From positions 2,459,152 to 2,523,151 of the forward strand of contig OZ220692.1 in assembly GCA_965116485.1 (NCBI GenBank): 64,000 nt of DNA. Reading direction: 5' to 3'. The translations under genes were made by a program, and so were the position numbers. Below are positions 1-64,000 of the stretch, one piece after another; the stretch's first letter is position 1; each line of letters starts with the position of its first letter. This DNA is from Acidimicrobiales bacterium. GTDB lineage: Bacteria; Actinomycetota; Acidimicrobiia; Acidimicrobiales; Aldehydirespiratoraceae. The notes beneath the pieces were generated by a model, which was not told the DNA's origin, made no database searches, and was given only the letters and a program-made list of their open reading frames with translations.

Positions 1-236
1 CGTAAGATCGGGCCGACTAGAAAAGCAAACTCCATGGAGACGGACTTGGAGGATTGGATCCGTCAGAGCGACTGATCCCACGAAGCGGAAAGGCTCTCGC
101 GTCTTGGTCGTTGCCCACCAAGCATCAACCGAAAAACCAAAATTATCGGATCTCTGAGACCATCGGTTCGTCTTCGCTCATGAATTGATGGTGCATTCAA
201 GGAGGTCTTCAGAATCCACCGGGAGGAGCACGGGCT

Positions 237-1888
237 GTGCCAAACTGCAACCAAATGTCGCTGATTCACCACCACGAAGCTGGAGGGACGCTTACAGACG
301 TCCGGTCAGAGCAGGAACTGGCGGGGTTGGCGTGGGCTATCGCTCAGACCGGGTCCATCGCAAAGCTAACGGACCCCGAAGCCGCGGTCGTCGAGACGGC
401 GCCAGATATGCCACACCATGATCTTGACGGCATCATCGCCTCAATTCGCGACGGGCACGACCCGTTGGGGGACGCACTCGTGCGACTCAGGTCACCGAGC
501 CAACGGCGCCCGATGGGAGCCGTATACACACCACCGGAGATCGTGGACGCGATGGTGCGATGGATCGCTGCGAAGGAGCAGTCTGCTCGAGTGGTAGACC
601 CGGGTGCTGGATCGGGACGGTTCGTCATGGAGGCTGGGAGGCGACTGCCGGATGCGTCGCTCGTGGCAGTCGAACTCGATCCTTTGGCAGCATTGCTCTG
701 CCGCGCCAATCTCACCGCAACAGGATTCGACGACCGCGCCCGGCTAATCGTCGATGACTACCGTAACGTGACGCTCGACAAGTGCTCCGGGACGACGGCG
801 TTCGTAGGCAATCCGCCATATGTGCGTCACCATCAGATCGATTCAGCCTGGAAAAACTGGCTTACCTCCACTGCCTCAGCAAACGGACTGCCCGTGAGTG
901 CCCTTGCAGGACTGCATATTCATTTTTGGCCACTCTGTTGTTGGCCAATCCAGGAGACATCGGAGCGTTCATCACGTCGGCAGAGTGGATGGACGTCAAC
1001 TATGGGCGACTGCTGCGTGAGATGTTGACCAACGGACTGGGTGGCGAATCGATCCAGGTTGTTGCCCCAGAGGCTATGCCCTTCGAGAACACGGCCGTCA
1101 CCGCGGCGGTCACCTGCTTTCGTGTTGGTTCTACAGCTTCCTCGCTCAAACTGCGCCGAGTCGACAAGGTTGAGGAGCTTGCAGATCTAACGGTCGGGCG
1201 CAAGGTGGGCAAGCAGCAGTTGAAACAGGAAAAGCGGTGGTCACAACTACTGACTCCGGTCCAACCTATGCCAGAGGGCTATATCGAACTGGGAGAACTC
1301 TGCCGTGTGCATCGGGGATCTGTCACCGGTGCCAATGCCATCTGGATCACTAGAGCCGACGATCCAGCCTTGCCTGAACGGACGTTGTTCCCATCAATCA
1401 CCAAGGCCCGGGAACTGTTCGACACTGCCGATGGTGTGCTGTTGAATCTATGCGATCTTCGTGCCGTTATCGACCTGCCTGAGGACTTGAACGAGCTAGG
1501 TGACGAAGACCGAGATCTTGTCGAGCGCTTCTTGCGGCTTGCAAGAACCAACGGCGCCCACTCATCGTATGTCGCGCGTCATCGCAATCCTTGGTGGTCG
1601 GTCGGTCTCCGATCGCCCGCGCCGATCTTGGCCACCTACATGGCGCGACGACCGCCGGCGTTTGTTCGCAACCCCCTCGGTGCCCGATGCGTCAACGTCG
1701 CCCACGGGATCTACCCGAGGCAACCCTTGACCGACGCAGTCTTGGATGCCCTAACCACATCACTGAGAACCAGCGTTTCGATCACTCAAGGGCGCACATA
1801 CGCGGGTGGGTTGACGAAGTTCGAACCTTCGGAGATGGAACGCATTCCGGTCCCAAGTCTTGCCCTTCTCGAAGAGATAGCGGCGTGA
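237..1888 (+). pseudogene. N6-adenine DNA methyltransferase (Eco57I/TaqI-like), split by a frameshift
   Basis: ORF 237-1028 carries the SAM motif VVDPGAGSGRF and catalytic GNPPYV. Its natural continuation (LATLLLANPGDIGAFITSAEW... plus the C-terminal part) is in the frame of ORF 782-1888. The frames meet at the T5 run 923-927 (cat ttt tgg versus ttt ttg gcc). Confidence 0.75.
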
Positions 1889-2039
1889 GCTTGGTCAGCC
1901 CACCCCGCTGAAACGCGAAGCGCCGTCAAAAGGCTGAACAACGACGCTGCCGCAAAGGCGTCCGCTTGGATTGAGGAACTCGGTAGCAGGGCCACTGTCC
2001 GAGGGCCACACGACGGGCGCTTCGGGACAGGATCCTTGC

Positions 2040-3287
2040 TCAGCTGGTGCAGCCGAAGCCGTCTCCGTCTCGGTCCAGGCGGTAGGGATCAACACCGATC
2101 GTGCGCACCTGAACGGGTTTCTGGGCACTCGACAGGTCGCCGCAGTTCAGAGCGTCGCCCGGCAAGTTGGGCAAACACGGGATGTAGGCGGGATGGCACA
2201 GATCTTCCGCTGCCGCGAGCGTCGTTGTAGTCGTCGGCGCTGGAACTGTCGTCGCCGCGGCCAGGACCGGCGATGCCTGAACAGGCGCACTGCCCAGTTC
2301 CGAGTCCCCGCATTGCGAAAGCACAGAACGCAAAGCCTGCAACTCGGCTGTGTCGACCGAAAGCTCCCAACGGGTCTTCACCGCGATCCACGCCTCGGCA
2401 TACCAGCACCGCGCCGATACCAGCGGCGGCAGCCAATCAGCGGGGTCGTCGGCGCCCTTCTGACGATTCGACGAACTCGACACGGCCACCAACGAGTGCT
2501 CATAACCCAGGTCGTTCGCGTAACGACGACGAGTGTCGCTGTCCCAGTTGTAGGCGCCCGAATCCCAAGCCTCGGCCAACGGCACAAGATGATCCACATC
2601 GAAGCCGGAGCCGGAGCCCGACTCGGTGATGCCGTCATAGACGCTGTACCACTCACCGCCCGACAGCGAACAGGAAGATCCGACACGCGGAGCTATCACA
2701 GCTTCGGCGATCAGCACCTCACGGCGCGCGTCGCAACGGTCGCCGTCTGCGTCGACCCAATGGTCGAAGAGATCGCGGTCATAACCCGAACGCCGCTCGG
2801 GTTGGACTTCCAGCGCTTCGAGTCGACCCTGCAACACCGCGACCGCCGATTCCGGACGGTCAGCGACCTGAAGGTTCTCAGACACCGAACTGTCGCTGTC
2901 GCCTTCTGTTTCCTCGACCGAACCCAGCGATGGGTCGACAACCTCGGGCAGCTCAGCGACAACCGTCGTGGTCGTCACCGGATCAACCGGTGGGTCGACA
3001 ACCTCGGGCAGCTCAGCGACAACCGTCGTGGTCGTCACCGGACCAACCGGCTGGGGTTCCGCCGGAGTCGCAGACTCAACCGGTTCCAGATCACCGCCGT
3101 CTTGCTCAAGCTGGTCGTCACCGCTCGAAGGGGGCTGACTCGTCTCGACAGCCTGAGTGCTTTGTGTCGCTACAGCGCTTGAGGTCGTTGGTGAAGTCGT
3201 TTCTTCGGCTGCCGCGCAACCGGTGGCAAGCAGAACGGCAAGGGCTGCCAGGACGTGGCGGGGATCCACGGCATCAAGTATACTCAA
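2040..3287 (-). CDS. Secreted/lipoprotein nuclease-like protein: DUF1524-type His-Me finger domain plus C-terminal Excalibur Ca-binding domain
   Basis: N-terminal signal with lipobox LLATGC. FDVDHLVPLAEAW and SSSSNRQKGADDPADWLPP match the DUF1524/GmrSD C-terminal motif as I recall it. C-terminal NCGDL...DRDGDGFGC is Excalibur-like (DxDxDGxxC). Confidence 0.65.
   Translation of the reverse strand: MSILDAVDPRHVLAALAVLLATGCAAAEETTSPTTSSAVATQSTQAVETSQPPSSGDDQLEQDGGDLEPVESATPAEPQPVGPVTTTTVVAELPEVVDPPVDPVTTTTVVAELPEVVDPSLGSVEETEGDSDSSVSENLQVADRPESAVAVLQGRLEALEVQPERRSGYDRDLFDHWVDADGDRCDARREVLIAEAVIAPRVGSSCSLSGGEWYSVYDGITESGSGSGFDVDHLVPLAEAWDSGAYNWDSDTRRRYANDLGYEHSLVAVSSSSNRQKGADDPADWLPPLVSARCWYAEAWIAVKTRWELSVDTAELQALRSVLSQCGDSELGSAPVQASPVLAAATTVPAPTTTTTLAAAEDLCHPAYIPCLPNLPGDALNCGDLSSAQKPVQVRTIGVDPYRLDRDGDGFGCTS
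2931..3050. repeat. 2 x 60-bp tandem direct repeat inside the nuclease-like lipoprotein gene
   Basis: tgggtcgacaacctcgggcagctcagcgacaaccgtcgtggtcgtcaccgga(t/c)caaccgg occurs twice back to back (2931-2990, 2991-3050) with one mismatch. It encodes VTTTTVVAELPEVVDP twice. Confidence 0.9.
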
Positions 3288-3554
3288 CGCCGAGGCTTCG
3301 ACGAGGAATCAACGACCGTGGCGAAGCGCTGCGATCCCCGATCAGCGGTCAGTGCTCCACGCGCTCCGCATACTCGACCACACCGACGAGTGCATCGTCG
3401 GACGTCTCGGCTAGCGCCGAGATCTGCACCTGCCTCGATGGTCTTTGGTGAGCACGCAACGAGCTCGCGCTACAGGCATGAGTTTCCCGCTCGGAACGGG
3501 CCGGTCCACTGGGTTCGCGGCCGGCTTCCGCGGGATCGAGCGATGCGGAGGCCC

Positions 3555-4817
3555 CTATCGCCCAGTTCGAGGGACGTCTCGGAAAGGCCGACCACGGTCC
3601 TCGGTGCGTTCGCGGGGCATGCCCAGCAGGCGTTCGCTGATGATGTTGCGCTGCATTTCGGTGCTGCCGCCGCCCAGACAGTGAGCTTGGCGCAACAGGT
3701 AGTCGTTGCCGTATTCGCTTGTCGGATCGTCCGTTCGCCAGCCGACCGACAAAGATCCCGCCAGTTCCATGCCGATGGTGGCCCGTCTCGCACCGAGCAA
3801 CCCGACCGACATTCGCAGCAACGCCCCAGCGGTGGCCGGATAATACCCAGTCTGTATTCCCGCAGAAACCCTTGCCGACACCTGACGATGGACCGTTCTC
3901 AACGTGTGGGCCTCGCCGAGCAGATCCAGATTGTGCGCATCGGTCGGGTCCAACTTCCGGGCCAAGTCGACCAGATTGTCTTCGGCGACATCAACTCGGG
4001 CCCCTCCCCCGTCATGCGCGAACCAAGAACCCCCGCCCGACTCCCGCTCATGGTTCAACATGCCCGACGCCACTGCCCAACCGCCGTTCACCTCACCGAT
4101 GACGCTGTCGCCGTCGAGGCAAACGTCGGTGAAGAACTCTTGACAGAAATCACGGACGCCGTTGGACTGTTTGATCCAGTCGACATCAACTCCGGGCTGA
4201 TCGATCTTCATCAAGAACATGGTCAGTCCACCATGTTTGGGGGCGTCCCAATCAGTGCGGGCCAAGCACATCGCATAATCGCAGAAGACCGCGAATGTGC
4301 TCCAAGTCTTTGCTCCGTTGAGCACCCACATGTCGCCGTCGCGCTCGGCTCGAGTGACCGCGCCGGCAAGGTCTGAACCGCCGGTCGGCTCGGAAAGGAA
4401 CTGCACCCACAGTTCATCGCCACGCAAGATGCCCTCGACATGGCGCCGCTTCTGGTCCTCAGTACCGAACTCGAGCAGGGTGGGAGCGATGATCGACAGG
4501 GTCGGAATGTTGAAGAAGGTCGGCATCTCATAACCGACGGTCTCTTCATTGAACGCATATTGATGAGCGGGCGTGAGGCCCTGCCCCCCGTACTCCTTCG
4601 GAAAAACCAGACCGGCGAAGCCGCCGTCGAACAGGCGACGCTGCAGCACGCGGGCCCGGTCGACCACCCGCTGGTCAAGCTCCGACGACGACACCTGGGG
4701 CGCATCCGCGCTGAGAAGCGGCATATTGCCCGCCAACCAGGCACGGGCTCGCAGCCTGAAGGACTCGACGTCGGTAGACTCCGGCGAGTCGGGATGCGGA
4801 TGCTCGTTCACAGTCAT
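3555..4817 (-). CDS. Acyl-CoA dehydrogenase family protein
   Basis: 420-aa ORF with SEPTGGSDLAG and C-terminal GGGSTEMQRNIISERLLGMP, typical ACAD motifs. 4-bp overlap with the next ACAD gene. Confidence 0.85.
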   Translation of the reverse strand: MTVNEHPHPDSPESTDVESFRLRARAWLAGNMPLLSADAPQVSSSELDQRVVDRARVLQRRLFDGGFAGLVFPKEYGGQGLTPAHQYAFNEETVGYEMPTFFNIPTLSIIAPTLLEFGTEDQKRRHVEGILRGDELWVQFLSEPTGGSDLAGAVTRAERDGDMWVLNGAKTWSTFAVFCDYAMCLARTDWDAPKHGGLTMFLMKIDQPGVDVDWIKQSNGVRDFCQEFFTDVCLDGDSVIGEVNGGWAVASGMLNHERESGGGSWFAHDGGGARVDVAEDNLVDLARKLDPTDAHNLDLLGEAHTLRTVHRQVSARVSAGIQTGYYPATAGALLRMSVGLLGARRATIGMELAGSLSVGWRTDDPTSEYGNDYLLRQAHCLGGGSTEMQRNIISERLLGMPRERTEDRGRPFRDVPRTGR

Positions 4818-5947
4818 GACGCTTCGCCGCCCTCAGCCAACAGTACCGAAGCCAAGGCGATGCGATGTTCACGGGGAGTCCCGTAGAGATTGCGATTCAC
4901 TGTCGCCCGACGCAGGTAGAGGTGCAGATCGTGCTCCCAGGTCACGCCCATGCCTCCGTGAACTTGAACACAGTCCTGGATCAATTCGAGCGCCCGGTCG
5001 CCGGCATAGGACTTCGCAACACGGGCCAGATGACCAGCATCAGCAGCTTTGTTCGCAACTGCGACCGCCGCAGCTTGGGTGACCGCCTGGATCGACTCGG
5101 ACCAGAGCTTCATATCGGCGAAACGATGCTTGAGCGCTTGATAGGAAGCCAAGGGCCTCCCGAACGTATAGCGATCAAAGGCCCAATCGATGGTGAACTC
5201 CAAGACACGTTCGGCGATTCCGGCGGTCTCCGCACACTGCAGCACCAGCGCGAGCTGGATCTGCGATTCGATGGCATCGGCGGCTTGGTTGAGGGCGCCA
5301 AGCAGCTGATGCGGGCCGAGCCTCACCTCGTCAAGACTGACTTCAGCGAAGCGTCGCACCAAGTCCAAGCCTTCGAGAGCCGTTATCGCCAGGCCCGGAG
5401 TGCCTGCCGGAATCAAGAACTGGCTCGACTCCTCCGGCCCGTCACAACTCACCAACAACCACTGCGCCTGCGCCGCAGCTTCCACGACAAGACACGTTCC
5501 AGAAAGCACAAACCCGCCATCGCTGGAATCCGCTTGGATCGTGGACCCCGAGCCGAATGCCGGCGGGCACCAGGTCGCCACAACCTCGCCCTTGCCGAGA
5601 CCATCGAGAACCGCGAGGCGCTGCTCGTCTGAACCGGCCGCCGCGACCGCCGAAGCCACGACGTTGCACGGCAGAAAAGGACCCGGCGCCACCAAGCGGC
5701 CCAGCTGCTCCGCGATGGTCGCGAGCTCAACCACTCCGACGCAACTGCCGGCCGAGCCGCCGAATTCGTCGGGAACCAGCAACGAGGTCCAGCCGAGCTG
5801 CGCGCCCCGGTGCCACCAGTCCGCAGAAAAACCGTCCGGATCGTCCGCCAACTCCCGCACAACCGACAGATCGCAGGTGTCAGCCAGAAAGCGCGCAGTG
5901 GTCTCACGCAGCAACTCGACATCATCTGTCGGTGCAAGGTTCAACAC
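4814..5947 (-). CDS. Acyl-CoA dehydrogenase family protein (partner subunit candidate)
   Basis: 377-aa ORF with YTFGRPLASYQALKHRFADM and VQVHGGMGVTWEHDLHLYLRRA. Translationally coupled to 3555-4817. Confidence 0.8.
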   Translation of the reverse strand: MLNLAPTDDVELLRETTARFLADTCDLSVVRELADDPDGFSADWWHRGAQLGWTSLLVPDEFGGSAGSCVGVVELATIAEQLGRLVAPGPFLPCNVVASAVAAAGSDEQRLAVLDGLGKGEVVATWCPPAFGSGSTIQADSSDGGFVLSGTCLVVEAAAQAQWLLVSCDGPEESSQFLIPAGTPGLAITALEGLDLVRRFAEVSLDEVRLGPHQLLGALNQAADAIESQIQLALVLQCAETAGIAERVLEFTIDWAFDRYTFGRPLASYQALKHRFADMKLWSESIQAVTQAAAVAVANKAADAGHLARVAKSYAGDRALELIQDCVQVHGGMGVTWEHDLHLYLRRATVNRNLYGTPREHRIALASVLLAEGGEAS

Positions 5948-6093
5948 ACTTTCAGTCTCGCACGAGAACCAGAAGCGAAAGCCGAATCACCGAAACAATC
6001 TCCCAGGCCGACCTGCCTACGAACCGGCGGAATCGCAGCGAACGCCCATACACAGGTAGGTTTGTCGCGAACCGGCCCACTCGGGGAGAACCA

Positions 6094-7320
6094 ATGTCGA
6101 CAGACACAGTCGCTGAAGATGAACTAGCCCAGTTTGCCGAGCGTTGCCGGGCATTCCTCGACGAACACGCCGTCGGAATCCACTCCGACGGCACGCCCGA
6201 CCCCCGAGGGGTCAAGCGGCTCGCCGCCAACAAAGAGTTCCAGCAGGCATTGGCCGAAGCAGGCCTCGCCGGCATCGTCTACCCGACCGAGTACGGAGGA
6301 GCCGGGCTCACCCGCGCACACGACCGGGTCTGGCGCGACATATACGCTCAGTACCCGAACATGAGCTTCGAGTTCACGATCTCCCACGGCATGTGCCTGC
6401 CGATGCTGGCCGAGTACGGCACTCACGAACAAAAGACCAGGTTCTTGGCCGACAACATCAGCGGGCGCACCGTGTGGTGCCAGATGTTCTCAGAACCGGG
6501 GGCAGGATCCGACGTGGCCAGCCTTCAAACAAGGGCCGAACGCGATGGCGACACATGGATCATCAACGGCCAGAAAGTATGGACGACCCTCGCCCATGTC
6601 AGCGACTACGGCGTGATCATCGCCCGCACCGATCCGAACGTTCCCAAACACGCCGGCATCTCCATGTTCATCGTGCCGATGGACGCGGCCGGAGTGGAGG
6701 TTCGCCCGATCAACCAGATCGACGGCGGCACCCACTTCAACGAGGTGTTCTTCACCGATGTTGAGATCCCCGCGGACAACCTCCTCGGCGATCTCAACAA
6801 CGGCTGGAACATGGCCACCGCCATGCTGATGTACGAACGCGTCGCCATCGGCACCGGCGCCACTGGAGGCGTCCGCCACGATCGCGCCGACCTGCTCATC
6901 GACGAAGCCACTGAACGCGGGATCATCGACCACCCGGTGCTGCGCCAGAAACTCATGCGGATCTACACCATGGAAACCTGCCAGTCACTCGTCTCGATGC
7001 GCACCCGCGCCGAGATGAAAGCCGGCAAAACCCCTGGACCCGGCGGTTCCATCAGCAAACTCGCCACCACCATCATCATGAACGAGGTACGCGACGTCTC
7101 GATGGAGATCGTCGGCGCCGGCGGTGTCGCCTGGGAGGATGAATCCGACGGTCGCTGGCAACGCGGGGCCCTGACCAGCCTGCAAGGCGGGATCGCCGGC
7201 GGCACCAACGAGATCCAGCGCAACATCATCGGCGACCGGGTGTTGGGCCTGCCTCGCGACATAAGCGTCGACAAGGGCGTCGCGTTCAAGGACCTCAAGG
7301 TCGGGACGCAGGGAGGTTAG
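6094..7320 (+). CDS. Acyl-CoA dehydrogenase family protein
   Basis: In ORF 5557-7320 the ACAD similarity starts at MSTDTVAEDELAQFAERCRAF (ATG 6094). Motifs FSEPGAGSDVASL and GGTNEIQRNIIGDRVLGLP. The upstream Pro/Arg-rich part is antisense to 4814-5947. Confidence 0.85.
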   Translation: MSTDTVAEDELAQFAERCRAFLDEHAVGIHSDGTPDPRGVKRLAANKEFQQALAEAGLAGIVYPTEYGGAGLTRAHDRVWRDIYAQYPNMSFEFTISHGMCLPMLAEYGTHEQKTRFLADNISGRTVWCQMFSEPGAGSDVASLQTRAERDGDTWIINGQKVWTTLAHVSDYGVIIARTDPNVPKHAGISMFIVPMDAAGVEVRPINQIDGGTHFNEVFFTDVEIPADNLLGDLNNGWNMATAMLMYERVAIGTGATGGVRHDRADLLIDEATERGIIDHPVLRQKLMRIYTMETCQSLVSMRTRAEMKAGKTPGPGGSISKLATTIIMNEVRDVSMEIVGAGGVAWEDESDGRWQRGALTSLQGGIAGGTNEIQRNIIGDRVLGLPRDISVDKGVAFKDLKVGTQGG

Positions 7321-7884
7321 CGGGTTCTTACCCGATTCTGGAGGATCCCGCCCAACCGACCGCGGACACCCCACAACACCCAACCAGCCACCACAACCAC
7401 ACCGCCACGGTGGATTCAGGCTTAGAGGCCCCGCGAATAGGCAGAGGATTTCCGAGTGCGAACGGCTTGATTTGCGGGGCCGTGGCCCGAGCGGCCCGGT
7501 GAGCGAAGCGAGCCAAGAGCGGGAAACAACGGGCTGCAACTCGAGGGCTTGCCTATTTGCGCGCGCTCTTATTCTCGGTCTGGTGTCGTAGGCGTGTGTT
7601 ATTGTCGTCTTTGAGATCGACTCAACCGTCGAGGAGTTTGCATGTGGCCAAGACAATCGAAACTTAGGTAGGCGAGCCAACTGGACATAGGTTGCTTGCC
7701 TCAGATGTCGCTCCTGCAGCGTGACGCAGGGCGCCGAGACTCAGTGAGCAACCCTCACAGAAAACCCGAGTACGCGTCGGGGGTCGAAGCGCAGTACAGA
7801 GCCGGATGGTGCATGGAGAGCGTGAGACAGACACGCGAAGGTCTCTCCGAAGAGTCAGCCAGCCGGAAGATATAGCCACAAATC

Positions 7885-7956
7885 GCGGTTGTAGTTCAAC
7901 TGGTAGAACGTCTGCTTGCCTAGCAGAGGGTTCGGGTTCAAGTCCCGGCAACCGCT
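7885..7956 (+). tRNA. tRNA-Gly(GCC)
   Basis: 72-nt hand-folded cloverleaf: acceptor gcggttg/caaccgc, D gttc/gaac, anticodon loop ttGCCta (unusual U37), T-arm tcggg-ttcaagt-cccgg, discriminator U. No encoded CCA. Confidence 0.85.
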
Positions 7957-8210
7957 CAACGGTCTCGACTTCAGACAGGATGAGGCTTGGATCGAGCCGA
8001 CGGTGAGGTTTCTGACGGACCACGGCATCTATCACAAGGTCGAAGTTCAGCAGGTCGCCCAGTGGGAAGCCGAGCACGCCGAGATACATCGGATCAAAGA
8101 CGAACAGGAGACCGAGGAACGCTCTAGGCGCGGCCATCCGGTCCCACACCGCGTGAAGCTCGGCAACGGACGTGAGGGCATCCGCTGGTCGTGACCGCTC
8201 GCAGCACCTA

Positions 8211-8282
8211 TCGGGGATGGTGTAATTGGCAACACATCGGGTTTTGGTCCCGAAATTGAAGGTTCAAGTCCTTCTCTCCGAT
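8211..8282 (+). tRNA. tRNA-Gln(TTG)
   Basis: 72 nt: acceptor tcgggga/tctccga (U1-A72 as in bacterial tRNA-Gln), loop ttTTGgt, T-arm gaagg-ttcaagt-ccttc. CCA encoded at 8283-8285. Confidence 0.9.
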
Positions 8283-8287
8283 CCAAT

Positions 8288-8360
8288 CCGCCTGTAGCTC
8301 AACGGATAGAGCACCTGACTTCGGATCAGGTGGTTGGAGGTTCGACTCCTCTCAGGCGGT
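8288..8360 (+). tRNA. tRNA-Arg(TCG)
   Basis: 73 nt: acceptor ccgcctg/caggcgg, D gctc/gagc, loop ctTCGga, T-arm ggagg-ttcgact-cctct. No CCA. Confidence 0.85.
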
Positions 8361-8371
8361 CGAAGAAACCC

Positions 8372-8458
8372 GGAAGCGTGGCAGAGTCTGGCTTATTGCG
8401 TCGGTCTTGAAAACCGGAGGGCTTCACGGTCCCGTGGGTTCAAATCCCACCGCTTCCT
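8372..8458 (+). tRNA. tRNA-Ser(TGA)
   Basis: 87-nt class II tRNA: acceptor ggaagcg/cgcttcc, loop ctTGAaa, long variable arm gggcttcacggtccc, T-arm gtggg-ttcaaat-cccac. Confidence 0.9.
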
Positions 8459-8629
8459 CGCTGAGTTGTGTGGCGATCTCAAATCGTCGTCTGCGTGCAG
8501 CGCTGCGCCGTTCGACGATGGGCTTGGCTCCCAATAGGAGTCTGTCCGAGGAGGACCACACACCGTCTTTGGGATTGATCCCCCGAAGGCGGCTCCCGAG
8601 TATCGACGGCTCGGGGGCTCAAAGTCTCT

Positions 8630-8702
8630 GGGGATGTAGTTCAATTGGAAGAACGCCGGTCTCCAAAACCGGAAGTTGCAGGTTCGAGTCCTGTCAGCCC
8701 CG
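8630..8702 (+). tRNA. tRNA-Trp(CCA)
   Basis: 73 nt: acceptor ggggatg/cagcccc (A5xG68 mismatch), loop ctCCAaa, T-arm gcagg-ttcgagt-cctgt. CCA encoded. Confidence 0.85.
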
Positions 8703-8706
8703 CCAA

Positions 8707-8779
8707 ACGCATGTAGCTCAGTGGATAGAGCATCTGGTTGCGGACCAGAAGGCCGGAGGTTCGACTCCTCTCATGCGTG
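8707..8779 (+). tRNA. tRNA-Arg(GCG)
   Basis: 73 nt: perfect acceptor acgcatg/catgcgt, loop ttGCGga, T-arm ggagg-ttcgact-cctct. No CCA. The anticodon has G34 rather than the usual bacterial A34. Confidence 0.85.
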
Positions 8780-8967
8780 CCGTTCCTGTGTTGACTGTGG
8801 CGTGCAGATCGACACAGACCCCCTAATAGGCTCTCAGGGGGTTGGCCTTGCGTGGAATCGAGACACCGCGCAAGGCGTGACTCGATGGCGTGTCCGCCAA
8901 CACGTCAACGAAGACCGAAGTCTCCGGTCAGAAGCCGCTCGGTATGAGGCCGTCGAGCGGCTCACTA

Positions 8968-9040
8968 TGGCGCGTAGCTCAGTTGGAAGAGCGTCTCGTT
9001 TACACCGAGAGGGCCGCGGGTTCGACCCCTGCCGCGCCAA
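8968..9040 (+). tRNA. tRNA-Val(TAC)
   Basis: 73 nt: acceptor tggcgcg/cgcgcca, loop ttTACac, T-arm gcggg-ttcgacc-cctgc. CCA encoded at 9041-9043. Confidence 0.9.
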
Positions 9041-9200
9041 CCAAAGCGACCACAGTCGCTTCACATTGCTAGCCGCTGGTGTCGGCCAGCGTGGTTCCCG
9101 GACCGCCCGACAGGGGGCACCGACCGAAGACAGAGTTCGATTCTCGGGTCCGGCCTATCCGACTTCTCCTCGCTTCTTCCGTACGGGGAGAAGTCGGCTC

Positions 9201-9273
9201 GGGGGTGTAGCTCAGTAGGTAGAGCGTCTGCTTTGCAAGCAGAAAGTCACGGGTTCGATTCCCGTCTCCTCCA
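9201..9273 (+). tRNA. tRNA-Ala(TGC)
   Basis: 73 nt: acceptor gggggtg/ctcctcc with the G3-U70 Ala identity pair and a U6xU67 mismatch, loop ttTGCaa, T-arm acggg-ttcgatt-cccgt. CCA encoded. Confidence 0.9.
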
Positions 9274-9280
9274 CCATCTC

Positions 9281-9352
9281 GCCCGAGTAGCTCAATTGGC
9301 AGAGCACCTGTCTTGTAAACAGGCGGTAGGAGTTCGACTCTCCTCTTGGGCT
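9281..9352 (+). tRNA. tRNA-Thr(TGT)
   Basis: 72 nt: acceptor gcccgag/cttgggc, loop ctTGTaa, T-arm aggag-ttcgact-ctcct. CCA encoded. Confidence 0.9.
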
Positions 9353-9566
9353 CCAAACCTGAAGGTCCGATTTGTCCGCTTCGGGTCTGATTTGCCGTGA
9401 CTAGTCCTGATCGTAAGATCAGCGGCAGACGCGGAGCACCCCAAGAAGGCTGGGTCCGGGGATCAAGCGGGGACGATGCTCTCGTTTGCGCTCGCCGATC
9501 CCCCGCCCGAGACTAAGCCGGAAGCGAGGTTGGATTCCTCGGGTTTCTGCGGGCCGCTTCGTGCTA

Positions 9567-9640
9567 CGGGTTGTGGCGCAGGCTGGCAGCGCGCCTCGTT
9601 CGGGACGACGAGGTCGACGGTTCAAATCCGTCCAACTCGA
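9567..9640 (+). tRNA. tRNA-Pro(CGG)
   Basis: 74 nt: acceptor cgggttg/caactcg (C1-G72 typical of tRNA-Pro), loop ttCGGga, one CxC mismatch in the anticodon stem, variable aggtc, T-arm gacgg-ttcaaat-ccgtc. No CCA. Confidence 0.8.
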
Positions 9641-9646
9641 CGTCTA

Positions 9647-9720
<74 letters not shown>

Positions 9721-9726
9721 CCACTA

Positions 9727-9799
9727 TCCGGGGTAGCTCAATTGGCAGAGCGGTCGGCTGTTAACCGACATGTTGGAGGTTCGAGTCCTCCCCTCGGAG
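9727..9799 (+). tRNA. tRNA-Asn(GTT)
   Basis: 73 nt: acceptor tccgggg/cctcgga (U1-A72), loop ctGTTaa, T-arm ggagg-ttcgagt-cctcc. No CCA. Confidence 0.9.
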
Positions 9800-9824
9800 C
9801 TTGCACGAAGCGAGTTCAGTTCAT

Positions 9825-9897
9825 GCGCCTCTAGCTCATCTGGAAGAGCGTCGGACTCTTAATCCGAAGGCACTGGGTTCGAGTCCCAGGAGGCGTG
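9825..9897 (+). tRNA. tRNA-Lys(CTT)
   Basis: 73 nt: acceptor gcgcctc/gaggcgt, loop ctCTTaa, T-arm ctggg-ttcgagt-cccag. CCA encoded. Confidence 0.9.
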
Positions 9898-9901
9898 CCA
9901 A

Positions 9902-9973
9902 GCCCCGGCGGTCTACCGGATGGACACCTGGTTTTCACCCAGGAGGCAGCGGGTTCGACTCCCGTCCGGGGTA
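9902..9973 (+). tRNA. tRNA-Glu(TTC)
   Basis: 72 nt: acceptor gccccgg/ccggggt, 3-bp D stem gtc/gac as in tRNA-Glu, loop ttTTCac, T-arm gcggg-ttcgact-cccgt. No CCA. Confidence 0.85.
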
Positions 9974-10002
9974 CGGATGGCTCGTGTGAGCCGACAATTT
10001 TT

Positions 10003-10077
10003 GGCTTCATAGCTCAGTCTGGTTAGAGCGTTGCCCTGTCAAGGCAGAGGTCGCCGGTTCAAATCCGGTTGGAGCCG
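10003..10077 (+). tRNA. tRNA-Asp(GTC)
   Basis: 75 nt: acceptor ggcttca/tggagcc, D gctc/gagc, loop ctGTCaa, T-arm gccgg-ttcaaat-ccggt, G73. CCA encoded. Confidence 0.9.
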
Positions 10078-10089
10078 CCAAAACACCGA

Positions 10090-10163
10090 CGAGGTGTAGC
10101 TCAATTTGGAAGAGCGCCTGGTTCTGACCCAGAAGGTCGCGAGTTCGATCCTCGCCGCCCCTG
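10090..10163 (+). tRNA. tRNA-like gene with Gln(CTG) anticodon; weak acceptor stem, possible pseudogene
   Basis: 74 nt: good D arm (gctc-aatttggaa-gagc) and T-arm gcgag-ttcgatc-ctcgc, loop ttCTGac. Acceptor cgaggtg/cgcccct has two mismatches (1-72, 3-70), plus a C27xA43 mismatch. The 5' half is nearly identical to tRNA-Pro(TGG) at 9647. Confidence 0.5.
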
Positions 10164-10247
10164 CCAACTCGTACCACTGCACCGCGTCCGCACTAGCAAC
10201 CCGCACATTCGTCAGCAATTTCATAGTTAGTGTGGTAGATTGCAGAC

Positions 10248-11078
10248 ATGGTGAACTCCATTGAGCCACGGGAACTGCGCGACATGATGGTCGAGCGCGG
10301 CATCGAGTTCGCTAGCGCTTCGGAGATCGCTGGATGGATCGGCTGCAACCTTCAGGAGGTTCCGCATCGACTGCGCGGAGCGCGACAAGCACGAGAGATG
10401 GTGTGCGTGACGCGTCACGGCTGGGTGCCGACTATTGGTGGACGTGTTGCTCCGAGCACGTTTATGGAACCGATGATGAAACATCTCGGGCACCGGTACT
10501 ACATGGCTGGGTTGTCTGCTGCTGCCCGCCACGGGGCCTCGCACCAAGCGCTGATGGTGGACCACTACGCCACCGACGGGCACCTCTCCAGTCGGAGCAT
10601 CCGAGGGTCGAAGCGTGTTGTGATGTTCCACCGACCGCATATTACAGAGTTCCCGACTGTCGAAATACAAATCAGGAACAGAGCGGGACATGCGTGCCCC
10701 CTCAGAATCTCAACACCGGAAGTATCGTTGTTCGACTTGTTCGCGTTGCACCCGTTCTACGGACAGGATTCCAACCTGAACGTTGCCTGCGAGCTTCTCG
10801 ACCCAGGCCCGCACTTGGAGCCGGTGCTTGATCCCGAAGCGTTGGCTTCTGTGGCAATGCTCTACAGTGTGCCGACCAGACAACGCGTCGGCTTTCTGCT
10901 AGAGGAGATGGCAGAACATGTTGGACGCGACTTCGACCTTGACCCGTTGGAATCGACGTTGGGTGCCGCGGCTAGGACCGTCGAGTATGAGTACGACCCA
11001 GATCGCAGCGAACCACCTATCAAGCATCACGACCGATGGCGAGTGCGCCAGTGGTACGAGATGTGGCCTGACCTGTGA
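10248..11078 (+). CDS. AbiEi-like antitoxin/transcriptional regulator (type IV toxin-antitoxin)
   Basis: 276-aa ORF. Its size, N-terminal wHTH-like region and GTGA overlap with a downstream AbiEii-like fragment fit AbiEi. The family assignment is recollection-level and was not searched. Confidence 0.5.
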   Translation: MVNSIEPRELRDMMVERGIEFASASEIAGWIGCNLQEVPHRLRGARQAREMVCVTRHGWVPTIGGRVAPSTFMEPMMKHLGHRYYMAGLSAAARHGASHQALMVDHYATDGHLSSRSIRGSKRVVMFHRPHITEFPTVEIQIRNRAGHACPLRISTPEVSLFDLFALHPFYGQDSNLNVACELLDPGPHLEPVLDPEALASVAMLYSVPTRQRVGFLLEEMAEHVGRDFDLDPLESTLGAAARTVEYEYDPDRSEPPIKHHDRWRVRQWYEMWPDL

Positions 11079-11308
11079 TCCATCTAAGCGCAATCCAACA
11101 GTGGGAAGAGAATCACCCTTGGCAAGATGATTCCCAAATCGAGCAGGACTTACTTCTTGAAGCAGTGTTGCACCGTGCCGCGAGTACGGGCAGGTTCGGA
11201 GAACTGGTCTTCATAGGCGGGCACGGCGCTACCCCATGTCGACGACGGGTCGCTCCGGGAAAGACATGCCCGATTCACCGTCAACGGCCACAAGGCGCTC
11301 CTTCGTAG
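11075..11308 (+). pseudogene. AbiEii/DUF1814-type nucleotidyltransferase toxin, N-terminal fragment only
   Basis: 77-aa ORF. IEQDLLLEAVLHRAAS...LVFIGG resembles the N-terminus of AbiEii toxins (normally about 250-300 aa). The reading frame decays after FIGG and the gene abuts tRNA-Thr at 11334. Confidence 0.5.
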
Positions 11309-11333
11309 AAGCAAGCCGCCGGGTCTTCCTCTA

Positions 11334-11406
11334 GCCGTTGTAGCTCAGTTGGCAGAGCGCCGTCATGGTAAGACGGAGGTCGCCGGTTCGATCCCGGCCT
11401 TCGGCT
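11334..11406 (+). tRNA. tRNA-Thr(GGT), acceptor stem with two UxU mismatches
   Basis: 73 nt: acceptor gccgttg/cttcggc (5-68 and 6-67 are UxU), loop atGGTaa (A32), T-arm gccgg-ttcgatc-ccggc. No CCA. Confidence 0.7.
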
Positions 11407-11426
11407 CAACGAGCATCGAATATCTA

Positions 11427-11502
11427 GCCCCGTTGGTCTAGTTTGGCTTAGGACACCGCCCTTTCAAGGCGAAGATCACGGGTTCAAATCCCGTACGGGG
11501 TA
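11427..11502 (+). tRNA. tRNA-Glu(TTC)
   Basis: 76 nt: acceptor gccccgt/acggggt, 3-bp D stem gtc/gac with a 13-nt loop, loop ctTTCaa, T-arm acggg-ttcaaat-cccgt, A73. No CCA. Confidence 0.8.
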
Positions 11503-11562
11503 CTGTGCGCCGTAGTGCATCTGTTTGGACAGCGGACGTGTACGGTTTTTGTGGCGCATCAC

Positions 11563-11638
11563 GCTGCGTTGGTCTAGTCAGGTTCAGGACGCCGCCCTGT
11601 CAAGGCGGAGGACACGGGTTCAAATCCCGTACGTGGCG
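11563..11638 (+). tRNA. tRNA-Asp(GTC) built on a Glu-type body
   Basis: 76 nt: acceptor gctgcgt/acgtggc, the same 3-bp D stem gtc/gac with 13-nt loop and the identical T-arm acggg-ttcaaat-cccgt as the Glu gene at 11427, loop ctGTCaa, G73. Confidence 0.8.
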
Positions 11639-11646
11639 CTCATTGC

Positions 11647-11720
11647 AGGCGCGTAGCTCAGTTGGTTAGAGCGCTCCCCTGATAAGGGAGAGGCCGATGG
11701 TTCAACTCCATCCGTGCCTA
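11647..11720 (+). tRNA. tRNA-Ile(GAT)
   Basis: 74 nt: acceptor aggcgcg/cgtgcct, loop ctGATaa, T-arm gatgg-ttcaact-ccatc. No CCA. Confidence 0.9.
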
Positions 11721-11725
11721 CAAGA

Positions 11726-11815
11726 GGAACGGTGGCGGAGTCCGGTTGATCGCACCGCCCTGCTAAGGCGGAGACGCACGACGTGTGTCCGTGGGTTCAA
11801 ATCCCACCCGTTCCG
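11726..11815 (+). tRNA. tRNA-Ser(GCT)
   Basis: 90-nt class II tRNA: acceptor ggaacgg/ccgttcc, loop ctGCTaa, long variable arm, T-arm gtggg-ttcaaat-cccac. CCA encoded. Confidence 0.9.
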
Positions 11816-11822
11816 CCAACAT

Positions 11823-11896
11823 GTCGGCGTGCCCGAGCGGACTAAGGGAGCTGCCTGCAAAGCAGCGATTCACGGGTTCAAATCCCGTCGCCGACT
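11823..11896 (+). tRNA. tRNA-Cys(GCA)
   Basis: 74 nt: acceptor gtcggcg/cgccgac, anticodon arm gctgc-ctGCAaa-gcagc, T-arm acggg-ttcaaat-cccgt, U73 (Cys identity). CCA encoded. Confidence 0.85.
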
Positions 11897-11900
11897 CCAG

Positions 11901-11975
11901 GGTTCGGTAGCTCAGATTTGGAAGAGCGCCTGTCTGAAAAGCAGGAGGCCGGCGGTTCGATTCCTGCTCGAACCA
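11901..11975 (+). tRNA. tRNA-Phe(GAA) with a defective T stem
   Basis: 75 nt: acceptor ggttcgg/tcgaacc, loop ctGAAaa. The T-arm ggcgg-ttcgatt-cctgc has two mismatched pairs (50-64, 51-63). No CCA. Confidence 0.65.
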
Positions 11976-11984
11976 CATCAACAC

Positions 11985-12071
11985 GTCAGTATGGCGCGAG
12001 CGGCGAAGGCACTCGGCTGTAAACCGAGCGAGGCGAAAGCCTCTTCCCCGGTTCAAGTCCTGGTGCTGCCA
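11985..12071 (+). tRNA. tRNA-Tyr(GTA), class II, several imperfect pairs
   Basis: 87 nt: perfect anticodon arm ctcgg-ctGTAaa-ccgag and variable arm gaggc-gaaa-gcctc. Acceptor gtcagta/tgctgcc (one mismatch), weak 3-bp D stem, T-arm cccgg-ttcaagt-cctgg (one mismatch). Confidence 0.6.
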
Positions 12072-12084
12072 CACAGTCTCATAA

Positions 12085-12170
12085 GCGGGCGTGGCGAAGC
12101 TGGTAGACGCGCCGGGCTTAGGACCCGGTGGGGTGGAAGCCCCGTGTGAGTTCGACTCTCACCGCCCGCA
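12085..12170 (+). tRNA. tRNA-Leu(TAG)
   Basis: 86-nt class II tRNA: acceptor gcgggcg/cgcccgc, loop ctTAGga, T-arm gtgag-ttcgact-ctcac, A73. Confidence 0.9.
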
Positions 12171-12175
12171 CTCAC

Positions 12176-12249
12176 GGTGATATAGCTCAGTTGGTTAGAG
12201 CGGCGCGCTCATAACGCGTAGGCCCCTGGTTCGATTCCAGGTATCACCA
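12176..12249 (+). tRNA. tRNA with CAT anticodon (elongator Met or lysidine-type Ile2; not an initiator)
   Basis: 74 nt: acceptor ggtgata/tatcacc with G1-C72, loop ctCATaa, anticodon stem gcgcg/cgcgt (no GGG/CCC initiator signature), T-arm cctgg-ttcgatt-ccagg. Confidence 0.85.
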
Positions 12250-12259
12250 CCGAACACTC

Positions 12260-12345
12260 GCGGGAGTGGTGAAGCTGGTAGACACGCCAGATTCAAAATC
12301 TGGTGGGCTGAGAGGCCCGTGTGGGTTCGACCCCCACCTCCCGCA
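12260..12345 (+). tRNA. tRNA-Leu(CAA)
   Basis: 86-nt class II tRNA: acceptor gcgggag/ctcccgc, loop ttCAAaa, T-arm gtggg-ttcgacc-cccac. CCA encoded. Confidence 0.9.
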
Positions 12346-12356
12346 CCATCAGAATT

Positions 12357-12429
12357 GCCTCTGTAGCTCAATTGGATGAGCGTCCGGTTTCTACCCGGAG
12401 GGCTGCGGGTTCGAGTCCTGCCAGGGGCG
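12357..12429 (+). tRNA. tRNA-Arg(TCT)
   Basis: 73 nt: acceptor gcctctg/caggggc, loop ttTCTac, T-arm gcggg-ttcgagt-cctgc. No CCA. Confidence 0.9.
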
Positions 12430-12621
12430 CTGTTAGCTGACGATCTCCGCGTTGTTCACGGTGTGACCGACGCGTACGCGGCTTTGGTCAACGCGGCGAC
12501 AGCTTCGTAACGGTCGTCATGCCGAGCGCACGGCTCGATCCAAACCTGTTTCTGATCCACAACGTCGATGGTAACCACCCTGCCAGACGCCATTACGACG
12601 ATCTACAGTTCCCACCATCTT

Positions 12622-12694
12622 GCGTCTCTAGCTCAACTGGTAGAGCAGCGGACTTTTAATCCGACGGTTCTGGGTTCGAGTCCCAGGAGACGTT
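12622..12694 (+). tRNA. tRNA-Lys(TTT)
   Basis: 73 nt: acceptor gcgtctc/gagacgt, loop ctTTTaa, T-arm ctggg-ttcgagt-cccag. No CCA. Confidence 0.85.
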
Positions 12695-12736
12695 CTGCAA
12701 ACCGACACACACCAGAACACAGAGAGGACAACCGCG

Positions 12737-13279
12737 ATGTCGAAAGCGCTTCTGCTCAACGCCTCATACGAGCCGTTGCACGTCGTTTCAACGCGCCGCG
12801 CCCTGGGTCTGATCCTCGCCGGGAAAGCCGACCTCGTGGAAGCCGGTGACGGTGAGTGGCGTTCAGCGTCGCACACGTTCCCGGTTCCGTTGGTGCTGCG
12901 TCTGCGCTACATGGTGCGGATTCCGTTCACGGCGCGTGTCCCGTTGAACCGCAAGACGTTGAAGGTCCGTGACGACGGGAAGTGCCAGGTCGCATCGTGC
13001 CGCGCTAGTGGAACGACCATAGATCACGTCGTGCCGCGTTCGCGTGGTGGTGACCACTCTTGGACGAACGTCGTGTTGATGTGCTCAGACCACAACCTCC
13101 AGAAAGCCGACCGGCTGCTCAGCGAACTCGGCTGGCGGCTCAAAGCAGTCCCGCGCGCGCCGAGACAGCATCAACTCGTGCTCGCAACATCGAACACGAA
13201 ACCGGACCCAGCTTGGCAGCCGTACCTCGCCGGGGGATCACGGTTCTCTGGCTGCGTTGAACCAGGTTCGCTATGCTGA
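12737..13279 (+). CDS. HNH endonuclease
   Basis: 180-aa ORF with DHVVPRSRGGDHSWTNVVLMCSDHNLQK (H-N-H motif). Starts 43 nt after tRNA-Lys(TTT). Confidence 0.8.
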   Translation: MSKALLLNASYEPLHVVSTRRALGLILAGKADLVEAGDGEWRSASHTFPVPLVLRLRYMVRIPFTARVPLNRKTLKVRDDGKCQVASCRASGTTIDHVVPRSRGGDHSWTNVVLMCSDHNLQKADRLLSELGWRLKAVPRAPRQHQLVLATSNTKPDPAWQPYLAGGSRFSGCVEPGSLC

Positions 13280-13282
13280 GCT

Positions 13283-13489
13283 ATGAGCCGACGGGATGAT
13301 GTGCTGGTGAAGCACCGTGAAGCGATAGTCGCTGCTGCGAAACGAGAGAGGGCGCTCTCTTTCGCGTTCGTGGGTTCCACTGCCCGTGGTGAAGATATCC
13401 CCGACAGCGACCTGGACTTCCTAGTCGAGTTCAAGAAGGGCATCACCTTGTGCGGGATCGGTCGACTTGAAGCTGACCTTCAAGACATG
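13283..13489 (+). pseudogene. MNT-type nucleotidyltransferase (HEPN/MNT antitoxin-like), 3'-truncated
   Basis: FVGSTARGEDIPDSDLDFLVEF is the GSxxRG...SDxDLLV minimal-nucleotidyltransferase motif. Similarity ends near LEADLQD (about aa 68), and the rest of ORF 13283-13735 runs into the antisense of a tRNA. No HEPN partner is present. Confidence 0.55.
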
Positions 13490-13696
13490 CGTCGGATGGG
13501 ATGGGAACGGCGGCAAGGGTCAACAGCCGTCGAAAGCCGCTCGGCCCGGAGGGAAACCAGGCCAGCGCATACGCTCCCAAGACCAGCACAAACAAACCCG
13601 GACAGAGCCCCCACGGGCACCATCCGATATAAAGCCCCTAATTTGCCCTGTTCAGAAAGGGTGCTCGGCACCGGCCACGCCCGGCAACCAGCACAG

Positions 13697-13770
13697 CACC
13701 TCCGACAGGACTCGAACCTGCAACCTGCGAGGTAGAAGCTCGCTGCTCTATCCAGTTGAGCTACGGAGGC
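13697..13770 (-). tRNA. tRNA-Arg(TCT)
   Basis: 74 nt on the minus strand: acceptor gcctccg/cggaggt, loop ctTCTac, T-arm gcagg-ttcgagt-cctgt. Confidence 0.85.
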
Positions 13771-13854
13771 ACAATAATCGTACGCCGAGTGCCGCAACTC
13801 GGTACACTCAATGCCTGACTCCGCTCCGGGTCAACGCTCGGAACGGGGCAACAT

Positions 13855-13929
13855 GGTGGGCGTAGCTCAGTTGGTTAGAGCGCCTGGTTGTGGTCCAGGA
13901 GGTCGGGGGTTCGAGTCCCCTCGTTCACC
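13855..13929 (+). tRNA. tRNA-His(GTG) with encoded G-1
   Basis: 75 nt including G-1 (13855) opposite C73: acceptor gtgggcg/cgttcac, loop ttGTGgt, T-arm ggggg-ttcgagt-cccct. Confidence 0.9.
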
Positions 13930-13955
13930 CGTAGAATCGCCTTCGGTCGATACGC

Positions 13956-14028
13956 GCACCTCTAGCTCAATTGGCAGAGCAACGGACTCTTAATCCGCAG
14001 GTTCTGGGTTCGAGTCCCAGGGGGTGTA
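13956..14028 (+). tRNA. tRNA-Lys(CTT)
   Basis: 73 nt: acceptor gcacctc/ggggtgt, loop ctCTTaa, T-arm ctggg-ttcgagt-cccag. CCA encoded at 14029-14031. Confidence 0.85.
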
Positions 14029-14102
14029 CCACAGGCTCCAGATCTTGCACTGCCTCAGCGGAGCCACAACAGCGAATCGAGCAGTTTCACGAAGCTGGCT
14101 CC

Positions 14103-14534
14103 CTAGTGCGGATTCAGAACCTCGACGCGCCGCGGGTCAGCAGAGATCGCTGCCATAGCCTGGTCGAAAGTGGCAACGCAACCGTCGTAGCGCTCGGCCA
14201 AGGACAACAGGTGGAGATCGGTGACCTGTCGATGACCGGTGACCCCCGCTCGGTGCCAAGCCTGCGAGCGTGCCGGAACGATGTCGTCCACCCAGAATCG
14301 GTGCCCGGTGAATTCGGTGAGTGATCGCAGCACCGCCGCTGCCTCCCGCGGTGGGCGAGCATCAGCGAGTACACGCGAGTTCGAGGAAACACGGATAAAG
14401 CCCAACTGCACCACGGCCGACGTAGCCCATGATTCAACCCTTCGGGAGAGAAACCAGTCGACGGCTGCGCCGTGGTGAAGATGAGTAGGCCATGCCAAGG
14501 CAACGAGTACGTTGACGTCTAGAAGTGGTGTCAC
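14103..14534 (-). CDS. vapC: PIN-domain toxin VapC
   Basis: 143 aa: LLDVNVLVAL N-terminal acidic motif, later VTDLHLLSLA and ATFD acidic positions typical of PIN. 4-bp overlap with the upstream antitoxin gene. Confidence 0.8.
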   Translation of the reverse strand: MTPLLDVNVLVALAWPTHLHHGAAVDWFLSRRVESWATSAVVQLGFIRVSSNSRVLADARPPREAAAVLRSLTEFTGHRFWVDDIVPARSQAWHRAGVTGHRQVTDLHLLSLAERYDGCVATFDQAMAAISADPRRVEVLNPH

Positions 14535-14752
14535 CAGTCTTCGCTCGCTGAACGGACCATCTCAGGGGTGATTGGTTGACTGGCTGGTTCGACGGTGAAT
14601 CCCGGAACAGCACGCCTCGTGTCCACAGGCCGGTCTTGCAGTCCTTTGCGAGCCAAGTCCGAAACTGCGGTACCGACCGATACACCACGTTCGCGAGCGA
14701 GCGAGCGCGCCACCGCAAGAACATCATCAGCCAAATTCAGTGTTGTGCGCAT
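14531..14752 (-). CDS. vapB: VapB-type antitoxin
   Basis: About 73 aa: MRTTLNLADDVLAVARSLARERGVSVGTAVSDLARKGL is typical of VapB-like antitoxins. The ORF track starts at GTG 14755; ATG 14752 is the likelier start. Confidence 0.7.
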   Translation of the reverse strand: MRTTLNLADDVLAVARSLARERGVSVGTAVSDLARKGLQDRPVDTRRAVPGFTVEPASQPITPEMVRSASEDW

Positions 14753-14758
14753 CACAAC

Positions 14759-14787
14759 ATCATAGCATCATATTGCGGTTTTGACAC
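14759..14787 (-). promoter_or_regulatory. Candidate vapBC promoter giving a leaderless mRNA
   Basis: Minus strand reads gtgtca-N17-TATGAT-gttgtg-ATG. The -10 TATGAT (14759-14764) ends 6 nt before ATG 14752. A direct repeat atcata-gc-atcata overlaps the -10. Confidence 0.35.
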
Positions 14788-14813
14788 TACGGATTACCTT
14801 GCGGTGGGGAACC

Positions 14814-14925
14814 AACCCGCGGGCGATCGACAAAGTGACCGGGTCACCGGCGTGGATCGAGGCGAACAGCACCGCGACCATGGCGACCGCTGCTGCCAGC
14901 AAGTCCAGGAGCGGAGGAAACTCCG
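14814..14925 (-). pseudogene. 112-bp fragment homologous to the membrane-protein gene at 32276-33130
   Basis: 14814-14925 aligns without gaps to 32661-32772 (about 15 mismatches by eye). It translates to PPLLDLLAAAVAMVAVLFASIHAGDPVTLSIARGLV versus PPSLDLAAAAVAMVAVLFASINAGDPVALSIARGLV. Confidence 0.8.
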
Positions 14926-14939
14926 ACGTCTGCGTCGAG

Positions 14940-15236
14940 ATCGTGCTCAACAACGTGCCCACCCTGGGTGAATCGCATCAGGCATGGCAGCTCAACGAGA
15001 TCAGCTCGCTGATCTGGCCGTCCCCGCTCGGAGCGGGCGTGATGGACCCGGACCTGTGGGCCCAGACGGTCGACGTCGCCACCAGCGAGGGCATTCTCGG
15101 CGCAGCTCCGGACGACGGCGCCGATCGCACCGACATCGCCGAAGAGGCGCTCGAGAACCTGCGCGATCAGGGCATCGACGTGGTCGGCTCCGATTTCGAA
15201 CGGATTGTCGTCGAGCTTCGCGAAGGCGGCGAGTAG
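14940..15236 (+). pseudogene. 3' fragment of a solute-binding-protein-like gene
   Basis: Only the tail ...NNVPTLGESHQAWQLNEISSLIWPSPLGAGVMDPDLWAQTVDV...VVGSDFERIVVELREGGE reads like a real protein. It resembles the C-terminus of NMT1/THI5-type ABC substrate-binding proteins, which is weak recollection-level similarity. No N-terminal part is present. Confidence 0.3.
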
Positions 15237-15263
15237 CGCACGCGCCCGGCAGAACCTGATCCG

Positions 15264-15644
15264 CTAAAGCGGATCCGACTGGAAGACGCCCAGGACGTTG
15301 CCGCTCGGGTCCAAGAAGTGGAACCGCCGTCCCCCCGGGTAGGGGTAGATCGCTGAGATGATCTCCCCTCCCGCGGCGACCACTTCAGTCTGTTTGGCTT
15401 CGATGTCGGAGCAGCTGACCAGCACGAACGGACCGATCGGGTCCTCTGATCCCGGCGCATGGGCCGGGGCGGCCGTACCCGCGCCGTTGAGTCCGACCTC
15501 GACCGCGCCGCCTTCGTGGGCGACATAGCTGGGCCCGTATTCGGTCCAGTCCCAGCCGAACACCCGGCTGTAGAACTGCTTGGTCTGCTCCAACTGCGGC
15601 GCAGGAAGCTCAACGTAGTCGATCTGCAATCTGTCGCTCGCCAT
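15264..15644 (-). CDS. VOC (glyoxalase/bleomycin-resistance) family protein
   Basis: 126 aa: IDYVELPAPQLEQTKQFYSRVFGW ... RRFHFLDPSGNVLGVF is a typical VOC-fold pattern. Confidence 0.75.
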   Translation of the reverse strand: MASDRLQIDYVELPAPQLEQTKQFYSRVFGWDWTEYGPSYVAHEGGAVEVGLNGAGTAAPAHAPGSEDPIGPFVLVSCSDIEAKQTEVVAAGGEIISAIYPYPGGRRFHFLDPSGNVLGVFQSDPL

Positions 15645-15719
15645 CGCCCGACTCTACCCGGCCACACAGCCGACCACATAAGCAACCGGGGCTCCGGCTA
15701 CGCCCGGCGACCAGCAACG

Positions 15720-15793
15720 CACCTCCGACAGGACTCGACCCTGCAACCCGCGAGGTAGAAGCTCGCTGCTCTGTCCAGTCGAGCTACGGTGGC
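15720..15793 (-). tRNA. tRNA-Arg(TCT) copy 2, probably degenerate
   Basis: Same frame as 13697-13770, but acceptor gccaccg/cggaggt has an A4xA69 mismatch and the T-loop reads gtcgagt (T54 replaced by G). Confidence 0.55.
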
Positions 15794-15877
15794 GGAATAA
15801 TCGTACGCCGAGTGCCGCAACTCGGCACCCCCAATGCCTGACTCCGCTCCGGGTCAACGCCCGGGACGGGGCAACAT

Positions 15878-15952
15878 GGTGGGCGTAGCTCAGTTGGTTA
15901 GAGCGCCTGGTTGTGGTCCAGGAGGTCGGGGCTTCGAATCCCCTCGTTCACC
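15878..15952 (+). tRNA. tRNA-His(GTG) copy 2, T-arm altered
   Basis: Identical acceptor, G-1 and anticodon arm to copy 1. The T-arm is ggggc-ttcgaat-cccct, which breaks the near-invariant G53-C61 pair. Confidence 0.65.
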
Positions 15953-15978
15953 CGTAGAATCGCCTTCGGTCGATTCGC

Positions 15979-16051
15979 GCACCTCTAGCTCAATTGGCAG
16001 AGCAACGGACTCTTAATCCGCAGGTTCTGGGTTCGAGACCCAGGGGGTGTA
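15979..16051 (+). tRNA. tRNA-Lys(CTT) copy 2
   Basis: Same cloverleaf as 13956-14028. T-loop is ttcgaga, and the 3' trailer is caa instead of cca. Confidence 0.75.
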
Positions 16052-16128
16052 CAACGCAAAACCCCTAGTCAGTACAAGTTCTGTGCCGACCTGGGGTTCT
16101 GTCGTCCAGGTACGGGACACGTCCGTGG

Positions 16129-16887
16129 TTACACGGTGGCCCCAACAGATCCGCGCCCTGGCCCCTCCTCACGCCCTGAAGCGGCCCAGACCATGCCGCG
16201 GCGCATGATCTCGGTAACCTCAGGCTTGCGGAGGTCGTCGATCTCATGGCCGATCGAGCAGTAGAAGACTCGGCCCTGGTCCCACCGTCGCTTCCACACG
16301 ACCGGGATCGTGGACCCTTCGATCCACCAGAGATGGTCGCCGGAGAAGGTCGTCGTCGCGAGAACGTCGTTCGAAGGGTCGACGAGCATGTAGTACTGCT
16401 CCGACAGCAGCCGGAAGCTTCCGATCCCCGCAACGATCGGGTCGGCCGGTTTGGTGATCGTGACGTCGTAGTCGACATAGTCATCGGATGGGACGGGGTT
16501 GTCGGGCCACCCGGGCGGATGGGCAACGAACTGGCCACCGATGAGGAAGTGGTACGTGGGCCGATCCCGGAACGCGTCCCCCATGTGACCGTGCCAACCC
16601 GCAATCCCACAGCCGTTAGCGATCAATTCGAGCAGGCCATCTTCTTCGGCCTTGTTCATGTTGCCGAATTCGGGCTGGTGAGCCGAGCGTGCGCTCGACC
16701 AGATCGGCACGATCAGGTCGACGTCGGCCATGGAACCCGGGGTAGCCAGCGGCGCCAAGGTGTCATAGGAGAAGACGTTGAAGCCCTCCGCTTCCAGAAG
16801 GTCGGTGGCCCAGTCGCAGAATGCCTGCGGTCTGTGCCCCTCCCAACCTCCGACGAACAAGGCCGCGGTCTTGGTGGCTCTGGTCAC
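16129..16887 (-). CDS. ThuA-domain protein
   Basis: 252 aa. Resembles ThuA (trehalose-utilisation) family proteins: GWHGHMGDAF, FVAHPPGW, VFYCSIGH. Confidence 0.7.
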   Translation of the reverse strand: MTRATKTAALFVGGWEGHRPQAFCDWATDLLEAEGFNVFSYDTLAPLATPGSMADVDLIVPIWSSARSAHQPEFGNMNKAEEDGLLELIANGCGIAGWHGHMGDAFRDRPTYHFLIGGQFVAHPPGWPDNPVPSDDYVDYDVTITKPADPIVAGIGSFRLLSEQYYMLVDPSNDVLATTTFSGDHLWWIEGSTIPVVWKRRWDQGRVFYCSIGHEIDDLRKPEVTEIMRRGMVWAASGREEGPGRGSVGATV

Positions 16888-17750
16888 GAGTTGCTCCTGA
16901 GATGTGAGAGAACGGCCGCCATGTCGCGCTCACCGAAGCCGTCAGCTTCCGCCGAGCGGAGCTGGGCCAGGTTGAGTTCGGTCTGCGGCAGCGCGACATC
17001 GGTCGCTGCCGCGAGCTCGACGGCGAGTTCCAGGTCTTTGCGCGCCAAAGAAAGGGCGAAAGACACCGGGTTGTCAGCTTCTGCGAGATACTGGGGCTTT
17101 CGGTAGCCGATCATCGGCGCGGCAGCCGCGGAGTTCTCGATCACCTCGTACGCGAGCGCCGGTTCGACACCATTCGTTTCGGCCAGCGTCAGCGCTTCAC
17201 TCAGCGATTGGTTGACGCTGTGGATCATGAGGTTGACGGCCAGCTTCATGGTTGCGGCGGTGCCAGGCTGACCGAGCCAGATGATCTGTCGGCTCATGGC
17301 CTCGAGTGTCGGCCGGATCACCTCGCCGGTCTCTGCGTCGGCTCCGACCATGATGAGGAGTCGGGCTGAGCTCGCCGCGTCGATCGAACCCGACACCGGA
17401 GCGTCGATCACGAGCCGTTGGCCGCTCGACGCCTGCAACTCACGAACATGCTCCACGCTCAGCGTGCCCATCTCTACGAACACCTGCGCACCGCGGGCGG
17501 CCGCAAAGAGGCCGTCATCTCCGAAGTGCACAGCGCGCGATGCGTCATCGTCGGCCAGCATCGTGATCACGATGTCGCAGCCTTCGGCCACTACGCGAGG
17601 CGTGTCGGCAATCTCAGCGCCGATTTCGTCGGCCAGCGCGGTCGCCTTCGGGCGGCTCCGGTTCCACAGCATCAGTGAAAACCCGGCCTGAGCCAGGTTG
17701 ACCGCCATCGGTGCGCCCATTCGCCCGAGACCGATGACGCCGACTCGCAT
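16884..17750 (-). CDS. NAD(P)-dependent oxidoreductase, 3-hydroxyisobutyrate dehydrogenase family
   Basis: Real start MRVGVIGLGRMGAPMAVNL (ATG 17750, overlapping the upstream TGA by 1 nt). The remainder of ORF 16884-18410 is antisense to the SDR gene. Confidence 0.8.
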   Translation of the reverse strand: MRVGVIGLGRMGAPMAVNLAQAGFSLMLWNRSRPKATALADEIGAEIADTPRVVAEGCDIVITMLADDDASRAVHFGDDGLFAAARGAQVFVEMGTLSVEHVRELQASSGQRLVIDAPVSGSIDAASSARLLIMVGADAETGEVIRPTLEAMSRQIIWLGQPGTAATMKLAVNLMIHSVNQSLSEALTLAETNGVEPALAYEVIENSAAAAPMIGYRKPQYLAEADNPVSFALSLARKDLELAVELAAATDVALPQTELNLAQLRSAEADGFGERDMAAVLSHLRSNS

Positions 17751-18565
17751 CACACGAGCTCCATCCCGCCATCGATCATGACGATCTGGCCGGTCATATA
17801 ATCGCTGGCCGGCGATGCCAGGAAGGTCGTGGTGCCGACGATGTCGGCAGGTGTGGCAACACGCCCCTTCAAGATCTCCGACGAGAACTCCTCCATCGCC
17901 TGCCCCGGCCGCTCCGCCGCCCCGATCTCCATGAGGTCTCTGTCGACCTCTTCCCACATCTCGGTCGCAACCACCCCGGGAGCGAACCCCGTCACCGTGA
18001 TGTCGTGCTTGGCGAGGTCTCGCGCTGCGGACTGGGTGAGCGAGACGGCGGCCCACTTCGACGCGCAGTACGGGGCGACATTGTCGAACCCCTGACGGCT
18101 TGCGATCGACGCGGTGTTGATGATCTTGCCTCCGGTTCCTTGGGCGATCATCTGTTTGGCCGCCTCCTGCGTTCCGATCAGGACCCCGAGTCCGTTCACC
18201 CGCATGATGAAGTCCCAGTTCTCCTCGGTGACGTCCAAGAAGTTCATGGGCTTGTTGACACCCGCATTGTTGAACTTCACATCGAGCCGTCCGAACGCAT
18301 CGACGGTCTGCGCGATCATCGCCTGGACCTGGCTGCGGTCGGTGACGTCGACCGCGACCCCGAGGACCTTCACACCCAGCGCTGCAGCCCGCGGCTCGTT
18401 CGCAGCGCATACCTCGGCGACAAGATCGGCGTTGAGATCAGCGAAGCACACGTGGGCGCCCTCGGCGACGAGGGCCTCGCCGATCGCACGACCGATCCCG
18501 CGCGCCGCACCGGTGACGATGCAGGCGCGGCCGTTCATAACTCCCATCGGACAACTCCTCTTCAC
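17750..18565 (-). CDS. Short-chain dehydrogenase/reductase (SDR)
   Basis: CIVTGAARGIGRAIGEAL (TGxxxGxG), NNAG, YCASKWA catalytic YxxxK. The start could be an internal ATG a few codons in. Confidence 0.85.
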   Translation of the reverse strand: MKRSCPMGVMNGRACIVTGAARGIGRAIGEALVAEGAHVCFADLNADLVAEVCAANEPRAAALGVKVLGVAVDVTDRSQVQAMIAQTVDAFGRLDVKFNNAGVNKPMNFLDVTEENWDFIMRVNGLGVLIGTQEAAKQMIAQGTGGKIINTASIASRQGFDNVAPYCASKWAAVSLTQSAARDLAKHDITVTGFAPGVVATEMWEEVDRDLMEIGAAERPGQAMEEFSSEILKGRVATPADIVGTTTFLASPASDYMTGQIVMIDGGMELV

Positions 18566-19605
18566 GAGCGGCTCGGCGCCGGCTCGACTGAATGTTCTCT
18601 CGGCTGAGCGGTCGACTCGCGAACGACCAACTCGGGAGCCAGCATCACCTCGGTGTCGGCTCGGTTCCCCTGATGTCGGACAAAACCCAGTTCGGCGGCC
18701 AAGCGCCCGAGTTCATAGCCCGGGAGCCGGATGGTGGTCAGTGGCACCCGAAGCCGGTCGCTGAGAGGAACGTCGTTGAACCCGACCACGGAGATTTCGC
18801 TTGGGCACTCAAGTCCGCTCGCTCGCATCGTCTCGATCGCCCCGACGGCGATGCTGTCGTTGTGAGCGAAGAGCGCGGTGGGCAAGTCCTCGGGACGGTT
18901 CAAAAGGACGGTCGCGAGTTGCTCACCGGCCTCGAGGGTCGGCAGGTGAACGGCGGCATCGATATTGATGCATTCCCCACCCCCCGCCTCGATGACATCG
19001 CGGAAGCCGCGACCCCGAGCCTCGAACGATGAGATGTCCTGGGGTCCGATGAGTTGCGCGACGCGTTTGTGGCCGAGGGAGAGCAAGTGCTCAGCCGCGA
19101 GCCGGCCACCGGCCACGTCATCGTGGGCCACCGTACAGATGCCGGACCCGGGCAGTTCACGAACCGCCAGCACCAACGGGACCTCGTCGGCCACCCGTCG
19201 CAGGAGGGCGCGGTCCTGGCATCTCGCGGCCGCCACGATCAGCCCGTCGACTCGCTGGGCGAGCAACTTGTCGCAGATCCTTGCCAACTCCTCGGACGAG
19301 TCGCGTGACTCGATCATGATGGGAAGGAGATCTCTGCTGCTCAGGGCGTTTGCAATGCCGCGCAGGACGGGTCCCACGAAGGGGTTGCTGAGGTCAGCGA
19401 CGACCACTCCGATCGTTCCCGTGCGTCCACGGCGCAGGGCCGATGCCTGCAGGTTGCCTCGATAGCCCAACGCGTTGGCGGCCTCGAGGACCCGCAGACG
19501 GGTCGCAGGTTTCACTAGCGCCTGCTTGTCGGCACTCAGCGCCCGCGACGCTGTCGCCACGTTCACTCCGGCCTGGTCGGCAACGTCTTTGAGGGTGACA
19601 CGCAT
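18562..19605 (-). CDS. LacI-family transcriptional regulator
   Basis: N-terminal HTH MRVTLKDVADQAGVNVATASRAL followed by a periplasmic-binding-fold effector domain. Confidence 0.85.
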   Translation of the reverse strand: MRVTLKDVADQAGVNVATASRALSADKQALVKPATRLRVLEAANALGYRGNLQASALRRGRTGTIGVVVADLSNPFVGPVLRGIANALSSRDLLPIMIESRDSSEELARICDKLLAQRVDGLIVAAARCQDRALLRRVADEVPLVLAVRELPGSGICTVAHDDVAGGRLAAEHLLSLGHKRVAQLIGPQDISSFEARGRGFRDVIEAGGGECINIDAAVHLPTLEAGEQLATVLLNRPEDLPTALFAHNDSIAVGAIETMRASGLECPSEISVVGFNDVPLSDRLRVPLTTIRLPGYELGRLAAELGFVRHQGNRADTEVMLAPELVVRESTAQPREHSVEPAPSRS

Positions 19606-19709
19606 CAGGCAATTATTCCCGATTCCGGCGTTAAGTCGCGGAACCCAGAGCTTCCTGGAGGAGGGATCCGTCCCTCCGGGTCCCGCGACTTCACGCCATC
19701 AATCGACTC

Positions 19710-20798
19710 CTACCACTCTGGAGCGACAGACGGGTCGTCGGCGTTTTCGGCGGTGACCTTCACCGAGGGCATGAACTTCACGACACGCTCACCGGAGCCG
19801 CCGCCGGTCAGTACCTCGTGGGCGGTGACCGCAGCGTTCTCTCCATCCCAGCTCGACGACTGGAACACGGTGCCGTCGATCTGCCCGTCGATCACGAGCG
19901 GGTTGCCGAGGAAGGTGTTGCCGATCGAGGTGATGATGAGATCGGCCGGATCGATGTCGCGGGCGATGAGCGCATCGACCACACCGGCGACCATCGTGTC
20001 GTCAGCGGCGTACACGCCACCGATGTTCTCAGCGCCGACCGCGGTGATCATCTCCGACGCCGCGAGCTGCGAGTCGTCCTTGTTCCAGTTGCCCGGCTGA
20101 TCAGCGAGAATCGTCACGTTCGGGCAGTTCGCCGCGACCGTGTCCTCGAAGCCGGCCTTGCGGTCGATCGCCGTGGAGTTGCCCGCCGCGCCGTTCACCA
20201 TGATGATGCCGACTTCGTCGTCGCCGGCAAACTCACAGAACATCTCGGCCGAGGACACGCCCTGGCCGTACGTGTCGGGACCCGAGTACGCCGCTGACAG
20301 CGCCTGGTCGTCCGGGATCAGGTCGGAGTTGGTGACCGTCACCGGGATGCCGGCATCGGCCGCTGCCTCGAGACATGGACGCACTTGGTCGCCCACCGCC
20401 GGCCACAGGATGATGAGGTCCGGATCAGCTGCGACGGCGACCTCGCAGTCGCTGGCCTGCTGTTCACCGTCATAGCCGGAGTTGACGATGTTGAGGTTCA
20501 AGCCGAGTTCGTCAGCCTTCGCCCGGAAGGGCGGCAGGTAGGTCGTGCCGTACGGCTGATCGTTGCCCTGCGGAAGCAGCGCGAACACCTCGAACGTCTC
20601 GCTGTCATCGGACGAAGCAGTGTCATCGGACGAAGCGCTGTCATCGGACGAAGCAGTGTCATCGGACGAAGCAGTGTCATCGGACGAACCGCTGTCATCG
20701 TCGCCGCATGCAGCAGCCACGAGCGTGAACGCGACGAGCACGCTCACAAGCAGCCTCCACCGCTTGGTCGGGTTGGGGTTCTCTCTCATTGGATTCAC
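19710..20798 (-). CDS. Sugar-type ABC transporter substrate-binding lipoprotein
   Basis: Signal peptide with lipobox LVAAACGDD, an acidic SSDDTA repeat linker, then a periplasmic sugar-binding fold. Confidence 0.8.
   Translation of the reverse strand: MNPMRENPNPTKRWRLLVSVLVAFTLVAAACGDDDSGSSDDTASSDDTASSDDSASSDDTASSDDSETFEVFALLPQGNDQPYGTTYLPPFRAKADELGLNLNIVNSGYDGEQQASDCEVAVAADPDLIILWPAVGDQVRPCLEAAADAGIPVTVTNSDLIPDDQALSAAYSGPDTYGQGVSSAEMFCEFAGDDEVGIIMVNGAAGNSTAIDRKAGFEDTVAANCPNVTILADQPGNWNKDDSQLAASEMITAVGAENIGGVYAADDTMVAGVVDALIARDIDPADLIITSIGNTFLGNPLVIDGQIDGTVFQSSSWDGENAAVTAHEVLTGGGSGERVVKFMPSVKVTAENADDPSVAPEW
20601..20700. repeat. 18-bp tandem repeat (about 5.5 copies) in the SBP linker
   Basis: The unit (g/a)(c/g)tgtcatcggacgaagc is repeated head to tail and encodes SSDD(T/S)A repeats on the minus strand. 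Confidence 0.85.
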
Positions 20799-20870
20799 TG
20801 GATCCTTTCTTGGTGTCGAGATCTCGACATTGTGGTTTTCACTGGTTTTCAGCGATTGGGTTGGGGAGCC

Positions 20871-21893
20871 TCAGCCGACGTTGCGGACCCACCGCGCCGA
20901 GCGGGCACGGGCCATCACCGCGCGCATGGTGGCCGGGTCAGTGACCACGGCGACGAAGAGCACGAGGCCGATGATGATGTTCTGGACGTCGTTCTCGACG
21001 CCATCGAAGGTCATGCCGATCTGCAAGATGGCGAGCGACGCCGCGCCGAGCAGTGTTCCGAAGACTGAGCCCCGGCCACCGTTGAGAAGAATGCCGCCGA
21101 CGATCGCTGCCGCGAAGCTCGTGAGCAGCGCGTTGCTCCCTGCGGTGGGATCAGCCGTCGTGAGCTGGAGGGTGACGATTATGCCGGCGCCGGCGGCGAC
21201 GAAACCCGAGATCATGAAGCCGGTGAACACTCGACGACGCACGGGGATACCAGCATCGCGGGCGGCCTCCCGGTTGCCGCCGACCGCGTAGAACTCGCGC
21301 CCTACGCGCACACGGGTCACGAAGATCGAGATGGCGATGAACGTGAGGAAGAATATGAGCACGCGAGGAGTGATCTCACCGAAGAGCGGCTTCCCGAAGT
21401 CGAGCGCGAAATCCTTGTTCGCCATCACGACCGGTTCCTCGTCGGAGATGACGAACGCCATTCCTCGCAGGAAGAACAGCATCCCGAGCGTGGCGATGAA
21501 GGAGTTGATACCCACCGCCACGACGAAGAACGCATTCACGGCGCCAATGAGGAGACCCAACGCCAGCGCGACGATGATCCCGAGCAGGACGCTGTCGAAG
21601 CTGGCCATTACGACACCCGAAACCGCCAGGATGCTGGCGATACTGAGGTCGAGCTCGCCCATCAGGATCACTGCGGTCAACCCGACCGCGGTCAGGCCGA
21701 GGATGGCGAGACGTCCGAGCGTCACCTCATAGGCGGTGAAGACCCTCGACTCCACGAGGAGGGCCCAGATCGAGACCGCGACGAGCAGAATGACCGCTCG
21801 TCCCTCGGTGCGCCGAGCAAAGGTCGCCTTGATCCGACCGATCAGGTCGGGCTTCTCGTCGTTGCCAAGGTCGAGGGTTGCGGCCTGCGTCAT
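20871..21893 (-). CDS. ABC transporter permease (ribose/xylose-type)
   Basis: 340-aa polytopic membrane ORF. 4-bp overlap with the upstream permease gene. Confidence 0.8.
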   Translation of the reverse strand: MTQAATLDLGNDEKPDLIGRIKATFARRTEGRAVILLVAVSIWALLVESRVFTAYEVTLGRLAILGLTAVGLTAVILMGELDLSIASILAVSGVVMASFDSVLLGIIVALALGLLIGAVNAFFVVAVGINSFIATLGMLFFLRGMAFVISDEEPVVMANKDFALDFGKPLFGEITPRVLIFFLTFIAISIFVTRVRVGREFYAVGGNREAARDAGIPVRRRVFTGFMISGFVAAGAGIIVTLQLTTADPTAGSNALLTSFAAAIVGGILLNGGRGSVFGTLLGAASLAILQIGMTFDGVENDVQNIIIGLVLFVAVVTDPATMRAVMARARSARWVRNVG

Positions 21894-22891
21894 GAGCTTC
21901 CCAGCTTTCGGGCAAGGGCATCGACCGAGACCGCTAACACGATAAGGGCACCGATCGCCATCTGCTGGTAACCGAAGCCGAATCCGGACAGGACCATGAT
22001 GTTGGTGAGCACACTCACGAACACCACACCGAGCAGGGTGCGAAGCACGCTTCCCTTGCCGCCGAACACACTTGTGCCACCCACGATGATGGCGGCGAGC
22101 GCCTCGAAGTCGAAGCCCGAGGACATCGACGAGACCGCAGTATTGGAGAAGGCAGCCAGGACCCAGCCACCGAGCATGGCGCCGAGGGCGGAGAAGGTGA
22201 AGGCGCCGATAACGACGAGCGGCGTGTTGACACCAGCCAGGCGGGTCGCCTCCCGGTTGGACCCGAAGGATTTGACGAGGAAGCCGAACGTCGTGTTCGT
22301 CAGCACAAAATGCAGTGCCAACGCCACGATGATCAGGACCAACATCGCTAACGGGAACGGGCCGAGCTCGGTCTTCCCGAAGGTCGCGATGACCCCGTCG
22401 GGGTCACCGAAGTAGATACTGCCGCCACTCGCCCACCGCAGGACGCCGAGACCGATGAAGGTGGTTGAGAGGGTGACGATCACTGCGTTGGCCCCAAACA
22501 CGCCAACCGCCACGCCGTTGACGGTTCCGTAGACGATGGCCACCAACAGCCCCAGCGCCATCCCGAGGAGCATGTTGTTGGTGTTGCTCACCGCGATCAG
22601 CAGCACGGCCGAGGTCGCGACCTGCGAGACCACGGAAAGATCGAGGTAGTTGGCACTGATCACGACGAAGGTCATGCCGACGGCGACGATGCCGATCGGG
22701 GCCGCCCGGTTGAAGACGTCGGTGATGTTGTCGACGCTGGCGAACCCGTCAATGAAGATCGCGGAAAAGAGGACGAGCAAGGTGGTGAAGACGAAGATGC
22801 CGCGATCGGCCACCCAGTCGAGCACCGACGACGCTTTCTCCTCCTCTTCGGCGGACGCCGCTGCCACCGCGACCGTGCCGACGTTGTCCAC
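21890..22891 (-). CDS. ABC transporter permease
   Basis: The membrane part of ORF 21890-23053. Start placed at GTG 22891 (preceded by gggagggggcagc) because the longer ORF would cover the operator at 22940-22953. Confidence 0.7.
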   Translation of the reverse strand: MDNVGTVAVAAASAEEEEKASSVLDWVADRGIFVFTTLLVLFSAIFIDGFASVDNITDVFNRAAPIGIVAVGMTFVVISANYLDLSVVSQVATSAVLLIAVSNTNNMLLGMALGLLVAIVYGTVNGVAVGVFGANAVIVTLSTTFIGLGVLRWASGGSIYFGDPDGVIATFGKTELGPFPLAMLVLIIVALALHFVLTNTTFGFLVKSFGSNREATRLAGVNTPLVVIGAFTFSALGAMLGGWVLAAFSNTAVSSMSSGFDFEALAAIIVGGTSVFGGKGSVLRTLLGVVFVSVLTNIMVLSGFGFGYQQMAIGALIVLAVSVDALARKLGSS

Positions 22892-22939
22892 GCTGCCCCC
22901 TCCCACGTTGGCTTGCGTAACACGAACCGTAGCGATATG

Positions 22940-22953
22940 TGCAATCGATTGCA
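22940..22953. promoter_or_regulatory. LacI-type operator, perfect palindrome tgcaatcgattgca
   Basis: 14-bp perfect inverted repeat in the divergent region between the permease operon and the M24 gene. Confidence 0.6.
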
Positions 22954-23038
22954 AACCGAACTTGAACACCATGCTTCGACGATCGCACTCTCCTAGCGAA
23001 AAATAGGGTTCTCCGCTCTTCAAACACCAGTGATCGTT

Positions 23039-23052
23039 TGCAATCGTTTGCA
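23039..23052. promoter_or_regulatory. LacI-type operator tgcaatcgtttgca
   Basis: Second site in the same intergenic region. One position off a perfect palindrome. Confidence 0.6.
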
Positions 23053-23143
23053 CGCAGTCGTACGATTCGGCCCAGCTACCGTCCCCTGCTCAGGGGACCG
23101 GCGGCGCCCGAAGCGGCGTAGGAACAAAGAAGGAGACGACGGG

Positions 23144-24496
23144 ATGTGCACAGGTGGAAAGGCGATGAGCTCTCAGTTCTCCCTCGCGGGCGACGCTAAC
23201 ACCCACAAGCCACAGCAGAAGTACGGAATGCTCGACCCGGACGTGACGCAGGAGTTTCCCGTCGGACGGATTCCGGCGCCGGGGTCGATGGCGGTCGACT
23301 ACGAGAAGCGGGTCGACTTCGATCGTCTGCGCGACTACCGCCTCAACCGGGTCCGTGAGGCGCTCGACGCGTCCTCGGTCGGCGCGCTCTTGTGCTTCGA
23401 CACGAACAACATCCGCTACACCACCAGCACGCAGATCGGTGAGTGGGCCCGCGACAAGATGCACCGCTTCTCGCTGTTCGCCCGCGACGGTCGACCCATG
23501 GTGTGGGACTTCGGGTCGGCGGCGGCGCACCACCGCTTGCATTGCCCCTGGCTCGAGCCCGAAGACTGTCGTGCCGGGCTCAACGGACTTCGCGGCGCCA
23601 TTCCTCCCGACAACGGCCTGTTCGAGCGGACGGCGAAAGAAATCGCGAGCATGCTGCGCGAACAGGGGGTCGCCGATATGCCCCTCGGCGTCGACGTCGC
23701 TGAACCGCCGATGCTGTTCGCGCTCCAAGAGGAAGGCATCACGGTCGTCGACGGACAGCAGATCATGCTCGACGCGCGCGAGATCAAGTCGCAAGACGAG
23801 ATCATGCTGTTGACCACGGCCGCCTCGATGGTCGACGGCGCCTACCAGACGATCTCGGAGATCCTTAAGCCGGGAGTTCGCGAGAGCGAAATCGTCGCTG
23901 CGGTCAACAAGCGGCTGTACGAAATGGGCTCCGATGACGTCGAGGCGGTGAATGCTGTGTCAGGCGAACGCTGCAGCCCGCATCCCCACAACTTCTCCGA
24001 CCGCCTCCTTCGCCCTGGCGACCAGGCCTTCTTCGACATCATTCAGTCGTTCAACGGCTACCGCACCTGCTACTACCGGACGCTGAACGTGGGCCGAGCG
24101 ACCACCGCGCAAAAGGATGCGTACGCCCAGGCTCGCGAGTGGATCGACATGGCAATCCAGACGATCAAGCCCGGCGTCAGCACCAAGACGGTAGCCGAAG
24201 GCTTCCCGGCGGCTGAGGAGTTCGGCTTCGACAGCGAGTTCGAAGCCTTCGGACTCCAGTTCGGCCACGGACTCGGACTCGGGCTCCACGAACGCCCGAT
24301 AATCAGCCGGGTCAACTCCCTCGATCACCCCATGGAGATCGAGCAGAACATGGTGTTCGCGCTCGAGACCTATTGCCCCGCGAGCGACGGTGTCTCTGCG
24401 GCGCGGATCGAAGAGGAAGTCGTCGTCACCGCTGACGGTTGCGAAGTCATCACCCTCTTCCCCGCCGAAGAGCTGTTCATCGCCAACGAGTACTGA
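23144..24496 (+). CDS. M24-family metallopeptidase-fold protein (creatinase/prolidase-like)
   Basis: Start ATG 23144 preceded by gaaggagacgacggg. HGLGLGLHERP and EEVVVTADGCEVIT are typical pita-bread-fold motifs. Confidence 0.7.
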   Translation: MCTGGKAMSSQFSLAGDANTHKPQQKYGMLDPDVTQEFPVGRIPAPGSMAVDYEKRVDFDRLRDYRLNRVREALDASSVGALLCFDTNNIRYTTSTQIGEWARDKMHRFSLFARDGRPMVWDFGSAAAHHRLHCPWLEPEDCRAGLNGLRGAIPPDNGLFERTAKEIASMLREQGVADMPLGVDVAEPPMLFALQEEGITVVDGQQIMLDAREIKSQDEIMLLTTAASMVDGAYQTISEILKPGVRESEIVAAVNKRLYEMGSDDVEAVNAVSGERCSPHPHNFSDRLLRPGDQAFFDIIQSFNGYRTCYYRTLNVGRATTAQKDAYAQAREWIDMAIQTIKPGVSTKTVAEGFPAAEEFGFDSEFEAFGLQFGHGLGLGLHERPIISRVNSLDHPMEIEQNMVFALETYCPASDGVSAARIEEEVVVTADGCEVITLFPAEELFIANEY

Positions 24497-24504
24497 TTGC
24501 CACG

Positions 24505-25569
24505 ATGACGACCATGCCGTCGTACGAAGAGTACGGCAACCACGACCCCGTCTTCCCGGAGCCGGTCGATCACAGCAATTCCGAACTCCCCATTGAGCCC
24601 GAAGTGCGGCTGGAGCTGTACCGACTCCAGCAGGAGATCCGGCAATTCGAGAAGCGTGCCTACGACCTCTTCCTCAAGGGCTTGGTGAAGGGCACCAGCC
24701 ACCTCTCACTCGGGATGGAGGCCATCGCCGCCGGCTTCGGCGCCGCGATGAAGCCCGGAGACTGGACGTTCGCGACCTACCGCGGCCATGCCCACACCCT
24801 GGCGCGGGGCGTCCCGATGACCCCGATCATGGCTGAGTTGCTCGGCCGCGAGAACGGCCTTCTTGGCGGGAAAGGCGGCTCGATGCACCTGACCAGCGTC
24901 GAACACGGTGTCATGGGCAGTTACGCGATCATCGGCGCCCACCTCTGTGTGGCCAACGGCGCAGCCTGGAGTGCTCAGTATCGAGGAACCGATCAGGTTG
25001 CCGTGGCCTTCTTCGGTGACGGCACGACAAACATCGGAGCCTTCCACGAGGCGATCAACTTCGCCAAGGTCTGGAATCTCCCGACCGTGTTCGTCTGCGA
25101 GAACAACCTCTACATGGAGTACACCGCCATCGGTGACGTCGCCGCCGTTCCCAATCCGGCCGCCGACCGCGCCGCCGCCTATGGACTAGAGTCGGTCATC
25201 GTCGACGGGAACGACGCCGACGACGTGTACATGGCAGCGACACGAGCACTCGAGGTTGCGCGCGCCGGAAACGGACCTTCGCTCATCGAAGCGAAGACCT
25301 ATCGGCACGGCGGACACAGCCGCGCCGACCCCGGGAAGTATCGACCACAACAAGAGGTCGATGCCTGGCTGGAGCGCGACCCGATCCCGATGTACCACCA
25401 ACGCCTCCTCGGCCTGGGCGTCGAGGAGGGCATGCTCTCCACGATCGCGACCACGACCGGAGCCGCCGTCGATGTGGCGACCGAAGGAGCGATCGCCGGT
25501 CGCATCCCCACTCTAGACACGATCTACACCGATGTCTGGGCCGACGGAGGTTCCGAATGGCGCAACTGA
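24505..25569 (+). CDS. Thiamine-diphosphate-dependent 2-oxoacid dehydrogenase E1 alpha subunit
   Basis: Start MTTMPSYEEY (ATG 24505). GTSHLSLGMEAIAAGF and FFGDGTTNIGAFHEAINFAKVWNLP (TPP motif). Confidence 0.85.
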   Translation: MTTMPSYEEYGNHDPVFPEPVDHSNSELPIEPEVRLELYRLQQEIRQFEKRAYDLFLKGLVKGTSHLSLGMEAIAAGFGAAMKPGDWTFATYRGHAHTLARGVPMTPIMAELLGRENGLLGGKGGSMHLTSVEHGVMGSYAIIGAHLCVANGAAWSAQYRGTDQVAVAFFGDGTTNIGAFHEAINFAKVWNLPTVFVCENNLYMEYTAIGDVAAVPNPAADRAAAYGLESVIVDGNDADDVYMAATRALEVARAGNGPSLIEAKTYRHGGHSRADPGKYRPQQEVDAWLERDPIPMYHQRLLGLGVEEGMLSTIATTTGAAVDVATEGAIAGRIPTLDTIYTDVWADGGSEWRN

Positions 25570-26540
25570 CCTACCGAGACGCGGTGAGCCGCGCAATCGC
25601 CCAGGAACTCGCGCACGATCCGAACGTGGTGTTCCTCGGCGAAGACGTCGCGGGCGCCGGCGGCGTGTTCAAGGCCACCACGGGACTGCTCGAGCGCTTC
25701 GGCCCCGAACGAGTCCGCGACGCCCCCATCTCCGAGCAGGCGATCCTCGGCGCAGCGATGGGCTCGGCGATGACCGGGCTCCGCCCGATCGCAGAGATCA
25801 TGTTCAGCGACTTCCTCGCCGTGTGCTGGGACATCGTCGCCAACGAGATTGCCAAGAGCCGGTACATGACGGCCGGTCAGCTGAGCTTCCCTCTCGTGAT
25901 CCGCACCGCCAACGGCGGCGGCTCACGCTTTGGCGCCCAGCACTCCCAGAGTGTCGAGAATTGGGCGATGATGATCCCAGGCATCAAGGTCGTCGCCCCC
26001 TCCACCGCCGAGGACCTGATCGGCCTCTTCGCGGCTGCCGTCCGAGACGACGACCCGGTGATGTTCTTCGAACACAAGTCGATTTACCCGATGAAATTCG
26101 ACCTCACCGACCGCGAGGGCGACATCGTCGACGAACTCGGCACCGCCAAGATCGTGCGACCTGGGAAAGACATCACGATCGTCGCCTTGGGGCTCATGGT
26201 CCACCGGGCGCTCGACGCCGCCGAACAGCTCTCCGCCGAAGGCGTCGATGCCGAGGTGATCGATGTTCGTTCACTCGTACCGCTAGACACCAAGACGATC
26301 CTCAGCTCGGTCGCCAAGACCAGCCGTATCGTCACCGTCGAGGAGAATCCTCGACTCTGCGGCTGGGGCGCTGAAATCGCTTCGATTGTCGCTGATGAGG
26401 CGTTCTGGGATCTTGACGCTCCAGTGGTGCGGATCTCGACGCCACACGTCCCATTGCCCGCCGCCGATACCTTGGAGGACGCGACGATCCCGTCCGTGGA
26501 ACGGATCGTCGAGACCGTCACAAGGAGCGCCCACCGATGA
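25557..26540 (+). CDS. 2-oxoacid dehydrogenase E1 beta subunit
   Basis: 327 aa with FLGEDVAGAGGVFKATTGL. Overlaps the alpha-subunit gene. Confidence 0.9.
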   Translation: MAQLTYRDAVSRAIAQELAHDPNVVFLGEDVAGAGGVFKATTGLLERFGPERVRDAPISEQAILGAAMGSAMTGLRPIAEIMFSDFLAVCWDIVANEIAKSRYMTAGQLSFPLVIRTANGGGSRFGAQHSQSVENWAMMIPGIKVVAPSTAEDLIGLFAAAVRDDDPVMFFEHKSIYPMKFDLTDREGDIVDELGTAKIVRPGKDITIVALGLMVHRALDAAEQLSAEGVDAEVIDVRSLVPLDTKTILSSVAKTSRIVTVEENPRLCGWGAEIASIVADEAFWDLDAPVVRISTPHVPLPAADTLEDATIPSVERIVETVTRSAHR

Positions 26541-28027
26541 CCACCGAACCCCGCACAATGCCCACCGAACCCCGCACAATGCCCACCGAACTCCGCACAA
26601 TGCCCACTGACTGTCTCATCGGCGGCGTCTGGCGCGCCGGGTCCGACGGTGATCGCTTCGACATCCACGATCCATCTACGGGCGAGACTATCGCCAGCGT
26701 CGCCAGTGCAACCGTTGAGGACGGCCTTGCCGCCGTCGACGCCGCGCATGACGCCCTTGCCGGTTGGGCCGCCACGCCACCTCGGGAGCGGGCTGAGATC
26801 CTGCGCCGGGCGTTCGACATGATGACCGAGCGCCGCGACGAGATTGCTGAGCTGATCGTGCGCGAGAACGGCAAGACCCTCGCCGACGCTCGAGGCGAAA
26901 CGGCCTACGCAGCCGAGTTCTTTCGTTGGTACGCCGAGGAGGCGGTCCGGGCGCTCGGATCGATCGGATCGTCGCCGACGGGTGACAAGAGGATGCTCGT
27001 GGTTCACCAGCCGGTCGGCGTCGCGGTGCTCGTCACCCCGTGGAACTTCCCAGCGGCCATGGCGACCCGCAAGATCGGCCCAGCGCTCGCTGCCGGCTGC
27101 TCCATCGTGCTCAAGCCAGCCTCCGACACACCTCTCACCGCCCTTCTCGTCGGGGAGATCCTCGAGGAGGCGGACGTGCCCGCCGGGGTCGTGAATATCG
27201 TTCCCTCGCGGCGGTCCGGGGCGATCGTGAGCGCCATGCTGCACGACCCCCGAGTCCGGAAGCTGTCCTTCACCGGCTCGACCGAAGTAGGCCGCAAACT
27301 GCTGCACGAGGCCGCCGACTGCGTCGTCAACACATCGATGGAACTCGGCGGAAACGCCCCGTTCCTCGTCTTCGACGATGCCGACCTCGACGCGGCGATC
27401 GATGGCGCAATGGTCGCCAAGATGCGCAACGGTGGCGAAGCCTGCACCGCGGCAAACCGGTTCTACGTCCAGCGCGGTATAGCGGGCGAATTCACCCGCA
27501 GGCTCGCCGAACGCATGCGAGCCCTAAAGGTCTGCCCGGGGCTCGAAGCCGGTGCTGAGCTGGGTCCATTGGTCAACGAGGCCGCGGTGACCGAGGTCCA
27601 CGACCTCGTCGAATCTGCAGTGGCGAACGGAGCCGCCATCGAAACGGGCGGTGCCCCGATCGACGGTCCCGGACACTTCTACCCGGCGACGGTCATCAGC
27701 TCGGTCCCGCCCGATGCAGACATCCTCAACCACGAGATCTTCGGTCCGGTCGCTCCGGTCGTCGAGTTCGACGAGGAAGCCGAAGCGATCGCGCTCGCAA
27801 ACGACACAGAATACGGCCTCGTAGCGTACCTGTACACGGGGGACCTGGCCCGGGGTCTTCGCGTCAGCGAGGTGCTCGAGGCCGGCATGATCGGGCTCAA
27901 CCGCGGCTTGGTCTCCGATCCCGCCGCGCCTTTCGGCGGGGTGAAGCAGAGCGGCATCGGACGTGAAGGGGGCCACGAGGGCCTGCTCGACTACACCGAA
28001 CAGAAGTACATCGCCACCAATTGGTAG
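26537..28027 (+). CDS. NAD(P)-dependent aldehyde dehydrogenase (succinate-semialdehyde dehydrogenase-like)
   Basis: ELGGNAPFLVFDDADLD and NGGEACTAANRFYV (catalytic Cys). Four in-frame ATGs (26537, 26558, 26579, 26600) precede the conserved LIGGVW region. Confidence 0.85.
   Translation: MTTEPRTMPTEPRTMPTELRTMPTDCLIGGVWRAGSDGDRFDIHDPSTGETIASVASATVEDGLAAVDAAHDALAGWAATPPRERAEILRRAFDMMTERRDEIAELIVRENGKTLADARGETAYAAEFFRWYAEEAVRALGSIGSSPTGDKRMLVVHQPVGVAVLVTPWNFPAAMATRKIGPALAAGCSIVLKPASDTPLTALLVGEILEEADVPAGVVNIVPSRRSGAIVSAMLHDPRVRKLSFTGSTEVGRKLLHEAADCVVNTSMELGGNAPFLVFDDADLDAAIDGAMVAKMRNGGEACTAANRFYVQRGIAGEFTRRLAERMRALKVCPGLEAGAELGPLVNEAAVTEVHDLVESAVANGAAIETGGAPIDGPGHFYPATVISSVPPDADILNHEIFGPVAPVVEFDEEAEAIALANDTEYGLVAYLYTGDLARGLRVSEVLEAGMIGLNRGLVSDPAAPFGGVKQSGIGREGGHEGLLDYTEQKYIATNW
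26541..26603. repeat. 3 x 21-bp tandem repeat at the 5' end of the aldehyde dehydrogenase gene
   Basis: ccaccgaac(c/t)ccgcacaatgc occurs three times. Each unit carries an in-frame ATG (TEPRTMP repeats). Confidence 0.9.
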
Positions 28028-28105
28028 CGTCCGAGCACCAAGGACCCGCACCGTTCGAGCTCTGACCGTCGCCGCTGGTCGGCCCAGCCGCTGAACCGCG
28101 CTCCC

Positions 28106-29623
28106 TCAGGCACTCACCGCTGCTTGACCGGCGGCCAAGGACATCACCGACGTCTCGGTCGCCTCTTCGCCGTTGAGCGTCCCGACGATGCGGCCATCAC
28201 GCATCACATGGATCACATCTGACAGCTCGAGCAGCTCGGGCAGGTCCGAGCTCACGACGAGGACGGCGGCACCGTTGTCGGCGAGGTCCCGAACCAACCG
28301 GTGGATCTCGGCCTTGGCTCCGACGTCGACCCCTCGGGTCGGCTCGTCGAGCACGATCACGCGTGGGTCGCGGCCGAGCCACTTGGCGAGCACCAGCTTC
28401 TGTTGGTTTCCTCCGCTGAAGTCACCGCCGTCGCGGTCGATTTCCGGGGGCCGGAGACCGACCCGGTCCGCCAAATCCTTGGAGAACCGAGCGATCTTGC
28501 GGAAGGCCAGAAGCGTGCCCCGAGACAGCGCACGCCGGTTCGGGAGCGTGATGTTCTCCGCGACCGTCATGGTGAGCGCCAGACCATCGGCGCGGCGCTC
28601 CTCGGGGATGTAGGCCAGCCCGTTGGCGACGGCCATTCCGTAGCTTGTGATGGGAACCATCTGCTCGCCGTCGAACAACATGGTGCTGCCCCCCGTGCGC
28701 GGGTCGGCGCCGATCATCGCTCGCACCAATTCGGTCCGTCCCGCGCCGACAAGGCCCCCGAGCCCCACGATCTGCCCGGCGCGAACGTCGAGGTCGACGT
28801 CGTCGACCCCGTTGCCAACAATTCCGCGGGCGCTCAGGAGCGGGTCGCCGATCACGCCGGCAACATGATGATCAGCGAGAACTTCCGAAAGCTCGCGACC
28901 GACCATCATCTCGATCAAGGCGTCCGGTTCCGTTTCGTCGATCGTGACAGTGTCGACGTGCTTCCCGTCGCGAAGCACGGTCACGCGATCGCAGATCCTG
29001 AAGATCTCCGGGATCCGGTGGGAGATGTAGATGATGGCCAGGCCTTGAGCGGCCAGCCGCTGCAACATGTCGAGGAGATAGTCCGTCTCCGCCGGCGTCA
29101 GCGTGGCGGTCGGCTCGTCGAGGATCAGCACCTGAGGGCTGCGGGCGACAGCCCGGGCGATCTCGACGAACTGACGAAGCGCGACCGACAGCCGCACGAC
29201 AGGCTCGTCGAGGTTGACCTTGACATTGATCTCGGCGAGGGCTTGCGCAGCAATCCGGCGCTGTTCGGCGCGACTGATGAACCCGGCGTTGGTCGGCATC
29301 GACCCGAGCATGATGTTCTCGGCGACCGTCATCTCCGGAACCAGGCTCAGTTCTTGGTGCACCAAAGAGATGCCGGCATCGATTGCCTCGCCCGCTCCGC
29401 CCTCCAGTTCCACGCCATCGACCAAGACCCGTCCCCGGTCGGGCTGAAGAATGCCGGCGAGCACGCGCATGAGTGTCGACTTACCGGCTCCGTTCTCGCC
29501 CACCAGCCCATGGATCTCGCCCCGGGGGACCGCCAAGCTGACATCGTCGACGGCGAAGACGCCACCGAAGTGCTTGGCGATACCGTGCGCCTCAATGATG
29601 TGCTCGATGAATTGATCGGTCAT
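28106..29623 (-). CDS. Sugar ABC transporter ATP-binding protein (two nucleotide-binding domains)
   Basis: Start MTDQFIEHI (ATG 29623). GLVGENGAGKSTL and a second Walker A GLVGAGRTEL. Signature FSGGNQQKLVLAKWL. Confidence 0.85.
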   Translation of the reverse strand: MTDQFIEHIIEAHGIAKHFGGVFAVDDVSLAVPRGEIHGLVGENGAGKSTLMRVLAGILQPDRGRVLVDGVELEGGAGEAIDAGISLVHQELSLVPEMTVAENIMLGSMPTNAGFISRAEQRRIAAQALAEINVKVNLDEPVVRLSVALRQFVEIARAVARSPQVLILDEPTATLTPAETDYLLDMLQRLAAQGLAIIYISHRIPEIFRICDRVTVLRDGKHVDTVTIDETEPDALIEMMVGRELSEVLADHHVAGVIGDPLLSARGIVGNGVDDVDLDVRAGQIVGLGGLVGAGRTELVRAMIGADPRTGGSTMLFDGEQMVPITSYGMAVANGLAYIPEERRADGLALTMTVAENITLPNRRALSRGTLLAFRKIARFSKDLADRVGLRPPEIDRDGGDFSGGNQQKLVLAKWLGRDPRVIVLDEPTRGVDVGAKAEIHRLVRDLADNGAAVLVVSSDLPELLELSDVIHVMRDGRIVGTLNGEEATETSVMSLAAGQAAVSA

Positions 29624-29684
29624 GATGCTCTCCCTCGACGCCGCTCCAGACCTGCGCCCAACGCGATGCAACCGCAGACGGTGA

Positions 29685-29698
29685 TGCAATCGTTTGCA
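29685..29698. promoter_or_regulatory. LacI-type operator tgcaatcgtttgca
   Basis: Same 14-mer as at 23039, located between the ABC ATPase gene and the divergent SDR gene. Confidence 0.6.
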
Positions 29699-29749
29699 CT
29701 GGCGAACATCTTAGTTGAATGGGAACACGGCGCGCCAGATGCTCCATGA

Positions 29750-29763
29750 TGCAATCGTTTGCA
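29750..29763. promoter_or_regulatory. LacI-type operator tgcaatcgtttgca
   Basis: Second identical 14-mer in the same intergenic region, 65 bp from the first. Confidence 0.6.
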
Positions 29764-29825
29764 GTTTCTCTGGCCCAGAACCTAGTATCCCCCTCAACCA
29801 GGATCGACCACAGGGAGATGCCGTC

Positions 29826-30629
29826 ATGGATCCAAATCGCCTCAAGCACAAGAACATTCTCATCACGGGGGCCGCCCGAGGGATGGGCGCCAAGAACGCC
29901 GAGCACTTCGCCGAGCAGGGCGCGAACGTATGCTTGGCTGACGTCGACGTCGGCACCGCGCAGGCCGTCGCCGACGGCATCAACGCGAAGGGCAACGGGT
30001 CGGCCGTCGCGGTCCGCTCCGATGTGACCAAACGTGAGGAGAATGCCGCGGCCGTCGCTGCCACCGTGGAAGCCTTCGGCTCCATCAACGTCGGTGTGTT
30101 CAACGCTGGACTCAACAAGCCCCGGTTCTTCATGGACATCGATGAGGACAACTGGAACCTCATCATGGACGTCAACACCAAGGGCATGTGGCTGGGCATG
30201 CAGGAGACCGCCCGGCAGATGATCGCCCAAGGCCCCGAGGAGCATCCCTACAAGATGATCTGCGTCGGCTCGGTCGCGTCTCGCAAACCGCTCGAGGACG
30301 TCACCGTCTACTGCACTTCGAAGTACGGCTGCCTTGCGCTGACCCATTGCGGCGCCGTTGCGCTCGCCGAGCACAACATCACCGTCAACGGCTACGCCCC
30401 GGGCGTCGTCGACACTCCACTCTGGGAGCAACTCGACAAGGACCTCGTCGAGATTGGCTTCAAGGAGCGCGAGGGGCAGGCCTTCGAGGACATTTCCGAG
30501 ATCCTTGCCCTCAAGCGGGTCTCCTACCCTGACGACATCAAGGGCACCGCGGCGTTTCTCGTCAGCGACGACAGCGACTACATGACTGGCCAGATGATCC
30601 ACATCGACGGCGGTTGGGTCATCCAGTAG
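29826..30629 (+). CDS. Short-chain dehydrogenase/reductase (SDR)
   Basis: Start MDPNRLKHKNILITGAARGMG (ATG 29826 after cagggagatgccgtc). YCTSKYG catalytic motif. Confidence 0.85.
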   Translation: MDPNRLKHKNILITGAARGMGAKNAEHFAEQGANVCLADVDVGTAQAVADGINAKGNGSAVAVRSDVTKREENAAAVAATVEAFGSINVGVFNAGLNKPRFFMDIDEDNWNLIMDVNTKGMWLGMQETARQMIAQGPEEHPYKMICVGSVASRKPLEDVTVYCTSKYGCLALTHCGAVALAEHNITVNGYAPGVVDTPLWEQLDKDLVEIGFKEREGQAFEDISEILALKRVSYPDDIKGTAAFLVSDDSDYMTGQMIHIDGGWVIQ

Positions 30630-30690
30630 CTGCAACCTCCGAACCGGCTCGAGTCCACTACGGCCGAGCCGGCAGAACCACGGTACTGTG

Positions 30691-31620
30691 TCACGCGCCG
30701 GAAGTGGGCAGCTGTTGTTGAACGGTGAGGGTGTCGGCGAAGAGGTCACCGAGCTCGGCTGTCCGATCAAGCGCCTCGCCGGCTTCAAAGACCAGGGGTT
30801 CACCGTCGGCACCGTCTGATACCTCATCCCAACTCAACGGAGTCGACACCGTCGGTCGGTCCCTGCCGCGCAGCGAATAGGGGGCGATCGTCGTCTTGTG
30901 GCGGGAGTTCTGGCTCCAGTCGACAAAGACCTTGTTGGCGCGACGCTTGCGGTTCATGTCGGACAAAACCAACTCCGGGGAGTTCTGTTCAAGCAACTGA
31001 GCTACCGCCAGCGCAAAATCAGAAGCATCGGTATGCTTGTGCGGGGAGTTCAGCGGCACGTAGAGCTGCAAGCCCTTGTTGCCCGATGTCTTGGCGCACG
31101 ACTGCAAACCGACGCTCTCCAATACGCCGCAGATTGCCAGCGCCACTCGGCAGCACTCGATTATCGAGGCCGGGTCACCGGGATCCAGGTCGAAAACGAC
31201 CATCGACGGCGAGTCGGTCTCACCGCAACGGGCCATCGGCGGGTGAATCTCGAGCGCCGCGAGGTTCGCGGTCCACGCGATCGCGGCCACCGAATCCATA
31301 CGGCAGTAGTCGATGCCGCCTCGACGGTCTCCAGGCCCCACACAGGTGCTGACCCAACCAGGGCGATGGGAAGGACAGCGCTTCTCAAAGAAGGATTCGC
31401 TGGTGATCCCGTCGGGCCAGCGTCGCAGGGTGATCCCACGATCAGCTATATGGGGCAACAGCGTCGGCGCGACCCGGACGTAGTAGCCGATCACCTGGGC
31501 CTTCGTGAACCCGACCAGCGGATACGGCAACTTGTCTAGGTTGCTGACCGACAACCGTCGGCCATCGACTGTCACTTCGACTCGCTCTGGTTCGATTCGC
31601 TCTGCCTCAGCCATCAGCAC
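30691..31620 (-). CDS. NHEJ polymerase/primase domain protein (LigD Pol domain, stand-alone)
   Basis: 309 aa. LSVSNLDKLPYP and RRWPDGITSESFFEKR match LigD primase-polymerase domains. Confidence 0.75.
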   Translation of the reverse strand: MLMAEAERIEPERVEVTVDGRRLSVSNLDKLPYPLVGFTKAQVIGYYVRVAPTLLPHIADRGITLRRWPDGITSESFFEKRCPSHRPGWVSTCVGPGDRRGGIDYCRMDSVAAIAWTANLAALEIHPPMARCGETDSPSMVVFDLDPGDPASIIECCRVALAICGVLESVGLQSCAKTSGNKGLQLYVPLNSPHKHTDASDFALAVAQLLEQNSPELVLSDMNRKRRANKVFVDWSQNSRHKTTIAPYSLRGRDRPTVSTPLSWDEVSDGADGEPLVFEAGEALDRTAELGDLFADTLTVQQQLPTSGA

Positions 31621-31623
31621 CGA

Positions 31624-32058
31624 TCACGCCGCGCGCTCGGCCTGCTCGGGCTGCTCGGGCTGCTCGGCAGCCTTCGAGCGCCCGCCGGTGCGACCCCCTG
31701 ACGGGTGTCGCTTGCGGGCTTTCTTGGCCTCCTTCACCGACGCCTCAAGAGCAGCCATGAGGTCGATCACCTTGTCGGAGGACGGCGCCGGGGCACGCAT
31801 CAGATCATCGCTGCGTTCCCCCGCCGCCTTCCGCTCGATCAACTCGAGAACCGCCTCTCGGTGGGTGTCGCTGTGACGGGTCGGATCGAAGGTCGAATCG
31901 AGTGTGGCAATCAACTGCTGCGCCATCGCCTGCTCACGCTCATCGATCTCAATGTCGGCCAGCGTTTCGAATCCGTGAACCGCGGTGAACAGACGCACCG
32001 GAATGTTGACCAGTCCGAAGCTGATGCTTCCGCTCCAAATCGCTCTGGGCACGCCCAC
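31624..32058 (-). CDS. ku: Ku-like protein lacking the core domain (in-frame internal deletion)
   Basis: 144 aa. RAIWSGSISFGLVNIPVRLFTAV is the Ku N-terminus, joined directly to EIDEREQAMAQQLIATLDSTFDPTRHSDTHREAVLELIERK, the C-terminal region of bacterial Ku (normally about 270 aa). Confidence 0.65.
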   Translation of the reverse strand: MGVPRAIWSGSISFGLVNIPVRLFTAVHGFETLADIEIDEREQAMAQQLIATLDSTFDPTRHSDTHREAVLELIERKAAGERSDDLMRAPAPSSDKVIDLMAALEASVKEAKKARKRHPSGGRTGGRSKAAEQPEQPEQAERAA

Positions 32059-32100
32059 GAGTGTAGTTGAGCGCTGGATTGGGGTTGCTTTCGGCGTTGC

Positions 32101-32263
32101 TGTTGCCGGGCGCAGCCGGAGCCGCGGTGGCGTCGCCGGGCGCAGCCGGAGCCGCGGGGGCGTCGCCGGGCGCAGCCGGAGCCGCGGGGGCGTCGCCGGG
32201 CGCAGCCGGAGCCGCGGGGGCGTCGCCGGGCGCAGCCGGAGCCGCGGGGGCGTTGCCGGAGCC
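32101..32263. repeat. 30-bp tandem repeat, 5 full copies plus a partial
   Basis: The unit cgt(c/t)gccgggcgcagccggagccgcgg(g/t)gg is repeated head to tail between the ku remnant and the membrane-protein gene. Confidence 0.9.
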
Positions 32264-32275
32264 CGGCTGGTCCGG

Positions 32276-33130
32276 TCAGGGGGCGAGCAGGATTCGGGCT
32301 ACGAGATCCTGGCCGAAGGCCGTGAGGATGGCCAGGTACATCAAACCCGTCGCGGCCATGACCGCGGAATAGGCACGTTCCCGCAGGGCGGCCCGCGTGA
32401 CGACGACCAGGCCGATCGTGGTCACCACGCAGGCGACCCAGAACCAACCGAGGAGGCCGTTGTAGGCATCGTCGATAGTGCCGTTCAGCACCGACACCAT
32501 CCCTGTGGGCCACAGCAACAGGATCGTCTCAGGGACCCAGACGACACCCGTCCATTTCACCAGCTCGAGGATCGGACCTCTGGCCAGACCCGGCTGCACC
32601 AGATACCAGTGACCCAGAAGCATTGCGTCGGACACGACACCCAGGAACAGGGCGCTGACCAATCCGCGGGCGATCGACAAGGCGACCGGGTCACCGGCAT
32701 TGATCGAGGCGAAGAGCACTGCGACCATGGCTACCGCTGCTGCAGCCAAGTCCAGAGACGGCGGAAACTCCGGCGCCGAGTCGTCGAAACGTGGTTCATC
32801 ACGGTCGATACCGGTCATCTCCGCCACCCGTGCGGAGCGCCGCTCAACAACCGACCTCTGACCCGAAACGCCCGCTGACCTGCGAGCTATCGAAACGACC
32901 AGCGCGATCCCGCCGACCACTAGGAATCCGATTGTGGTCAGATCGCGCGTCCAGACCACGCCGGTCGCCAACGCCACGGCCACCGAACCTGCAGCCAGAG
33001 CAAGGAACACGATTCGCTGCAGCCAGCCGTACCCGAGTCCCACCTCACGACGCCGAGTCGTGACCCACAAGAAGACCCAACCGCCCGCCGCCCATTGCAC
33101 CAGAACCGTGGCGGCATCAACGCGAATCAC
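32276..33130 (-). CDS. Polytopic membrane protein of unknown function
   Basis: 284-aa ORF with multiple hydrophobic segments. No family recognised. Flanked by related tandem-repeat arrays, and a fragment copy lies at 14814-14925. Confidence 0.5.
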   Translation of the reverse strand: MIRVDAATVLVQWAAGGWVFLWVTTRRREVGLGYGWLQRIVFLALAAGSVAVALATGVVWTRDLTTIGFLVVGGIALVVSIARRSAGVSGQRSVVERRSARVAEMTGIDRDEPRFDDSAPEFPPSLDLAAAAVAMVAVLFASINAGDPVALSIARGLVSALFLGVVSDAMLLGHWYLVQPGLARGPILELVKWTGVVWVPETILLLWPTGMVSVLNGTIDDAYNGLLGWFWVACVVTTIGLVVVTRAALRERAYSAVMAATGLMYLAILTAFGQDLVARILLAP

Positions 33131-33198
33131 CGCGTCAAACTACCGACAAACGGATCGCCTACGCCGCTCGAACCGGACTCGACGACCTCGTTGCCGTC

Positions 33199-33330
33199 GC
33201 CGGGCGCAACCGGAACCGCAGGGCACTGTGCTCGCCGGGCACTGTGCTCGCCGGGCGCAACCGGAACCGCAGGGCACTGTGCTCGCCGGGCGCAACCGGA
33301 ACCGCAGGGCACTGTGCTCGCCGGGCCCTG
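33199..33330. repeat. 35-bp tandem repeat array (3 full copies plus one internally deleted copy)
   Basis: Unit gccgggcgcaaccggaaccgcagggcactgtgctc. It shares the gccgggcgca(a/g)ccgga(a/g)ccgc core with the 32101 array. Confidence 0.85.
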
Positions 33331-33344
33331 CTCGGGCCGACTCG

Positions 33345-34454
33345 TCATGCCTCCACAACGACTAGATGATGGTCGACGAGGTTCAACGAATCAGGGCCTG
33401 CCTCGGTCGCGACCACAATGTCCTCAAGACGCATCCCCCAGCGGCCCGGCATGTAGATCCCAGGCTCGATCGAGAAGGCGTTCCCCGCCACCAGCGGCGC
33501 CTCGTTGCCCTCGACGATGTAGGGGTCCTCATGTTCCTCAACCCCGATCCCGTGACCCGTCCGGTGGATGAAGTAACTGCCGAAACCCGCCGCGGCGATC
33601 CGCTCCCGAGAGGTCCGGTCGACATCCTGCGCCGGCGTCCCGACCCTGGCCGCGGCGACCGCTGCCGCCTGCGCCTCGTGCAGAACCGCGTACGCCTCCA
33701 GATACTCGCGGTCGGGTCGAGGCCCCACCCAGACACAGCGGGTCACGTCCGAGCAGTAGCCGACGCCGTCATCTCCGATCATTGTCCCACCGAAGTCGCA
33801 CAGGAGCGCCTCGCCCGCAGAAATCACCCGGGAACCGGCCTCGTGGTGAGGGCTGGCAGCGTTGGGTCCGGTCGCCACGATCGCGAAGTTCACCCGGTCG
33901 TGGCCCTCGGCGATGATCTGACGGCCGAGTTCAGCCGACACCTCGGCCTCGGTCCTGCCGATCAGCGGGATCTCCCCTTGCTGCAAGCGCGCCGCGATCG
34001 CGTCCACGGCCCGGCTCGCGGCTCGCAAACGTTCGATTTCGGCAGCGTCCTTCACCGAGCGAATGCCGCTGGTTATCGAACTGGCCCGGCGAAACTTCGT
34101 CTTCGGTCGAGCAGACATCAGATCGACGAGGAACCCCGACCACATGTGATCGCCCACCGCAGCGGTCGACACAGGTCCCATCAGAGTCGCGATCAGCGCA
34201 ATCGGGTCTTCGGTCTCGGACCACGGACGCAGCGTGAACAGTTCGGGACGCGGCGTGACCCGTGAGGCTTCCAGCGCCGGCACGACCAGCGCGGCATCGC
34301 CGTCGCGGGGCACCACGAGCATGGTGATCCGCTCCAGCGGCATCGCCTCGTAACCGCAGAAGTACGGCAGATCAGCGCCGACCGACAACAGCAGCACATC
34401 CACCCCGTCGGCAGTCATCTTCTCTCGTGCCCGTTTCAGGCGTTCAGCGAACAT
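33345..34454 (-). CDS. M24-family Xaa-Pro aminopeptidase
   Basis: Start MFAERLKRAREKM (ATG 34454). HRTGHGIGVEEHEDPY and SIEPGIYMPGRWGMRLEDIV. Confidence 0.8.
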   Translation of the reverse strand: MFAERLKRAREKMTADGVDVLLLSVGADLPYFCGYEAMPLERITMLVVPRDGDAALVVPALEASRVTPRPELFTLRPWSETEDPIALIATLMGPVSTAAVGDHMWSGFLVDLMSARPKTKFRRASSITSGIRSVKDAAEIERLRAASRAVDAIAARLQQGEIPLIGRTEAEVSAELGRQIIAEGHDRVNFAIVATGPNAASPHHEAGSRVISAGEALLCDFGGTMIGDDGVGYCSDVTRCVWVGPRPDREYLEAYAVLHEAQAAAVAAARVGTPAQDVDRTSRERIAAAGFGSYFIHRTGHGIGVEEHEDPYIVEGNEAPLVAGNAFSIEPGIYMPGRWGMRLEDIVVATEAGPDSLNLVDHHLVVVEA

Positions 34455-34530
34455 GAGCACCACGCTAGCGGCCCGACCCATCCGAAATCTGCGCGTTCGG
34501 CCACACAAATTGTCGCTTAACGCGCAGATT

Positions 34531-36381
34531 TCAGGAGTGAAGGGAATCTGCGGACTGGCGGGCGTGGTAGCTCGAACGGGTCAGCGGGGAGGACTCCACA
34601 TGTGCGATTCCCACCGACTCGCCGAACTCTTTCCATTCGTCGAACACCTCAGGCTGCCACCACCGGGCCACCGGCAGATGATGCGACGTCGGGCGCAGAT
34701 ACTGGCCGATCGTGACGATGTCGACGCGGAGCGCCGCGAGGTCGATGAGGGTCTGGCGAATCTCTAGGTCACTCTCCCCCATCCCCGCGATTATCGACGA
34801 CTTGGTCGTCAGGCCGGCCGCTTTGGCACGACCCAACACCGAAAGACTGCGCGCATAACCGGCCGACGGGCGTACCGCACGCTGCAGCCGCGCCACCGTC
34901 TCGATGTTGTGGCTGAACACATCGGGACGCGCGTCGAACACCGTCTTCAGCGAACGATCGCATCCTTTGAAGTCCGAAACCAGAGTCTCCACCCGGCACT
35001 CAGGCGAGCGCCCGCGGATCGCGGCAATGACCTCGGCCACCGCTCCCACTCCGCCGTCTGCGAGATCGTCGCGGGCGACCATGGTGACGACCGCGTACGC
35101 CAGCCCCATCGACTCGACCGCCAGGGCGACCCGCGCCGCCTCGCCGGGATCGGGCGGGCCGGGGAGGCGCGTGTCGACCAAGCAGAACCCGCACGCCCTG
35201 GTGCAGCGGTCCCCGAGGATCATGAAGGTCGCGGTACCGTCGTTCCAGCATTCGGAGATGTTGGGGCATCCTGCCTCCTCGCACACGGTCACGAGTCCGA
35301 GTTCTTTGATCGTTGCGCGGACCTGACGGAACTTCGGCGCCGGATCGAAGCGGACCCGCATCCAGTCGGGCTTGCGGGCACGCAGCCGCACCGGGTCGTG
35401 GTCCGTGGCGCCTGCCTGGGCGAGCCGACCCAGCAGCCGCACCGAGGCGCCGTCCGCTTTGGCCGCGAAGTCCAAGGCAGCCGGCCCGCCCGGCCCGCCC
35501 GATACGCCCAGGCCCTCCGACCCGCCCGATACGCCCAGGCCCTCCGGCCCGCCCGATGCGCCCAGGCCCTCCGACCCGCCCGACGCGCCCAGGCCGCCCG
35601 ACCCCTCCGTCACGGACCCGGAAGCCGCGAGCGCGTCGGTGTGGCCGACCCCGTCGCGCCCGACCGGGTTTCCAAGACCCTCACCAAGAGAGAAGGGCGC
35701 CAGATCCGTGCGTCTGGTTCTGAACCCGACCCCGGCGCGGTCGACTGAGGTGTGCGGAGCGAACAGAGCCGACGCCCGTTGCGTGAACACCTCGACCATC
35801 TCCGGCATCGAAACGTCGACGCCGAGCGCTGCCAGCGAGGTGACGCCCTTGTCGCGGATCCCGCACGGCACGATCCGCTCGTACCAGCTCAAGTCGGGAT
35901 CGACGTTGAGCGCCACCCCGTGCATGGAGCGTCCCCGCGTTATCCGCACCCCAATCGCCGCGATCTTGCGGGGCTGTTGCCCCTGAAAATCAACCCAGAC
36001 ACCGGTGCAGCCGGCGATTCGCCCCGACTCGACACCGACATCTCGCAGCGAATCGATCAACAGCTGTTCAAGCGATGACACATACGCGGCGGTGTCGGCC
36101 ATTCCGCCGCCTCGGCGTCCCAGAACTTCAACAATGGGGTACGCGACCAGCTGCCCCGGACCGTGGTAGGTCACGTCACCTCCCCGATCCGTCTCAACCA
36201 ACTCGGCGCCGAGCGACTCGATGTCGGCGAGCAGATGATCCACCGGCGTGCGGCGAGTCACAGTCACCACATTCGGATGCTCCAACAGGAGCAGATAGTC
36301 GTATAGACGATTGCCGGCCAACGACCGTTGCAGAGCGAGCGCATCCGTGTAGGCGACCCTTCCCAACCAGCGGATGCGCAA
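34531..36381 (-). CDS. Fused octanoyltransferase LipB / lipoyl synthase LipA
   Basis: One 616-aa ORF: N-terminal TDRGGDVTYHGPGQLVAYPI (LipB), a Gly/Ser 9-aa repeat linker, then C-terminal CEEAGCPNISECW and LGDRCTRACGFCLVDT (LipA radical-SAM and auxiliary cluster motifs). Confidence 0.8.
   Translation of the reverse strand: MRIRWLGRVAYTDALALQRSLAGNRLYDYLLLLEHPNVVTVTRRTPVDHLLADIESLGAELVETDRGGDVTYHGPGQLVAYPIVEVLGRRGGGMADTAAYVSSLEQLLIDSLRDVGVESGRIAGCTGVWVDFQGQQPRKIAAIGVRITRGRSMHGVALNVDPDLSWYERIVPCGIRDKGVTSLAALGVDVSMPEMVEVFTQRASALFAPHTSVDRAGVGFRTRRTDLAPFSLGEGLGNPVGRDGVGHTDALAASGSVTEGSGGLGASGGSEGLGASGGPEGLGVSGGSEGLGVSGGPGGPAALDFAAKADGASVRLLGRLAQAGATDHDPVRLRARKPDWMRVRFDPAPKFRQVRATIKELGLVTVCEEAGCPNISECWNDGTATFMILGDRCTRACGFCLVDTRLPGPPDPGEAARVALAVESMGLAYAVVTMVARDDLADGGVGAVAEVIAAIRGRSPECRVETLVSDFKGCDRSLKTVFDARPDVFSHNIETVARLQRAVRPSAGYARSLSVLGRAKAAGLTTKSSIIAGMGESDLEIRQTLIDLAALRVDIVTIGQYLRPTSHHLPVARWWQPEVFDEWKEFGESVGIAHVESSPLTRSSYHARQSADSLHS
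35494..35601. repeat. 27-bp tandem repeat x4 in the LipB-LipA linker
   Basis: The unit cccgcccgatacgcccaggccctccga is repeated with a few substitutions and encodes SGG(S/P)EGLG(A/V) on the minus strand. Confidence 0.85.
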
Positions 36382-36407
36382 TGTCCGCTCAGGCGCGACC
36401 AGCGTGC

Positions 36408-38126
36408 TCAGCGGACCTCCGCCTCCCAGTCGCGAGTCTCGATGATCTCTTTGACCCGATGCAGGAACGCGGCAGCGTAGGCCCCGTCGAAAGCGCGGTG
36501 GTCCCAGGCCATCGCCAACACTCCCATCGAGTGGATTGCGATCGACTCGTTACCGAACGAATCAGTGACCACGACCGGTTTTCGAGCCACACCGTCAGTC
36601 GACAGGATCGCCACCTGAGGCTGGTTGATGATCGGGAACTGCATCATCGTGCCGTACTGTCCGGCGTTGGTCAGCGTGAAAGTGCCGCCCGAGAGCTCAT
36701 CGGGCATCAGCTGCTTGGTTCGCGCGCGGGCGGCGACATCCACGATGTCGCGAGCGATCTGTCGCAGCCTCTTGCCCTCGGTGCCCTTGAGCACCGGCGC
36801 CAGCAGCCCGTTGAAGTCGATGTCGACGGCGATGGCAAGGTTGACCTCGTCGTGGACGACTAGGTGGTCACCCCCGAAACTGGCATTGAGGTGCGGGTAT
36901 TCGCGCAGCGCATCAACGACCGCGCGGGCAATGAACGGCAGGTAGGTGAGGCTGAACCCCTCCTCTGCCTTCCATCCTGACTTGACCGCCTTGCGCACTT
37001 TCTCGACACCCTCATAGTCGATCTCCATCGCTGTGAGCACGTGCGGCGAAGCGCTCTTGGACATGACCATGTGCTCTGCGGTGCGCTTGCGAATGTTGTT
37101 GAGAGCCACGACCTTGTCACGCGTCCCGACTTCGGGGGATGGAATCGCAGGAGCCACGGGAGGCGTGTCGGCCACTGCCGCCGCGGGCTCCGATGGTCGC
37201 TCGGCGAACGGCGGAGGAGGAACCGGTTCTTGAGCCGACGGTGTGGAGGCTGTGGAGGGTGTGGACGGCACGGAGGGCACGGAGGGCACGGACGGTGTGG
37301 ACGGCGCGGCCGATGCTCTCGATCTGATCGCAGCTTCGACATCGGCTCGCGTGATTCGCCCACCGATACCTGTACCGACGATCGTCGACGGATCAAGCCC
37401 GTTGTCGGCAATCAATCGACGCACAACCGGGGACAAGAGCGCACTCGACACTCCACGCTTCGGCAACCCAGCAGCCGCCTCCGGCGACGCCGTTGAATCC
37501 GAAGAAACAGCCGCGGCAGCCTTCGGCGGCAACGGCGGGGGCGGCAGCGTCGACGACGGGGGCGCCGTTTCGCTCAGCGTCGGCGCCGGCTCAGGCAGCG
37601 GCGACTCGGACACAGGCCCCGGCGTCGGATCAGCCGAAACCTGTGCCGGTTCCGGCTCAGGCAGCGGCGACTCGGGGGCGGGCGCCGGTTCGATCACCGG
37701 CACGGGCTGCGGATCGGGTGCAGGCGCGGCGAACACGTCGGGCTGCGGATCAGGTGCAGGCGCGGCGAACACGTCGGGCTGCGGATCAGGTGCAGGCGCG
37801 GCCAACACGTCGGAATCCGGATCAGGTGCAGGCGCGGCCAACACGTCGGATTCCGCAGGGGCCGCGGCCGGGGCAGCAGAAGCTTCAGAAGCTTCGCCGA
37901 TCTGTGCCAGAACCTGCCCGACCTCCACGAGGTCTCCCTCGTTGGCGAATATCTCAAGCAGCGTTCCGGCAATGGGCGACGGCACTTCCGAGTCGACCTT
38001 GTCGGTGGAAACCTCGAAGAGGATCTCATCCATCTCCACATGGTCACCGACCTGCTTGAACCAGCGGGTGATCGTCCCCTCGGTGACTGTCTCCCCCAAC
38101 TGCGGCATGGTCACGTCAGCCATCAA
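36408..38126 (-). CDS. 2-oxoacid dehydrogenase E2 (dihydrolipoamide acyltransferase)
   Basis: Lipoyl domain FEVSTDKVDSEVPSPIAG, long Pro/Ala linker, catalytic DHRAFDGAYAAAFL. Confidence 0.85.
   Translation of the reverse strand: MMADVTMPQLGETVTEGTITRWFKQVGDHVEMDEILFEVSTDKVDSEVPSPIAGTLLEIFANEGDLVEVGQVLAQIGEASEASAAPAAAPAESDVLAAPAPDPDSDVLAAPAPDPQPDVFAAPAPDPQPDVFAAPAPDPQPVPVIEPAPAPESPLPEPEPAQVSADPTPGPVSESPLPEPAPTLSETAPPSSTLPPPPLPPKAAAAVSSDSTASPEAAAGLPKRGVSSALLSPVVRRLIADNGLDPSTIVGTGIGGRITRADVEAAIRSRASAAPSTPSVPSVPSVPSTPSTASTPSAQEPVPPPPFAERPSEPAAAVADTPPVAPAIPSPEVGTRDKVVALNNIRKRTAEHMVMSKSASPHVLTAMEIDYEGVEKVRKAVKSGWKAEEGFSLTYLPFIARAVVDALREYPHLNASFGGDHLVVHDEVNLAIAVDIDFNGLLAPVLKGTEGKRLRQIARDIVDVAARARTKQLMPDELSGGTFTLTNAGQYGTMMQFPIINQPQVAILSTDGVARKPVVVTDSFGNESIAIHSMGVLAMAWDHRAFDGAYAAAFLHRVKEIIETRDWEAEVR
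37705..37848. repeat. 36-bp tandem repeat x4 in the E2 linker
   Basis: Unit ggctgcggatc(a/g)ggtgcaggcgcggc(g/c)aacacgtcg. It encodes 12-aa repeats (roughly PDVFAAPAPDPQ) in the Pro/Ala linker. Confidence 0.85.
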
Positions 38127-38233
38127 GTCCTCTTCCTGTCGATTTTCTTCCTGCTCGGTTTCTTCCTGCTGGATTTCTTCCGGCCCGGTTCATTCCTGTT
38201 CGTTCTCTGTGGCTCACCGGCGCCAAGTCTGCA

Positions 38234-39679
38234 TCAACCATGGAGCGAACGCCCGGTCAAAGACAACACCGATTCTCCAAAAAGCTCGCTCATGGTCGGA
38301 TGCGGCTGAATGAAAGCCGCCACATCGTCGACCGTCGCCTCCCAGTTGACCGCAAGGTAGGCCTGGCCTAGCTGTTCGGTCACCCAGGGCCCGACCATGT
38401 GGACGCCCAGAATCTGACCGCCCGTGCCGTCGGGACGCTTCTGGGCGATGACCTTCACGATTCCGTCGGTGTCACCGACGATCTTGGCTCTGCCGTTGCC
38501 GATGAAACGCAACGACGAGGTCACAACTTCGTGACCGGCCTTGATCGCTGAATCCTCGGTGTGCCCGGCGAACGCCACCTCAGGATGGCAATATATGCAC
38601 CACGGCGTTCGGTGGTAGTCCAACGGAGCTGGTTCTTCGCCCAACGAATCGGTGACGGCCAGCATTCCCTCGGCGAAGGCCACATGGGCGAGCTGTGGGG
38701 TGTCGATCAGGTCGCCCACAGCCCAAACACCGGGTTCCGCGGTGCGACAGCGGCCGTCCACCTCAACGAAACCGCGCTCATCAACAACCACCGACGTGCC
38801 GCTGAGGCCCAACAGGTCGGCATTGGGTCGCCGACCGACCGAGACCACCACCAGCTCGACGTCCACGGACTGACCGTCGCCGAACGACACCGACGTGTGC
38901 GAACCGGAGGGATCGGGAGTGTGTCCGCGAACCGGGGCCGAAGTGTACACAGTGATGCCGCGCTTCTTGAAGCTGCGCGCCACAACTTTGGTCGCGTCGC
39001 GGTCGCATCCGGTGAGGATCTGGTCCAGCGCTTCAATCACTGTGACCTCCGCCCCGAGGTCGGCCATCATCGAGGCGAACTCACAACCGATGGCGCCGCC
39101 GCCGATCACTGCGGCACTCTTCGGGAGTGCTTCGATCGACAACAGCTCGTCGGAGGTCATCACGAATTTCTGATCGACTTCAAAGCCCGGGATCGTGCGC
39201 GGCAGCGACCCCGTCGCCAGAATCACCGACGGGGCGGTGAGCGCCTGCGTCTCGCCCCCTCCGCTGACCGTCACCACCCGGTCGGCGCCGAGCGAGCCGA
39301 CCCCGTTGTAAACGGTGACCTTTCGGCCCTTCATCATCGAGCCGAGGCCGGCAACGAGTTGATCGATGATGGTCTGCTTGCGCTGCATCGTGACATCCCA
39401 GTCGAGCGCCGGCGCCGAGGTCGTCACGCCGAAGTCGCCTGCATGGGAGACAGTGCGAAAGACATGCGCCGTCTCCAACAACTCCTTGGCGGGGATGCAC
39501 CCGACATGCAGGCAAGTGCCACCGAGAGCGCCCTTCTCCACGAGCCCTGTGTTCAACCCGACGCCCGCGGCATACAGTGCGGCTGCATAGCCGGCGGGAC
39601 CACCCCCGACAACGATCAAATCGTGTTGCGTCACATCGTTCTGCGTGTCTATGGGACTTCCTCCCCGTGCGAGCCTCAT
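38234..39679 (-). CDS. lpd: Dihydrolipoyl dehydrogenase (E3)
   Basis: DLIVVGGGPAGY FAD motif and redox disulfide GGTCLHVGCIPAK. The true start may be the GTG before TQHDLIVVGGG. Confidence 0.9.
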   Translation of the reverse strand: MRLARGGSPIDTQNDVTQHDLIVVGGGPAGYAAALYAAGVGLNTGLVEKGALGGTCLHVGCIPAKELLETAHVFRTVSHAGDFGVTTSAPALDWDVTMQRKQTIIDQLVAGLGSMMKGRKVTVYNGVGSLGADRVVTVSGGGETQALTAPSVILATGSLPRTIPGFEVDQKFVMTSDELLSIEALPKSAAVIGGGAIGCEFASMMADLGAEVTVIEALDQILTGCDRDATKVVARSFKKRGITVYTSAPVRGHTPDPSGSHTSVSFGDGQSVDVELVVVSVGRRPNADLLGLSGTSVVVDERGFVEVDGRCRTAEPGVWAVGDLIDTPQLAHVAFAEGMLAVTDSLGEEPAPLDYHRTPWCIYCHPEVAFAGHTEDSAIKAGHEVVTSSLRFIGNGRAKIVGDTDGIVKVIAQKRPDGTGGQILGVHMVGPWVTEQLGQAYLAVNWEATVDDVAAFIQPHPTMSELFGESVLSLTGRSLHG

Positions 39680-39954
39680 GCTACCGGAGCCGATCCCTTA
39701 CCGGAGCGGGCTCAGCTGACAATCATCAACAACTGAACAGCTCCGGCAACAAGAATCGCCAACCCGACCAGAAGCGAGACTCCGATCAACATTCGGGTAC
39801 TCATCGTGACCTCTTCTTCTGACCTCTTCTTCGCTTCTCCCGGCCCAGCAAGGCTACCTGAGAGTTCGCTCGCCAGTCCCGCTCACCGAAGACGCCCGCG
39901 GTCATGCCCGACCCCGACCGACTCTGCGACCGAAAAAGTCTGCGAAAGTCTAGG

Positions 39955-40557
39955 ATGGCAGCGGTGAGGCGAACAGCTCTTTCTCGGATCACTGCTGCGC
40001 TGACGGTTGCGGCGCTGCTGGGCGGCGCATGCAGCGATGGCGCCGATGACCAGGCCGCCCCGACACAGCCGGATTCGACACCCGCGACCCCGACTACGAC
40101 CACGGCCGCGGAGTCGTCACCTGTGACAACAGCGAGCGATCAGAGCGCAGTGTCCTGGCCTCACGACTGGACCGAGGAACGCGTCGGTGGAGGCCAATTC
40201 GATGCCGGTGACTACGAGGGTCAAGACCTCGTGTTGTGGTTCTGGGCGCCGTGGTGACCGGCTTGTCAACGGGAAGCCGGTGCGGTCGCATCGGTTCAGC
40301 AACAATTCGCCGGTCGGATCGACATCATCGGCGTCGGCGGCAGCACCAGCTCACAAGCCGATCTCGAGCGCTTCGTGGGCGGTTACGGAGTCATCGACCT
40401 CATCAACCTGTCCGACACCGACAACTCCGTATGGGAACGCTACGGCGTCTTCAGCCAGCCGATCTATGCGTTCATCAACGACGACGGCACCACCGAGGTG
40501 ACGAGACTCCCTGTGGCCGAACTCGCCGACCGGATTGAACAGCTGCTAGCCGCCTAG
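39955..40557 (+). CDS. TlpA/ResA-like thiol-disulfide oxidoreductase lipoprotein with in-frame TGA (candidate selenocysteine, motif W-U-P-A-C)
   Basis: ORFs 39904-40257 and 40375-40557 are in the same frame, with no other stop between them. TGA 40255-40257 sits where the first Cys of WCxxC is expected (LVLWFWAPW-TGA-PACQREA...). Lipoprotein-like signal AALLGGAC. Start ATG 39955 chosen. Confidence 0.6.
40277..40294 (+). promoter_or_regulatory. Candidate SECIS hairpin with GGUC apical loop
   Basis: ccggtgc-GGTC-gcatcgg: 7-bp stem with the loop starting 30 nt from the U of TGA. An alternative hairpin ccggctt-gtcaacggg-aagccgg (40258-40280) shares the ccgg. Confidence 0.45.
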
Positions 40558-40609
40558 CCCCACGATCCCAAGCCGGCCGGCCCGCCCGATCACTTGCTTT
40601 CGACGATGA

Positions 40610-40897
40610 CTACTTTCTACGGCGAATCATCCACCCCAGAATCTCGCTGAGAATCGCTCCCGCGACAGCGGAAATCACAATTATCAACCACAACGGCGCG
40701 CTGCGATCAATGAAGAACCATTGGACCGGAGTGCTGTCGGTGTTCTGCACGACGAAAGCGATCAGCGCCAGGGCCACGAGTGCAGCCCCGATGAATTTGC
40801 CGATACCGGTTCTGGCCGGTGGTTGACTCGTCCCGTTGTCTGACATCCTTGGTCCTTTGTTCGTCCCGGTTCGCGTGTACTCGACTGTTCGCGACAC
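40610..40897 (-). CDS. Small membrane protein (LapA/DUF1049-like)
   Basis: 95 aa with two hydrophobic helices and a basic C-terminus (WMIRRRK). The family call is recollection-level. Confidence 0.45.
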   Translation of the reverse strand: MSRTVEYTRTGTNKGPRMSDNGTSQPPARTGIGKFIGAALVALALIAFVVQNTDSTPVQWFFIDRSAPLWLIIVISAVAGAILSEILGWMIRRRK

Positions 40898-40930
40898 TCT
40901 ATGATTTGCAGCATAGGACGCGGCTCGCTC

Positions 40931-40990
40931 TCACACGAGGGACAGGCACACGAGAGACAGGCACACGAGAGACAGGCACACGAGAGGCAG
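40931..40990. repeat. 15-bp tandem repeat (about 4 copies) in a divergent promoter region
   Basis: acaggcacacgagag occurs three times with partial copies on both sides. The array ends 16 nt before ATG 41006. Confidence 0.85.
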
Positions 40991-41005
40991 GACCGGAGCA
41001 GAGCA

Positions 41006-41908
41006 ATGCGAGTACTGATCAGCGGCTCGACAGGCTTGATCGGAACCTCGTTGGTCGCCGCGCTCAAAACCACGGTTCACACGCCGGTCCGTCTGCTGCG
41101 GTCGCAGAACGTCGATGACGCCGAGAGTATTCTCTGGAACCCGGCGGCGGGCGAATTACCCGACGACGCGCTCAACAACATCGACGCGGTGGTTCACCTC
41201 GCCGGCGCTTCAATAGCCGAGCGACGCTGGAGCGACGCCCAGAAGGCCCGGATTCTTGACAGCCGAACCACGACCACCACTCTGTTGGCGAACGCGGTCG
41301 CGGCGGCCGAGAATCCGCCGGCGGTGTTCCTGTCGGGTTCGGCCATCGGCTTCTACGGAGACCGCGGCGACGAAGAACTCAATGAGATCAGTTCCGGTGG
41401 CGACGGTTTTCTTGCCGACGTGGTGCGAGCCTGGGAACATGCCGCGAGCCCGGCAGGAGATTCCACACGGCTGGCGTATCTGCGCACCGGCGTGGTGCTG
41501 GCGGCCGCCGGAGGAGCCCTCAAAGCGCAGCTTCCGTTCTTCAGGCTCGGGATCGGCGGGCGCATCGGCGACGGACGCCAGTGGTTGAGTTGGATATCTA
41601 TCCAAGACATGGTTCAGGCCATCATCTGGCTCCTCGACAACGAGGTCTCAGGCCCCGTCAATATGACGGCGCCCAATCCCGTGACCAACGCCGAGTTCAC
41701 CACGACGCTCGGCCGGGCACTGGGTAGGCCGACGATTCTGCCGACCCCCAAAGTCGTGATGTGGGCCACTCTCGGACGGGAGCTGACCGAACAACTGCTG
41801 TACGCCAGCCAGAAGGTCGAGCCCTCAGCGCTTCTGGAAAGCGGCTACCAGTTCCGTCAACCAGACCTGGCCCCCGCACTTCACAGTGTTCTCAACAAGC
41901 CGCAGTAG
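41006..41908 (+). CDS. TIGR01777-type NAD-dependent epimerase-family protein (YfcH-like)
   Basis: Start MRVLISGSTGLIGTSL (ATG 41006). C-terminal DUF1731-like region. Confidence 0.8.
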   Translation: MRVLISGSTGLIGTSLVAALKTTVHTPVRLLRSQNVDDAESILWNPAAGELPDDALNNIDAVVHLAGASIAERRWSDAQKARILDSRTTTTTLLANAVAAAENPPAVFLSGSAIGFYGDRGDEELNEISSGGDGFLADVVRAWEHAASPAGDSTRLAYLRTGVVLAAAGGALKAQLPFFRLGIGGRIGDGRQWLSWISIQDMVQAIIWLLDNEVSGPVNMTAPNPVTNAEFTTTLGRALGRPTILPTPKVVMWATLGRELTEQLLYASQKVEPSALLESGYQFRQPDLAPALHSVLNKPQ

Positions 41909-41917
41909 CGGGTCTCG

Positions 41918-43036
41918 CTAGGCGTCGACAATCCAGACGTCGTCCGGCATTTCCCGTTCGAACTCACGCACGACTCGGCCGACCCGGCGATCGTCGCCGT
42001 CCCACACGATCAACGCTTCATCGGCGACTGTTCTCAGCCATGCGTTCCGTCGCTTGAGTGCTTCGCCCGCGTTTTTCGGGTTTGCCGGAACCCTTCGTTG
42101 CAAGCACACGACTTTGGCAGCCCCTTCCAACATCGATGCAAAGTGATTCCTGTCGACCGCAGGCCACCTGACGGCGGGGTTGGGATAGGGCAGCACCACC
42201 ACGTAAGGCAGACCGGACGCTACCGCCGCCTCTGCGCCGAGAGTCTCCGCACCGCGGCGCAACCCCGTCAGCACCACCAAGTCGTCGTCGAGTTCCTTCT
42301 TCGCCTTCAAGATCTCCGCGAGTCGTCGACGCGTAGCGCTTGTTCCGATGTCTTGAGAGCTGTCTTGGGCACTGCCTGAACCGGCACTGCCTGAACCGGG
42401 CTGCATCCCGAGGACCGCCACGCAACGGCCCGTCGGACGCCACGAACCTGCATCGGCGCGGCCGCCCGCGCTTCGACCACCGGCCCCCGCCGTCTCGGGA
42501 CTGTCAGCCTCGCCGAGATCAGCGGGCATCCCGACACCGTCGCGCCCCACCTGCGTGCGCGCAGCTTCAGCCGCCAAGCGGTCGGCGACGTCGTTCCATT
42601 CATTTCCGGCGTGGCCTTTCACCCAGGTGAACGTGATCTCAATGGGCGACGTGCGGTACAGCTCGATCAGCGGGTCCCAGACGTCGCGGTTGGCGACCGG
42701 CGCCTTGTTGGAGTTGCGCCAGTCCCGTTCGAGCCAACCGGCCCACCAGCGGTCGCGAAAACAGTTGACGACATAGGTGGAGTCCGAAACAACCTCGACG
42801 GCGCCCTCCGTCGGACCGACCAGGGTCCGCAGCGCCTCGAGCACCGCGGTGAGCTCCATCCGTTGATTGGTAGATTCCGCGTCAGCGCCGCTGGCCCAGC
42901 GGCCGTCGGGCACAACCCAGCCCCAGCCTCCGGGCCCAGGATTCCCCAGACAGGCGCCGTCTGTGTAGACAGTCGTTGTACCAGTTGCACTGCTAATGCG
43001 CTCATTCTGTGATCTCCGCTGACAACTTCCACCCAT
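41918..43036 (-). CDS. RNase HI fused to an uncharacterised C-terminal domain
   Basis: YTDGACLGNPGPGGWGW ... WVKGHAGNEWNDVADRLA is the RNase H domain, followed by a low-complexity linker and a domain of about 170 aa (VVLTGLRRGAETLGAEAAVASGLPYVVVLPYP). Start set at ATG 43036 to avoid overlapping aceE. Confidence 0.7.
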   Translation of the reverse strand: MGGSCQRRSQNERISSATGTTTVYTDGACLGNPGPGGWGWVVPDGRWASGADAESTNQRMELTAVLEALRTLVGPTEGAVEVVSDSTYVVNCFRDRWWAGWLERDWRNSNKAPVANRDVWDPLIELYRTSPIEITFTWVKGHAGNEWNDVADRLAAEAARTQVGRDGVGMPADLGEADSPETAGAGGRSAGGRADAGSWRPTGRCVAVLGMQPGSGSAGSGSAQDSSQDIGTSATRRRLAEILKAKKELDDDLVVLTGLRRGAETLGAEAAVASGLPYVVVLPYPNPAVRWPAVDRNHFASMLEGAAKVVCLQRRVPANPKNAGEALKRRNAWLRTVADEALIVWDGDDRRVGRVVREFEREMPDDVWIVDA

Positions 43037-43082
43037 CGCCCGGACCCCAAAGCAAAAAAGTTCTGCGAGAATAGAGACACAT

Positions 43083-45800
43083 ATGGCTGACCACTTCTCT
43101 CGCCAACTGCCCGACATCGACCCCGCCGAAACGACCGAATGGATCGATTCCCTCGACGCAGTCCACGCAAGTCAAGGCCAGGCTCGGGCCCGCTACCTGC
43201 TCGCCAAGCTGCTCGAGCGCTCCAACGAGCTCCAGATCGGGGTTCCCCCCACCACCAGCACGCCATACATCAACACCATCCCCGCCGAATCGCAGCCCTT
43301 CTTTCCCGGCGACGAGAACATCGAGAGGCGCATCCGCGCGATCATCCGTTGGAACGCAGCCGCCATGGTGATCCGCGCCAACAAGACCGCTGACGGCATC
43401 GGCGGCCACCTGTCGACGTTCGCCTCCAGCGCGGCTCTCTACGAAGTCGGCTTCAACCACTTCTTCCGCGGCAAAGAAGACGGACTCCCAGGGGACCACG
43501 TGTACTTCCAGGGGCATGCCGCCCCGGGCGTCTACGCACGCGCCTTCCTCGAGGGAAGGCTCAACGAGCAACAGCTCGACAATTTTCGCATGGAAGTCGG
43601 CGGGAACGGCCTTTCGAGCTACCCGCACCCTCGCTTGATGCCGGAGTTCTGGGAGTACCCCACCGTCTCGATGGGTCTGGGCCCGATCAATTCGATCTAC
43701 CACGCTCGTTTCAACCGCTACATGCATCAACGCAAGATCGACGACACCTCCCAGAGCAACGTCTGGAGCTTTCTCGGCGACGGAGAATGCGACGAACCAG
43801 AAACCCTCGGCGCGATCGCTCTCGCAGGCCGATCCGACCTCGACAACTTGAAATGGATCGTCAACTGCAACCTGCAGCGGCTCGACGGCCCCGTCAGAGG
43901 CAACGGAAAGATCATCCAGGAACTCGAAGGCGTGTTCCGCGGCGCCGGCTGGAACGTCATCAAGGTAATCTGGGGCAGCCGCTGGGACGAGCTCCTGCAT
44001 CGCGACGTCGACGGAGTGCTGCTCAACAAGATGGCCGAGACAGTCGACGGCGAATACCAGCGTTTCGCAGTCGAAGACGGTGCCTACATCCGCGAGAAGT
44101 TCTTCGGACCGGACCCCCGGCTGCGCAAACTCGTAGAACACCTGAGCGACGACTACCTCAAAGCGCTCCCCCGCGGCGGCCACGACTACCAGAAGGTCTA
44201 CGCCGCGTTCAAAGCCGCAGCTCAGACCACTGGGCAGCCGACCGTGATCCTCGCCAAGACCATCAAAGGCTGGACCCTCGGCGAGGGATTCGAAGGGCGC
44301 AACGCCACCCACCAGATCAAGAAGATGACCAAGGCGCAGCTTCTGGAACTGAGGGCCAGGCTCCACATGGAGGATGAGATCTCCGAGGAGTCCCTCGAAG
44401 ACGGCATCCCGCCGTACTACCGGCCCTCACCCGACTCAGAGGAACGCGCCTACCTTATGGAGCGGCGCCGGGCCCTCGACGGGCCACTGCCCAGCCGCAT
44501 CGTGCGGGATCGCCGACCGCTCAAGCTGCCCAGCGAAGCCCCGTTCCTGGACCTTCAGAAAGGCTCGTCGGGGCGCGCGGTGTCGACCACGATGGCGTTC
44601 ACCGCGGTGCTTCGAGACCTGCTGAGAGACAAGCGGTTCGGCGAGCGTGTCGTTCCGATCGTTCCGGACGAGGCCCGAACCTTCGGCATGGACTCACTGT
44701 TTCGCGAGTTCCGGATCTACGCGCCGCAGGGGCAGCTCTATGAGCCCGTCGACCACGACCTGCTGCTCTCCTATGCCGAATCCGAGGACGGACAGATCCT
44801 CGAAGAGGGCATCACCGAATGCGGTTCGACCGCCGAATGGATCGCCGCGGGAACCGCTTACGCCAACAGCGGTGTTCCGATGGTTCCGTTCTACACGTTC
44901 TACTCGATGTTCGGGTTTCAACGGGTCGGCGACTCGCTGTGGGCGGCAGCCGATGCACGCACCCGAGGCTTCCTCATGGGCGCCACCGCCGGGCGCACCA
45001 CGCTGCTAGGCGAAGGACTCCAGCATCAAGACGGTCACAGCTTGCTGTTGGCCTCAACAGTCCCCTCCTGTGAAGCCTACGACCCCGCCTTCGCCTACGA
45101 GCTCGGCACGATCCTGCGCGAAGGCCTGCATCGGATGTACCCCGACGGGCGCTCCGCCGAAGGCGAAGACGTGTTCTACTACATCACGATCTACAACGAG
45201 AACTACGAGCAGCCCCCGCGCCCCGACCACGTGCAGGACCGCGACATCACCGACGGGATCTACAAATTCGACGACGGCCCGGACGGCACCGAGCGCCGTG
45301 CGACCATCCTCTTCTCCGGCACTCTGAACCTGGCAGCGCGCGAGGCCCAGCAGATCCTTGCGGACGACTACGGCATCGGCGCCGAACTCTGGAGCGTCAC
45401 CTCCTACAAGCGACTCCGTGCAGACGCGCTGGACGTGGAGCGCCGCAACCGGTTGTCACCGGACCGTCCCGCCGAAGTGGCCAACGTGACGCGCAGACTG
45501 AGCGACAGCGAGGGGCCGATCGTCGCCGTGTCCGACTGGATGACGCTGGTACCCGATCAGATAGCGCGATGGACACCCCGACCGCTGCATGTGCTGGGGA
45601 CCGACGGTTTCGGCCGATCCGACACCAGGGAGGCGTTGCGCCGATTCTTCGAGGTCGACGCCGGCAACATCGTGGTGGCAGTGCTGTCGGCCATGCTCGA
45701 AGAGGGCACCGCGAGCCGCGAGGAAGTCAGCCGTGCCATCGCCAAGGCCGGTATCGACCCGTACCGGCCCGACCCGGCCCATCCCGAGACCGGTGCCTGA
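43083..45800 (+). CDS. aceE: Pyruvate dehydrogenase E1 component, homodimeric type
   Basis: 905 aa with GGHLSTFASSAALYEVGFNHFFRG. Length and motifs are typical of AceE. Confidence 0.9.
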   Translation: MADHFSRQLPDIDPAETTEWIDSLDAVHASQGQARARYLLAKLLERSNELQIGVPPTTSTPYINTIPAESQPFFPGDENIERRIRAIIRWNAAAMVIRANKTADGIGGHLSTFASSAALYEVGFNHFFRGKEDGLPGDHVYFQGHAAPGVYARAFLEGRLNEQQLDNFRMEVGGNGLSSYPHPRLMPEFWEYPTVSMGLGPINSIYHARFNRYMHQRKIDDTSQSNVWSFLGDGECDEPETLGAIALAGRSDLDNLKWIVNCNLQRLDGPVRGNGKIIQELEGVFRGAGWNVIKVIWGSRWDELLHRDVDGVLLNKMAETVDGEYQRFAVEDGAYIREKFFGPDPRLRKLVEHLSDDYLKALPRGGHDYQKVYAAFKAAAQTTGQPTVILAKTIKGWTLGEGFEGRNATHQIKKMTKAQLLELRARLHMEDEISEESLEDGIPPYYRPSPDSEERAYLMERRRALDGPLPSRIVRDRRPLKLPSEAPFLDLQKGSSGRAVSTTMAFTAVLRDLLRDKRFGERVVPIVPDEARTFGMDSLFREFRIYAPQGQLYEPVDHDLLLSYAESEDGQILEEGITECGSTAEWIAAGTAYANSGVPMVPFYTFYSMFGFQRVGDSLWAAADARTRGFLMGATAGRTTLLGEGLQHQDGHSLLLASTVPSCEAYDPAFAYELGTILREGLHRMYPDGRSAEGEDVFYYITIYNENYEQPPRPDHVQDRDITDGIYKFDDGPDGTERRATILFSGTLNLAAREAQQILADDYGIGAELWSVTSYKRLRADALDVERRNRLSPDRPAEVANVTRRLSDSEGPIVAVSDWMTLVPDQIARWTPRPLHVLGTDGFGRSDTREALRRFFEVDAGNIVVAVLSAMLEEGTASREEVSRAIAKAGIDPYRPDPAHPETGA

Positions 45801-46371
45801 GAAGCCACGGCCCACCGAGGGCACACTCGTCGTCACCGGAGACCCCGAAGCGGACCACCTGCTCAACACCAACCCGCTCGCACTGTTGATCGGCATGCTG
45901 CTCGACCAGCAGGTCCCGATCGAATGGGCCTTCGCGGGGCCCTTCCGACTGGCCCAACGACTCGGTGGCACCCTCGACGCCGCCCAGATCGCCGCCATGG
46001 ACCCGGAGGAATTGGTTTCGGTCGCCGCACAGAAACCCGCAGTCCACCGCTTCCCGGCCATGATGGGCCGGCGCATCCACAAGCTGTGCGAGCATCTCGT
46101 CGACACATGGGACAGCAACCCGGAATCGCTGTGGGCAGGCACCGATGATGCTGAAGTGGTTTACAAGCGACTCTTGGCGTTGCCCGGCTACGGCCCGGTG
46201 AAAGCCCAGATCTTCATGGCCATTCTCGCCAAACGCTTCGACTGCCGGCCATCAGGCTGGGAGACGATCGCCGGCGTGTTCGCTTCAGAAGATCTCCGCA
46301 GCGTCGCCGACCTCGGCGAGCAGGGCGCTCTCAGCCGGCTCCGCGAGAAACGCCGATCTGAGAAAAGCTAG
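45793..46371 (+). CDS. HhH-GPD-type base-excision-repair-like protein
   Basis: In ORF 45589-46371 the plausible start is GTG 45793, overlapping the aceE stop. LLIGMLLDQQVPIEWAF and PAVHRFPAMMGRRIHKLCEHL. Confidence 0.6.
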   Translation: MPEKPRPTEGTLVVTGDPEADHLLNTNPLALLIGMLLDQQVPIEWAFAGPFRLAQRLGGTLDAAQIAAMDPEELVSVAAQKPAVHRFPAMMGRRIHKLCEHLVDTWDSNPESLWAGTDDAEVVYKRLLALPGYGPVKAQIFMAILAKRFDCRPSGWETIAGVFASEDLRSVADLGEQGALSRLREKRRSEKS

Positions 46372-46422
46372 AGCCGAAAGATCCCGAGACTCAGGCGCCG
46401 GCTGATCCGCAGGGTTTGGGCC

Positions 46423-47307
46423 TCAGGCAACCTCTGACAGCAGTCGGTTGCGTTGTCTGTCCAACCAACCGAGAACAACCGCTACAGCCCGAGGATCATG
46501 GCGCAAGTGATGGCTCGCCCCGTCGATGATCCGCAAGTCGGCCTCACCGTGCGAGTCAGCAACAGCGCGGGCATCCAACACGGGCACCACCTCGTCATCG
46601 CTGCCATGGATCAGCAGCAGCTCGCGAGGGGACAGAACAACCGCAGCCTTGCTGGCATCAACGGAACGCAGCTGCTGCGACCAATCACCGAAGTCCTCCG
46701 GAAAGTCGCGGTCGCGGATCGCTCCCATCTCGCGTGCGAGTACAAGCAACTTACGGGGACTGCGGGCCCAGTCGCTGAAATCGGCCGGTAGCGAAATCGC
46801 GCAGACACCCCGGATCGATTCGTCCGCCGCGCCGGCTTCGACCGCCAGTGCACCACCAGTGCCGAACCCCAGCAGCCAAACACCGTCGCAGTGAACCGAC
46901 TCACGCAGAAAGGCGATCGCACCTTGAAGGTCCCGCAGCCAACCCTCGAGCGAAAAGTCACCGCCAGACTGTGCGATCCCCCTGCTCGAATATGTCAGCG
47001 CAGCCCAGCCGCACTCCGTAGCCACGCGATCGGCCAGACCCGGAAAGCTCGAAGTCGAGTTGATCCCGCCGCCGGCCTCTGCCGGGAAACCGTGAGCGAT
47101 CACCAGCCCCGGTTGGGCCGCACCGCGATTCTGGCGAGGTCGAGCGAGATGGGCTTCCAACTCGATCCCGTCGACAAAAAACCGGCTGTCCACGAAAGCG
47201 CCGCTTCGCCACTCAGGTTGAACGCAACCGGTAGCCGCGGTTGCGGGCTTCGGCCAGCGTGTCTGGTCCGAAAGCCAACCCATGGGGGCCCTCGGCAAGC
47301 TCCGCAA
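46423..47307 (-). CDS. Alpha/beta-fold protein (dienelactone-hydrolase-like); start uncertain
   Basis: VIAHGFPAE and LLGFGTGGALAV (nucleophile elbow with Gly where Ser is expected). The 5' 95 nt overlap ORF 47213-47569, so the true start is probably internal (for example GTG near 47193). Confidence 0.5.
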   Translation of the reverse strand: MRSLPRAPMGWLSDQTRWPKPATAATGCVQPEWRSGAFVDSRFFVDGIELEAHLARPRQNRGAAQPGLVIAHGFPAEAGGGINSTSSFPGLADRVATECGWAALTYSSRGIAQSGGDFSLEGWLRDLQGAIAFLRESVHCDGVWLLGFGTGGALAVEAGAADESIRGVCAISLPADFSDWARSPRKLLVLAREMGAIRDRDFPEDFGDWSQQLRSVDASKAAVVLSPRELLLIHGSDDEVVPVLDARAVADSHGEADLRIIDGASHHLRHDPRAVAVVLGWLDRQRNRLLSEVA

Positions 47308-47569
47308 TGACAGACTCGTCTGTCACGTCGTCAAGGTCATAAACCACTTGGACTCGCTTATCGCCCAGATAGCGGCTGTTCTCGTATCGAGCCGGTCGTT
47401 CCATCCACGCAACATAGCGGCGAACGAGACCAAAAGGAGAACCGCCCCAAGGCCGCGAAAGCCCTGAGACGGTTCTCGAGTATTGCTTGAAAAACAATGT
47501 TTGCTGGAAAGCCCAGGGAGTGGTGGCACCTTGCGATGCCGCACCAGGCGTGACATATTCCCGGTCCAC
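47213..47569 (-). CDS. Hypothetical protein
   Basis: 118-aa ORF. No family recognised with confidence. Confidence 0.3.
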   Translation of the reverse strand: MDREYVTPGAASQGATTPWAFQQTLFFKQYSRTVSGLSRPWGGSPFGLVRRYVAWMERPARYENSRYLGDKRVQVVYDLDDVTDESVIAELAEGPHGLAFGPDTLAEARNRGYRLRST

Positions 47570-47752
47570 CTAGCCCCAGGGGTGGAGCTGGCTTGGTTTG
47601 CGCCAGTGGTCCAGCAGCTGTTCTAGCGGCCAGCCACCTCCAAGGTCACAGATCTTCTACACACTGCGGGACCACCTCCTTTCTTTGGTGCCAATAGTGA
47701 AGCACAAAAGCGCGTGGGAGTGTGGGATATTTTCTCGGTCCGGGAAACGTGC

Positions 47753-48208
47753 TTACGAATCCGCCAGTTCATCGCCGACCTCGTCGCCCACTGCGCCGAT
47801 CGCGGCCAAGTACCTGTACTGAAGTTCGAGCACACACACCACGTCGACCGCTTCCGGACCAGCCGAAGCCATCGAGCGGGCAACGATCGCGTCTATCGCC
47901 GCTTCGTCCGCGGCGACCGCCCCATCGATGCGGACGCGCTCAGTCGCCAGTTCTTGACCGTGGCGCGAGGCGACCCCGACGTCTTGGAACCAGTCCAGGT
48001 GCCACTTGAGGACTTGGGTGACATCGTCATATGAGATCCGAGCTGTCACTTCCTCGGGCAGCCTCTGCGCGATCCACAACACCGCGTCGTTGAGGTCGTA
48101 GACCGCGGGGTTGCGCTCGACCTCCAACCGCCCGACTGCCTGCCCGACAGCGACGAAGGCGATCACCACAACGACTAAGGCACCGACACCGAAGAAGATC
48201 CACTCCAA
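47753..48208 (-). CDS. Hypothetical N-terminally membrane-anchored protein
   Basis: 151 aa with one N-terminal hydrophobic helix (WIFFGVGALVVVVIAFVAV). Confidence 0.4.
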   Translation of the reverse strand: MEWIFFGVGALVVVVIAFVAVGQAVGRLEVERNPAVYDLNDAVLWIAQRLPEEVTARISYDDVTQVLKWHLDWFQDVGVASRHGQELATERVRIDGAVAADEAAIDAIVARSMASAGPEAVDVVCVLELQYRYLAAIGAVGDEVGDELADS

Positions 48209-48231
48209 GCCGCGTCACCCCTGCGAGGCCG

Positions 48232-49347
48232 TTAGATCCCGATGCGCTGGGCGAGCAGTTCGCGATGGTAGGTCGGATCGCCGAACAGCAGCTCGGAACT
48301 CTTGGCTCGCTTGAAGTAGAGGTGAGCGGGATGCTCCCACGTGAAGCCGATACCGCCATGGATCTGGATGTTCTCCGCGGCGGCATGAAAATAGGCCTCT
48401 GAGCAGTAGCTCTTGGCCAACGACGCAACCTGGCCCAACTCGTCGTTCATTTCCGCGGCACACCAACCCGCGTAGTAGGCGGCGGACTTCGCCGACTCGA
48501 CCTCCAGAAGCATGTCGGCACACTTGTGCTTGATGGCTTGGAAGGAACCGATCGGACGGCCGAACTGGACACGGACCTTGGCGTACTCGACCGACATGTC
48601 CAGACACATCTGCGCACCGCCCACCTGTTCAGCCGCCAGCGCCACCGCTGCCAGGTCGAGCACCGTCTCCAAGGCTTCCCAACCGGCGCCGTCTCGGCCT
48701 ATCAACTCGGCGGACACACCCGAGAACTCCAACTTGGCCTGCTTGCGGGTCTGGTCCATTGTCGACAGCGCAGTGCGGGTCAGGCCTTCCGCGTCGGCTG
48801 CAACACTGAACAACGACACTCCCGCGTCGCTTCGAGCAGCCACCAGGATCAGATTGGCGGTGTGACCGTCGAGCACATACATCTTCGTGCCGTCGAGCGT
48901 CCAGGAGTCGCCGTCGGCTGAGGCCTGCATGGTGATCCCGCCTTCGTCCCAACGGCCGTTCTCCTCGGTGAAGGCGAGAGTTGCTCGGGTCTCCCCCGCG
49001 GCGATTCCCGGAAGGTGGGCGTTCTTGGCATCCTCATCGCCGCTTTGCAGAAGCGTGTTGGCGGCGAGCACGCACGACGAGAAGTACGGAGCGCACAGCA
49101 GGGCCCGACCCATCTCCTCGAGCACCACGATCTGCTCGACGAATCCGAAACCCTGACCTCCGTACTCTTCGGGAATCGCCAGCGCTTGCAGACCCATTTG
49201 TTCGGCCATCTGGTTCCAGACGGCGTCATCGTATCCAACCTCAGTGTCCATCTGCTCACGCACTGACGTTTCGGGCGACTTGTCTTCCAAGAAGCTGCGG
49301 ACGAACTCACGCAACTGTTCCTGCTCTTCTGAGAATGCAAAGTTCAT
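48232..49347 (-). CDS. Acyl-CoA dehydrogenase
   Basis: Start MNFAFSEEQEQLREFV (ATG 49347). RVQFGRPIGSFQAIKHKCADM and IQIHGGIGFTWEHPAHLYFKRA. Confidence 0.85.
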   Translation of the reverse strand: MNFAFSEEQEQLREFVRSFLEDKSPETSVREQMDTEVGYDDAVWNQMAEQMGLQALAIPEEYGGQGFGFVEQIVVLEEMGRALLCAPYFSSCVLAANTLLQSGDEDAKNAHLPGIAAGETRATLAFTEENGRWDEGGITMQASADGDSWTLDGTKMYVLDGHTANLILVAARSDAGVSLFSVAADAEGLTRTALSTMDQTRKQAKLEFSGVSAELIGRDGAGWEALETVLDLAAVALAAEQVGGAQMCLDMSVEYAKVRVQFGRPIGSFQAIKHKCADMLLEVESAKSAAYYAGWCAAEMNDELGQVASLAKSYCSEAYFHAAAENIQIHGGIGFTWEHPAHLYFKRAKSSELLFGDPTYHRELLAQRIGI

Positions 49348-49497
49348 GCGCTGCACTCTACGACGCAGGCACCACAAGTCCAATTGAATGCATATCCCCG
49401 CTGACCGCTGCGACGTACGACGGGTCCGCTGAACGAGAGGGCGTAATTTCTCCTATGGCCGTAGTGCGAAACAGGTGGTGCTCGTAAACTGGAGGAC

Positions 49498-50256
49498 ATG
49501 ACGGAACCGCTGTTCGAGATCGACGGTCTGCACGCCTCCACCGTCGAAGGCGACATCGAAATCCTCAAGGGCGTCGACCTGCAGGTAGGAGTCGGCGAGG
49601 TGCACGCCCTCATGGGGCCCAACGGCTCAGGCAAGAGCACACTCGCCAACGTGATCCTAGGGAGCCCCGAATACCAGGTCACCGCCGGTTCAATTCGGTT
49701 CCGCGGCGAGGACATCACGCAGTGGCCCACCGATGTGCGAGGCAAAACCGGGCTGTTCCTGGCCTTCCAGTATCCCCAGGAGATCCCCGGCGTCTCGGTC
49801 CTCAATTTCCTGCGACAGTCGCTGTCGGCGCGCAAGGGCATCGACATGTCCGTGCTCGAACTCCGCCTGGCGATCATGGAATGGATGGACCGCCTCAACA
49901 TGGACGCGTCCTTCGCTGAGCGGTACGTCAACGAAGGCTTCTCCGGCGGCGAGAAGAAACGCAACGAGATACTGCAGATGGCAATACTCGAACCAGAGAT
50001 GGCGATCCTCGACGAGACCGACTCCGGGCTCGACATCGACGCGCTGCGTGTGGTGGCCACCGGAGTGCAGGAGGTGCGCACAGAGCGGCCAGAACTCGGC
50101 GTGCTGGCCATCACCCACTACCAGCGGCTGCTCTCTGAACTGCATCCCGATCAGATCCATGTGATCATCGACGGGCGCATCGTGGAGTCCGGGGGCCTGG
50201 AGTTGGTCCAACGACTGGAAGCCGAAGGCTACGAGAGGTTCGGAGTGAAACCATGA
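49498..50256 (+). CDS. sufC: Fe-S cluster assembly ATPase SufC (copy 1)
   Basis: MGPNGSGKSTLANV and FSGGEKKRNEILQM. Followed by sufS and sufU. Confidence 0.9.
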   Translation: MTEPLFEIDGLHASTVEGDIEILKGVDLQVGVGEVHALMGPNGSGKSTLANVILGSPEYQVTAGSIRFRGEDITQWPTDVRGKTGLFLAFQYPQEIPGVSVLNFLRQSLSARKGIDMSVLELRLAIMEWMDRLNMDASFAERYVNEGFSGGEKKRNEILQMAILEPEMAILDETDSGLDIDALRVVATGVQEVRTERPELGVLAITHYQRLLSELHPDQIHVIIDGRIVESGGLELVQRLEAEGYERFGVKP

Positions 50257-51482
50257 CCCTCCCCGCCGCCATCAAATCCGACTTTCCGCTGTTGGACCAA
50301 CAGTTCCACGGTCATCAACTCGTCTACCTCGACTCCGCCAACACCTCGCAGAAACCACAGGTCGTCATTGATGCGATGGCCGACTACTACGAAACCACCA
50401 ACGCCAACGTCCATCGCGGCAGCTACGAACTCGCCGTTCGTGCAACCGACGCTCTTGAAGGCGCCCGAGCCAAGATCGCCTCGTTCATCAACGCCCCCTC
50501 GGTCGCCGAGGTCGTCTTCACCAAGAACGCAACCGAGTCGATGAACCTCCTGGCCCGCTCCTGGGCCGAAACGAATCTCAACGCAGGCGACGCAGTGGTC
50601 ATCAGCGAGATGGAGCACCATGCCAACATCGTTCCCTGGCACATCCTGCGAGCCCAAAAGGACATAGAACTGCGCTGGATCCCGGTCGACGAGTCCGGCC
50701 ACCTCGATCTCAGCGACATAGACCGGCTCCTCGACGGCGCCAAGCTTCTCTCGGTGACAGCGATGAGCAACGTGCTCGGCACCCTCAACCCGATCGCCCA
50801 GCTTTCCGAACGTGCCCACGCGGCGGGAGCGCTCATGGCTGTGGACGCAAGTCAGTACGTCCCCCACGTGCCCACCGACGTGCAAGCACTCGGAGCGGAC
50901 TTTCTGGTCTTCACCGGTCACAAAATGCTCGCCCCGATGGGAATCGGCGTGCTTTGGGCCAAAGCCGAGCTGCTAGACGCCATGCCGCCCTTCCTCGGAG
51001 GCGGAGAGATGATCCTCAACGTCACCAAAGACGGTTTCACCACCAATGAGATCCCGTGGAAATTCGAGGCCGGCACACCGATGGTCGCTGAAGCCGTGGG
51101 GCTCGGCCGTGCCGTCGACTACCTGAGCGATCTGGGCATGGACAATGTCCGCCAACACGAAATCGAACTCACCGCCTATGCCCTGCGGACGCTCACCGAA
51201 CGCCACGGTGACAAGATCACCGTTCACGGCCCGACGGAACCGGCTGAACGCGGCGGGGTCATGTCGTTCATCTACGGCGATGTGCACCCCCATGACGTCG
51301 CCCAGGTGCTCGACCAGTCCGGGATCGCGGTGCGCGCGGGCCACCACTGCGCGAAGCCGCTCATGGACGTGCTCGGCACCAATGCCACCTCTCGTGCGTC
51401 CCTCTACGTGTACAACGACAGATCCGACCTCGACAAGCTCGCCGATGCCCTCAGCGCAGTCGACGACATCTTCTCTTTCTAG
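50253..51482 (+). CDS. sufS: Cysteine desulfurase SufS
   Basis: HANIVPW, FTGHKMLAPMGIGVL (PLP Lys), RAGHHCAKPL (catalytic Cys). Confidence 0.9.
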   Translation: MTLPAAIKSDFPLLDQQFHGHQLVYLDSANTSQKPQVVIDAMADYYETTNANVHRGSYELAVRATDALEGARAKIASFINAPSVAEVVFTKNATESMNLLARSWAETNLNAGDAVVISEMEHHANIVPWHILRAQKDIELRWIPVDESGHLDLSDIDRLLDGAKLLSVTAMSNVLGTLNPIAQLSERAHAAGALMAVDASQYVPHVPTDVQALGADFLVFTGHKMLAPMGIGVLWAKAELLDAMPPFLGGGEMILNVTKDGFTTNEIPWKFEAGTPMVAEAVGLGRAVDYLSDLGMDNVRQHEIELTAYALRTLTERHGDKITVHGPTEPAERGGVMSFIYGDVHPHDVAQVLDQSGIAVRAGHHCAKPLMDVLGTNATSRASLYVYNDRSDLDKLADALSAVDDIFSF

Positions 51483-51493
51483 GAGACCACAAG

Positions 51494-52003
51494 ATGATTG
51501 GACTCGAAGACCTGTACCGCGAGATCATCCTCGACCACTACCGGACGCCCCGCAACCGAGGTGAGCTCGAAACCCCGCCGGCGCGTCGGGTCGAAGGCTT
51601 CAACCCGCTGTGCGGCGACGAGATCATCGTCTACCTGCAGGTCGACGATTCAGGGGTGATCGACGATGTCGCAATAGGCGGTCAGGGCTGTTCCATCAGC
51701 CAATCCTCAGCCTCGATGATGTCGGTGGCGATAAAGGGCAAGACGGTTGAAGACGCTCGCAAGCTGATCGTGGCCTTCAAGGGACTCATGTCGATCCATG
51801 AGACCGAAATCGGCGGCGACGGCAGCGAAGCAGCCCTGGGCATCGAGCTCGAAGGATCAGCACTCGAAGGAACAGCCGAGGACATGAAGCTCGGTGATCT
51901 CGAAGCCCTGCGCGGTGTGGTGAAATTCCCGATCCGGATCAAGTGCGCCACGCTGAGCTGGAACACACTCGCCCAAGCGCTCGACGAAGCCGCCGCAGCC
52001 TGA
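51494..52003 (+). CDS. sufU: SUF-system NifU/SufU-type scaffold or sulfur-transfer protein
   Basis: LYREIILDHYRTPRNRGEL, NPLCGDEI, GQGCSISQSSASMM, KCATLSW. Confidence 0.85.
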   Translation: MIGLEDLYREIILDHYRTPRNRGELETPPARRVEGFNPLCGDEIIVYLQVDDSGVIDDVAIGGQGCSISQSSASMMSVAIKGKTVEDARKLIVAFKGLMSIHETEIGGDGSEAALGIELEGSALEGTAEDMKLGDLEALRGVVKFPIRIKCATLSWNTLAQALDEAAAA

Positions 52004-52011
52004 GAACCGAC

Positions 52012-52059
52012 GCTGTTCAGCCAGTCCGCTGTTCAGCCGGTCAGCTGGTCAGCCGGTCA
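52012..52059. repeat. 3 x 16-bp tandem repeat between sufU and the convergent pterin dehydratase gene
   Basis: gctgttcagccagtcc / gctgttcagccggtca / gctggtcagccggtca. The last unit overlaps the stop of 52049-52357. Confidence 0.8.
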
Positions 52060-52357
52060 GCTTCTCGACCCGTTCTATCCAGGCTCGATCGTTGTTTGAT
52101 ATACCGCCTGCGGCGTGGTCGGTGATGGCGATGTCGACCCGGTTGTAGACATTGCTCCACTCGGGATGGTGAAACAACCTCTCCGAAACCACAGCAACCT
52201 TTGCCATGAAGCCGAAGGCGTCGACGAAATCAGCGAATTCGTAGCTGCGACAGAGTCGGTCCCCTTCACGTCGCCATTCGCCGAACTCCGCCAGCAGTTC
52301 GGCAATCTCATCTTCAGTCAGCAGAGTCCTAGCCATGGCAACAGTCTGCCCCGGCAA
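52049..52357 (-). CDS. 4a-hydroxytetrahydrobiopterin (pterin-4-alpha-carbinolamine) dehydratase
   Basis: 102 aa with FMAKVAVVSERLFHHPEWSNVYNRVDI. Confidence 0.85.
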   Translation of the reverse strand: MPGQTVAMARTLLTEDEIAELLAEFGEWRREGDRLCRSYEFADFVDAFGFMAKVAVVSERLFHHPEWSNVYNRVDIAITDHAAGGISNNDRAWIERVEKLTG

Positions 52358-52363
52358 TCCGTC

Positions 52364-53170
52364 TCAGGCGAGCGGATCGGCAAAAGGATCCACAAATGGG
52401 TCTTCTAGGAGCTTTGACCCAGACGTGGTCGGTGGCGGCGAATCACTCCAGCGCTCATAACCGGTGTCTTCCAACTCTTGGGCCAACTCCGCGCCACCGG
52501 TCTGTTGGATTCGACCCCCCGCGAACACATGCACCGTGTCGGGCCGCAGCTGCTCGAACAGGCGGCTGTAGTGGGTGATGGCGAGAACTCCCACGGCGTC
52601 CTCCTCGGTGGCCGCCTCCACCCGAGCGCTCACCAGCCGCAACGCATCGAAGTCAAGGCCCGAATCGAGTTCGTCGAGGATCGCGAAGCGCGGACGCAAC
52701 ACCCCGAGCTGCAACGTCTCATTGCGCTTCTTCTCACCGCCGGAGAGATCGACGTTGAGCGGCCGCTCCAGGAACTTCTCGTCGAAACCGATGCGCTCAG
52801 CCTCGGCTCGCATCAACGATCCGATCTCTTCGGCATTGTCGCTGGTGCTAACGGATGCTCGCAGCAGATCCCGCAACGCCACTCCGGGGACCTCCGTCGG
52901 ATACTGCATGGCCAAGAACAAACCGGCTTTGGCTCGCTCCCAGACCGGCAGATCCAGCAGTTCAACGCCATCAAGACGCACGGAACCACCCAGCACTTCG
53001 AGACCGGGGCGACCGACCAGGGCATGGGCGAGGGTCGACTTTCCCGAACCGTTGGGGCCCATGACCGCATGGACCTCACCCGAAGCCATCGTCAGGTCGA
53101 CGCCCTTGAGGATCTCCTGTCCCGCAACACGAGCCCGCAGACCCTCGATCACCAGCTCACTCATCGCCAC
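52364..53170 (-). CDS. sufC: Fe-S cluster assembly ATPase SufC (copy 2, divergent paralogue)
   Basis: MGPNGSGKSTLAHA and LSGGEKKRNETLQL. Last gene of the minus-strand sufB...sufD-Rieske-sufC operon. Confidence 0.85.
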   Translation of the reverse strand: MAMSELVIEGLRARVAGQEILKGVDLTMASGEVHAVMGPNGSGKSTLAHALVGRPGLEVLGGSVRLDGVELLDLPVWERAKAGLFLAMQYPTEVPGVALRDLLRASVSTSDNAEEIGSLMRAEAERIGFDEKFLERPLNVDLSGGEKKRNETLQLGVLRPRFAILDELDSGLDFDALRLVSARVEAATEEDAVGVLAITHYSRLFEQLRPDTVHVFAGGRIQQTGGAELAQELEDTGYERWSDSPPPTTSGSKLLEDPFVDPFADPLA

Positions 53171-53531
53171 TCCCCCGAGTCGGTGAACCCCGGCCGGCGC
53201 CGGGAGGTTCGGCGCCTTCGGAGATCAGGATCCGGATCATTCCGTCCACCACCGACACGTCATAGACGGGCACAGGACGAACCGCTGGAAGAGTCTCCGG
53301 CTCGCCGGTCTTTAGATCGAACATCGCCCCGTGGCGCCAGCACTCGAGCAGGCAGTCCTCGGTGTCGACGTAGCCCTCCGACAAAGAGACATCCTCATGA
53401 CTGCAGATGTCGCCGATGGCATACACGTCGTCATCGATGCGGACCAGCGAAATCTGGTGTCCTTCCAGTTCCACCTTGCGCGCCGTGCCGGATTCAAGCT
53501 CCTCGAGCGCGAACAGCTCGTGGAGGCTCAC
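53157..53531 (-). CDS. Rieske [2Fe-2S] ferredoxin-like protein
   Basis: CSHEDVSLSEG and CWRHGAMFD (CxH...CxxH). Confidence 0.8.
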   Translation of the reverse strand: MSLHELFALEELESGTARKVELEGHQISLVRIDDDVYAIGDICSHEDVSLSEGYVDTEDCLLECWRHGAMFDLKTGEPETLPAVRPVPVYDVSVVDGMIRILISEGAEPPGAGRGSPTRGSGDE

Positions 53532-54859
53532 GACGAACCTCCCACAGCCTCGGCTCGGTGCTGTTGCGCCTGGCGGTGCTGTTGCGCTTGGCGGTGCTGT
53601 TGCGCCTGGCGGTTCAGTTTGGCGTCGACGGCGGACCGCAGATTCTCGCGCACGGCTGTCACGGGCAACGACTCAAGCACCTCATCAAGAAAACCCGCCA
53701 CTATCAGACGTTCAGCCTCGCCGGTCGGAACACCGCGGCTCTCCAGGTAGAACTGCTGCTCGGCATCCACCGGACCGACGGCCGAAGCATGGCTGCAGCG
53801 CACATCGTTGTTCTCGATCTCAAGGTTGGGAACCGACTCGACCCAGGCGTCCTCGCCGAGTTTCAGATTCCGGTTGGTCTGGAAGGCGTTGGTCCCCCGG
53901 GCGTCGGGACGGACTCGAATCAAGCCCGTGTAGATGCTGCGCGACTCATCGCTCACCACACCCTTGTAGAGCAGGTTGGACGTCGTGTCCGCAGCGACAT
54001 GGTCCTGATAGGTGCGAAAGTCGAGTCCCTGCCGACCATCCCCGAAATACAGCGCCAAGAGATCACAGTTCGCACCGCGGCCCACCAGGCGGACATCGGA
54101 TCGGGTACGGGCATAGCCGCCACCGAAAGCCGCGGTGGAAGCGGCGAGCGATGCGTCGCGGCCGGCCCTCGACAACTGCGACGAGAACTGCCACGTTCCC
54201 GAGCCGAGGCTCTGAACGTTGAGATAACCGAGCCGACCGGCAGCGGCCACATCAAGTTCGGTCACCGGACAAACCAGCGAGGGGCCGCTGTCAGAGGTGT
54301 GGTAATCGAGAACTTCCGCCTGGGCATTGGCGCCGACCTCGACGACGATCCGAGGGAACGCGGCGACCCGCTCACCGCAGACGTGGTGGGTCACCACGAT
54401 CGGTCGCTCCACCACAACACCGGACGGCACTCGAATCAGCAGAGGCTCAGCCGCGAAGGCGTCATTGAGAACCGTGAAGTAGTCCGAAGCTTCAGCCGAC
54501 ACCGCACCCAGCAGGACGGATCCGGCATCAGCGCCAGTGAGCGGGCCGACGAACACACCGGCAGCGACAAGCTCGTCAGCGACGTCGACCGAGGTGATCC
54601 GCCCGTTGAGTGTGCGTACCACGGCCGCTGCGTCTATGCCCAAGTCAAGTGTCGGGGCATCGCAAGTCTTAGACGACGGCGCATAGTCGGACAGGTTGAA
54701 TTCCCGAATTGCGCTGTAGCGCCACTCCTCGTCGGCCACGTCCGGCGGCGGCGCCTCCGCAAAAGCCTCGGCTGCGCTGACCCGGCGTTCAACGAGCCAT
54801 GCCGGGCCAGCCAAAGCCCTCGCGGCATCGGTTGAGAATTCAGTCATGGCCCTGCCCAA
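53528..54859 (-). CDS. sufD: Fe-S cluster assembly protein SufD
   Basis: 443-aa ORF between sufB and the Rieske/sufC genes with SufD-like beta-helix sequence. The likelier start is MTEF (ATG 54847). C-terminal QAQQHR x3 extension. Confidence 0.85.
   Translation of the reverse strand: MGRAMTEFSTDAARALAGPAWLVERRVSAAEAFAEAPPPDVADEEWRYSAIREFNLSDYAPSSKTCDAPTLDLGIDAAAVVRTLNGRITSVDVADELVAAGVFVGPLTGADAGSVLLGAVSAEASDYFTVLNDAFAAEPLLIRVPSGVVVERPIVVTHHVCGERVAAFPRIVVEVGANAQAEVLDYHTSDSGPSLVCPVTELDVAAAGRLGYLNVQSLGSGTWQFSSQLSRAGRDASLAASTAAFGGGYARTRSDVRLVGRGANCDLLALYFGDGRQGLDFRTYQDHVAADTTSNLLYKGVVSDESRSIYTGLIRVRPDARGTNAFQTNRNLKLGEDAWVESVPNLEIENNDVRCSHASAVGPVDAEQQFYLESRGVPTGEAERLIVAGFLDEVLESLPVTAVRENLRSAVDAKLNRQAQQHRQAQQHRQAQQHRAEAVGGSS
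53557..53610. repeat. 3 x 18-bp tandem repeat at the 3' end of sufD
   Basis: ggtgctgttgcgc(c/t)tggc occurs three times and encodes RQAQQH repeats. Confidence 0.85.
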
Positions 54860-54969
54860 TACTTCCGGTATTCCGGCCCGAGGGCCTTTAAAACACCGCC
54901 AATGCTACCGCCCACCCACGCGGCTCCCCCTACGCCCGCCTACAACAAAGCACAGGCGCCCGGCAGTCT

Positions 54970-55110
54970 CCGGCCACGCCCGGCAACAACACCGCACAAC
55001 CAACCACGGCCCCGGCCACGCCCGGCAACAAGCAACGCGCCCGACAACACCACACAACCAACCACGGCCCCGGCCACGCCCGGCGACAAGCAACGCGCCC
55101 GGCAACAAGC
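54970..55110. repeat. Complex tandem repeat (about 2.5 copies of a 43-58-bp unit) between sufD and ORF 55115-55492
   Basis: Each unit starts ccggccacgcccggc(a/g)acaa and ends caaccaaccacggcc. Confidence 0.8.
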
Positions 55111-55114
55111 AGAG

Positions 55115-55492
55115 TCAGCGCGGGCGTCGGCGGAGAAAGCGGCCCAGTCCGCGGCGCGCGGCTTTCTGCCGCTCAGCTTCGATCTCCTCCAACACCTCCG
55201 GGGCAGCATCGTTGATGATGTCTTCAGCCGCATCCAGCAACGCTGCGATGCTGTCGTCGGTGCCGAGGCTGGCGGGCTCCTCAGGAGTTGCCGGGGTGAT
55301 CAGCGAACCGTGGCTCCAGTTCACGTCCGCCATGCGCCGGGTGTACTTCGGGCAGTCTTCAGGGCAGCGCCAAGGCGCTTCCGGTGCAAGATCCAGGTCG
55401 CACTTGCGCACCGTGTCGCCGTTGGCATACGTGCGCGACTCGAAGTACTTGCAATCCTGGCGCATTGGCATCCCTCCATTGTCGCGCAGCAA
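55115..55492 (-). CDS. Cys-rich hypothetical protein inserted between sufB and sufD
   Basis: 125-aa ORF: four Cys in CKYFESRTYANGDTVRKCDLDLAPEAPWRCPEDCPKY, an acidic middle and a basic tail. No family recognised. Confidence 0.45.
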   Translation of the reverse strand: MLRDNGGMPMRQDCKYFESRTYANGDTVRKCDLDLAPEAPWRCPEDCPKYTRRMADVNWSHGSLITPATPEEPASLGTDDSIAALLDAAEDIINDAAPEVLEEIEAERQKAARRGLGRFLRRRPR

Positions 55493-55538
55493 TCACGCCG
55501 CGTCACTAACCCGCGCGATCAAACCTGCAGGCAGAGCG

Positions 55539-56960
<1,422 letters not shown>

Positions 56961-57052
56961 GTCGCTCCCAGAGGCGCTGCGGTCTGTATCGGCGGAGAAG
57001 GCTATTTCTCCTATCTAGATAGTAACAACTAAGACCGCGGATACCAAGGTTT

Positions 57053-57571
57053 TCAGTCGATCCGGCGAAGCTGCTCCGGGTAGTACTTGGCGCGCCGCAT
57101 GTAGCTCTCAGAGTTGAGATCGTTGGCCCCCTCCTGGAGTGCGTTCTCGCGAATGCGGGCCGGCACGCCCAGCGCCATAGCCAGAGACGGGACCACCATC
57201 TTGGCGGGAACCAGGGCAGCGGCACCGACCAGCGCCTCCGGGCCGACCACCGCGTCGTGCAACACGACCGAGCCCGTGCCGATCAGTGAGCGGTCGAGGA
57301 CTCGGCAGCCTTCAAGATGAGCCAGATGCCCGATCGTCACATAGTCGCCGACTATCGTCTCGTGGACCTCGGTGCAGTGCAGAACCGCACCGTCTTGGAC
57401 CGATGTACCTCGTCCGATGCTGATCAGGTTGTCGTCGGCGCGGATCACCGCCTGGGCCCAGACAGAACTCCCCTCGCCGATCACCACACTCCCGATGAGC
57501 GTGGCATCCGGATGAATGTAGGCGTCGGGATGTATCTCAGGAACACGGTCACCGAGCGCATAGACAGCCAT
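57053..57571 (-). CDS. Gamma-class carbonic anhydrase family (hexapeptide-repeat) protein
   Basis: 172 aa with a left-handed beta-helix repeat pattern: IHPDATLIGSVVIGEGSSVWAQAVIRADDN. Confidence 0.85.
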   Translation of the reverse strand: MAVYALGDRVPEIHPDAYIHPDATLIGSVVIGEGSSVWAQAVIRADDNLISIGRGTSVQDGAVLHCTEVHETIVGDYVTIGHLAHLEGCRVLDRSLIGTGSVVLHDAVVGPEALVGAAALVPAKMVVPSLAMALGVPARIRENALQEGANDLNSESYMRRAKYYPEQLRRID

Positions 57572-58050
57572 CAGAGCCTCTCGAAACGACCGTAGCCGCC
57601 GCGGAAGAACAGCAGCGGACCCGTGTCGTTCTCGGTCGAGAGCGCTTTCACGAGACCGACCACGATGTGGTGGTCACCTCCGTCGTGGACGGCGTGGACC
57701 TCACAGTCGATCCAGGCGATCGATCCGCTGATGACCGGCGAGCCCGTGACCCTGGTGCTCCATTCGATACCGGCGAACTTGTCTTCTGACTTGCTCGCGA
57801 AGACGCCGCACACCTCGGCCTGGTCGTCGCCGAGCACGTTCACGCAGAACCTGTCCGTGGTGGACATCCGCTCCCAGGTCGAAGACTCCTTGCCGGGGCA
57901 GAACATCACCAGAGGCGGCTCCAGCGACACGCTCGCGAACGATCCGATCGCCATGCCCACGGGACCCTCGCCGGTGGGTGCTGTCACTACGGTGACGCCC
58001 GTGGGAAAGTGGCCGAGCACCCGTCGGAACTCACTCGGGTCGATGGACAT
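57571..58050 (-). CDS. Flavin reductase family protein
   Basis: 159 aa with FRRVLGHFPTGVTVVTA. Confidence 0.8.
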   Translation of the reverse strand: MSIDPSEFRRVLGHFPTGVTVVTAPTGEGPVGMAIGSFASVSLEPPLVMFCPGKESSTWERMSTTDRFCVNVLGDDQAEVCGVFASKSEDKFAGIEWSTRVTGSPVISGSIAWIDCEVHAVHDGGDHHIVVGLVKALSTENDTGPLLFFRGGYGRFERL

Positions 58051-58060
58051 CAGACGCCTT

Positions 58061-58981
58061 CTATGTCCGGACGGACTGCTCGAACAGGCCGGCGAAGGAC
58101 TCGCACGCAGCGGGGAGGGTCAAGCTGGTTCCCTCGGTGGCCGCCAGTACCGTGTCCACCCCCACCTCAGAGCCCCGTTCGCGCAGGCGGGCGCTCATCT
58201 CATCAACCGAGGCGTCGTCGTGCGCGGGGTCGTGGTGAAACAACACCAAGGTTTTGGCACCGGACTGACGGGCGACTTCCAGCGCATACTCGGGCGTGCT
58301 GTGACCCCAGGCCTGTTTCATCTCTAATTCGTCGGGCCACAGTTGGCCGTCGTGAATCAACAGGTCGGCGCCGGCGCACAGTTCAAGAACGGCCTCATCG
58401 ACATGTGTCGGGTCACCGATCGGCTCCTGGTGATCAGGAATGTAGGCGATCGACAGACCAAGGAGATCGAGCCGGTAGCCGTTGGTAGTGCCGACATGGG
58501 GCACCGGCCTCGACATCACCGAGGCAGGACCCACAGCAAAGTCGCTGTCGCAGACGTCGTGGAACTTGATGGTCGCAGGCAGGTCGGCGGTCCGGATCGG
58601 GAAGAACGGCGGGGCGATGAACCGGCCGAACGCCTCGGCCAGGGACTCGCCGCGTTCAGCGCAGCCGTAGATGTTGAGCGTGGTGTCCCCGCACAGCAAA
58701 GGCGCGAAGAACGGCAGGCCCTGAATGTGGTCCCAGTGCAGATGAGTGACCAGGGCGTGCAGCGTCAATCCGCTCTGCTGCGACATCGAACAGCCCCACG
58801 GGCGCAGGCCCGTACCCAGGTCCAAGACGATCGGGTCGTGACCGGCAGTCTCGACCGAGACACAACTCGTGTTGCCGCCGTAGCGCTGCACCGTCGGACA
58901 ACTGCACGGTGTCGAACCACGAACGCCGTGGAACGACACGACTACGGTCTCCTGCGTCTCCCCGATTGACTTTGCCCCCAT
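58061..58981 (-). CDS. MBL-fold metallo-hydrolase
   Basis: LVTHLHWDHIQGLPFF (HxHxDH motif). Confidence 0.75.
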   Translation of the reverse strand: MGAKSIGETQETVVVSFHGVRGSTPCSCPTVQRYGGNTSCVSVETAGHDPIVLDLGTGLRPWGCSMSQQSGLTLHALVTHLHWDHIQGLPFFAPLLCGDTTLNIYGCAERGESLAEAFGRFIAPPFFPIRTADLPATIKFHDVCDSDFAVGPASVMSRPVPHVGTTNGYRLDLLGLSIAYIPDHQEPIGDPTHVDEAVLELCAGADLLIHDGQLWPDELEMKQAWGHSTPEYALEVARQSGAKTLVLFHHDPAHDDASVDEMSARLRERGSEVGVDTVLAATEGTSLTLPAACESFAGLFEQSVRT

Positions 58982-59084
58982 TGACTTTGCACCGTACGCG
59001 AGCCGACCGGCGTCGCATACCGAGTGTGACAGATGTCGCTTCTGTCAGCGTGACCGCCAACTTCTGGTATGCCACAGTTGGCGG

Positions 59085-60533
59085 GTGCCCGACACCAACG
59101 CCGCTGCGCTCCCCGACGGTCTGGTGGCCGTTGTCAAAAAGGACTGCCCGACTTGTGTGCTGGTCGCGCCGGTGCTTGCCACAATCGCCGAGAGCGTCGG
59201 AGTCACCGTGATCACCCAGGACGACCCCGACTTTCCCCAGAGCGCCGACTGGGTCACCCACGACGTGGACCTCGCTCTGTCGTGGCACAACCAGATCGAG
59301 ACGGTGCCCACTCTGCTGCGCGTGAACGACGGTTCCGAAGCCGACCGCATAGTCGGCTGGTCACAGAAAGCCTGGGAAGAGTTCACCGGGCTCAGCGGGC
59401 TCGGAACCGACCTCCCGGAGTTCCGACCCGGGTGCGGATCGCTCAGCGTCGACCCCAGTATCAGCGATGAGCTCGCGGTGCGGTTCTCTGGCTCAACCCT
59501 TGCGAGTCGACGGATCCAGCTCGCCGCTCTGGAGGACGACATCGAAGCGATGTTCGACCGCGGCTTCAGTGACGGCATGCCGGTCGTGCCTCCGACCGAG
59601 GCGCGCGTGCTGCGGATGCTCGAAGGCACGAGCCGCGCGCCGGGCGAGCCAGTGGCCGTCGTGCCACCCGACCTGGTCGACTGCACCGTCGAGAAGGTGG
59701 CGATCAACGCAGTAATGGCCGGATGCAAGCCCGAGTATCTGCCCGTGGTGCTCAGCGCGGTCGAAGCGGCATGCACCGACGAGTTCAACATGCACGGACT
59801 GCTGGCCACGACCATGCCGGTGGGTCCGGTCCTCATCGTCAACGGACCGATCCGCCACGAGATCAACATGAACAGCGGTCTCAACCTGCTGGGTCAGGGG
59901 AACCGCGCCAACAGCACCATCGGTCGTGCTCTTCAGCTTGTCATTCGCAACGTCGGCGGAGGCAAGCCCGGAGGCGTCGACCGGGCCACGCAGGGCAGCC
60001 CCTCGAAGATCGGGCTGTGCTTCGCCGAGGACGAAGAGGGCAGCGCCTTCGACACCTTCGCCGAGTCCCGCGGTTTCAGCCGCGACGTCTCGGTCGTCAC
60101 CCTGTTCCCCGGAGAAGGCCCCCGGCTCATGTTCGACCAGAAGTCGCGATCGCCCGAATCACTCACCAAGCACTTCGCCGAGATGCTGCGAGCCAACGTC
60201 AGCCCGAGAATGGTCATGCAGATGGAGACCGTGATCGTGATGAGTCCCGAACACATGGCCCGCTACCGCGACGCAGGTTGGGACCGCGCCCGCTTTCTGG
60301 CCGAACTGGAAGCGCTGCTGATGATCGACGCCGACGACATCATCGCCGGCTCAGGTGGGATCGAAGAGGGAATGCCCACATTCCTGGCAGGTCATCAACT
60401 GCCGAAGTTCCCTCCCGGAGGGATTCATGTCGTTCACGGAGGCAGCCACGCCGGCTTGTTCTCCAGCACGATCGCCGGCTGGGTGAGCGGCTCAACCGGT
60501 AGCGTGACCGTAACAAAGGAGATCACTCGATGA
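59085..60533 (+). CDS. Thioredoxin-like (CPTC) N-terminal domain fused to a large domain of unknown function
   Basis: 482 aa. VKKDCPTCVLV is CxxC in a Trx-like context. The remaining 350 aa or so were not recognised. ATGA overlap with the downstream UGSC ORF. Confidence 0.5.
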   Translation: MPDTNAAALPDGLVAVVKKDCPTCVLVAPVLATIAESVGVTVITQDDPDFPQSADWVTHDVDLALSWHNQIETVPTLLRVNDGSEADRIVGWSQKAWEEFTGLSGLGTDLPEFRPGCGSLSVDPSISDELAVRFSGSTLASRRIQLAALEDDIEAMFDRGFSDGMPVVPPTEARVLRMLEGTSRAPGEPVAVVPPDLVDCTVEKVAINAVMAGCKPEYLPVVLSAVEAACTDEFNMHGLLATTMPVGPVLIVNGPIRHEINMNSGLNLLGQGNRANSTIGRALQLVIRNVGGGKPGGVDRATQGSPSKIGLCFAEDEEGSAFDTFAESRGFSRDVSVVTLFPGEGPRLMFDQKSRSPESLTKHFAEMLRANVSPRMVMQMETVIVMSPEHMARYRDAGWDRARFLAELEALLMIDADDIIAGSGGIEEGMPTFLAGHQLPKFPPGGIHVVHGGSHAGLFSSTIAGWVSGSTGSVTVTKEITR

Positions 60534-61048
60534 CCGTTGTTCTTGATCCCACGTCCGAGTTGCGGCCTACGACACGTGAGCGTGTCGCTCGACCCGAGTC
60601 TCTCAACGGGCTGACAGTCGGGCTGCTCGACATCTCCAAACCCCGCGGAGACATTTTTCTCGACCGCGTGGAGGAGAGGCTGACCGGTCTCGGCGCCAAC
60701 GTGAAGCGCTTCAAGAAGCCGACGTTCACCAAGCCCGCGCCGGTCGATCTGCGCCATGAGATCGCTGTTTCCTGCGATGCGGTGATTGAAGCACTGGCCG
60801 ATTGAGGTTCCTGCACGACGTGCAGTGTGCACGACATCAACGATCTCGAACTCCGGGGCGTTCCGGGGGTGTTCGTTGCCACCGTCGAGTTCGCCGACGG
60901 AGCAGAGCAGCAGAGCAGGAGCCTCGGAGGCGATATTGCTCATGTCTTGACCGAGCACCCCATCCAGGACCGCACCGATTCAGAGATGGTCGCAATTGCC
61001 GACCGCGCGATCGACACACTGTTGAGCTCGCTCACCGGCCCCGGCTGA
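60530..61048 (+). CDS. Candidate UGSC-motif selenoprotein (in-frame TGA at 60803)
   Basis: ORFs 60530-60805 and 60827-61048 share one frame. Read-through gives ...VIEALAD-U-GSCTTCSVHDINDLELRGVPGVFVAT..., that is a U-G-S-C motif. Confidence 0.6.
60819..60833 (+). promoter_or_regulatory. Candidate SECIS hairpin
   Basis: cgtgca-GTG-tgcacg: 6-bp perfect stem. The loop G and U fall at +23/+24 from the U of TGA, the geometry known for E. coli fdhF. A competing hairpin ctgcac-gac-gtgcag lies at 60811-60825. Confidence 0.45.
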
Positions 61049-61065
61049 CCCCCGACTCCCCGCCC

Positions 61066-61200
61066 TAGCCGCGAAGCCAGGTACCGGCCTGCAAGTCACG
61101 TACTGGCCGGCAATTCACGTAGCCGCGAAGTCTGAAACCCGCCGTAGCAGCGAAGCCAGGTACTGGCCAGAAGTCACGTACTGGCCCAGCAGGTTACGTG
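61066..61200. repeat. Two copies of an imperfect 55-bp unit with internal hairpins, in a convergent intergenic region
   Basis: tagc(c/a)gcgaagccaggtac(c/t)ggcc...gtcacgtactggcc... occurs at about 61066-61120 and 61144-61200. The units contain ccggcc...ggccgg and ggccag...ctggcc stems. Confidence 0.7.
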
Positions 61201-62960
61201 TATTCGGCGTACTTCTCCAGGTAACGGACCGGGCGGCTCAGAGCGTCCTTGCGGAAGGGGTCGCCGAGTTCCTTGGTGGTCATGACTTCGATCACGGTGG
61301 TCTGACGTTTCGTCATCTGGTCGTCGATCGCCCGTTCCAGCACCGGACCGACGTCGTCGAGAAGATCCACCCGAACGCCCTTCGCTCCCATCGCTTGAGC
61401 AATCTCCGCGTAGTTCTCTCCGCCTTCGAGCTCTCCGGCCACGAAACGGCGACCGTAGAAATCAACCTGGTTCTTCTTCTCGGCACCCCATTGGCGATTG
61501 TGGAACACCACCGCGGTGATCGGAATGTCGTGGCGCACCGCGGTCATCACCTCGACCATGCTCATCGCCCAAGCACCGTCACCGGCGTAGGCGACCGCCG
61601 GACGATCATCGGCGGCCTTCTTGGCACCGATGATGGTCGGCAGCGCATAACCGCAGTTGCCCCAGCTCATGGCTGCGAAGAACGACCGGGGCTCTTCGAA
61701 GCGCAGGTAGCTGTTGGACACCGAGTTGATGTTGCCGATGTCGGTCGACACCATCACCCGAGCCGGCATGGACTTCTCCAGTTCCCGCAGCACCTGGCGT
61801 GGGTGCAGCCAACTGCCTTCCTCGGCTGCCGCCTCCTTGATCATGTCGATGCTGAAGTCGTCGGTCTCCTCGGTCCAATCGTCGAGCTCTGCTTCCCAAG
61901 CGGTCTTCTCGGCGACCATCGTCGAGGTTCGCTCGGCACGGTTCTGGTCGGCCACAAGGGTGCGTTCGGCCAGCCGTGCGGTCAACGCGGCAGCCGCGGC
62001 AGCCGCATCGCCACAGATCCCGACATCGATCTTCTTGACCAGACCCAGCATCTTCGCGTCGGCATCAACCTGAATGATCTTGGCGTCTGTGGGCCAATAG
62101 TCGAGATCATGCTGGGGCAACGTGCCGAATGGGCCCAGCCGGGTGCCGAGCGCCAACACGACGTCGGCCTGAGCGATCAGCTTCATCGCCGCCTTCGAGC
62201 CCTGGTAGCCGAGCGGTCCACACCATTGCGGGTGGCTGGCCGGGAACGAGTCATTGTGCAGGTAGCTGTTGACCACGGGGCAGCCGAGTCTTTCGGCCAA
62301 GGCCACCGCTTCGGCCATGCCGTCTGCCATCACCACTCCGCCGCCGCTGATCATCACCGGGAACCGGGCTCCGGCGAGAAGGTCGGCCGCCTCGTTGAGC
62401 GTGCGCTCGCCTCCGGGACCCCGGTCGAGCCGCATGGGCGTCGGAATATCCACGTTTATGTCGCCGTAGAAGCGGTCGCGAGGGATGTTGAGCTGGGTGG
62501 GACCCATCTCCGACAGCGCCCGGTCGAAGCAGCGAGCCGTGATCTCAGCCATCCGGTTCTCGTTGTTGATGTGCCCCTGATACTTGGTGAACTCCTCGAA
62601 CATCGGAAGCTGGTTCGCTTCTTGAAAGCCACCGAGCCCCATACCCATCGTCCCCGCCTCGGGGGTGACGATGACAACCGGACTGTGCGCCCAGAACGCT
62701 GCGGCAACGGCGGTCACGCAGTTGGAGATGCCCGGGCCGTTCTGTCCGATGACGACGCCATGGCGGCCGCTGACCCGCGCATAGCCGTCGGCCATGTGTG
62801 CAGCACCCTGCTCGTGTACGACCGGCAGCAACTCGATGCCGGCGGGTTCAAAGATGTCCATGGCGTCCATGAACGCGCTGCCCATAATGCCGAAGACCGT
62901 CGTTACACCGTTGGCCACCATCGTCTCAACGAACGCTTCGCTGGGGGTCATCCGGGTCAT
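61194..62960 (-). CDS. xsc: Sulfoacetaldehyde acetyltransferase-like TPP enzyme (Xsc)
   Basis: Start MTRMTPSEAFVETM (ATG 62960 after ggaggaaac). IPRDRFYGDINVDIP and GPLGYQGSKAAMKLIAQADVVLALGTRLGPFGTLPQHDLDYWP closely follow the Xsc sequences I recall. A pta gene lies nearby. Confidence 0.7.
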   Translation of the reverse strand: MTRMTPSEAFVETMVANGVTTVFGIMGSAFMDAMDIFEPAGIELLPVVHEQGAAHMADGYARVSGRHGVVIGQNGPGISNCVTAVAAAFWAHSPVVIVTPEAGTMGMGLGGFQEANQLPMFEEFTKYQGHINNENRMAEITARCFDRALSEMGPTQLNIPRDRFYGDINVDIPTPMRLDRGPGGERTLNEAADLLAGARFPVMISGGGVVMADGMAEAVALAERLGCPVVNSYLHNDSFPASHPQWCGPLGYQGSKAAMKLIAQADVVLALGTRLGPFGTLPQHDLDYWPTDAKIIQVDADAKMLGLVKKIDVGICGDAAAAAAALTARLAERTLVADQNRAERTSTMVAEKTAWEAELDDWTEETDDFSIDMIKEAAAEEGSWLHPRQVLRELEKSMPARVMVSTDIGNINSVSNSYLRFEEPRSFFAAMSWGNCGYALPTIIGAKKAADDRPAVAYAGDGAWAMSMVEVMTAVRHDIPITAVVFHNRQWGAEKKNQVDFYGRRFVAGELEGGENYAEIAQAMGAKGVRVDLLDDVGPVLERAIDDQMTKRQTTVIEVMTTKELGDPFRKDALSRPVRYLEKYAEYT

Positions 62961-63014
62961 GTTTCCTCCAATCCGTACAGGTTGTAAGAGCCTATAACTG
63001 ATGTGCAAGACTGT

Positions 63015-63590
63015 CTATCGCTCCAGGCGGCGAATCCCCGCGATCAAGAGTTCCAAAAGGTGGTCGAACGTGTCATCGAGGTCATGTTCGTGGGGATGCC
63101 CGTCGCCAGACTCCAGATGGGAGAATCCGTGAAAAGAGCTCCGCAGACCACGCGCCACATGAACCCGCTCGTCCTCATCGATGCTGAAGCTCCCCAGCGC
63201 TCGAGCAATGACCGCGACGATCCGCTCGACCGCTTCTTCAAGCTCGACGTCACCCGCACAGGGGTATCGGTCGGTGGCGGCGTACAAACCGGGGTGAGTG
63301 CGCACTACCTCCCGCCAAGCCCGACCGATGGCTACGACAGCATCCTCGCCTGACACTCCGATGGCCGCCTCGGTGAGCGAACCGGCGAGTTTCTCACGGC
63401 CTCTCAAAGCGAGCAGCTTGACAAGATCGTCGTAGCCGTCGACATGCCGATACAGCGCCGGCTGGCGAACGCCGAGTTCGTCGGCCACGCGGGTGAGGGT
63501 GACCGCGTCGAACCCCTCCCTGTCCGCGATTTCTGAGGCGCATTCAATGACTTGCGCTTTGTCCAGAGTCCGCCGAAGGGGTCCGGTCAT
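63015..63590 (-). CDS. TetR-family transcriptional regulator
   Basis: LTRVADELGVRQPALYRHV is an HTH motif. 191 aa. Confidence 0.8.
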   Translation of the reverse strand: MTGPLRRTLDKAQVIECASEIADREGFDAVTLTRVADELGVRQPALYRHVDGYDDLVKLLALRGREKLAGSLTEAAIGVSGEDAVVAIGRAWREVVRTHPGLYAATDRYPCAGDVELEEAVERIVAVIARALGSFSIDEDERVHVARGLRSSFHGFSHLESGDGHPHEHDLDDTFDHLLELLIAGIRRLER

Positions 63591-63620
63591 GCGTTAGAAA
63601 CTATCACCATAACGTTAGAC

Positions 63621-64000
63621 CTAGCGCAACCTGGAGGCCTGTATCGAGGCGATGACCGCGACGTTGACGATGTCTTGGACTGAACAGCCCCGCGAGAGAT
63701 CGTGCAACACGCCGTCAAGGCCCTGCAACAAGGGCCCGAAGGCCATCGCGCCACCAAGTCGTTCTGTGATCTTGTAGGCAATGTTGCCCGAGTCAAGATC
63801 GGGAAAGACGAACACGTTGGCTCTGCCGGCAACATCGGAATCCGGAGCCTTGGTCTCCGCAACCGCCGGAACCCACGCGGCATCGAATTGCAGTTCACCG
63901 TCAATCTTGAGATGCGGGGCCAAGCGCCGAGCAATCGCGGTCGCGCTGCACACCTTGTCGACGCGCGGGTGTTGAGCGCTCCCCTTGGTCGAGAACGAGA
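63621..64000 (-). CDS. pta: Phosphate acetyltransferase, C-terminal part (gene continues beyond the window)
   Basis: [52 protein letters not shown] is the conserved Pta C-terminus. The frame stays open to the window edge. Confidence 0.8.

What the first reader, a model, noticed from the sequence alone, without database searches (positions are those of the whole stretch)
13671..16055. A 362-bp three-tRNA cassette (Arg-TCT on the minus strand, His-GTG, Lys-CTT) is directly repeated around a 1.66-kb patchwork insert
13671-14032 and 15694-16055 align without net indels, at roughly 90 percent identity by eye. Between them lie vapBC, two gene fragments and a VOC gene. The second copy carries substitutions at conserved tRNA positions: an A4xA69 mismatch and T54 to G in Arg, a broken G53-C61 pair in His, and cca changed to caa after Lys. 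This suggests one redundant, decaying copy. Direct repeats of this length could also excise or amplify the intervening vapBC segment by homologous recombination.
Basis: seen in the sequence. Interest (0 to 1): 0.6.

Follow-up and report, generated by a model that had tools for sequence, protein, structure and literature searches.

The report
Duplicated tRNA cassette, one copy decaying
A sponge-associated actinobacterium carries two copies, 2 kb apart, of its housekeeping Arg-His-Lys tRNA gene cluster; one copy is intact and the other is decaying into pseudogenes, which is an ordinary fate for a duplicated gene.

Summary
Windows 13671-14030 and 15694-16053 are collinear with no indels and 94.2% identical (339/360). 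Each holds tRNA-Arg(TCT, minus strand), His(GTG) and Lys(CTT). Between them lie vapBC, two gene fragments and a VOC gene.

The cassette is a genus-conserved housekeeping locus and the genome's only source of tRNA-His. All 8 differences inside tRNA bodies are derived in copy B, at positions invariant in 15 of 15 genus relatives:
- Arg: U4A (A4xA69), A14G, U20aC, A44G, U54G
- His: G53C, G59A
- Lys: U60A

Three more B-specific changes hit an invariant TACACT motif in the divergent promoter spacer. B scores lower on the tRNA covariance model for all three genes. A conspecific strain adds U55C to Arg-B, while copy A is invariant across five assemblies. Copy B is therefore a decaying pseudo-cassette.

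Copy B, not A, keeps the ancestral left flank. Copy A adjoins a mobile 29-tRNA array. The two copies, about 9% apart in spacers, were probably brought together by a recent 667-kb inversion symmetric about the terminus. That inversion is marked by 98.8-100% identical inverted gene-fragment duplicates.

This is a well-documented example of an ordinary process.

The parts
13667..14032 (.). Cassette copy A: tRNA-Arg(TCT) 13696-13770 (-), divergent promoter spacer, tRNA-His(GTG) 13855/6-13930 (+, with encoded G-1), tRNA-Lys(CTT) 13956-14031 (+). This is the working copy.
   Evidence: The tRNA bodies are identical to 15 genus relatives. The copy is invariant in five conspecific assemblies.
15690..16055 (.). 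Cassette copy B: Arg 15719-15793 (-), His 15878/9-15953 (+), Lys 15979-16052 (+). This is the decaying pseudo-cassette in the ancestral left context.
   Evidence: It carries 14 B-derived substitutions, 8 of them in tRNA bodies. Covariance-model scores are lower for all three genes. It is polymorphic between strains, including U55C in Arg-B. Its left flank (VOC) is collinear with relatives.
13802..13811 (.). Conserved TACACT/ACTCAA motif in the Arg-His spacer, a candidate overlapping -10 element for the divergent tRNA promoters. Copy B reads CACCCC (15825-15830).
   Evidence: The three positions changed in B are invariant or nearly so in relatives (15/15, 14/15, 15/15). The promoter role is inferred. 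The strict sigma-70 scan did not call it.
14103..14755 (-). vapBC type II toxin-antitoxin pair: VapC 14103-14534 and VapB-like 14531-14755, with a 4-nt overlap. A promoter-like site lies at 14787-14759.
   Evidence: PIN domain. TIGR00028 at 98.3 bits against a cut-off of 73.6. Promoter scan. The best relative outside the species is 64% identical, in another Acidimicrobiales MAG, and none was found in the genus.
14811..14928 (+). Fragment 2: an 86% copy of part of the gene at 32658-32775, which lies in the native right flank of the cassette locus.
   Evidence: It is 82-87% identical to the same gene in relatives.
14919..15241 (+). X': the 3' 323 bp of the NMT1/THI5-type binding-protein gene X. 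A full copy lies inverted about 667 kb away (genome 1807113-1807435). It marks the right end of the inversion. A 7-nt microhomology, AACTCCG (14919-14925), joins it to fragment 2.
   Evidence: It is 98.8% identical to X in this genome and 100% identical to X in the SRR23553011 assembly. The junction sequence is shown.
15264..15644 (-). VOC/glyoxalase-family gene, the ancestral left neighbour of the cassette in all genus relatives.
   Evidence: Pfam PF00903. Synteny.
7885..12695 (+). 29-gene tRNA array with no tRNA-His, followed by HNH (12737-13279) and a truncated MNT (13283-13489). It is the left neighbour of copy A.
   Evidence: A related array with an intact MNT-HepT pair lies at a different chromosomal site in relative G009.
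16056..30685 (.). 14.6-kb metabolic island (ThuA, dehydrogenases, LacI, sugar ABC transporter, E1 dehydrogenase, aldehyde dehydrogenase) inserted exactly at the 3' end of tRNA-Lys of copy B. It is absent at this place in relatives.
   Evidence: No tRNA-derived repeat was found at its far end.

Best explanation
The two 362-bp units are paralogous copies of the genus-conserved housekeeping tRNA cluster Arg(TCT)-His(GTG)-Lys(CTT).

Copy A (13667-14032) is the working copy. Its three tRNAs are identical to the genus consensus, and it is effectively the cell's only intact tRNA-His gene.

Copy B (15690-16055) is redundant and evolves at about the neutral rate. It has lost universally conserved tertiary and stem positions in Arg (A14, U54, the 4:69 pair) and His (the G53-C61 pair). 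It has also lost the conserved -10-like motif of the divergent promoters. Arg-B and His-B are therefore pseudogenes or nearly so. Lys-B is less damaged.

The copies did not arise where they now lie. They split about as long ago as the neighbouring species did (9% spacer divergence). Copy B stayed at the native locus (X-VOC-cassette-R). Copy A, with vapBC and a fragment of an R-like gene, lay at the end of a mobile tRNA-array island in the P|Q intergenic region on the other replichore.

A much younger 667-kb inversion, symmetric about the GC-skew switch, then placed A 1.66 kb upstream of B in direct orientation. It left inverted duplicates of the X gene tail at both ends and a 7-nt microhomology junction.

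Shown: the repeat, the direction of decay, the synteny break, and the independent assemblies. Inferred: loss of function and expression of B, the promoter role of TACACT, and the order of events.

Also inferred: deletion by recombination between the repeats is restricted. Only crossovers to the right of 13915 would keep an intact His gene. The deletion would also remove the vapBC addiction module.
For: Repeat:
-.

Housekeeping role:
- None of the 46 tRNA genes outside the window is His-GTG, Lys-CTT or Arg-TCT, and the array has no His.
- The cassette is single-copy and syntenic in most of the genus relatives.

Direction of decay:
- The 8 tRNA-body differences split 8 B-derived to 0 A-derived, each at a position invariant in 15/15 relatives.
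- In the spacers, 5 differences are B-derived, 3 A-derived and 4 ambiguous.
- Rfam scores are lower for all three B genes.
- The Arg-B minimum-energy fold is not a cloverleaf.

Population data:
- Against GCA_044628435.1, cassette B has 5 differences in 362 bp, including U55C, while the adjacent island has 3 in 8.8 kb.
- Cassette A has none in that assembly or in the Logan contigs.

Inversion:
- In seven relatives P adjoins Q, and X adjoins VOC-cassette-R.
- The midpoint of the inversion, 2.14 Mb, coincides with the GC-skew switch at about 2.15-2.2 Mb.
- X' is 98.8-100% identical to X, against 94% for A versus B.
- A 25-nt VOC remnant lies beside X at the left junction.
- The microhomology junction is shown.
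- Both junctions appear in independent assemblies.

Array mobility:
- A related array lies at another site in G009.
- An array-type tRNA-Lys(TTT) fragment lies in the P|Q gap of G005.
Against: - No expression or aminoacylation data exist. All three B genes still pass the Rfam gathering score (49-61 bits against 29), and all three anticodon arms are intact, so residual function, especially of Lys-B, is not excluded.
- The spacer tree is unresolved (bootstrap 20-84). Whether A is a xenolog that came with the island or an old intragenomic paralog cannot be decided.
- The cluster of strain differences in VOC plus cassette B (8 in about 565 bp) may be an imported recombination tract rather than in-situ decay.
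- The reconstruction assumes the shared arrangement of the relatives is ancestral.
- The mechanism that first put a cassette copy at the array island is unknown, and no integrase is present.
Confidence: 0.68

Rival explanations
1. Local tandem duplication at the native locus. A unit X'-VOC-cassette(-vapBC-fragment) duplicated in place through the AACTCCG microhomology, and one copy then decayed. On this view the inversion is unrelated and broke the locus just to the left of copy A.
For: Relatives G001 (Arg-His-Lys, 1.7 kb, His-Lys) and G003 (three cassettes, X'-VOC duplicated in direct order) show that local duplications do occur at this locus. A novel junction with microhomology is the usual signature of tandem duplication.
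Against: A single event should give equal ages. X'/X differ by 0-1.2%, whereas A/B differ by 5.8% overall and 9% in spacers. From B's neutral rate, about 12 or more differences are expected in X', but only 0-4 are observed. Copy B is followed by the ThuA island, not by vapBC and the fragment. The two X' copies sit in inverted orientation exactly at the two ends of the inverted segment. Two 94% repeats lying 2 kb apart for that long would be expected to be homogenised or deleted.
Confidence: 0.17
2. The repeats are attL/attR of an integrative element that targets the tRNA cluster. On this view the 1.66-kb insert is a degraded island and the repeat is the duplicated attachment site.
For: The right edge of the repeat coincides with the 3' end of tRNA-Lys, and the left edge lies about 29 nt beyond the 3' end of tRNA-Arg. 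Both are classic island insertion points. The flank downstream of Lys carries different insertions in this genome, in G001 and in G003.
Against: No integrase or recombinase lies in 14033-15693 or nearby. The repeat covers three whole tRNA genes plus spacers, not a 3' tRNA segment. The copies are only 94% identical. The supposed insert contains the ancestral left-flank genes X' and VOC in their ancestral order.
Confidence: 0.04
3. Copy B is not decaying but specialised. Its variant tRNAs, with intact anticodon arms, would serve another role, such as decoys or substrates for the neighbouring tRNA-directed toxins (VapC, HepT-type), regulatory tRNA-like RNAs, or nuclease-resistant spares.
For: All three anticodon arms are unchanged. 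All three genes are still called as tRNAs. The copy lies beside a VapC and near an array with AbiE, MNT and HNH modules.
Against: With 8 substitutions, missing all three anticodon arms happens by chance about 12% of the time. The changes hit universally required positions (A14, U54, G53-C61). They occur at about the neutral spacer rate (3.6% against 3.7-6.6%). They differ between strains (U55C in one, and the 15831 change in the other), which indicates drift rather than selection. The conserved promoter motif is also destroyed.
Confidence: 0.06
4. Assembly artefact. On this view the second copy is a strain variant or chimeric join in a long-read metagenome-assembled genome.
For: The genome is a single-contig MAG and its relatives are MAGs. 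Reads could not be inspected.
Against: Short-read assemblies from other samples reproduce three stretches: array-A-vapBC-fragment-X' (GCA_044628435.1 contig 128; Logan SRR2157455, 100% over 13995-14979), X'-VOC-B-ThuA island (contig 74), and the left inversion junction (four assemblies). The inversion is symmetric about the GC-skew switch.
Confidence: 0.02

Closest known systems
Duplicated bacterial tRNA genes or operons, with one paralog later lost or pseudogenised. The experimental birth of tRNA gene copies by segmental duplication in Pseudomonas fluorescens SBW25 is described in PMC7661048 (title and abstract seen).
   Same: A segment carrying tRNA genes is present twice. Redundancy relaxes selection on one copy. 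Direct repeats flank intervening genes.
   Different: Here the copies are old (9% spacer divergence) and were probably juxtaposed by an inversion rather than made in place. The copy in the native context is the one that decays.
tRNA array units (at least 20 tRNA genes at 2 or more per kb), often mobile. See Tran et al. 2016 (PMC4758250); Morgado and Vicente 2018 (PMC5966550); and the long arrays used under translational stress (PMC8421152). Titles and abstracts were seen.
   Same: Copy A directly adjoins a 29-tRNA array that moves between chromosomal sites within the genus and carries toxin-antitoxin and HNH genes.
   Different: The cassette itself is the genus-wide housekeeping cluster, not an array-type paralog. 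The array lacks tRNA-His, which only the cassette supplies.
Replication-symmetric chromosomal inversions about the origin or terminus (general knowledge of bacterial genome evolution; inverted duplications at breakpoints follow the staggered-break model described for Drosophila inversions).
   Same: The 667-kb inverted segment is centred on the GC-skew switch. Inverted duplicates of a 323-bp or longer stretch sit at both ends.
   Different: A side-effect here is the creation of a direct repeat of two pre-existing tRNA cassettes.
Chromosomal VapBC modules as stabilisers of dispensable DNA. The addiction or anti-deletion role of chromosomal toxin-antitoxin loci is established knowledge from integron and genomic-island studies.
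   Same: An apparently intact vapBC with its own promoter-like site lies between two recombinogenic repeats.
   Different: No evidence here that it is active or stabilises anything. This is inference only.

Membership tests
Paralogous tRNA operon with a pseudogenised copy | Two collinear copies far beyond chance | tested here: met
   339/360 identical with no indels; E = 6.8e-160.
Paralogous tRNA operon with a pseudogenised copy | One copy retains the lineage consensus | tested here: met
   The tRNA bodies of copy A are identical to 15 genus relatives, apart from lineage variants in the Lys D-loop of some relatives.
Paralogous tRNA operon with a pseudogenised copy | The other copy carries derived substitutions at conserved structural positions, at about the neutral rate | tested here: met
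   The 8 tRNA-body differences split 8 B-derived to 0 A-derived. They are A14G, U54G and the 4:69 mismatch (Arg), G53C (His), U60A (Lys), plus three others. The rate is 3.6% in tRNA bodies against 3.7-6.6% in B spacers.
Paralogous tRNA operon with a pseudogenised copy | Loss of expression or function of the degenerate copy | not testable with these tools
The only indirect evidence is the lower covariance-model scores and the destroyed TACACT motif.
tRNA-targeting integrative island (attL/attR repeats) | Integrase or recombinase encoded within or beside the bounded segment | tested here: not met
   Pfam found PIN, a VapB-like ORF, Glyoxalase, HNH, NTP_transf_2 and AbiEi only.
tRNA-targeting integrative island (attL/attR repeats) | Repeat limited to a short, near-identical 3' tRNA segment | tested here: not met
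   The repeat spans three whole tRNA genes plus spacers and is 94% identical.
VapBC type II toxin-antitoxin | PIN-domain VapC toxin above the family threshold | tested here: met
   TIGR00028 at 98.3 bits against a cut-off of 73.6; PF01850.
VapBC type II toxin-antitoxin | Small upstream antitoxin gene overlapping the toxin gene, with its own promoter | tested here: inconclusive
   A 74-aa ORF overlaps vapC by 4 nt, and a promoter-like site lies at 14787-14759. The only family hit is weak (DUF6364, E = 0.0088, below the cut-off).
tRNA array unit (Tran et al. 2016 definition) | At least 20 tRNA genes at 2 or more per kb | tested here: met
   This applies to the neighbouring block only, which has 29 tRNA genes in 4.8 kb at 7885-12695. 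The duplicated cassette is a housekeeping locus by synteny, not array-derived.

The most novel reading that the evidence does not exclude
The mobile tRNA-array island captured a complete copy of the host genus's housekeeping Arg-His-Lys cluster. This supplied the one amino acid (His) that the array lacks. The chromosome's own copy then decayed. As a result the cell's only intact tRNA-His gene now belongs to, or is fused to, a mobile island flanked by toxin-antitoxin modules. This would be host dependence on an island through replacement of an essential gene. The vapBC pair, and the lethality of most A-B crossovers, would lock the arrangement in place.
Probability: 0.15. Interest if true: 0.6.

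Novelty: new member of a known kind. Interest (0 to 1): 0.3.

Why it matters
This is a clean natural example of tRNA gene death. The genus keeps all three tRNA bodies invariant, so every change in copy B can be polarised. B changes at about the spacer rate, hits universally conserved positions first in Arg and His, and continues to diverge between strains.

It also shows that a direct repeat next to a mobile-looking segment need not come from integration or local duplication. Here a replication-symmetric inversion most likely brought two old paralogs together.

For annotation, the genome should be read as having one functional tRNA-His gene, not two. No new mechanism is implied.

Tried and rejected
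- **Pattern scans of JGI metagenome contigs.** I searched for the deletion product (left flank of A, cassette, right flank of B) and for the circle/tandem junction (left flank of B, cassette, right flank of A). Both gave 0 hits. This is a weak negative.
- **tRNA-derived attR-like repeat at the far end of the 14.6-kb island near 30686.** Nothing of 12 nt or more beyond chance was found.
- **Donor of vapBC.** I looked for vapBC next to a tRNA-Lys in other genomes. The best VapC relative (64%) has no tRNA nearby, and no genus member carries it.
- **Spacer-only maximum-likelihood tree.** This was meant to decide whether A and B are sisters, but the tree was unresolved.
- **Strict sigma-70 scan for the tRNA promoters.** It found only the vapBC promoter-like site. 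The TACACT reading rests on conservation alone.
- **Exact-protein look-up of the window's VOC.** It was not on record. The strain variant led back to the same JGI/NCBI contig.
- **Integrative-element and assembly-artefact readings.** Both were rejected, as set out under the rival explanations.
Full report
**1. The observation**

ARAGORN finds 35 tRNA genes in the window. They include Arg(tct, minus strand)/His(gtg)/Lys(ctt) at 13696-14031 and again at 15719-16052.
- The two units align in register at an offset of 2023 with no indels.
- Identity is 339/360 (94.2%) over 13671-14030 and drops to random outside 13667-14032.
- The genome-wide BLAST E-value is 6.8e-160.

The interval between the copies holds five features:
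- VapC at 14103-14534(-). It has a PIN domain and scores 98.3 bits on TIGR00028 against a cut-off of 73.6.
- A 74-aa VapB-like ORF at 14531-14755(-), with a promoter-like site upstream.
- An 86% copy of 32658-32775 at 14811-14928.
- The last 323 bp of an NMT1/THI5-type binding-protein gene ('X') at 14919-15241.
- A Glyoxalase/VOC gene at 15264-15644(-).

**2. What the cassette is**

The window is positions 2459152-2523151 of a single-contig 3.55-Mb genome. Record titles of relatives identify it as an Acidimicrobiales, 'Ca. Aldehydirespiratoraceae'-type MAG. Conspecific contigs come from a sponge metagenome labelled Tswi.

The genome has 81 tRNA genes. None of the 46 outside the window is His-GTG, Lys-CTT or Arg-TCT. 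The 29-gene array at 7885-12695 has Lys-CTT and Arg-TCT but no His. The cassette is therefore the housekeeping source of tRNA-His.

Most of the 17 other genomes of the genus carry one full copy of the same Arg-His-Lys cluster. In most of them the order is X - VOC - cassette - R, where R is this genome's 30686 onward and begins with a LigD primase-polymerase gene.

**3. Which copy decays**

I aligned A, B and the cassettes of 15 genus relatives and polarised the 21 A/B differences.
- All 8 differences inside tRNA bodies are derived in B, at positions invariant in 15/15 relatives.
- In the spacers, 5 are B-derived, 3 A-derived and 4 ambiguous.

Mapped on the ARAGORN cloverleafs, the B changes are:
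- Arg-B: U4A (giving A4xA69), A14G, U20aC, A44G, U54G.
- His-B: G53C (breaking G53-C61), G59A.
- Lys-B: U60A.

A14, U54 and G53-C61 are near-universal tRNA features (established knowledge).

The B-specific rate is 8/224 (3.6%) in tRNA bodies and 5-9/136 (3.7-6.6%) in B's spacers. B's tRNA bodies therefore evolve at about the neutral rate, while A's have not changed at all.

Further points:
- Three B-derived spacer changes turn an invariant TACACT (13802-13807) into CACCCC. On the opposite strand the same changes alter TTGAGT. I read this motif as overlapping -10 elements of the divergent Arg and His-Lys promoters. That is an inference from conservation; the strict consensus scan did not call it.
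- Rfam tRNA scores for A versus B are 64.8/49.0 (Arg), 64.5/58.3 (His) and 64.4/60.9 (Lys).
- Arg-A's minimum-energy fold is a perfect cloverleaf. Arg-B's is not.
- The CCA-to-CAA change after Lys-B is weak evidence. Two relatives (G008, with a single copy, and G003) have the same base, and neither Arg nor His encodes CCA in either copy.

**4. Population data**

Exact-protein look-ups retrieved independent assemblies of the same species.
- GCA_044628435.1 contig 128 corresponds to window 7131-15018. It carries A, vapBC, fragment 2 and the start of X' with no difference from this genome. Its only difference in 13400-15018 is at 13417.
- Contig 74 of the same assembly equals 15174-24887 with 11 differences. 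Five are in cassette B: 15738 (U55C of Arg-B), 15815, 15831 (back to the A state), 15834 and 15847. Three are in VOC. Only three are in the remaining 8.8 kb.
- Logan contigs from four other runs show copy A unchanged as far as they reach.
- A 985-bp contig from SRR2157455 matches 13995-14979 at 100%.

These results rule out an assembly artefact. They show B drifting between strains while A stays fixed. The cluster of differences in VOC plus B could partly be an imported recombination tract. Even so, the donor would have carried the same degenerate cassette, because 20 of the 21 diagnostic differences are shared.

**5. How the direct repeat arose**

Copy B has the ancestral left flank, because X'-VOC-B is collinear with relatives. 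Copy A does not.

In seven relatives, the genes that here lie about 632-652 kb upstream of the window, in inverted order, run directly into VOC. In the same relatives, the gene block 'P' (ending at genome position 1806986) directly adjoins 'Q', the acyl-CoA dehydrogenase gene that ends at window 7310. The gap between P and Q is 0.2-2.7 kb and holds no tRNA array. This genome therefore has an inversion of about 667 kb.

Supporting evidence for the inversion:
- Its midpoint, 2.14 Mb, coincides with the GC-skew switch at about 2.15-2.2 Mb. This is the classic replication-symmetric pattern.
- Its two ends carry inverted copies of the X tail. X' (14919-15241) is 98.8% identical to X in this genome and 100% identical to X in the SRR23553011 assembly.
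- At the left junction, a 25-nt piece of VOC (15398-15422) abuts X.
- The right junction joins fragment 2 to X' through a 7-nt microhomology, AACTCCG.
- Both junctions occur in independent assemblies.

Everything to the left of 14919 lies inside the inverted segment. That includes fragment 2, vapBC, copy A, the truncated MNT, HNH and the array. Before the inversion these features lay beside P, on the other replichore, in the opposite orientation to B.

The timing fits. A and B differ by 9.0% in spacers (12/134), about as much as either differs from sister species G005 (10.4%). X and X' differ by 0-1.2%. A single local duplication should give equal ages. Repeats 2 kb apart for that long would also be expected to be homogenised or deleted.

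The array is mobile:
- G009 has a related array, with HNH and an intact MNT-HepT pair, at a different site near tRNA-Pro(TGG).
- The P|Q gap of G005 keeps an array-type tRNA-Lys(TTT) fragment.

The block A - vapBC - fragment 2 has the order and orientation of 'cassette - R'. Fragment 2 is 82-87% identical to R in every available genome, this one included. I therefore think it more likely than not that this block is a piece of another lineage's cassette locus that travelled with the array island. An old intragenomic paralog is not excluded.

Relatives G001 (an extra His-Lys copy 1.7 kb downstream) and G003 (three cassettes beside Calx-beta giant genes, with an IS110) show that the locus is a recurrent rearrangement hot spot.

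**6. Consequences (inference)**

The longest perfect A/B tracts are 66 bp (13843-13908) and 62 bp (13953-14014), so RecA-mediated deletion is possible in principle. A deletion keeps the left part of A and the right part of B. Only crossovers to the right of 13915 would leave an intact tRNA-His. Every deletion would also remove vapBC and VOC. If VapBC is active, loss would be counter-selected.

No deletion or circle junction was found in JGI contigs. This negative is weak, and reads could not be examined.

**7. Comparison with known systems, and verdict**

This is a paralogous tRNA operon with one pseudogenised copy, a known kind of event.
- It is not an att-site duplication. No integrase is present, the repeat covers whole genes, and the copies are only 94% identical.
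- The neighbouring array fits the published definition of a tRNA array unit (PMC4758250, PMC5966550).
- New information from this study: the direction of decay is proven against the genus; additional invariant positions are hit; decay continues between strains; the native-context copy is the one dying; and a young terminus-symmetric inversion most likely created the direct-repeat geometry.
- Interest is modest.

Noticed in passing
window 14911 and genome position 1,807,113 (about 652 kb upstream of the window): A roughly 667-kb chromosomal inversion relative to seven genus relatives. It is centred on the GC-skew switch. Inverted 323-bp duplicates of the X gene tail sit at both ends, a 25-nt VOC remnant lies at the left junction, and a 7-nt microhomology lies at the right junction.
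   Followed up: yes
window 7420-7580: A dispersed repeat of about 150 bp (MITE- or REP-like) between the acyl-CoA dehydrogenase gene and the tRNA array. At least 14 copies at 93-98% identity occur elsewhere in this genome, and many occur in relatives G002, G005, G008 and G009.
   Followed up: partly
window 11888-12170 (Cys/Phe/Tyr/Leu part of the tRNA array): The array is structurally polymorphic between conspecific assemblies. GCA_044628435.1 contig 128 and Logan SRR23553010 carry a diverged or extra segment here, while the rest of the array is about 99.9% identical.
   Followed up: partly
L043 (G009 contig C9) 13373-18251: Relative G009 has a related array of about 20 tRNA genes, with HNH and an intact MNT-HepT toxin-antitoxin pair, at a different chromosomal site near tRNA-Pro(TGG). 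In this genome only the N-terminal 69 codons of MNT survive (13283-13489) and HepT is gone.
   Followed up: partly
L153 (G005 contig C30) 2033-2068, in the P|Q intergenic gap: An array-type tRNA-Lys(TTT) fragment. It is 97% identical to window 12629-12663, and 92% identical over 87 nt to the G009 array. It lies in the same intergenic region where this genome's array would have been before the inversion. This suggests a former or recurrent array site.
   Followed up: partly
window 16056-30685: A 14.6-kb metabolic island (ThuA, two SDRs, a 3-hydroxyacid dehydrogenase, LacI, a sugar ABC transporter, an M24 peptidase, E1 alpha/beta, an aldehyde dehydrogenase) is inserted exactly after the 3' end of tRNA-Lys of copy B. 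It is absent there in relatives. It has no mobility gene and no flanking repeat.
   Followed up: partly
L033 (G001) 12794-15046; L034 and L035 (G003): Other species of the genus independently carry extra copies of the cassette. G001 has an extra His-Lys pair 1.7 kb downstream, around an SDR gene. G003 has three copies, each beside a Calx-beta protein gene of about 1100 aa, with an IS110 transposase between two of them. These extra copies are mostly intact.
   Followed up: partly
window 13490-13666: A 177-bp stretch between the truncated MNT gene and copy A has no detectable homolog in this genome or in the fetched relatives. Its origin is unknown.
   Followed up: partly

What the first reader, a model, noticed from the sequence alone, without database searches (positions are those of the whole stretch)
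39955..40557. Candidate selenoprotein: TlpA/ResA-like lipoprotein with TGA replacing the first Cys of the CxxC motif
Two ORFs in the same frame are separated only by TGA 40255-40257. Read-through gives ...DLVLWFWAPW-U-PACQREAGAVASVQQQF..., the thioredoxin-fold WCxxC active site with the TGA at the first Cys. UxxC is the classic arrangement in thioredoxin-fold selenoproteins. A hairpin at 40277-40294 (ccggtgc-GGTC-gcatcgg) has the same GGUC apical loop as the E. coli fdhF SECIS, about 30 nt from the UGA. A second in-frame TGA of the same kind at 60803 strengthens the case that this organism uses selenocysteine.
Basis: partly seen in the sequence, partly recalled or inferred. Interest (0 to 1): 0.75.

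Follow-up and report, generated by a model that had tools for sequence, protein, structure and literature searches.

The report
Selenocysteine DsbF-like envelope oxidoreductase gene
The in-frame TGA is a real selenocysteine codon in a secreted, lipid-anchored thiol-disulfide oxidoreductase of a marine actinobacterium; this kind of selenoprotein was described in 2005, but public annotation still cuts this gene in two.

Summary
Window 39955-40557 (+) is one 200-codon gene, read ...LVLWFWAPW-U-PAC..., with TGA 40255-40257 at the first Cys of the thioredoxin-fold CxxC.

- **Conserved TGA.** The TGA is present in all 17 closest loci (Acidimicrobiia MAGs) and in more than 100 distinct metagenome sequences. 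The frame stays open and conserved for about 100 further codons.
- **Cys in distant homologues.** More distant actinomycete homologues carry TGC or TGT at that column.
- **SECIS-like hairpin.** The hairpin at 40276-40295 has a GGUC loop whose G31 and U32 are invariant. It shows covariation that includes paired synonymous sites. It occurs in 69 of 103 Sec forms and in 0 of 54 Cys forms.
- **TGA is still a stop.** TGA terminates 21 of 34 long ORFs in the window, so the recoding is site-specific.
- **Second selenoprotein gene.** The TGA at 60803 lies in a UGSC-family (seleno)protein gene that scores above NCBIfam's curated cut-off.
- **Closest solved relatives.** These are M. tuberculosis DsbF and MPT53/DsbE. 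A signal peptide and lipobox predict an envelope lipoprotein.
- **Prior description.** A family member (...WFWAPWuGGC...) is listed in the 2005 Sargasso Sea selenoproteome supplement, so this is a new member of a known kind.
- **Not tested.** selA, selB, selC and selD are not in the window and could not be searched in the genome.
- **Side finding.** A related metagenomic subclade has UxxU, with two TGA codons.

The parts
39955..40557 (+). Complete selenoprotein gene, 200 codons including Sec101. It encodes a DsbF/MPT53-like thioredoxin-fold thiol-disulfide oxidoreductase. The start may instead be GTG 39964.
   Evidence: Translation. Pfam AhpC-TSA 47 bits, Redoxin 41 bits and Thioredoxin 26 bits, all above gathering score. 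PDB hits DsbF 3IOS E=1e-22 and MPT53 1LU4 E=8e-20. Read-through ORFs are conserved in L001-L017.
39955..40032 (+). Signal peptide with lipobox: MAAVRRTALSRITAALTVAALLGGA|C26. Cys26 is codon 40030-40032. A Thr/Pro/Ser-rich linker follows (residues about 27-65).
   Evidence: Read from the sequence. A positively charged n-region, a hydrophobic core and a Cys recur in all aligned homologues. No dedicated lipoprotein predictor was available.
40255..40257 (+). UGA decoded as selenocysteine (U101), at the N-terminal, nucleophilic position of the UxxC redox motif.
   Evidence: TGA in 17 of 17 closest loci and in 103 distinct related sequences. TGC/TGT in the Cys homologues.
40264..40266 (+). TGT, Cys104, the resolving residue of the U-P-A-C motif.
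   Evidence: Invariant column C104 in alignment A1. It aligns with the second Cys of DsbF CPTC and MPT53 CPFC.
40276..40295 (+). SECIS-type hairpin inside the coding sequence. It has an 8-bp stem (40276-40283 with 40288-40295; core 7 bp 40277-40294) and a GGUC apical loop at 40284-40287. G40285 and U40286 are invariant in the family.
   Evidence: Folds. RNAalifold consensus. Covariation on 103 sequences is 0.274 against shuffles 0.142 +/- 0.010 (0 of 500 reach it) and slid controls of at most 0.114. Pair 27:36, both third codon positions, is UA 75 / CG 16. At least 7 of 8 pairs form in 69/103 Sec forms and 0/54 Cys forms. GGTC is at the loop in 94/103 against 6/54.
40456..40461 (+). Gln168-Pro169, the conserved cis-Pro loop position of thioredoxin-fold oxidoreductases.
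   Evidence: Invariant columns Q168 and P169. They align with QP of DsbF and MPT53.
60530..61048 (+). Second selenoprotein gene of the window: UGSC-family (seleno)protein, 172 codons, with TGA 60803-60805 as U92 in ...EALAD-U-GSCTTC... It is independent evidence that this organism decodes UGA as Sec.
   Evidence: NCBIfam NF041046 UGSC_fam 147.9 bits (cut-off 125). Pfam PF24696 133 bits. Sequence. The MFE fold contains hairpin CGUGCA-GUG-UGCACG at 60819-60833, with loop G and U at nucleotides 23 and 24 from the UGA, but it is not more stable than shuffles (z = -0.4).

Best explanation
Window 39955-40557 is one gene for a selenocysteine-containing, exported thiol-disulfide oxidoreductase of the actinobacterial DsbF/DsbE(MPT53) type. 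During translation, UGA 40255-40257 is read as selenocysteine. An mRNA hairpin 18 nt downstream (40276-40295, GGUC loop) is inferred to recruit SelB carrying Sec-tRNA(Sec) to the ribosome, as in the E. coli fdhF paradigm. The product has an N-terminal signal peptide and a lipobox (Cys26). It is therefore inferred to be exported, lipidated and tethered to the outer face of the membrane by a Thr/Pro/Ser-rich linker. There its U101-P-A-C104 motif cycles between selenol/thiol and selenenylsulfide to oxidise, reduce or isomerise disulfides of envelope proteins. Sec sits at the exposed nucleophilic position, where its low pKa and high nucleophilicity speed exchange and make over-oxidation reversible. 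Shown here: the conserved TGA, the conserved downstream frame, the Sec/Cys pairing with homologues, the covarying hairpin that is specific to TGA forms, the thioredoxin-fold membership, and a second curated selenoprotein gene in the same window. Inferred: SelB dependence, export and lipidation, and the direction of redox flow. An oxidase role like Mtb DsbE/DsbF is favoured only by homology.
For: 1. In-frame TGA with WFWAPW-U-PAC.
2. All 13 database homologues end at ...WFWAPW. In their contigs the stop is TGA, and 99-100 conserved codons follow in frame.
3. Genome scan: TGA in window and L001-L017 (Ca. Aldehydirespiratoraceae, Acidimicrobiaceae, Acidimicrobiales MAGs). TGC/TGT in Lentzea, Mycolicibacter, Streptomyces and other homologues.
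4. Metagenome scan: at least 120 stretches carry WFWAPW-TGA-CC. Of the loci fetched, all but four continue in frame.
5. Hairpin conserved with covariation, including at paired synonymous sites. The loop bases G30 and C33 are third codon positions yet at least 90% conserved, and G31 and U32 are invariant. The hairpin is absent from Cys forms.
6. TGA terminates 21 of 34 long ORFs of the window, so UGA is not reassigned genome-wide.
7. UGSC (seleno)protein gene with TGA at the family's U position.
8. DsbF and MPT53 are the closest solved structures. Pfam AhpC-TSA and Redoxin score above threshold.
9. A family member was published as a selenoprotein: AACY01523057, 'Thiol-disulfide isomerase-like', WFWAPWuGGCNREAAAVAAL (PMC1088965 supplement). 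It is 37% identical to the window protein, E=6e-20.
10. Sec machinery is reported as universal in another Acidimicrobiia order, Actinomarinales (preprint 10.64898/2026.04.03.716425).
Against: - No tRNA-Sec, selA, selB or selD was found in the window or in about 1.3 Mb of related loci. The rest of the genome could not be searched, so the machinery is unverified for this organism.
- Covariation within the window's own close clade is thin. One compensatory change occurs among 15 sequences, and two relatives have an A.C mismatch. The strong signal comes from the wider family.
- In the majority class of the wider family, one stem position (25:38) is a C.A mismatch.
- The UGA-to-loop distance is 8 nt longer than in E. 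coli fdhF (own knowledge).
- Lipoprotein status rests on reading the sequence, not on a predictor.
- There is no biochemical evidence of Se incorporation.
Confidence: 0.88

Rival explanations
1. The gene is a pseudogene, or the assembly has an error: a former TGC/TGT Cys codon was hit by a nonsense change, and the gene is dead or the base is miscalled.
For: A single-base change TGY to TGA is enough to produce it. Public annotation treats the locus as a truncated 'hypothetical protein' plus a short downstream ORF.
Against: The same TGA occurs in 17 independent genomic loci and in 103 distinct sequences from many samples and assemblers. The downstream 100 codons remain under protein-level conservation, including the cis-Pro QP. 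A dead gene would not keep an open, conserved frame or a covarying hairpin.
Confidence: 0.02
2. UGA is read through or reassigned to a standard amino acid (Trp, Cys or Gly) with no selenium involved. The hairpin would then be a generic read-through stimulator, or simply reflect codon constraints.
For: The Sec machinery was not seen. UGA recoding to Trp or Gly exists in other bacterial lineages (own knowledge). Cys can be misinserted at Sec UGA codons under Se limitation (own knowledge).
Against: TGA is the commonest terminator of long ORFs in the window, 21 of 34. The recoded codon sits exactly on the catalytic Cys column. The hairpin has the GGUC loop with invariant G and U that SelB-binding SECIS elements have, it is placed within the usual distance, and it is missing from Cys forms. 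A second UGA in the window falls on the U of a curated selenoprotein family.
Confidence: 0.05
3. Two separate products are made: an N-terminal lipoprotein of about 100 aa ending at W100, and an independently translated C-terminal fragment. This is how gene callers annotate the locus.
For: Gene callers predict a downstream ORF of 60-88 aa in relatives. The window has a GTG at 40375 that opens a 60-aa ORF.
Against: The split falls in the middle of the CxxC active site of a single thioredoxin fold. That fold aligns continuously with DsbF and MPT53 over residues 73-194. The stretch between the TGA and the first possible start, including C104 and the hairpin, is the most conserved part of the gene. 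Neither half would be a functional domain.
Confidence: 0.03
4. It is a selenoprotein, but it works as a reductant (ResA/TlpA/CcmG-like) that supplies electrons to envelope targets such as apocytochrome c, Msr or peroxiredoxin-type partners. A cytoplasmic partnership with the adjacent Lpd/E2, like mycobacterial AhpD, is a further variant. In this reading it is not a DsbE/F-type oxidase.
For: ResA is the next-best PDB and NCBIfam match. The gene is divergently adjacent to lpd-E2-lipB/lipA in every relative examined. Most known UxxC selenoproteins are reductive or antioxidant enzymes (PMC13188914, PMC2398784).
Against: DsbF and MPT53 match far better than ResA (E=1e-22 against 3e-10). The ResA and TlpA equivalog cut-offs are missed by a wide margin. 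The conserved signal peptide and lipobox argue against a cytoplasmic partnership with Lpd/E2. No cytochrome c maturation genes are adjacent.
Confidence: 0.3

Closest known systems
'Thiol-disulfide isomerase-like' and 'Prx-like thiol:disulfide oxidoreductase' selenoprotein families (Zhang, Fomenko & Gladyshev 2005, PMC1088965; listed in review PMC13188914 as PF00578, UxxC/UxxU)
   Same: Thioredoxin-fold protein with PF00578 as its best Pfam hit, and a UxxC motif with Sec at the first position. The published Sargasso sequence AACY01523057 has the same WFWAPW-U-xxC-NREAAAVAA context and is 37% identical.
   Different: The window protein belongs to a sponge-associated or marine Acidimicrobiales clade (Ca. 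Aldehydirespiratoraceae). It has U-P-A-C, a lipoprotein signal and fixed synteny next to lpd. The published group of 4 is heterogeneous; the others are DWuTWC-type. The family was never tied to DsbF/MPT53 or to a lineage.
Mycobacterium tuberculosis DsbF (Rv1677, PDB 3IOS) and DsbE/MPT53 (Rv2878c, PDB 1LU4)
   Same: Best solved relatives (E=1e-22 and 8e-20 over about 120 residues). They share the WFWAPWCPxCQxEA active-site context and the QP cis-Pro loop, come from the same phylum, and are extracytoplasmic. DsbF is a lipoprotein (own knowledge).
   Different: They use Cys, not Sec, and have no SECIS hairpin. The window protein has a long low-complexity linker.
E. coli fdhF SECIS (bacterial Sec insertion paradigm)
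   Same: A hairpin lies just downstream of the UGA inside the ORF. Its GGUC apical loop has the G and U that SelB contacts (own knowledge; loop invariance).
   Different: The loop starts at nucleotide 30, not 22, from the U of UGA. No bulged U is evident. Most family members carry an internal C.A mismatch. No Rfam family matched.
ResA / TlpA / CcmG (DsbE) cytochrome-c-maturation thiol-disulfide oxidoreductases
   Same: Same Redoxin/AhpC-TSA superfamily, membrane-tethered and extracytoplasmic, with a CxxC motif.
   Different: Scores are far below the NCBIfam cut-offs (ResA 42.8 against 170; TlpA 27.7 against 230). There is no ccm/res gene context.
SelL and Prx-like 2 UxxU selenoproteins (diselenide motif)
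   Same: A sister subclade found in metagenomes has U-P-F/V/H-U in the same motif.
   Different: The window protein itself is UxxC. The GOS paper reported UxxU only for Prx-like 2, a distant SelP-N-like group (PMC2398784).

Membership tests
Bacterial selenoprotein gene (UGA-Sec with bSECIS) | In-frame UGA with conserved coding sequence on both sides | tested here: met
   17 of 17 closest loci and 103 distinct sequences have TGA followed by about 100 conserved codons.
Bacterial selenoprotein gene (UGA-Sec with bSECIS) | Homologues carry Cys in the column of the UGA | tested here: met
   TGC/TGT in more than 50 actinomycete homologues at WFWAPW-C-PxC.
Bacterial selenoprotein gene (UGA-Sec with bSECIS) | Stem-loop shortly downstream of the UGA with conserved G (GU) in the apical loop | tested here: met
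   8-bp stem, GGUC loop at nucleotides 30-33, G31 and U32 invariant. Covariation is 0.274 against 0.142 in shuffles. The hairpin is absent in Cys forms.
Bacterial selenoprotein gene (UGA-Sec with bSECIS) | selA, selB, selC (tRNA-Sec) and selD present in the genome | not testable with these tools
   Not in the window or in 1.3 Mb of loci. Indirect support comes from the UGSC selenoprotein gene in the same window and from the Sec machinery reported in Actinomarinales.
Bacterial selenoprotein gene (UGA-Sec with bSECIS) | Selenium actually incorporated at the UGA | not testable with these tools
   Needs 75Se labelling or mass spectrometry.
Thioredoxin-fold Redoxin/AhpC-TSA (TlpA-like, cd02966) superfamily | Domain match above Pfam gathering score | tested here: met
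   PF00578 47.0 bits (cut-off 26) and PF08534 41.1 bits (cut-off 26.6), with U replaced by C.
Thioredoxin-fold Redoxin/AhpC-TSA (TlpA-like, cd02966) superfamily | CxxC-type motif after strand beta-1, and a conserved cis-Pro loop | tested here: met
   W100-U101-P-A-C104 and Q168-P169 are invariant and align with DsbF and MPT53.
ResA / TlpA equivalogs (NCBIfam NF002854, NF047696) | Score at or above the curated cut-off | tested here: not met
   42.8 against 170 and 27.7 against 230. It is not filed as ResA or TlpA proper.
Actinobacterial DsbF / DsbE(MPT53)-like oxidoreductases | Full-domain sequence similarity, better than to other Trx-fold groups | tested here: met
   3IOS E=1.1e-22 and 1LU4 E=7.9e-20, against ResA at 3e-10.
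Actinobacterial DsbF / DsbE(MPT53)-like oxidoreductases | Extracytoplasmic location (signal peptide; lipobox for DsbF) | tested here: inconclusive
   The n-region RR, a hydrophobic core and LLGGA|C26 are read from the sequence and recur in homologues. No SignalP or LipoP-type tool was available.
Actinobacterial DsbF / DsbE(MPT53)-like oxidoreductases | Oxidising redox potential or oxidase activity | not testable with these tools
   Biochemistry is required.
Published 'Thiol-disulfide isomerase-like' selenoprotein (Sargasso Sea) | Sequence similarity to a published member with U in the same column | tested here: met
   AACY01523057 ...LLWFWAPWuGGCNREAAAVAAL...; 37% identity over 91 aa, E=6e-20.
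UGSC family (seleno)protein (second gene, 60530-61048) | NCBIfam NF041046 at or above cut-off, with U in the UGSC motif | tested here: met
   147.9 bits against 125. The motif is D-U-G-S-C with TGA 60803-60805.

The most novel reading that the evidence does not exclude
This gene would represent a large lineage of marine Acidimicrobiia selenolipoproteins that is essentially unannotated. The lineage uses Sec in the cell envelope and includes a monophyletic UxxU subclade. In that subclade a single in-ORF SECIS hairpin would have to serve two UGA codons 9 nt apart. This would imply a SelB/SECIS spacing tolerance unlike E. coli and a natural diselenide in a bacterial Dsb-type enzyme. The invariant divergent pairing with lpd-E2-lipBA could also reflect a functional link between lipoamide-based redox metabolism and envelope thiol homeostasis.
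Probability: 0.2. Interest if true: 0.55.

Novelty: new member of a known kind. Interest (0 to 1): 0.33.

Why it matters
- **Annotation.** Every public homologue found is split at the UGA. Two are deposited as a short 'hypothetical protein' (for example MDE0606508.1), and the C-terminal half appears as an orphan ORF of 60-88 aa or is missing. Correct annotation restores a catalytic envelope oxidoreductase to these genomes, which include sponge-associated Acidimicrobiales.
- **Sec use in this lineage.** Together with the UGSC gene, this marks the organism as a Sec user within Acidimicrobiia.
- **SECIS data.** The 103-sequence alignment gives a clean, covarying bacterial SECIS example that Rfam does not cover.
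- **Limit.** It does not change what is known about selenoprotein biology, because UxxC thioredoxin-fold selenoproteins of this type have been catalogued since 2004-2005.

Tried and rejected
- **Rfam at gathering thresholds.** It found only tRNAs and nothing at the hairpin. Rfam has no suitable bacterial SECIS model.
- **Motif regexes for SelD, SelA and SelB** on the six-frame translation of the window gave nothing.
- **tblastn with E. coli SelA, SelB and SelD** against the window and all fetched loci gave only weak GTPase hits in two Cys-type actinomycetes. ARAGORN on all loci found no tRNA-Sec. Both results are uninformative for the genome as a whole.
- **A long-range stem** (GACCGGC with GCCGGTC) that encloses the hairpin in the window's MFE fold is not conserved in L003, L005, L007 or L016. 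I rejected it as part of the element.
- **A GC3-based scan for further in-frame TGA candidates** was not discriminating at 63% GC. Nothing convincing emerged beyond the two known sites.
- **Searching the GOS paper supplements for WFWAPWU** gave no hit. The Sargasso supplement did give a hit.
- **A midpoint-rooted NJ tree** could not show Sec monophyly. Re-rooting shows the Cys forms grouping with 19 Sec forms that have other hairpin types. The tree is rough and has no support values.
- **Structure prediction** was not run. The sequence with U replaced by C is not strictly a window sequence, and PDB homology already fixes the fold.

Full report
**Observation**

The window has TGA at 40255-40257. 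The frame that ends there (...DYEGQDLVLWFWAPW) continues as PACQREAGAVASVQQQF... to TAG 40555-40557. It extends to 8-9 bp and folds at -13.3 kcal/mol, z = -2.45. The second in-frame TGA is at 60803-60805.

**Is the TGA real and conserved?**

A protein search with U replaced by C returned 13 homologues at 41-81% identity. Every one ends at ...DLVLWFWAPW. I fetched their contigs:
- The terminator is TGA each time.
- In every contig long enough to show it, the same frame stays open for 99-100 more codons that are conserved at the protein level.
- Gene callers have split the gene into an N-terminal ORF and an orphan ORF of 60-88 aa.
- Two NCBI entries of the cluster are named 'hypothetical protein [Acidimicrobiaceae bacterium]'.

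A scan of one genome per species gave two classes:
- TGA at this column in all of L009-L017, which with L001-L007 and the window makes 17 loci. These are MAGs named Ca. Aldehydirespiratoraceae, Acidimicrobiaceae and Acidimicrobiales, plus one contig binned as Gammaproteobacteria.
- TGC or TGT in more than 50 more distant homologues (30-45% identity) from Lentzea, Mycolicibacter, Mycobacterium, Streptomyces, Jiangella and others.

This is the classical Sec/Cys homologue pattern. Of the loci fetched, all but four chance matches continue in frame for about 100 codons.

**The hairpin**

I aligned 103 distinct sequences from the TGA to +60; the alignment has no gaps.
- **Loop.** G31 and T32 are invariant. 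G30 and C33 are third codon positions of Ala and Val codons, yet they are at least 90% conserved.
- **Covariation.** For the helix of columns 22-29 with 34-41, the covariation score is 0.274. Column shuffles give 0.142 +/- 0.010 (0 of 500 reach the observed value), and partners slid by 1-3 columns give at most 0.114.
- **Individual pairs.** Pair 27:36 joins two synonymous sites and is UA in 75 sequences and CG in 16. Pair 26:37 is CG 57, GU 21, GC 9. Pair 28:35 is GC 83, AU 8.
- **Control with Cys forms.** At least 7 of 8 pairs form in 69 of 103 TGA forms and in 0 of 54 Cys forms. GGTC occupies the loop columns in 94 of 103 against 6 of 54.

The hairpin therefore travels with the TGA and not with the protein sequence.

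Three caveats apply:
- Within the window's close clade, variation is small. One compensatory G.U to C-G change occurs in L003, and an A.C mismatch occurs in L002 and L012.
- In the majority class of the wider family, pair 25:38 is a C.A mismatch.
- The loop lies 8 nt further from the UGA than in E. coli fdhF (own knowledge).

Some subgroups place a GGUC hairpin 9 nt further downstream (L132, L141, L165, L187) or use other hairpins (L119 and L120 type).

**Is UGA otherwise a stop here?**

Of 34 long non-overlapping ORFs in the window, 21 end in TGA. Recoding is therefore site-specific.

The second TGA lies in ORF 60530-61048, which scores 147.9 bits against NCBIfam 'UGSC family (seleno)protein' (cut-off 125) and 133 bits against Pfam UGSC. 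The TGA falls on the U of the D-U-G-S-C motif. Its minimum-energy fold contains a 6-bp hairpin with a GUG loop at nucleotides 23-25 after the UGA, although that fold is not more stable than shuffles. Two independent selenoprotein-type UGAs in 64 kb argue strongly that the organism decodes Sec.

The machinery itself could not be checked. There is no tRNA-Sec among the 35 tRNAs of the window or in any locus. There is no selA, selB or selD by tblastn. A 2026 preprint reports selA, selB, selC and selD in all 84 complete Actinomarina genomes, another order of the same class.

**What the protein is**

- **Pfam.** AhpC-TSA, Redoxin and Thioredoxin all score above their gathering scores.
- **NCBIfam.** ResA and TlpA are the top names but fall far below their cut-offs.
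- **Solved structures.** M. tuberculosis DsbF (3IOS, E=1e-22) and MPT53/DsbE (1LU4, E=8e-20) match much better than ResA (3e-10). They align continuously across the active site, WFWAPWCPTCQGEAP in DsbF, and across the QP cis-proline loop.
- **N-terminus.** MAAVRRTALSRITAALTVAALLGGA|C26 is a signal peptide with a lipobox, followed by a Thr/Pro/Ser-rich linker. The same layout recurs in all homologues.

I therefore read it as an exported, lipid-anchored DsbF-like thiol-disulfide oxidoreductase with Sec at the nucleophilic position. Whether it acts as an oxidase (as reported for Mtb DsbE and DsbF; own knowledge) or as a reductant is not decided by the sequence.

**Gene context**

Upstream, on the opposite strand, lie:
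- lpd (38234-39679)
- an E2 acyltransferase (36408-38126)
- a LipB-LipA fusion (34531-36381)

Downstream lie:
- a LapA-domain membrane protein (40610-40897, minus strand)
- an epimerase/DUF1731 protein
- an RNase H fusion
- the AceE-type E1 (43083-45800)

The pairing with lpd is kept in every relative with enough flanking DNA. A predicted extracytoplasmic protein is unlikely to work with cytoplasmic Lpd/E2, so I treat this as conserved gene order and not as evidence of function.

**What is already known**

The supplement of Zhang, Fomenko and Gladyshev 2005 (PMC1088965) lists AACY01523057 as 'Thiol-disulfide isomerase-like', with ...LLWFWAPWuGGCNREAAAVAAL.... It is 37% identical to the window protein over the domain, E=6e-20. 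That paper counts four such sequences with UxxC. The others shown are of a different DWuTWC type. A 2026 review lists 'Prx-like thiol:disulfide oxidoreductase, PF00578, UxxC/UxxU' and 'Thiol:disulfide interchange protein' among high-confidence prokaryotic selenoproteins. The GOS study lists Prx-like 1 (pfam00578, UxxC) with 225 sequences. The kind is therefore known. What is added here:
- the assignment to the DsbF/MPT53 branch
- the lineage (Acidimicrobiales, apparently sponge-associated or marine)
- the lipoprotein architecture
- the SECIS description
- the fact that current databases still truncate every homologue retrieved

**Side finding**

In the metagenomic set, a monophyletic group (7 distinct domain sequences in a rough NJ tree) has a second in-frame TGA at the second Cys: U-P-F-U, U-P-V-U or U-P-H-U. 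The downstream sequence is conserved, and the hairpin covaries (cccctAc-ggtc-gTagagg). The loop G and U sit 22-23 nt from the second UGA and 31-32 nt from the first. One hairpin would therefore have to serve both codons.

**Verdict**

It is a new member of a known kind and is of moderate interest.

Noticed in passing
window 7885-16052: An array of 35 tRNA genes in about 8 kb, nearly all on the + strand and close to a full set of anticodons. An Arg(tct, minus strand)/His/Lys(ctt) unit is duplicated at 13696-14031 and 15719-16052. There is no tRNA-Sec.
   Followed up: no
window 60530-61048 (TGA 60803-60805): A second selenoprotein gene, a UGSC-family (seleno)protein scoring above NCBIfam's cut-off, with a good AAGGAG ribosome-binding site. 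A candidate SECIS hairpin CGUGCA-GUG-UGCACG lies at 60819-60833. An alternative, mutually exclusive hairpin CUGCAC-GAC-GUGCAG lies at 60812-60826.
   Followed up: partly
L096, L107, L111, L134, L136-L138, L143, L146, L149, L158, L181, L189, L191, L208 (metagenome loci): Relatives of the window protein with two in-frame TGA codons, W-U-P-(F/V/H)-U. This is a UxxU (potential diselenide) motif. They have conserved downstream coding and one covarying GGUC hairpin, and they are monophyletic in a rough NJ tree.
   Followed up: partly
L132, L141, L165, L187; and L119, L120, L131, L142, L156, L169, L180, L182, L202: Sec-form subgroups whose hairpin differs from the main type. Some have a GGUC hairpin shifted 9 nt downstream (GGCUGC-GGUC-GCAGCC). 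Others have two hairpins (CCGGGA..UCCCGG and CGCGC-AGUUG-GCGCG). In the NJ tree these group with the Cys forms, which suggests more than one Sec/Cys switch or SECIS turnover.
   Followed up: no
window 40932-40991: Four tandem copies of a 15-nt unit (CACACGAGAGACAGG, 95% matches). They lie between the LapA-domain gene and the likely start (MRVLISGSTG) of the epimerase/DUF1731 gene.
   Followed up: no
window 61059-61186: A cluster of short direct repeats just after the UGSC stop codon: four copies of AAGYCASGTACYGGCC and three copies of a 31-nt unit.
   Followed up: no
L001 10016-10065, and the same place in L005, L007, L014-L017 (upstream of the Sec gene): A conserved stretch that gene callers translate as ...INFRVL... 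at the front of the truncated ORFs. Its reverse complement reads as a start, ATG/GTG-AGC-ACC-CGN-AAG (MSTRKLI...), on the lpd strand. It could be a small membrane ORF or an N-terminal extension of lpd. It is absent from the window, L002, L003, L009 and L011.
   Followed up: partly
L016 (CAXMSE010000093.1): This contig, which carries a Sec-form homologue 45% identical to the window protein, is binned as 'uncultured Gammaproteobacteria'. All other close relatives are Acidimicrobiia, so the contig may be mis-binned.
   Followed up: no
window 39807-39832: A perfect 2-copy tandem repeat of 13 nt (TGACCTCTTCTTC) in the lpd/Sec-gene intergenic region.
   Followed up: no
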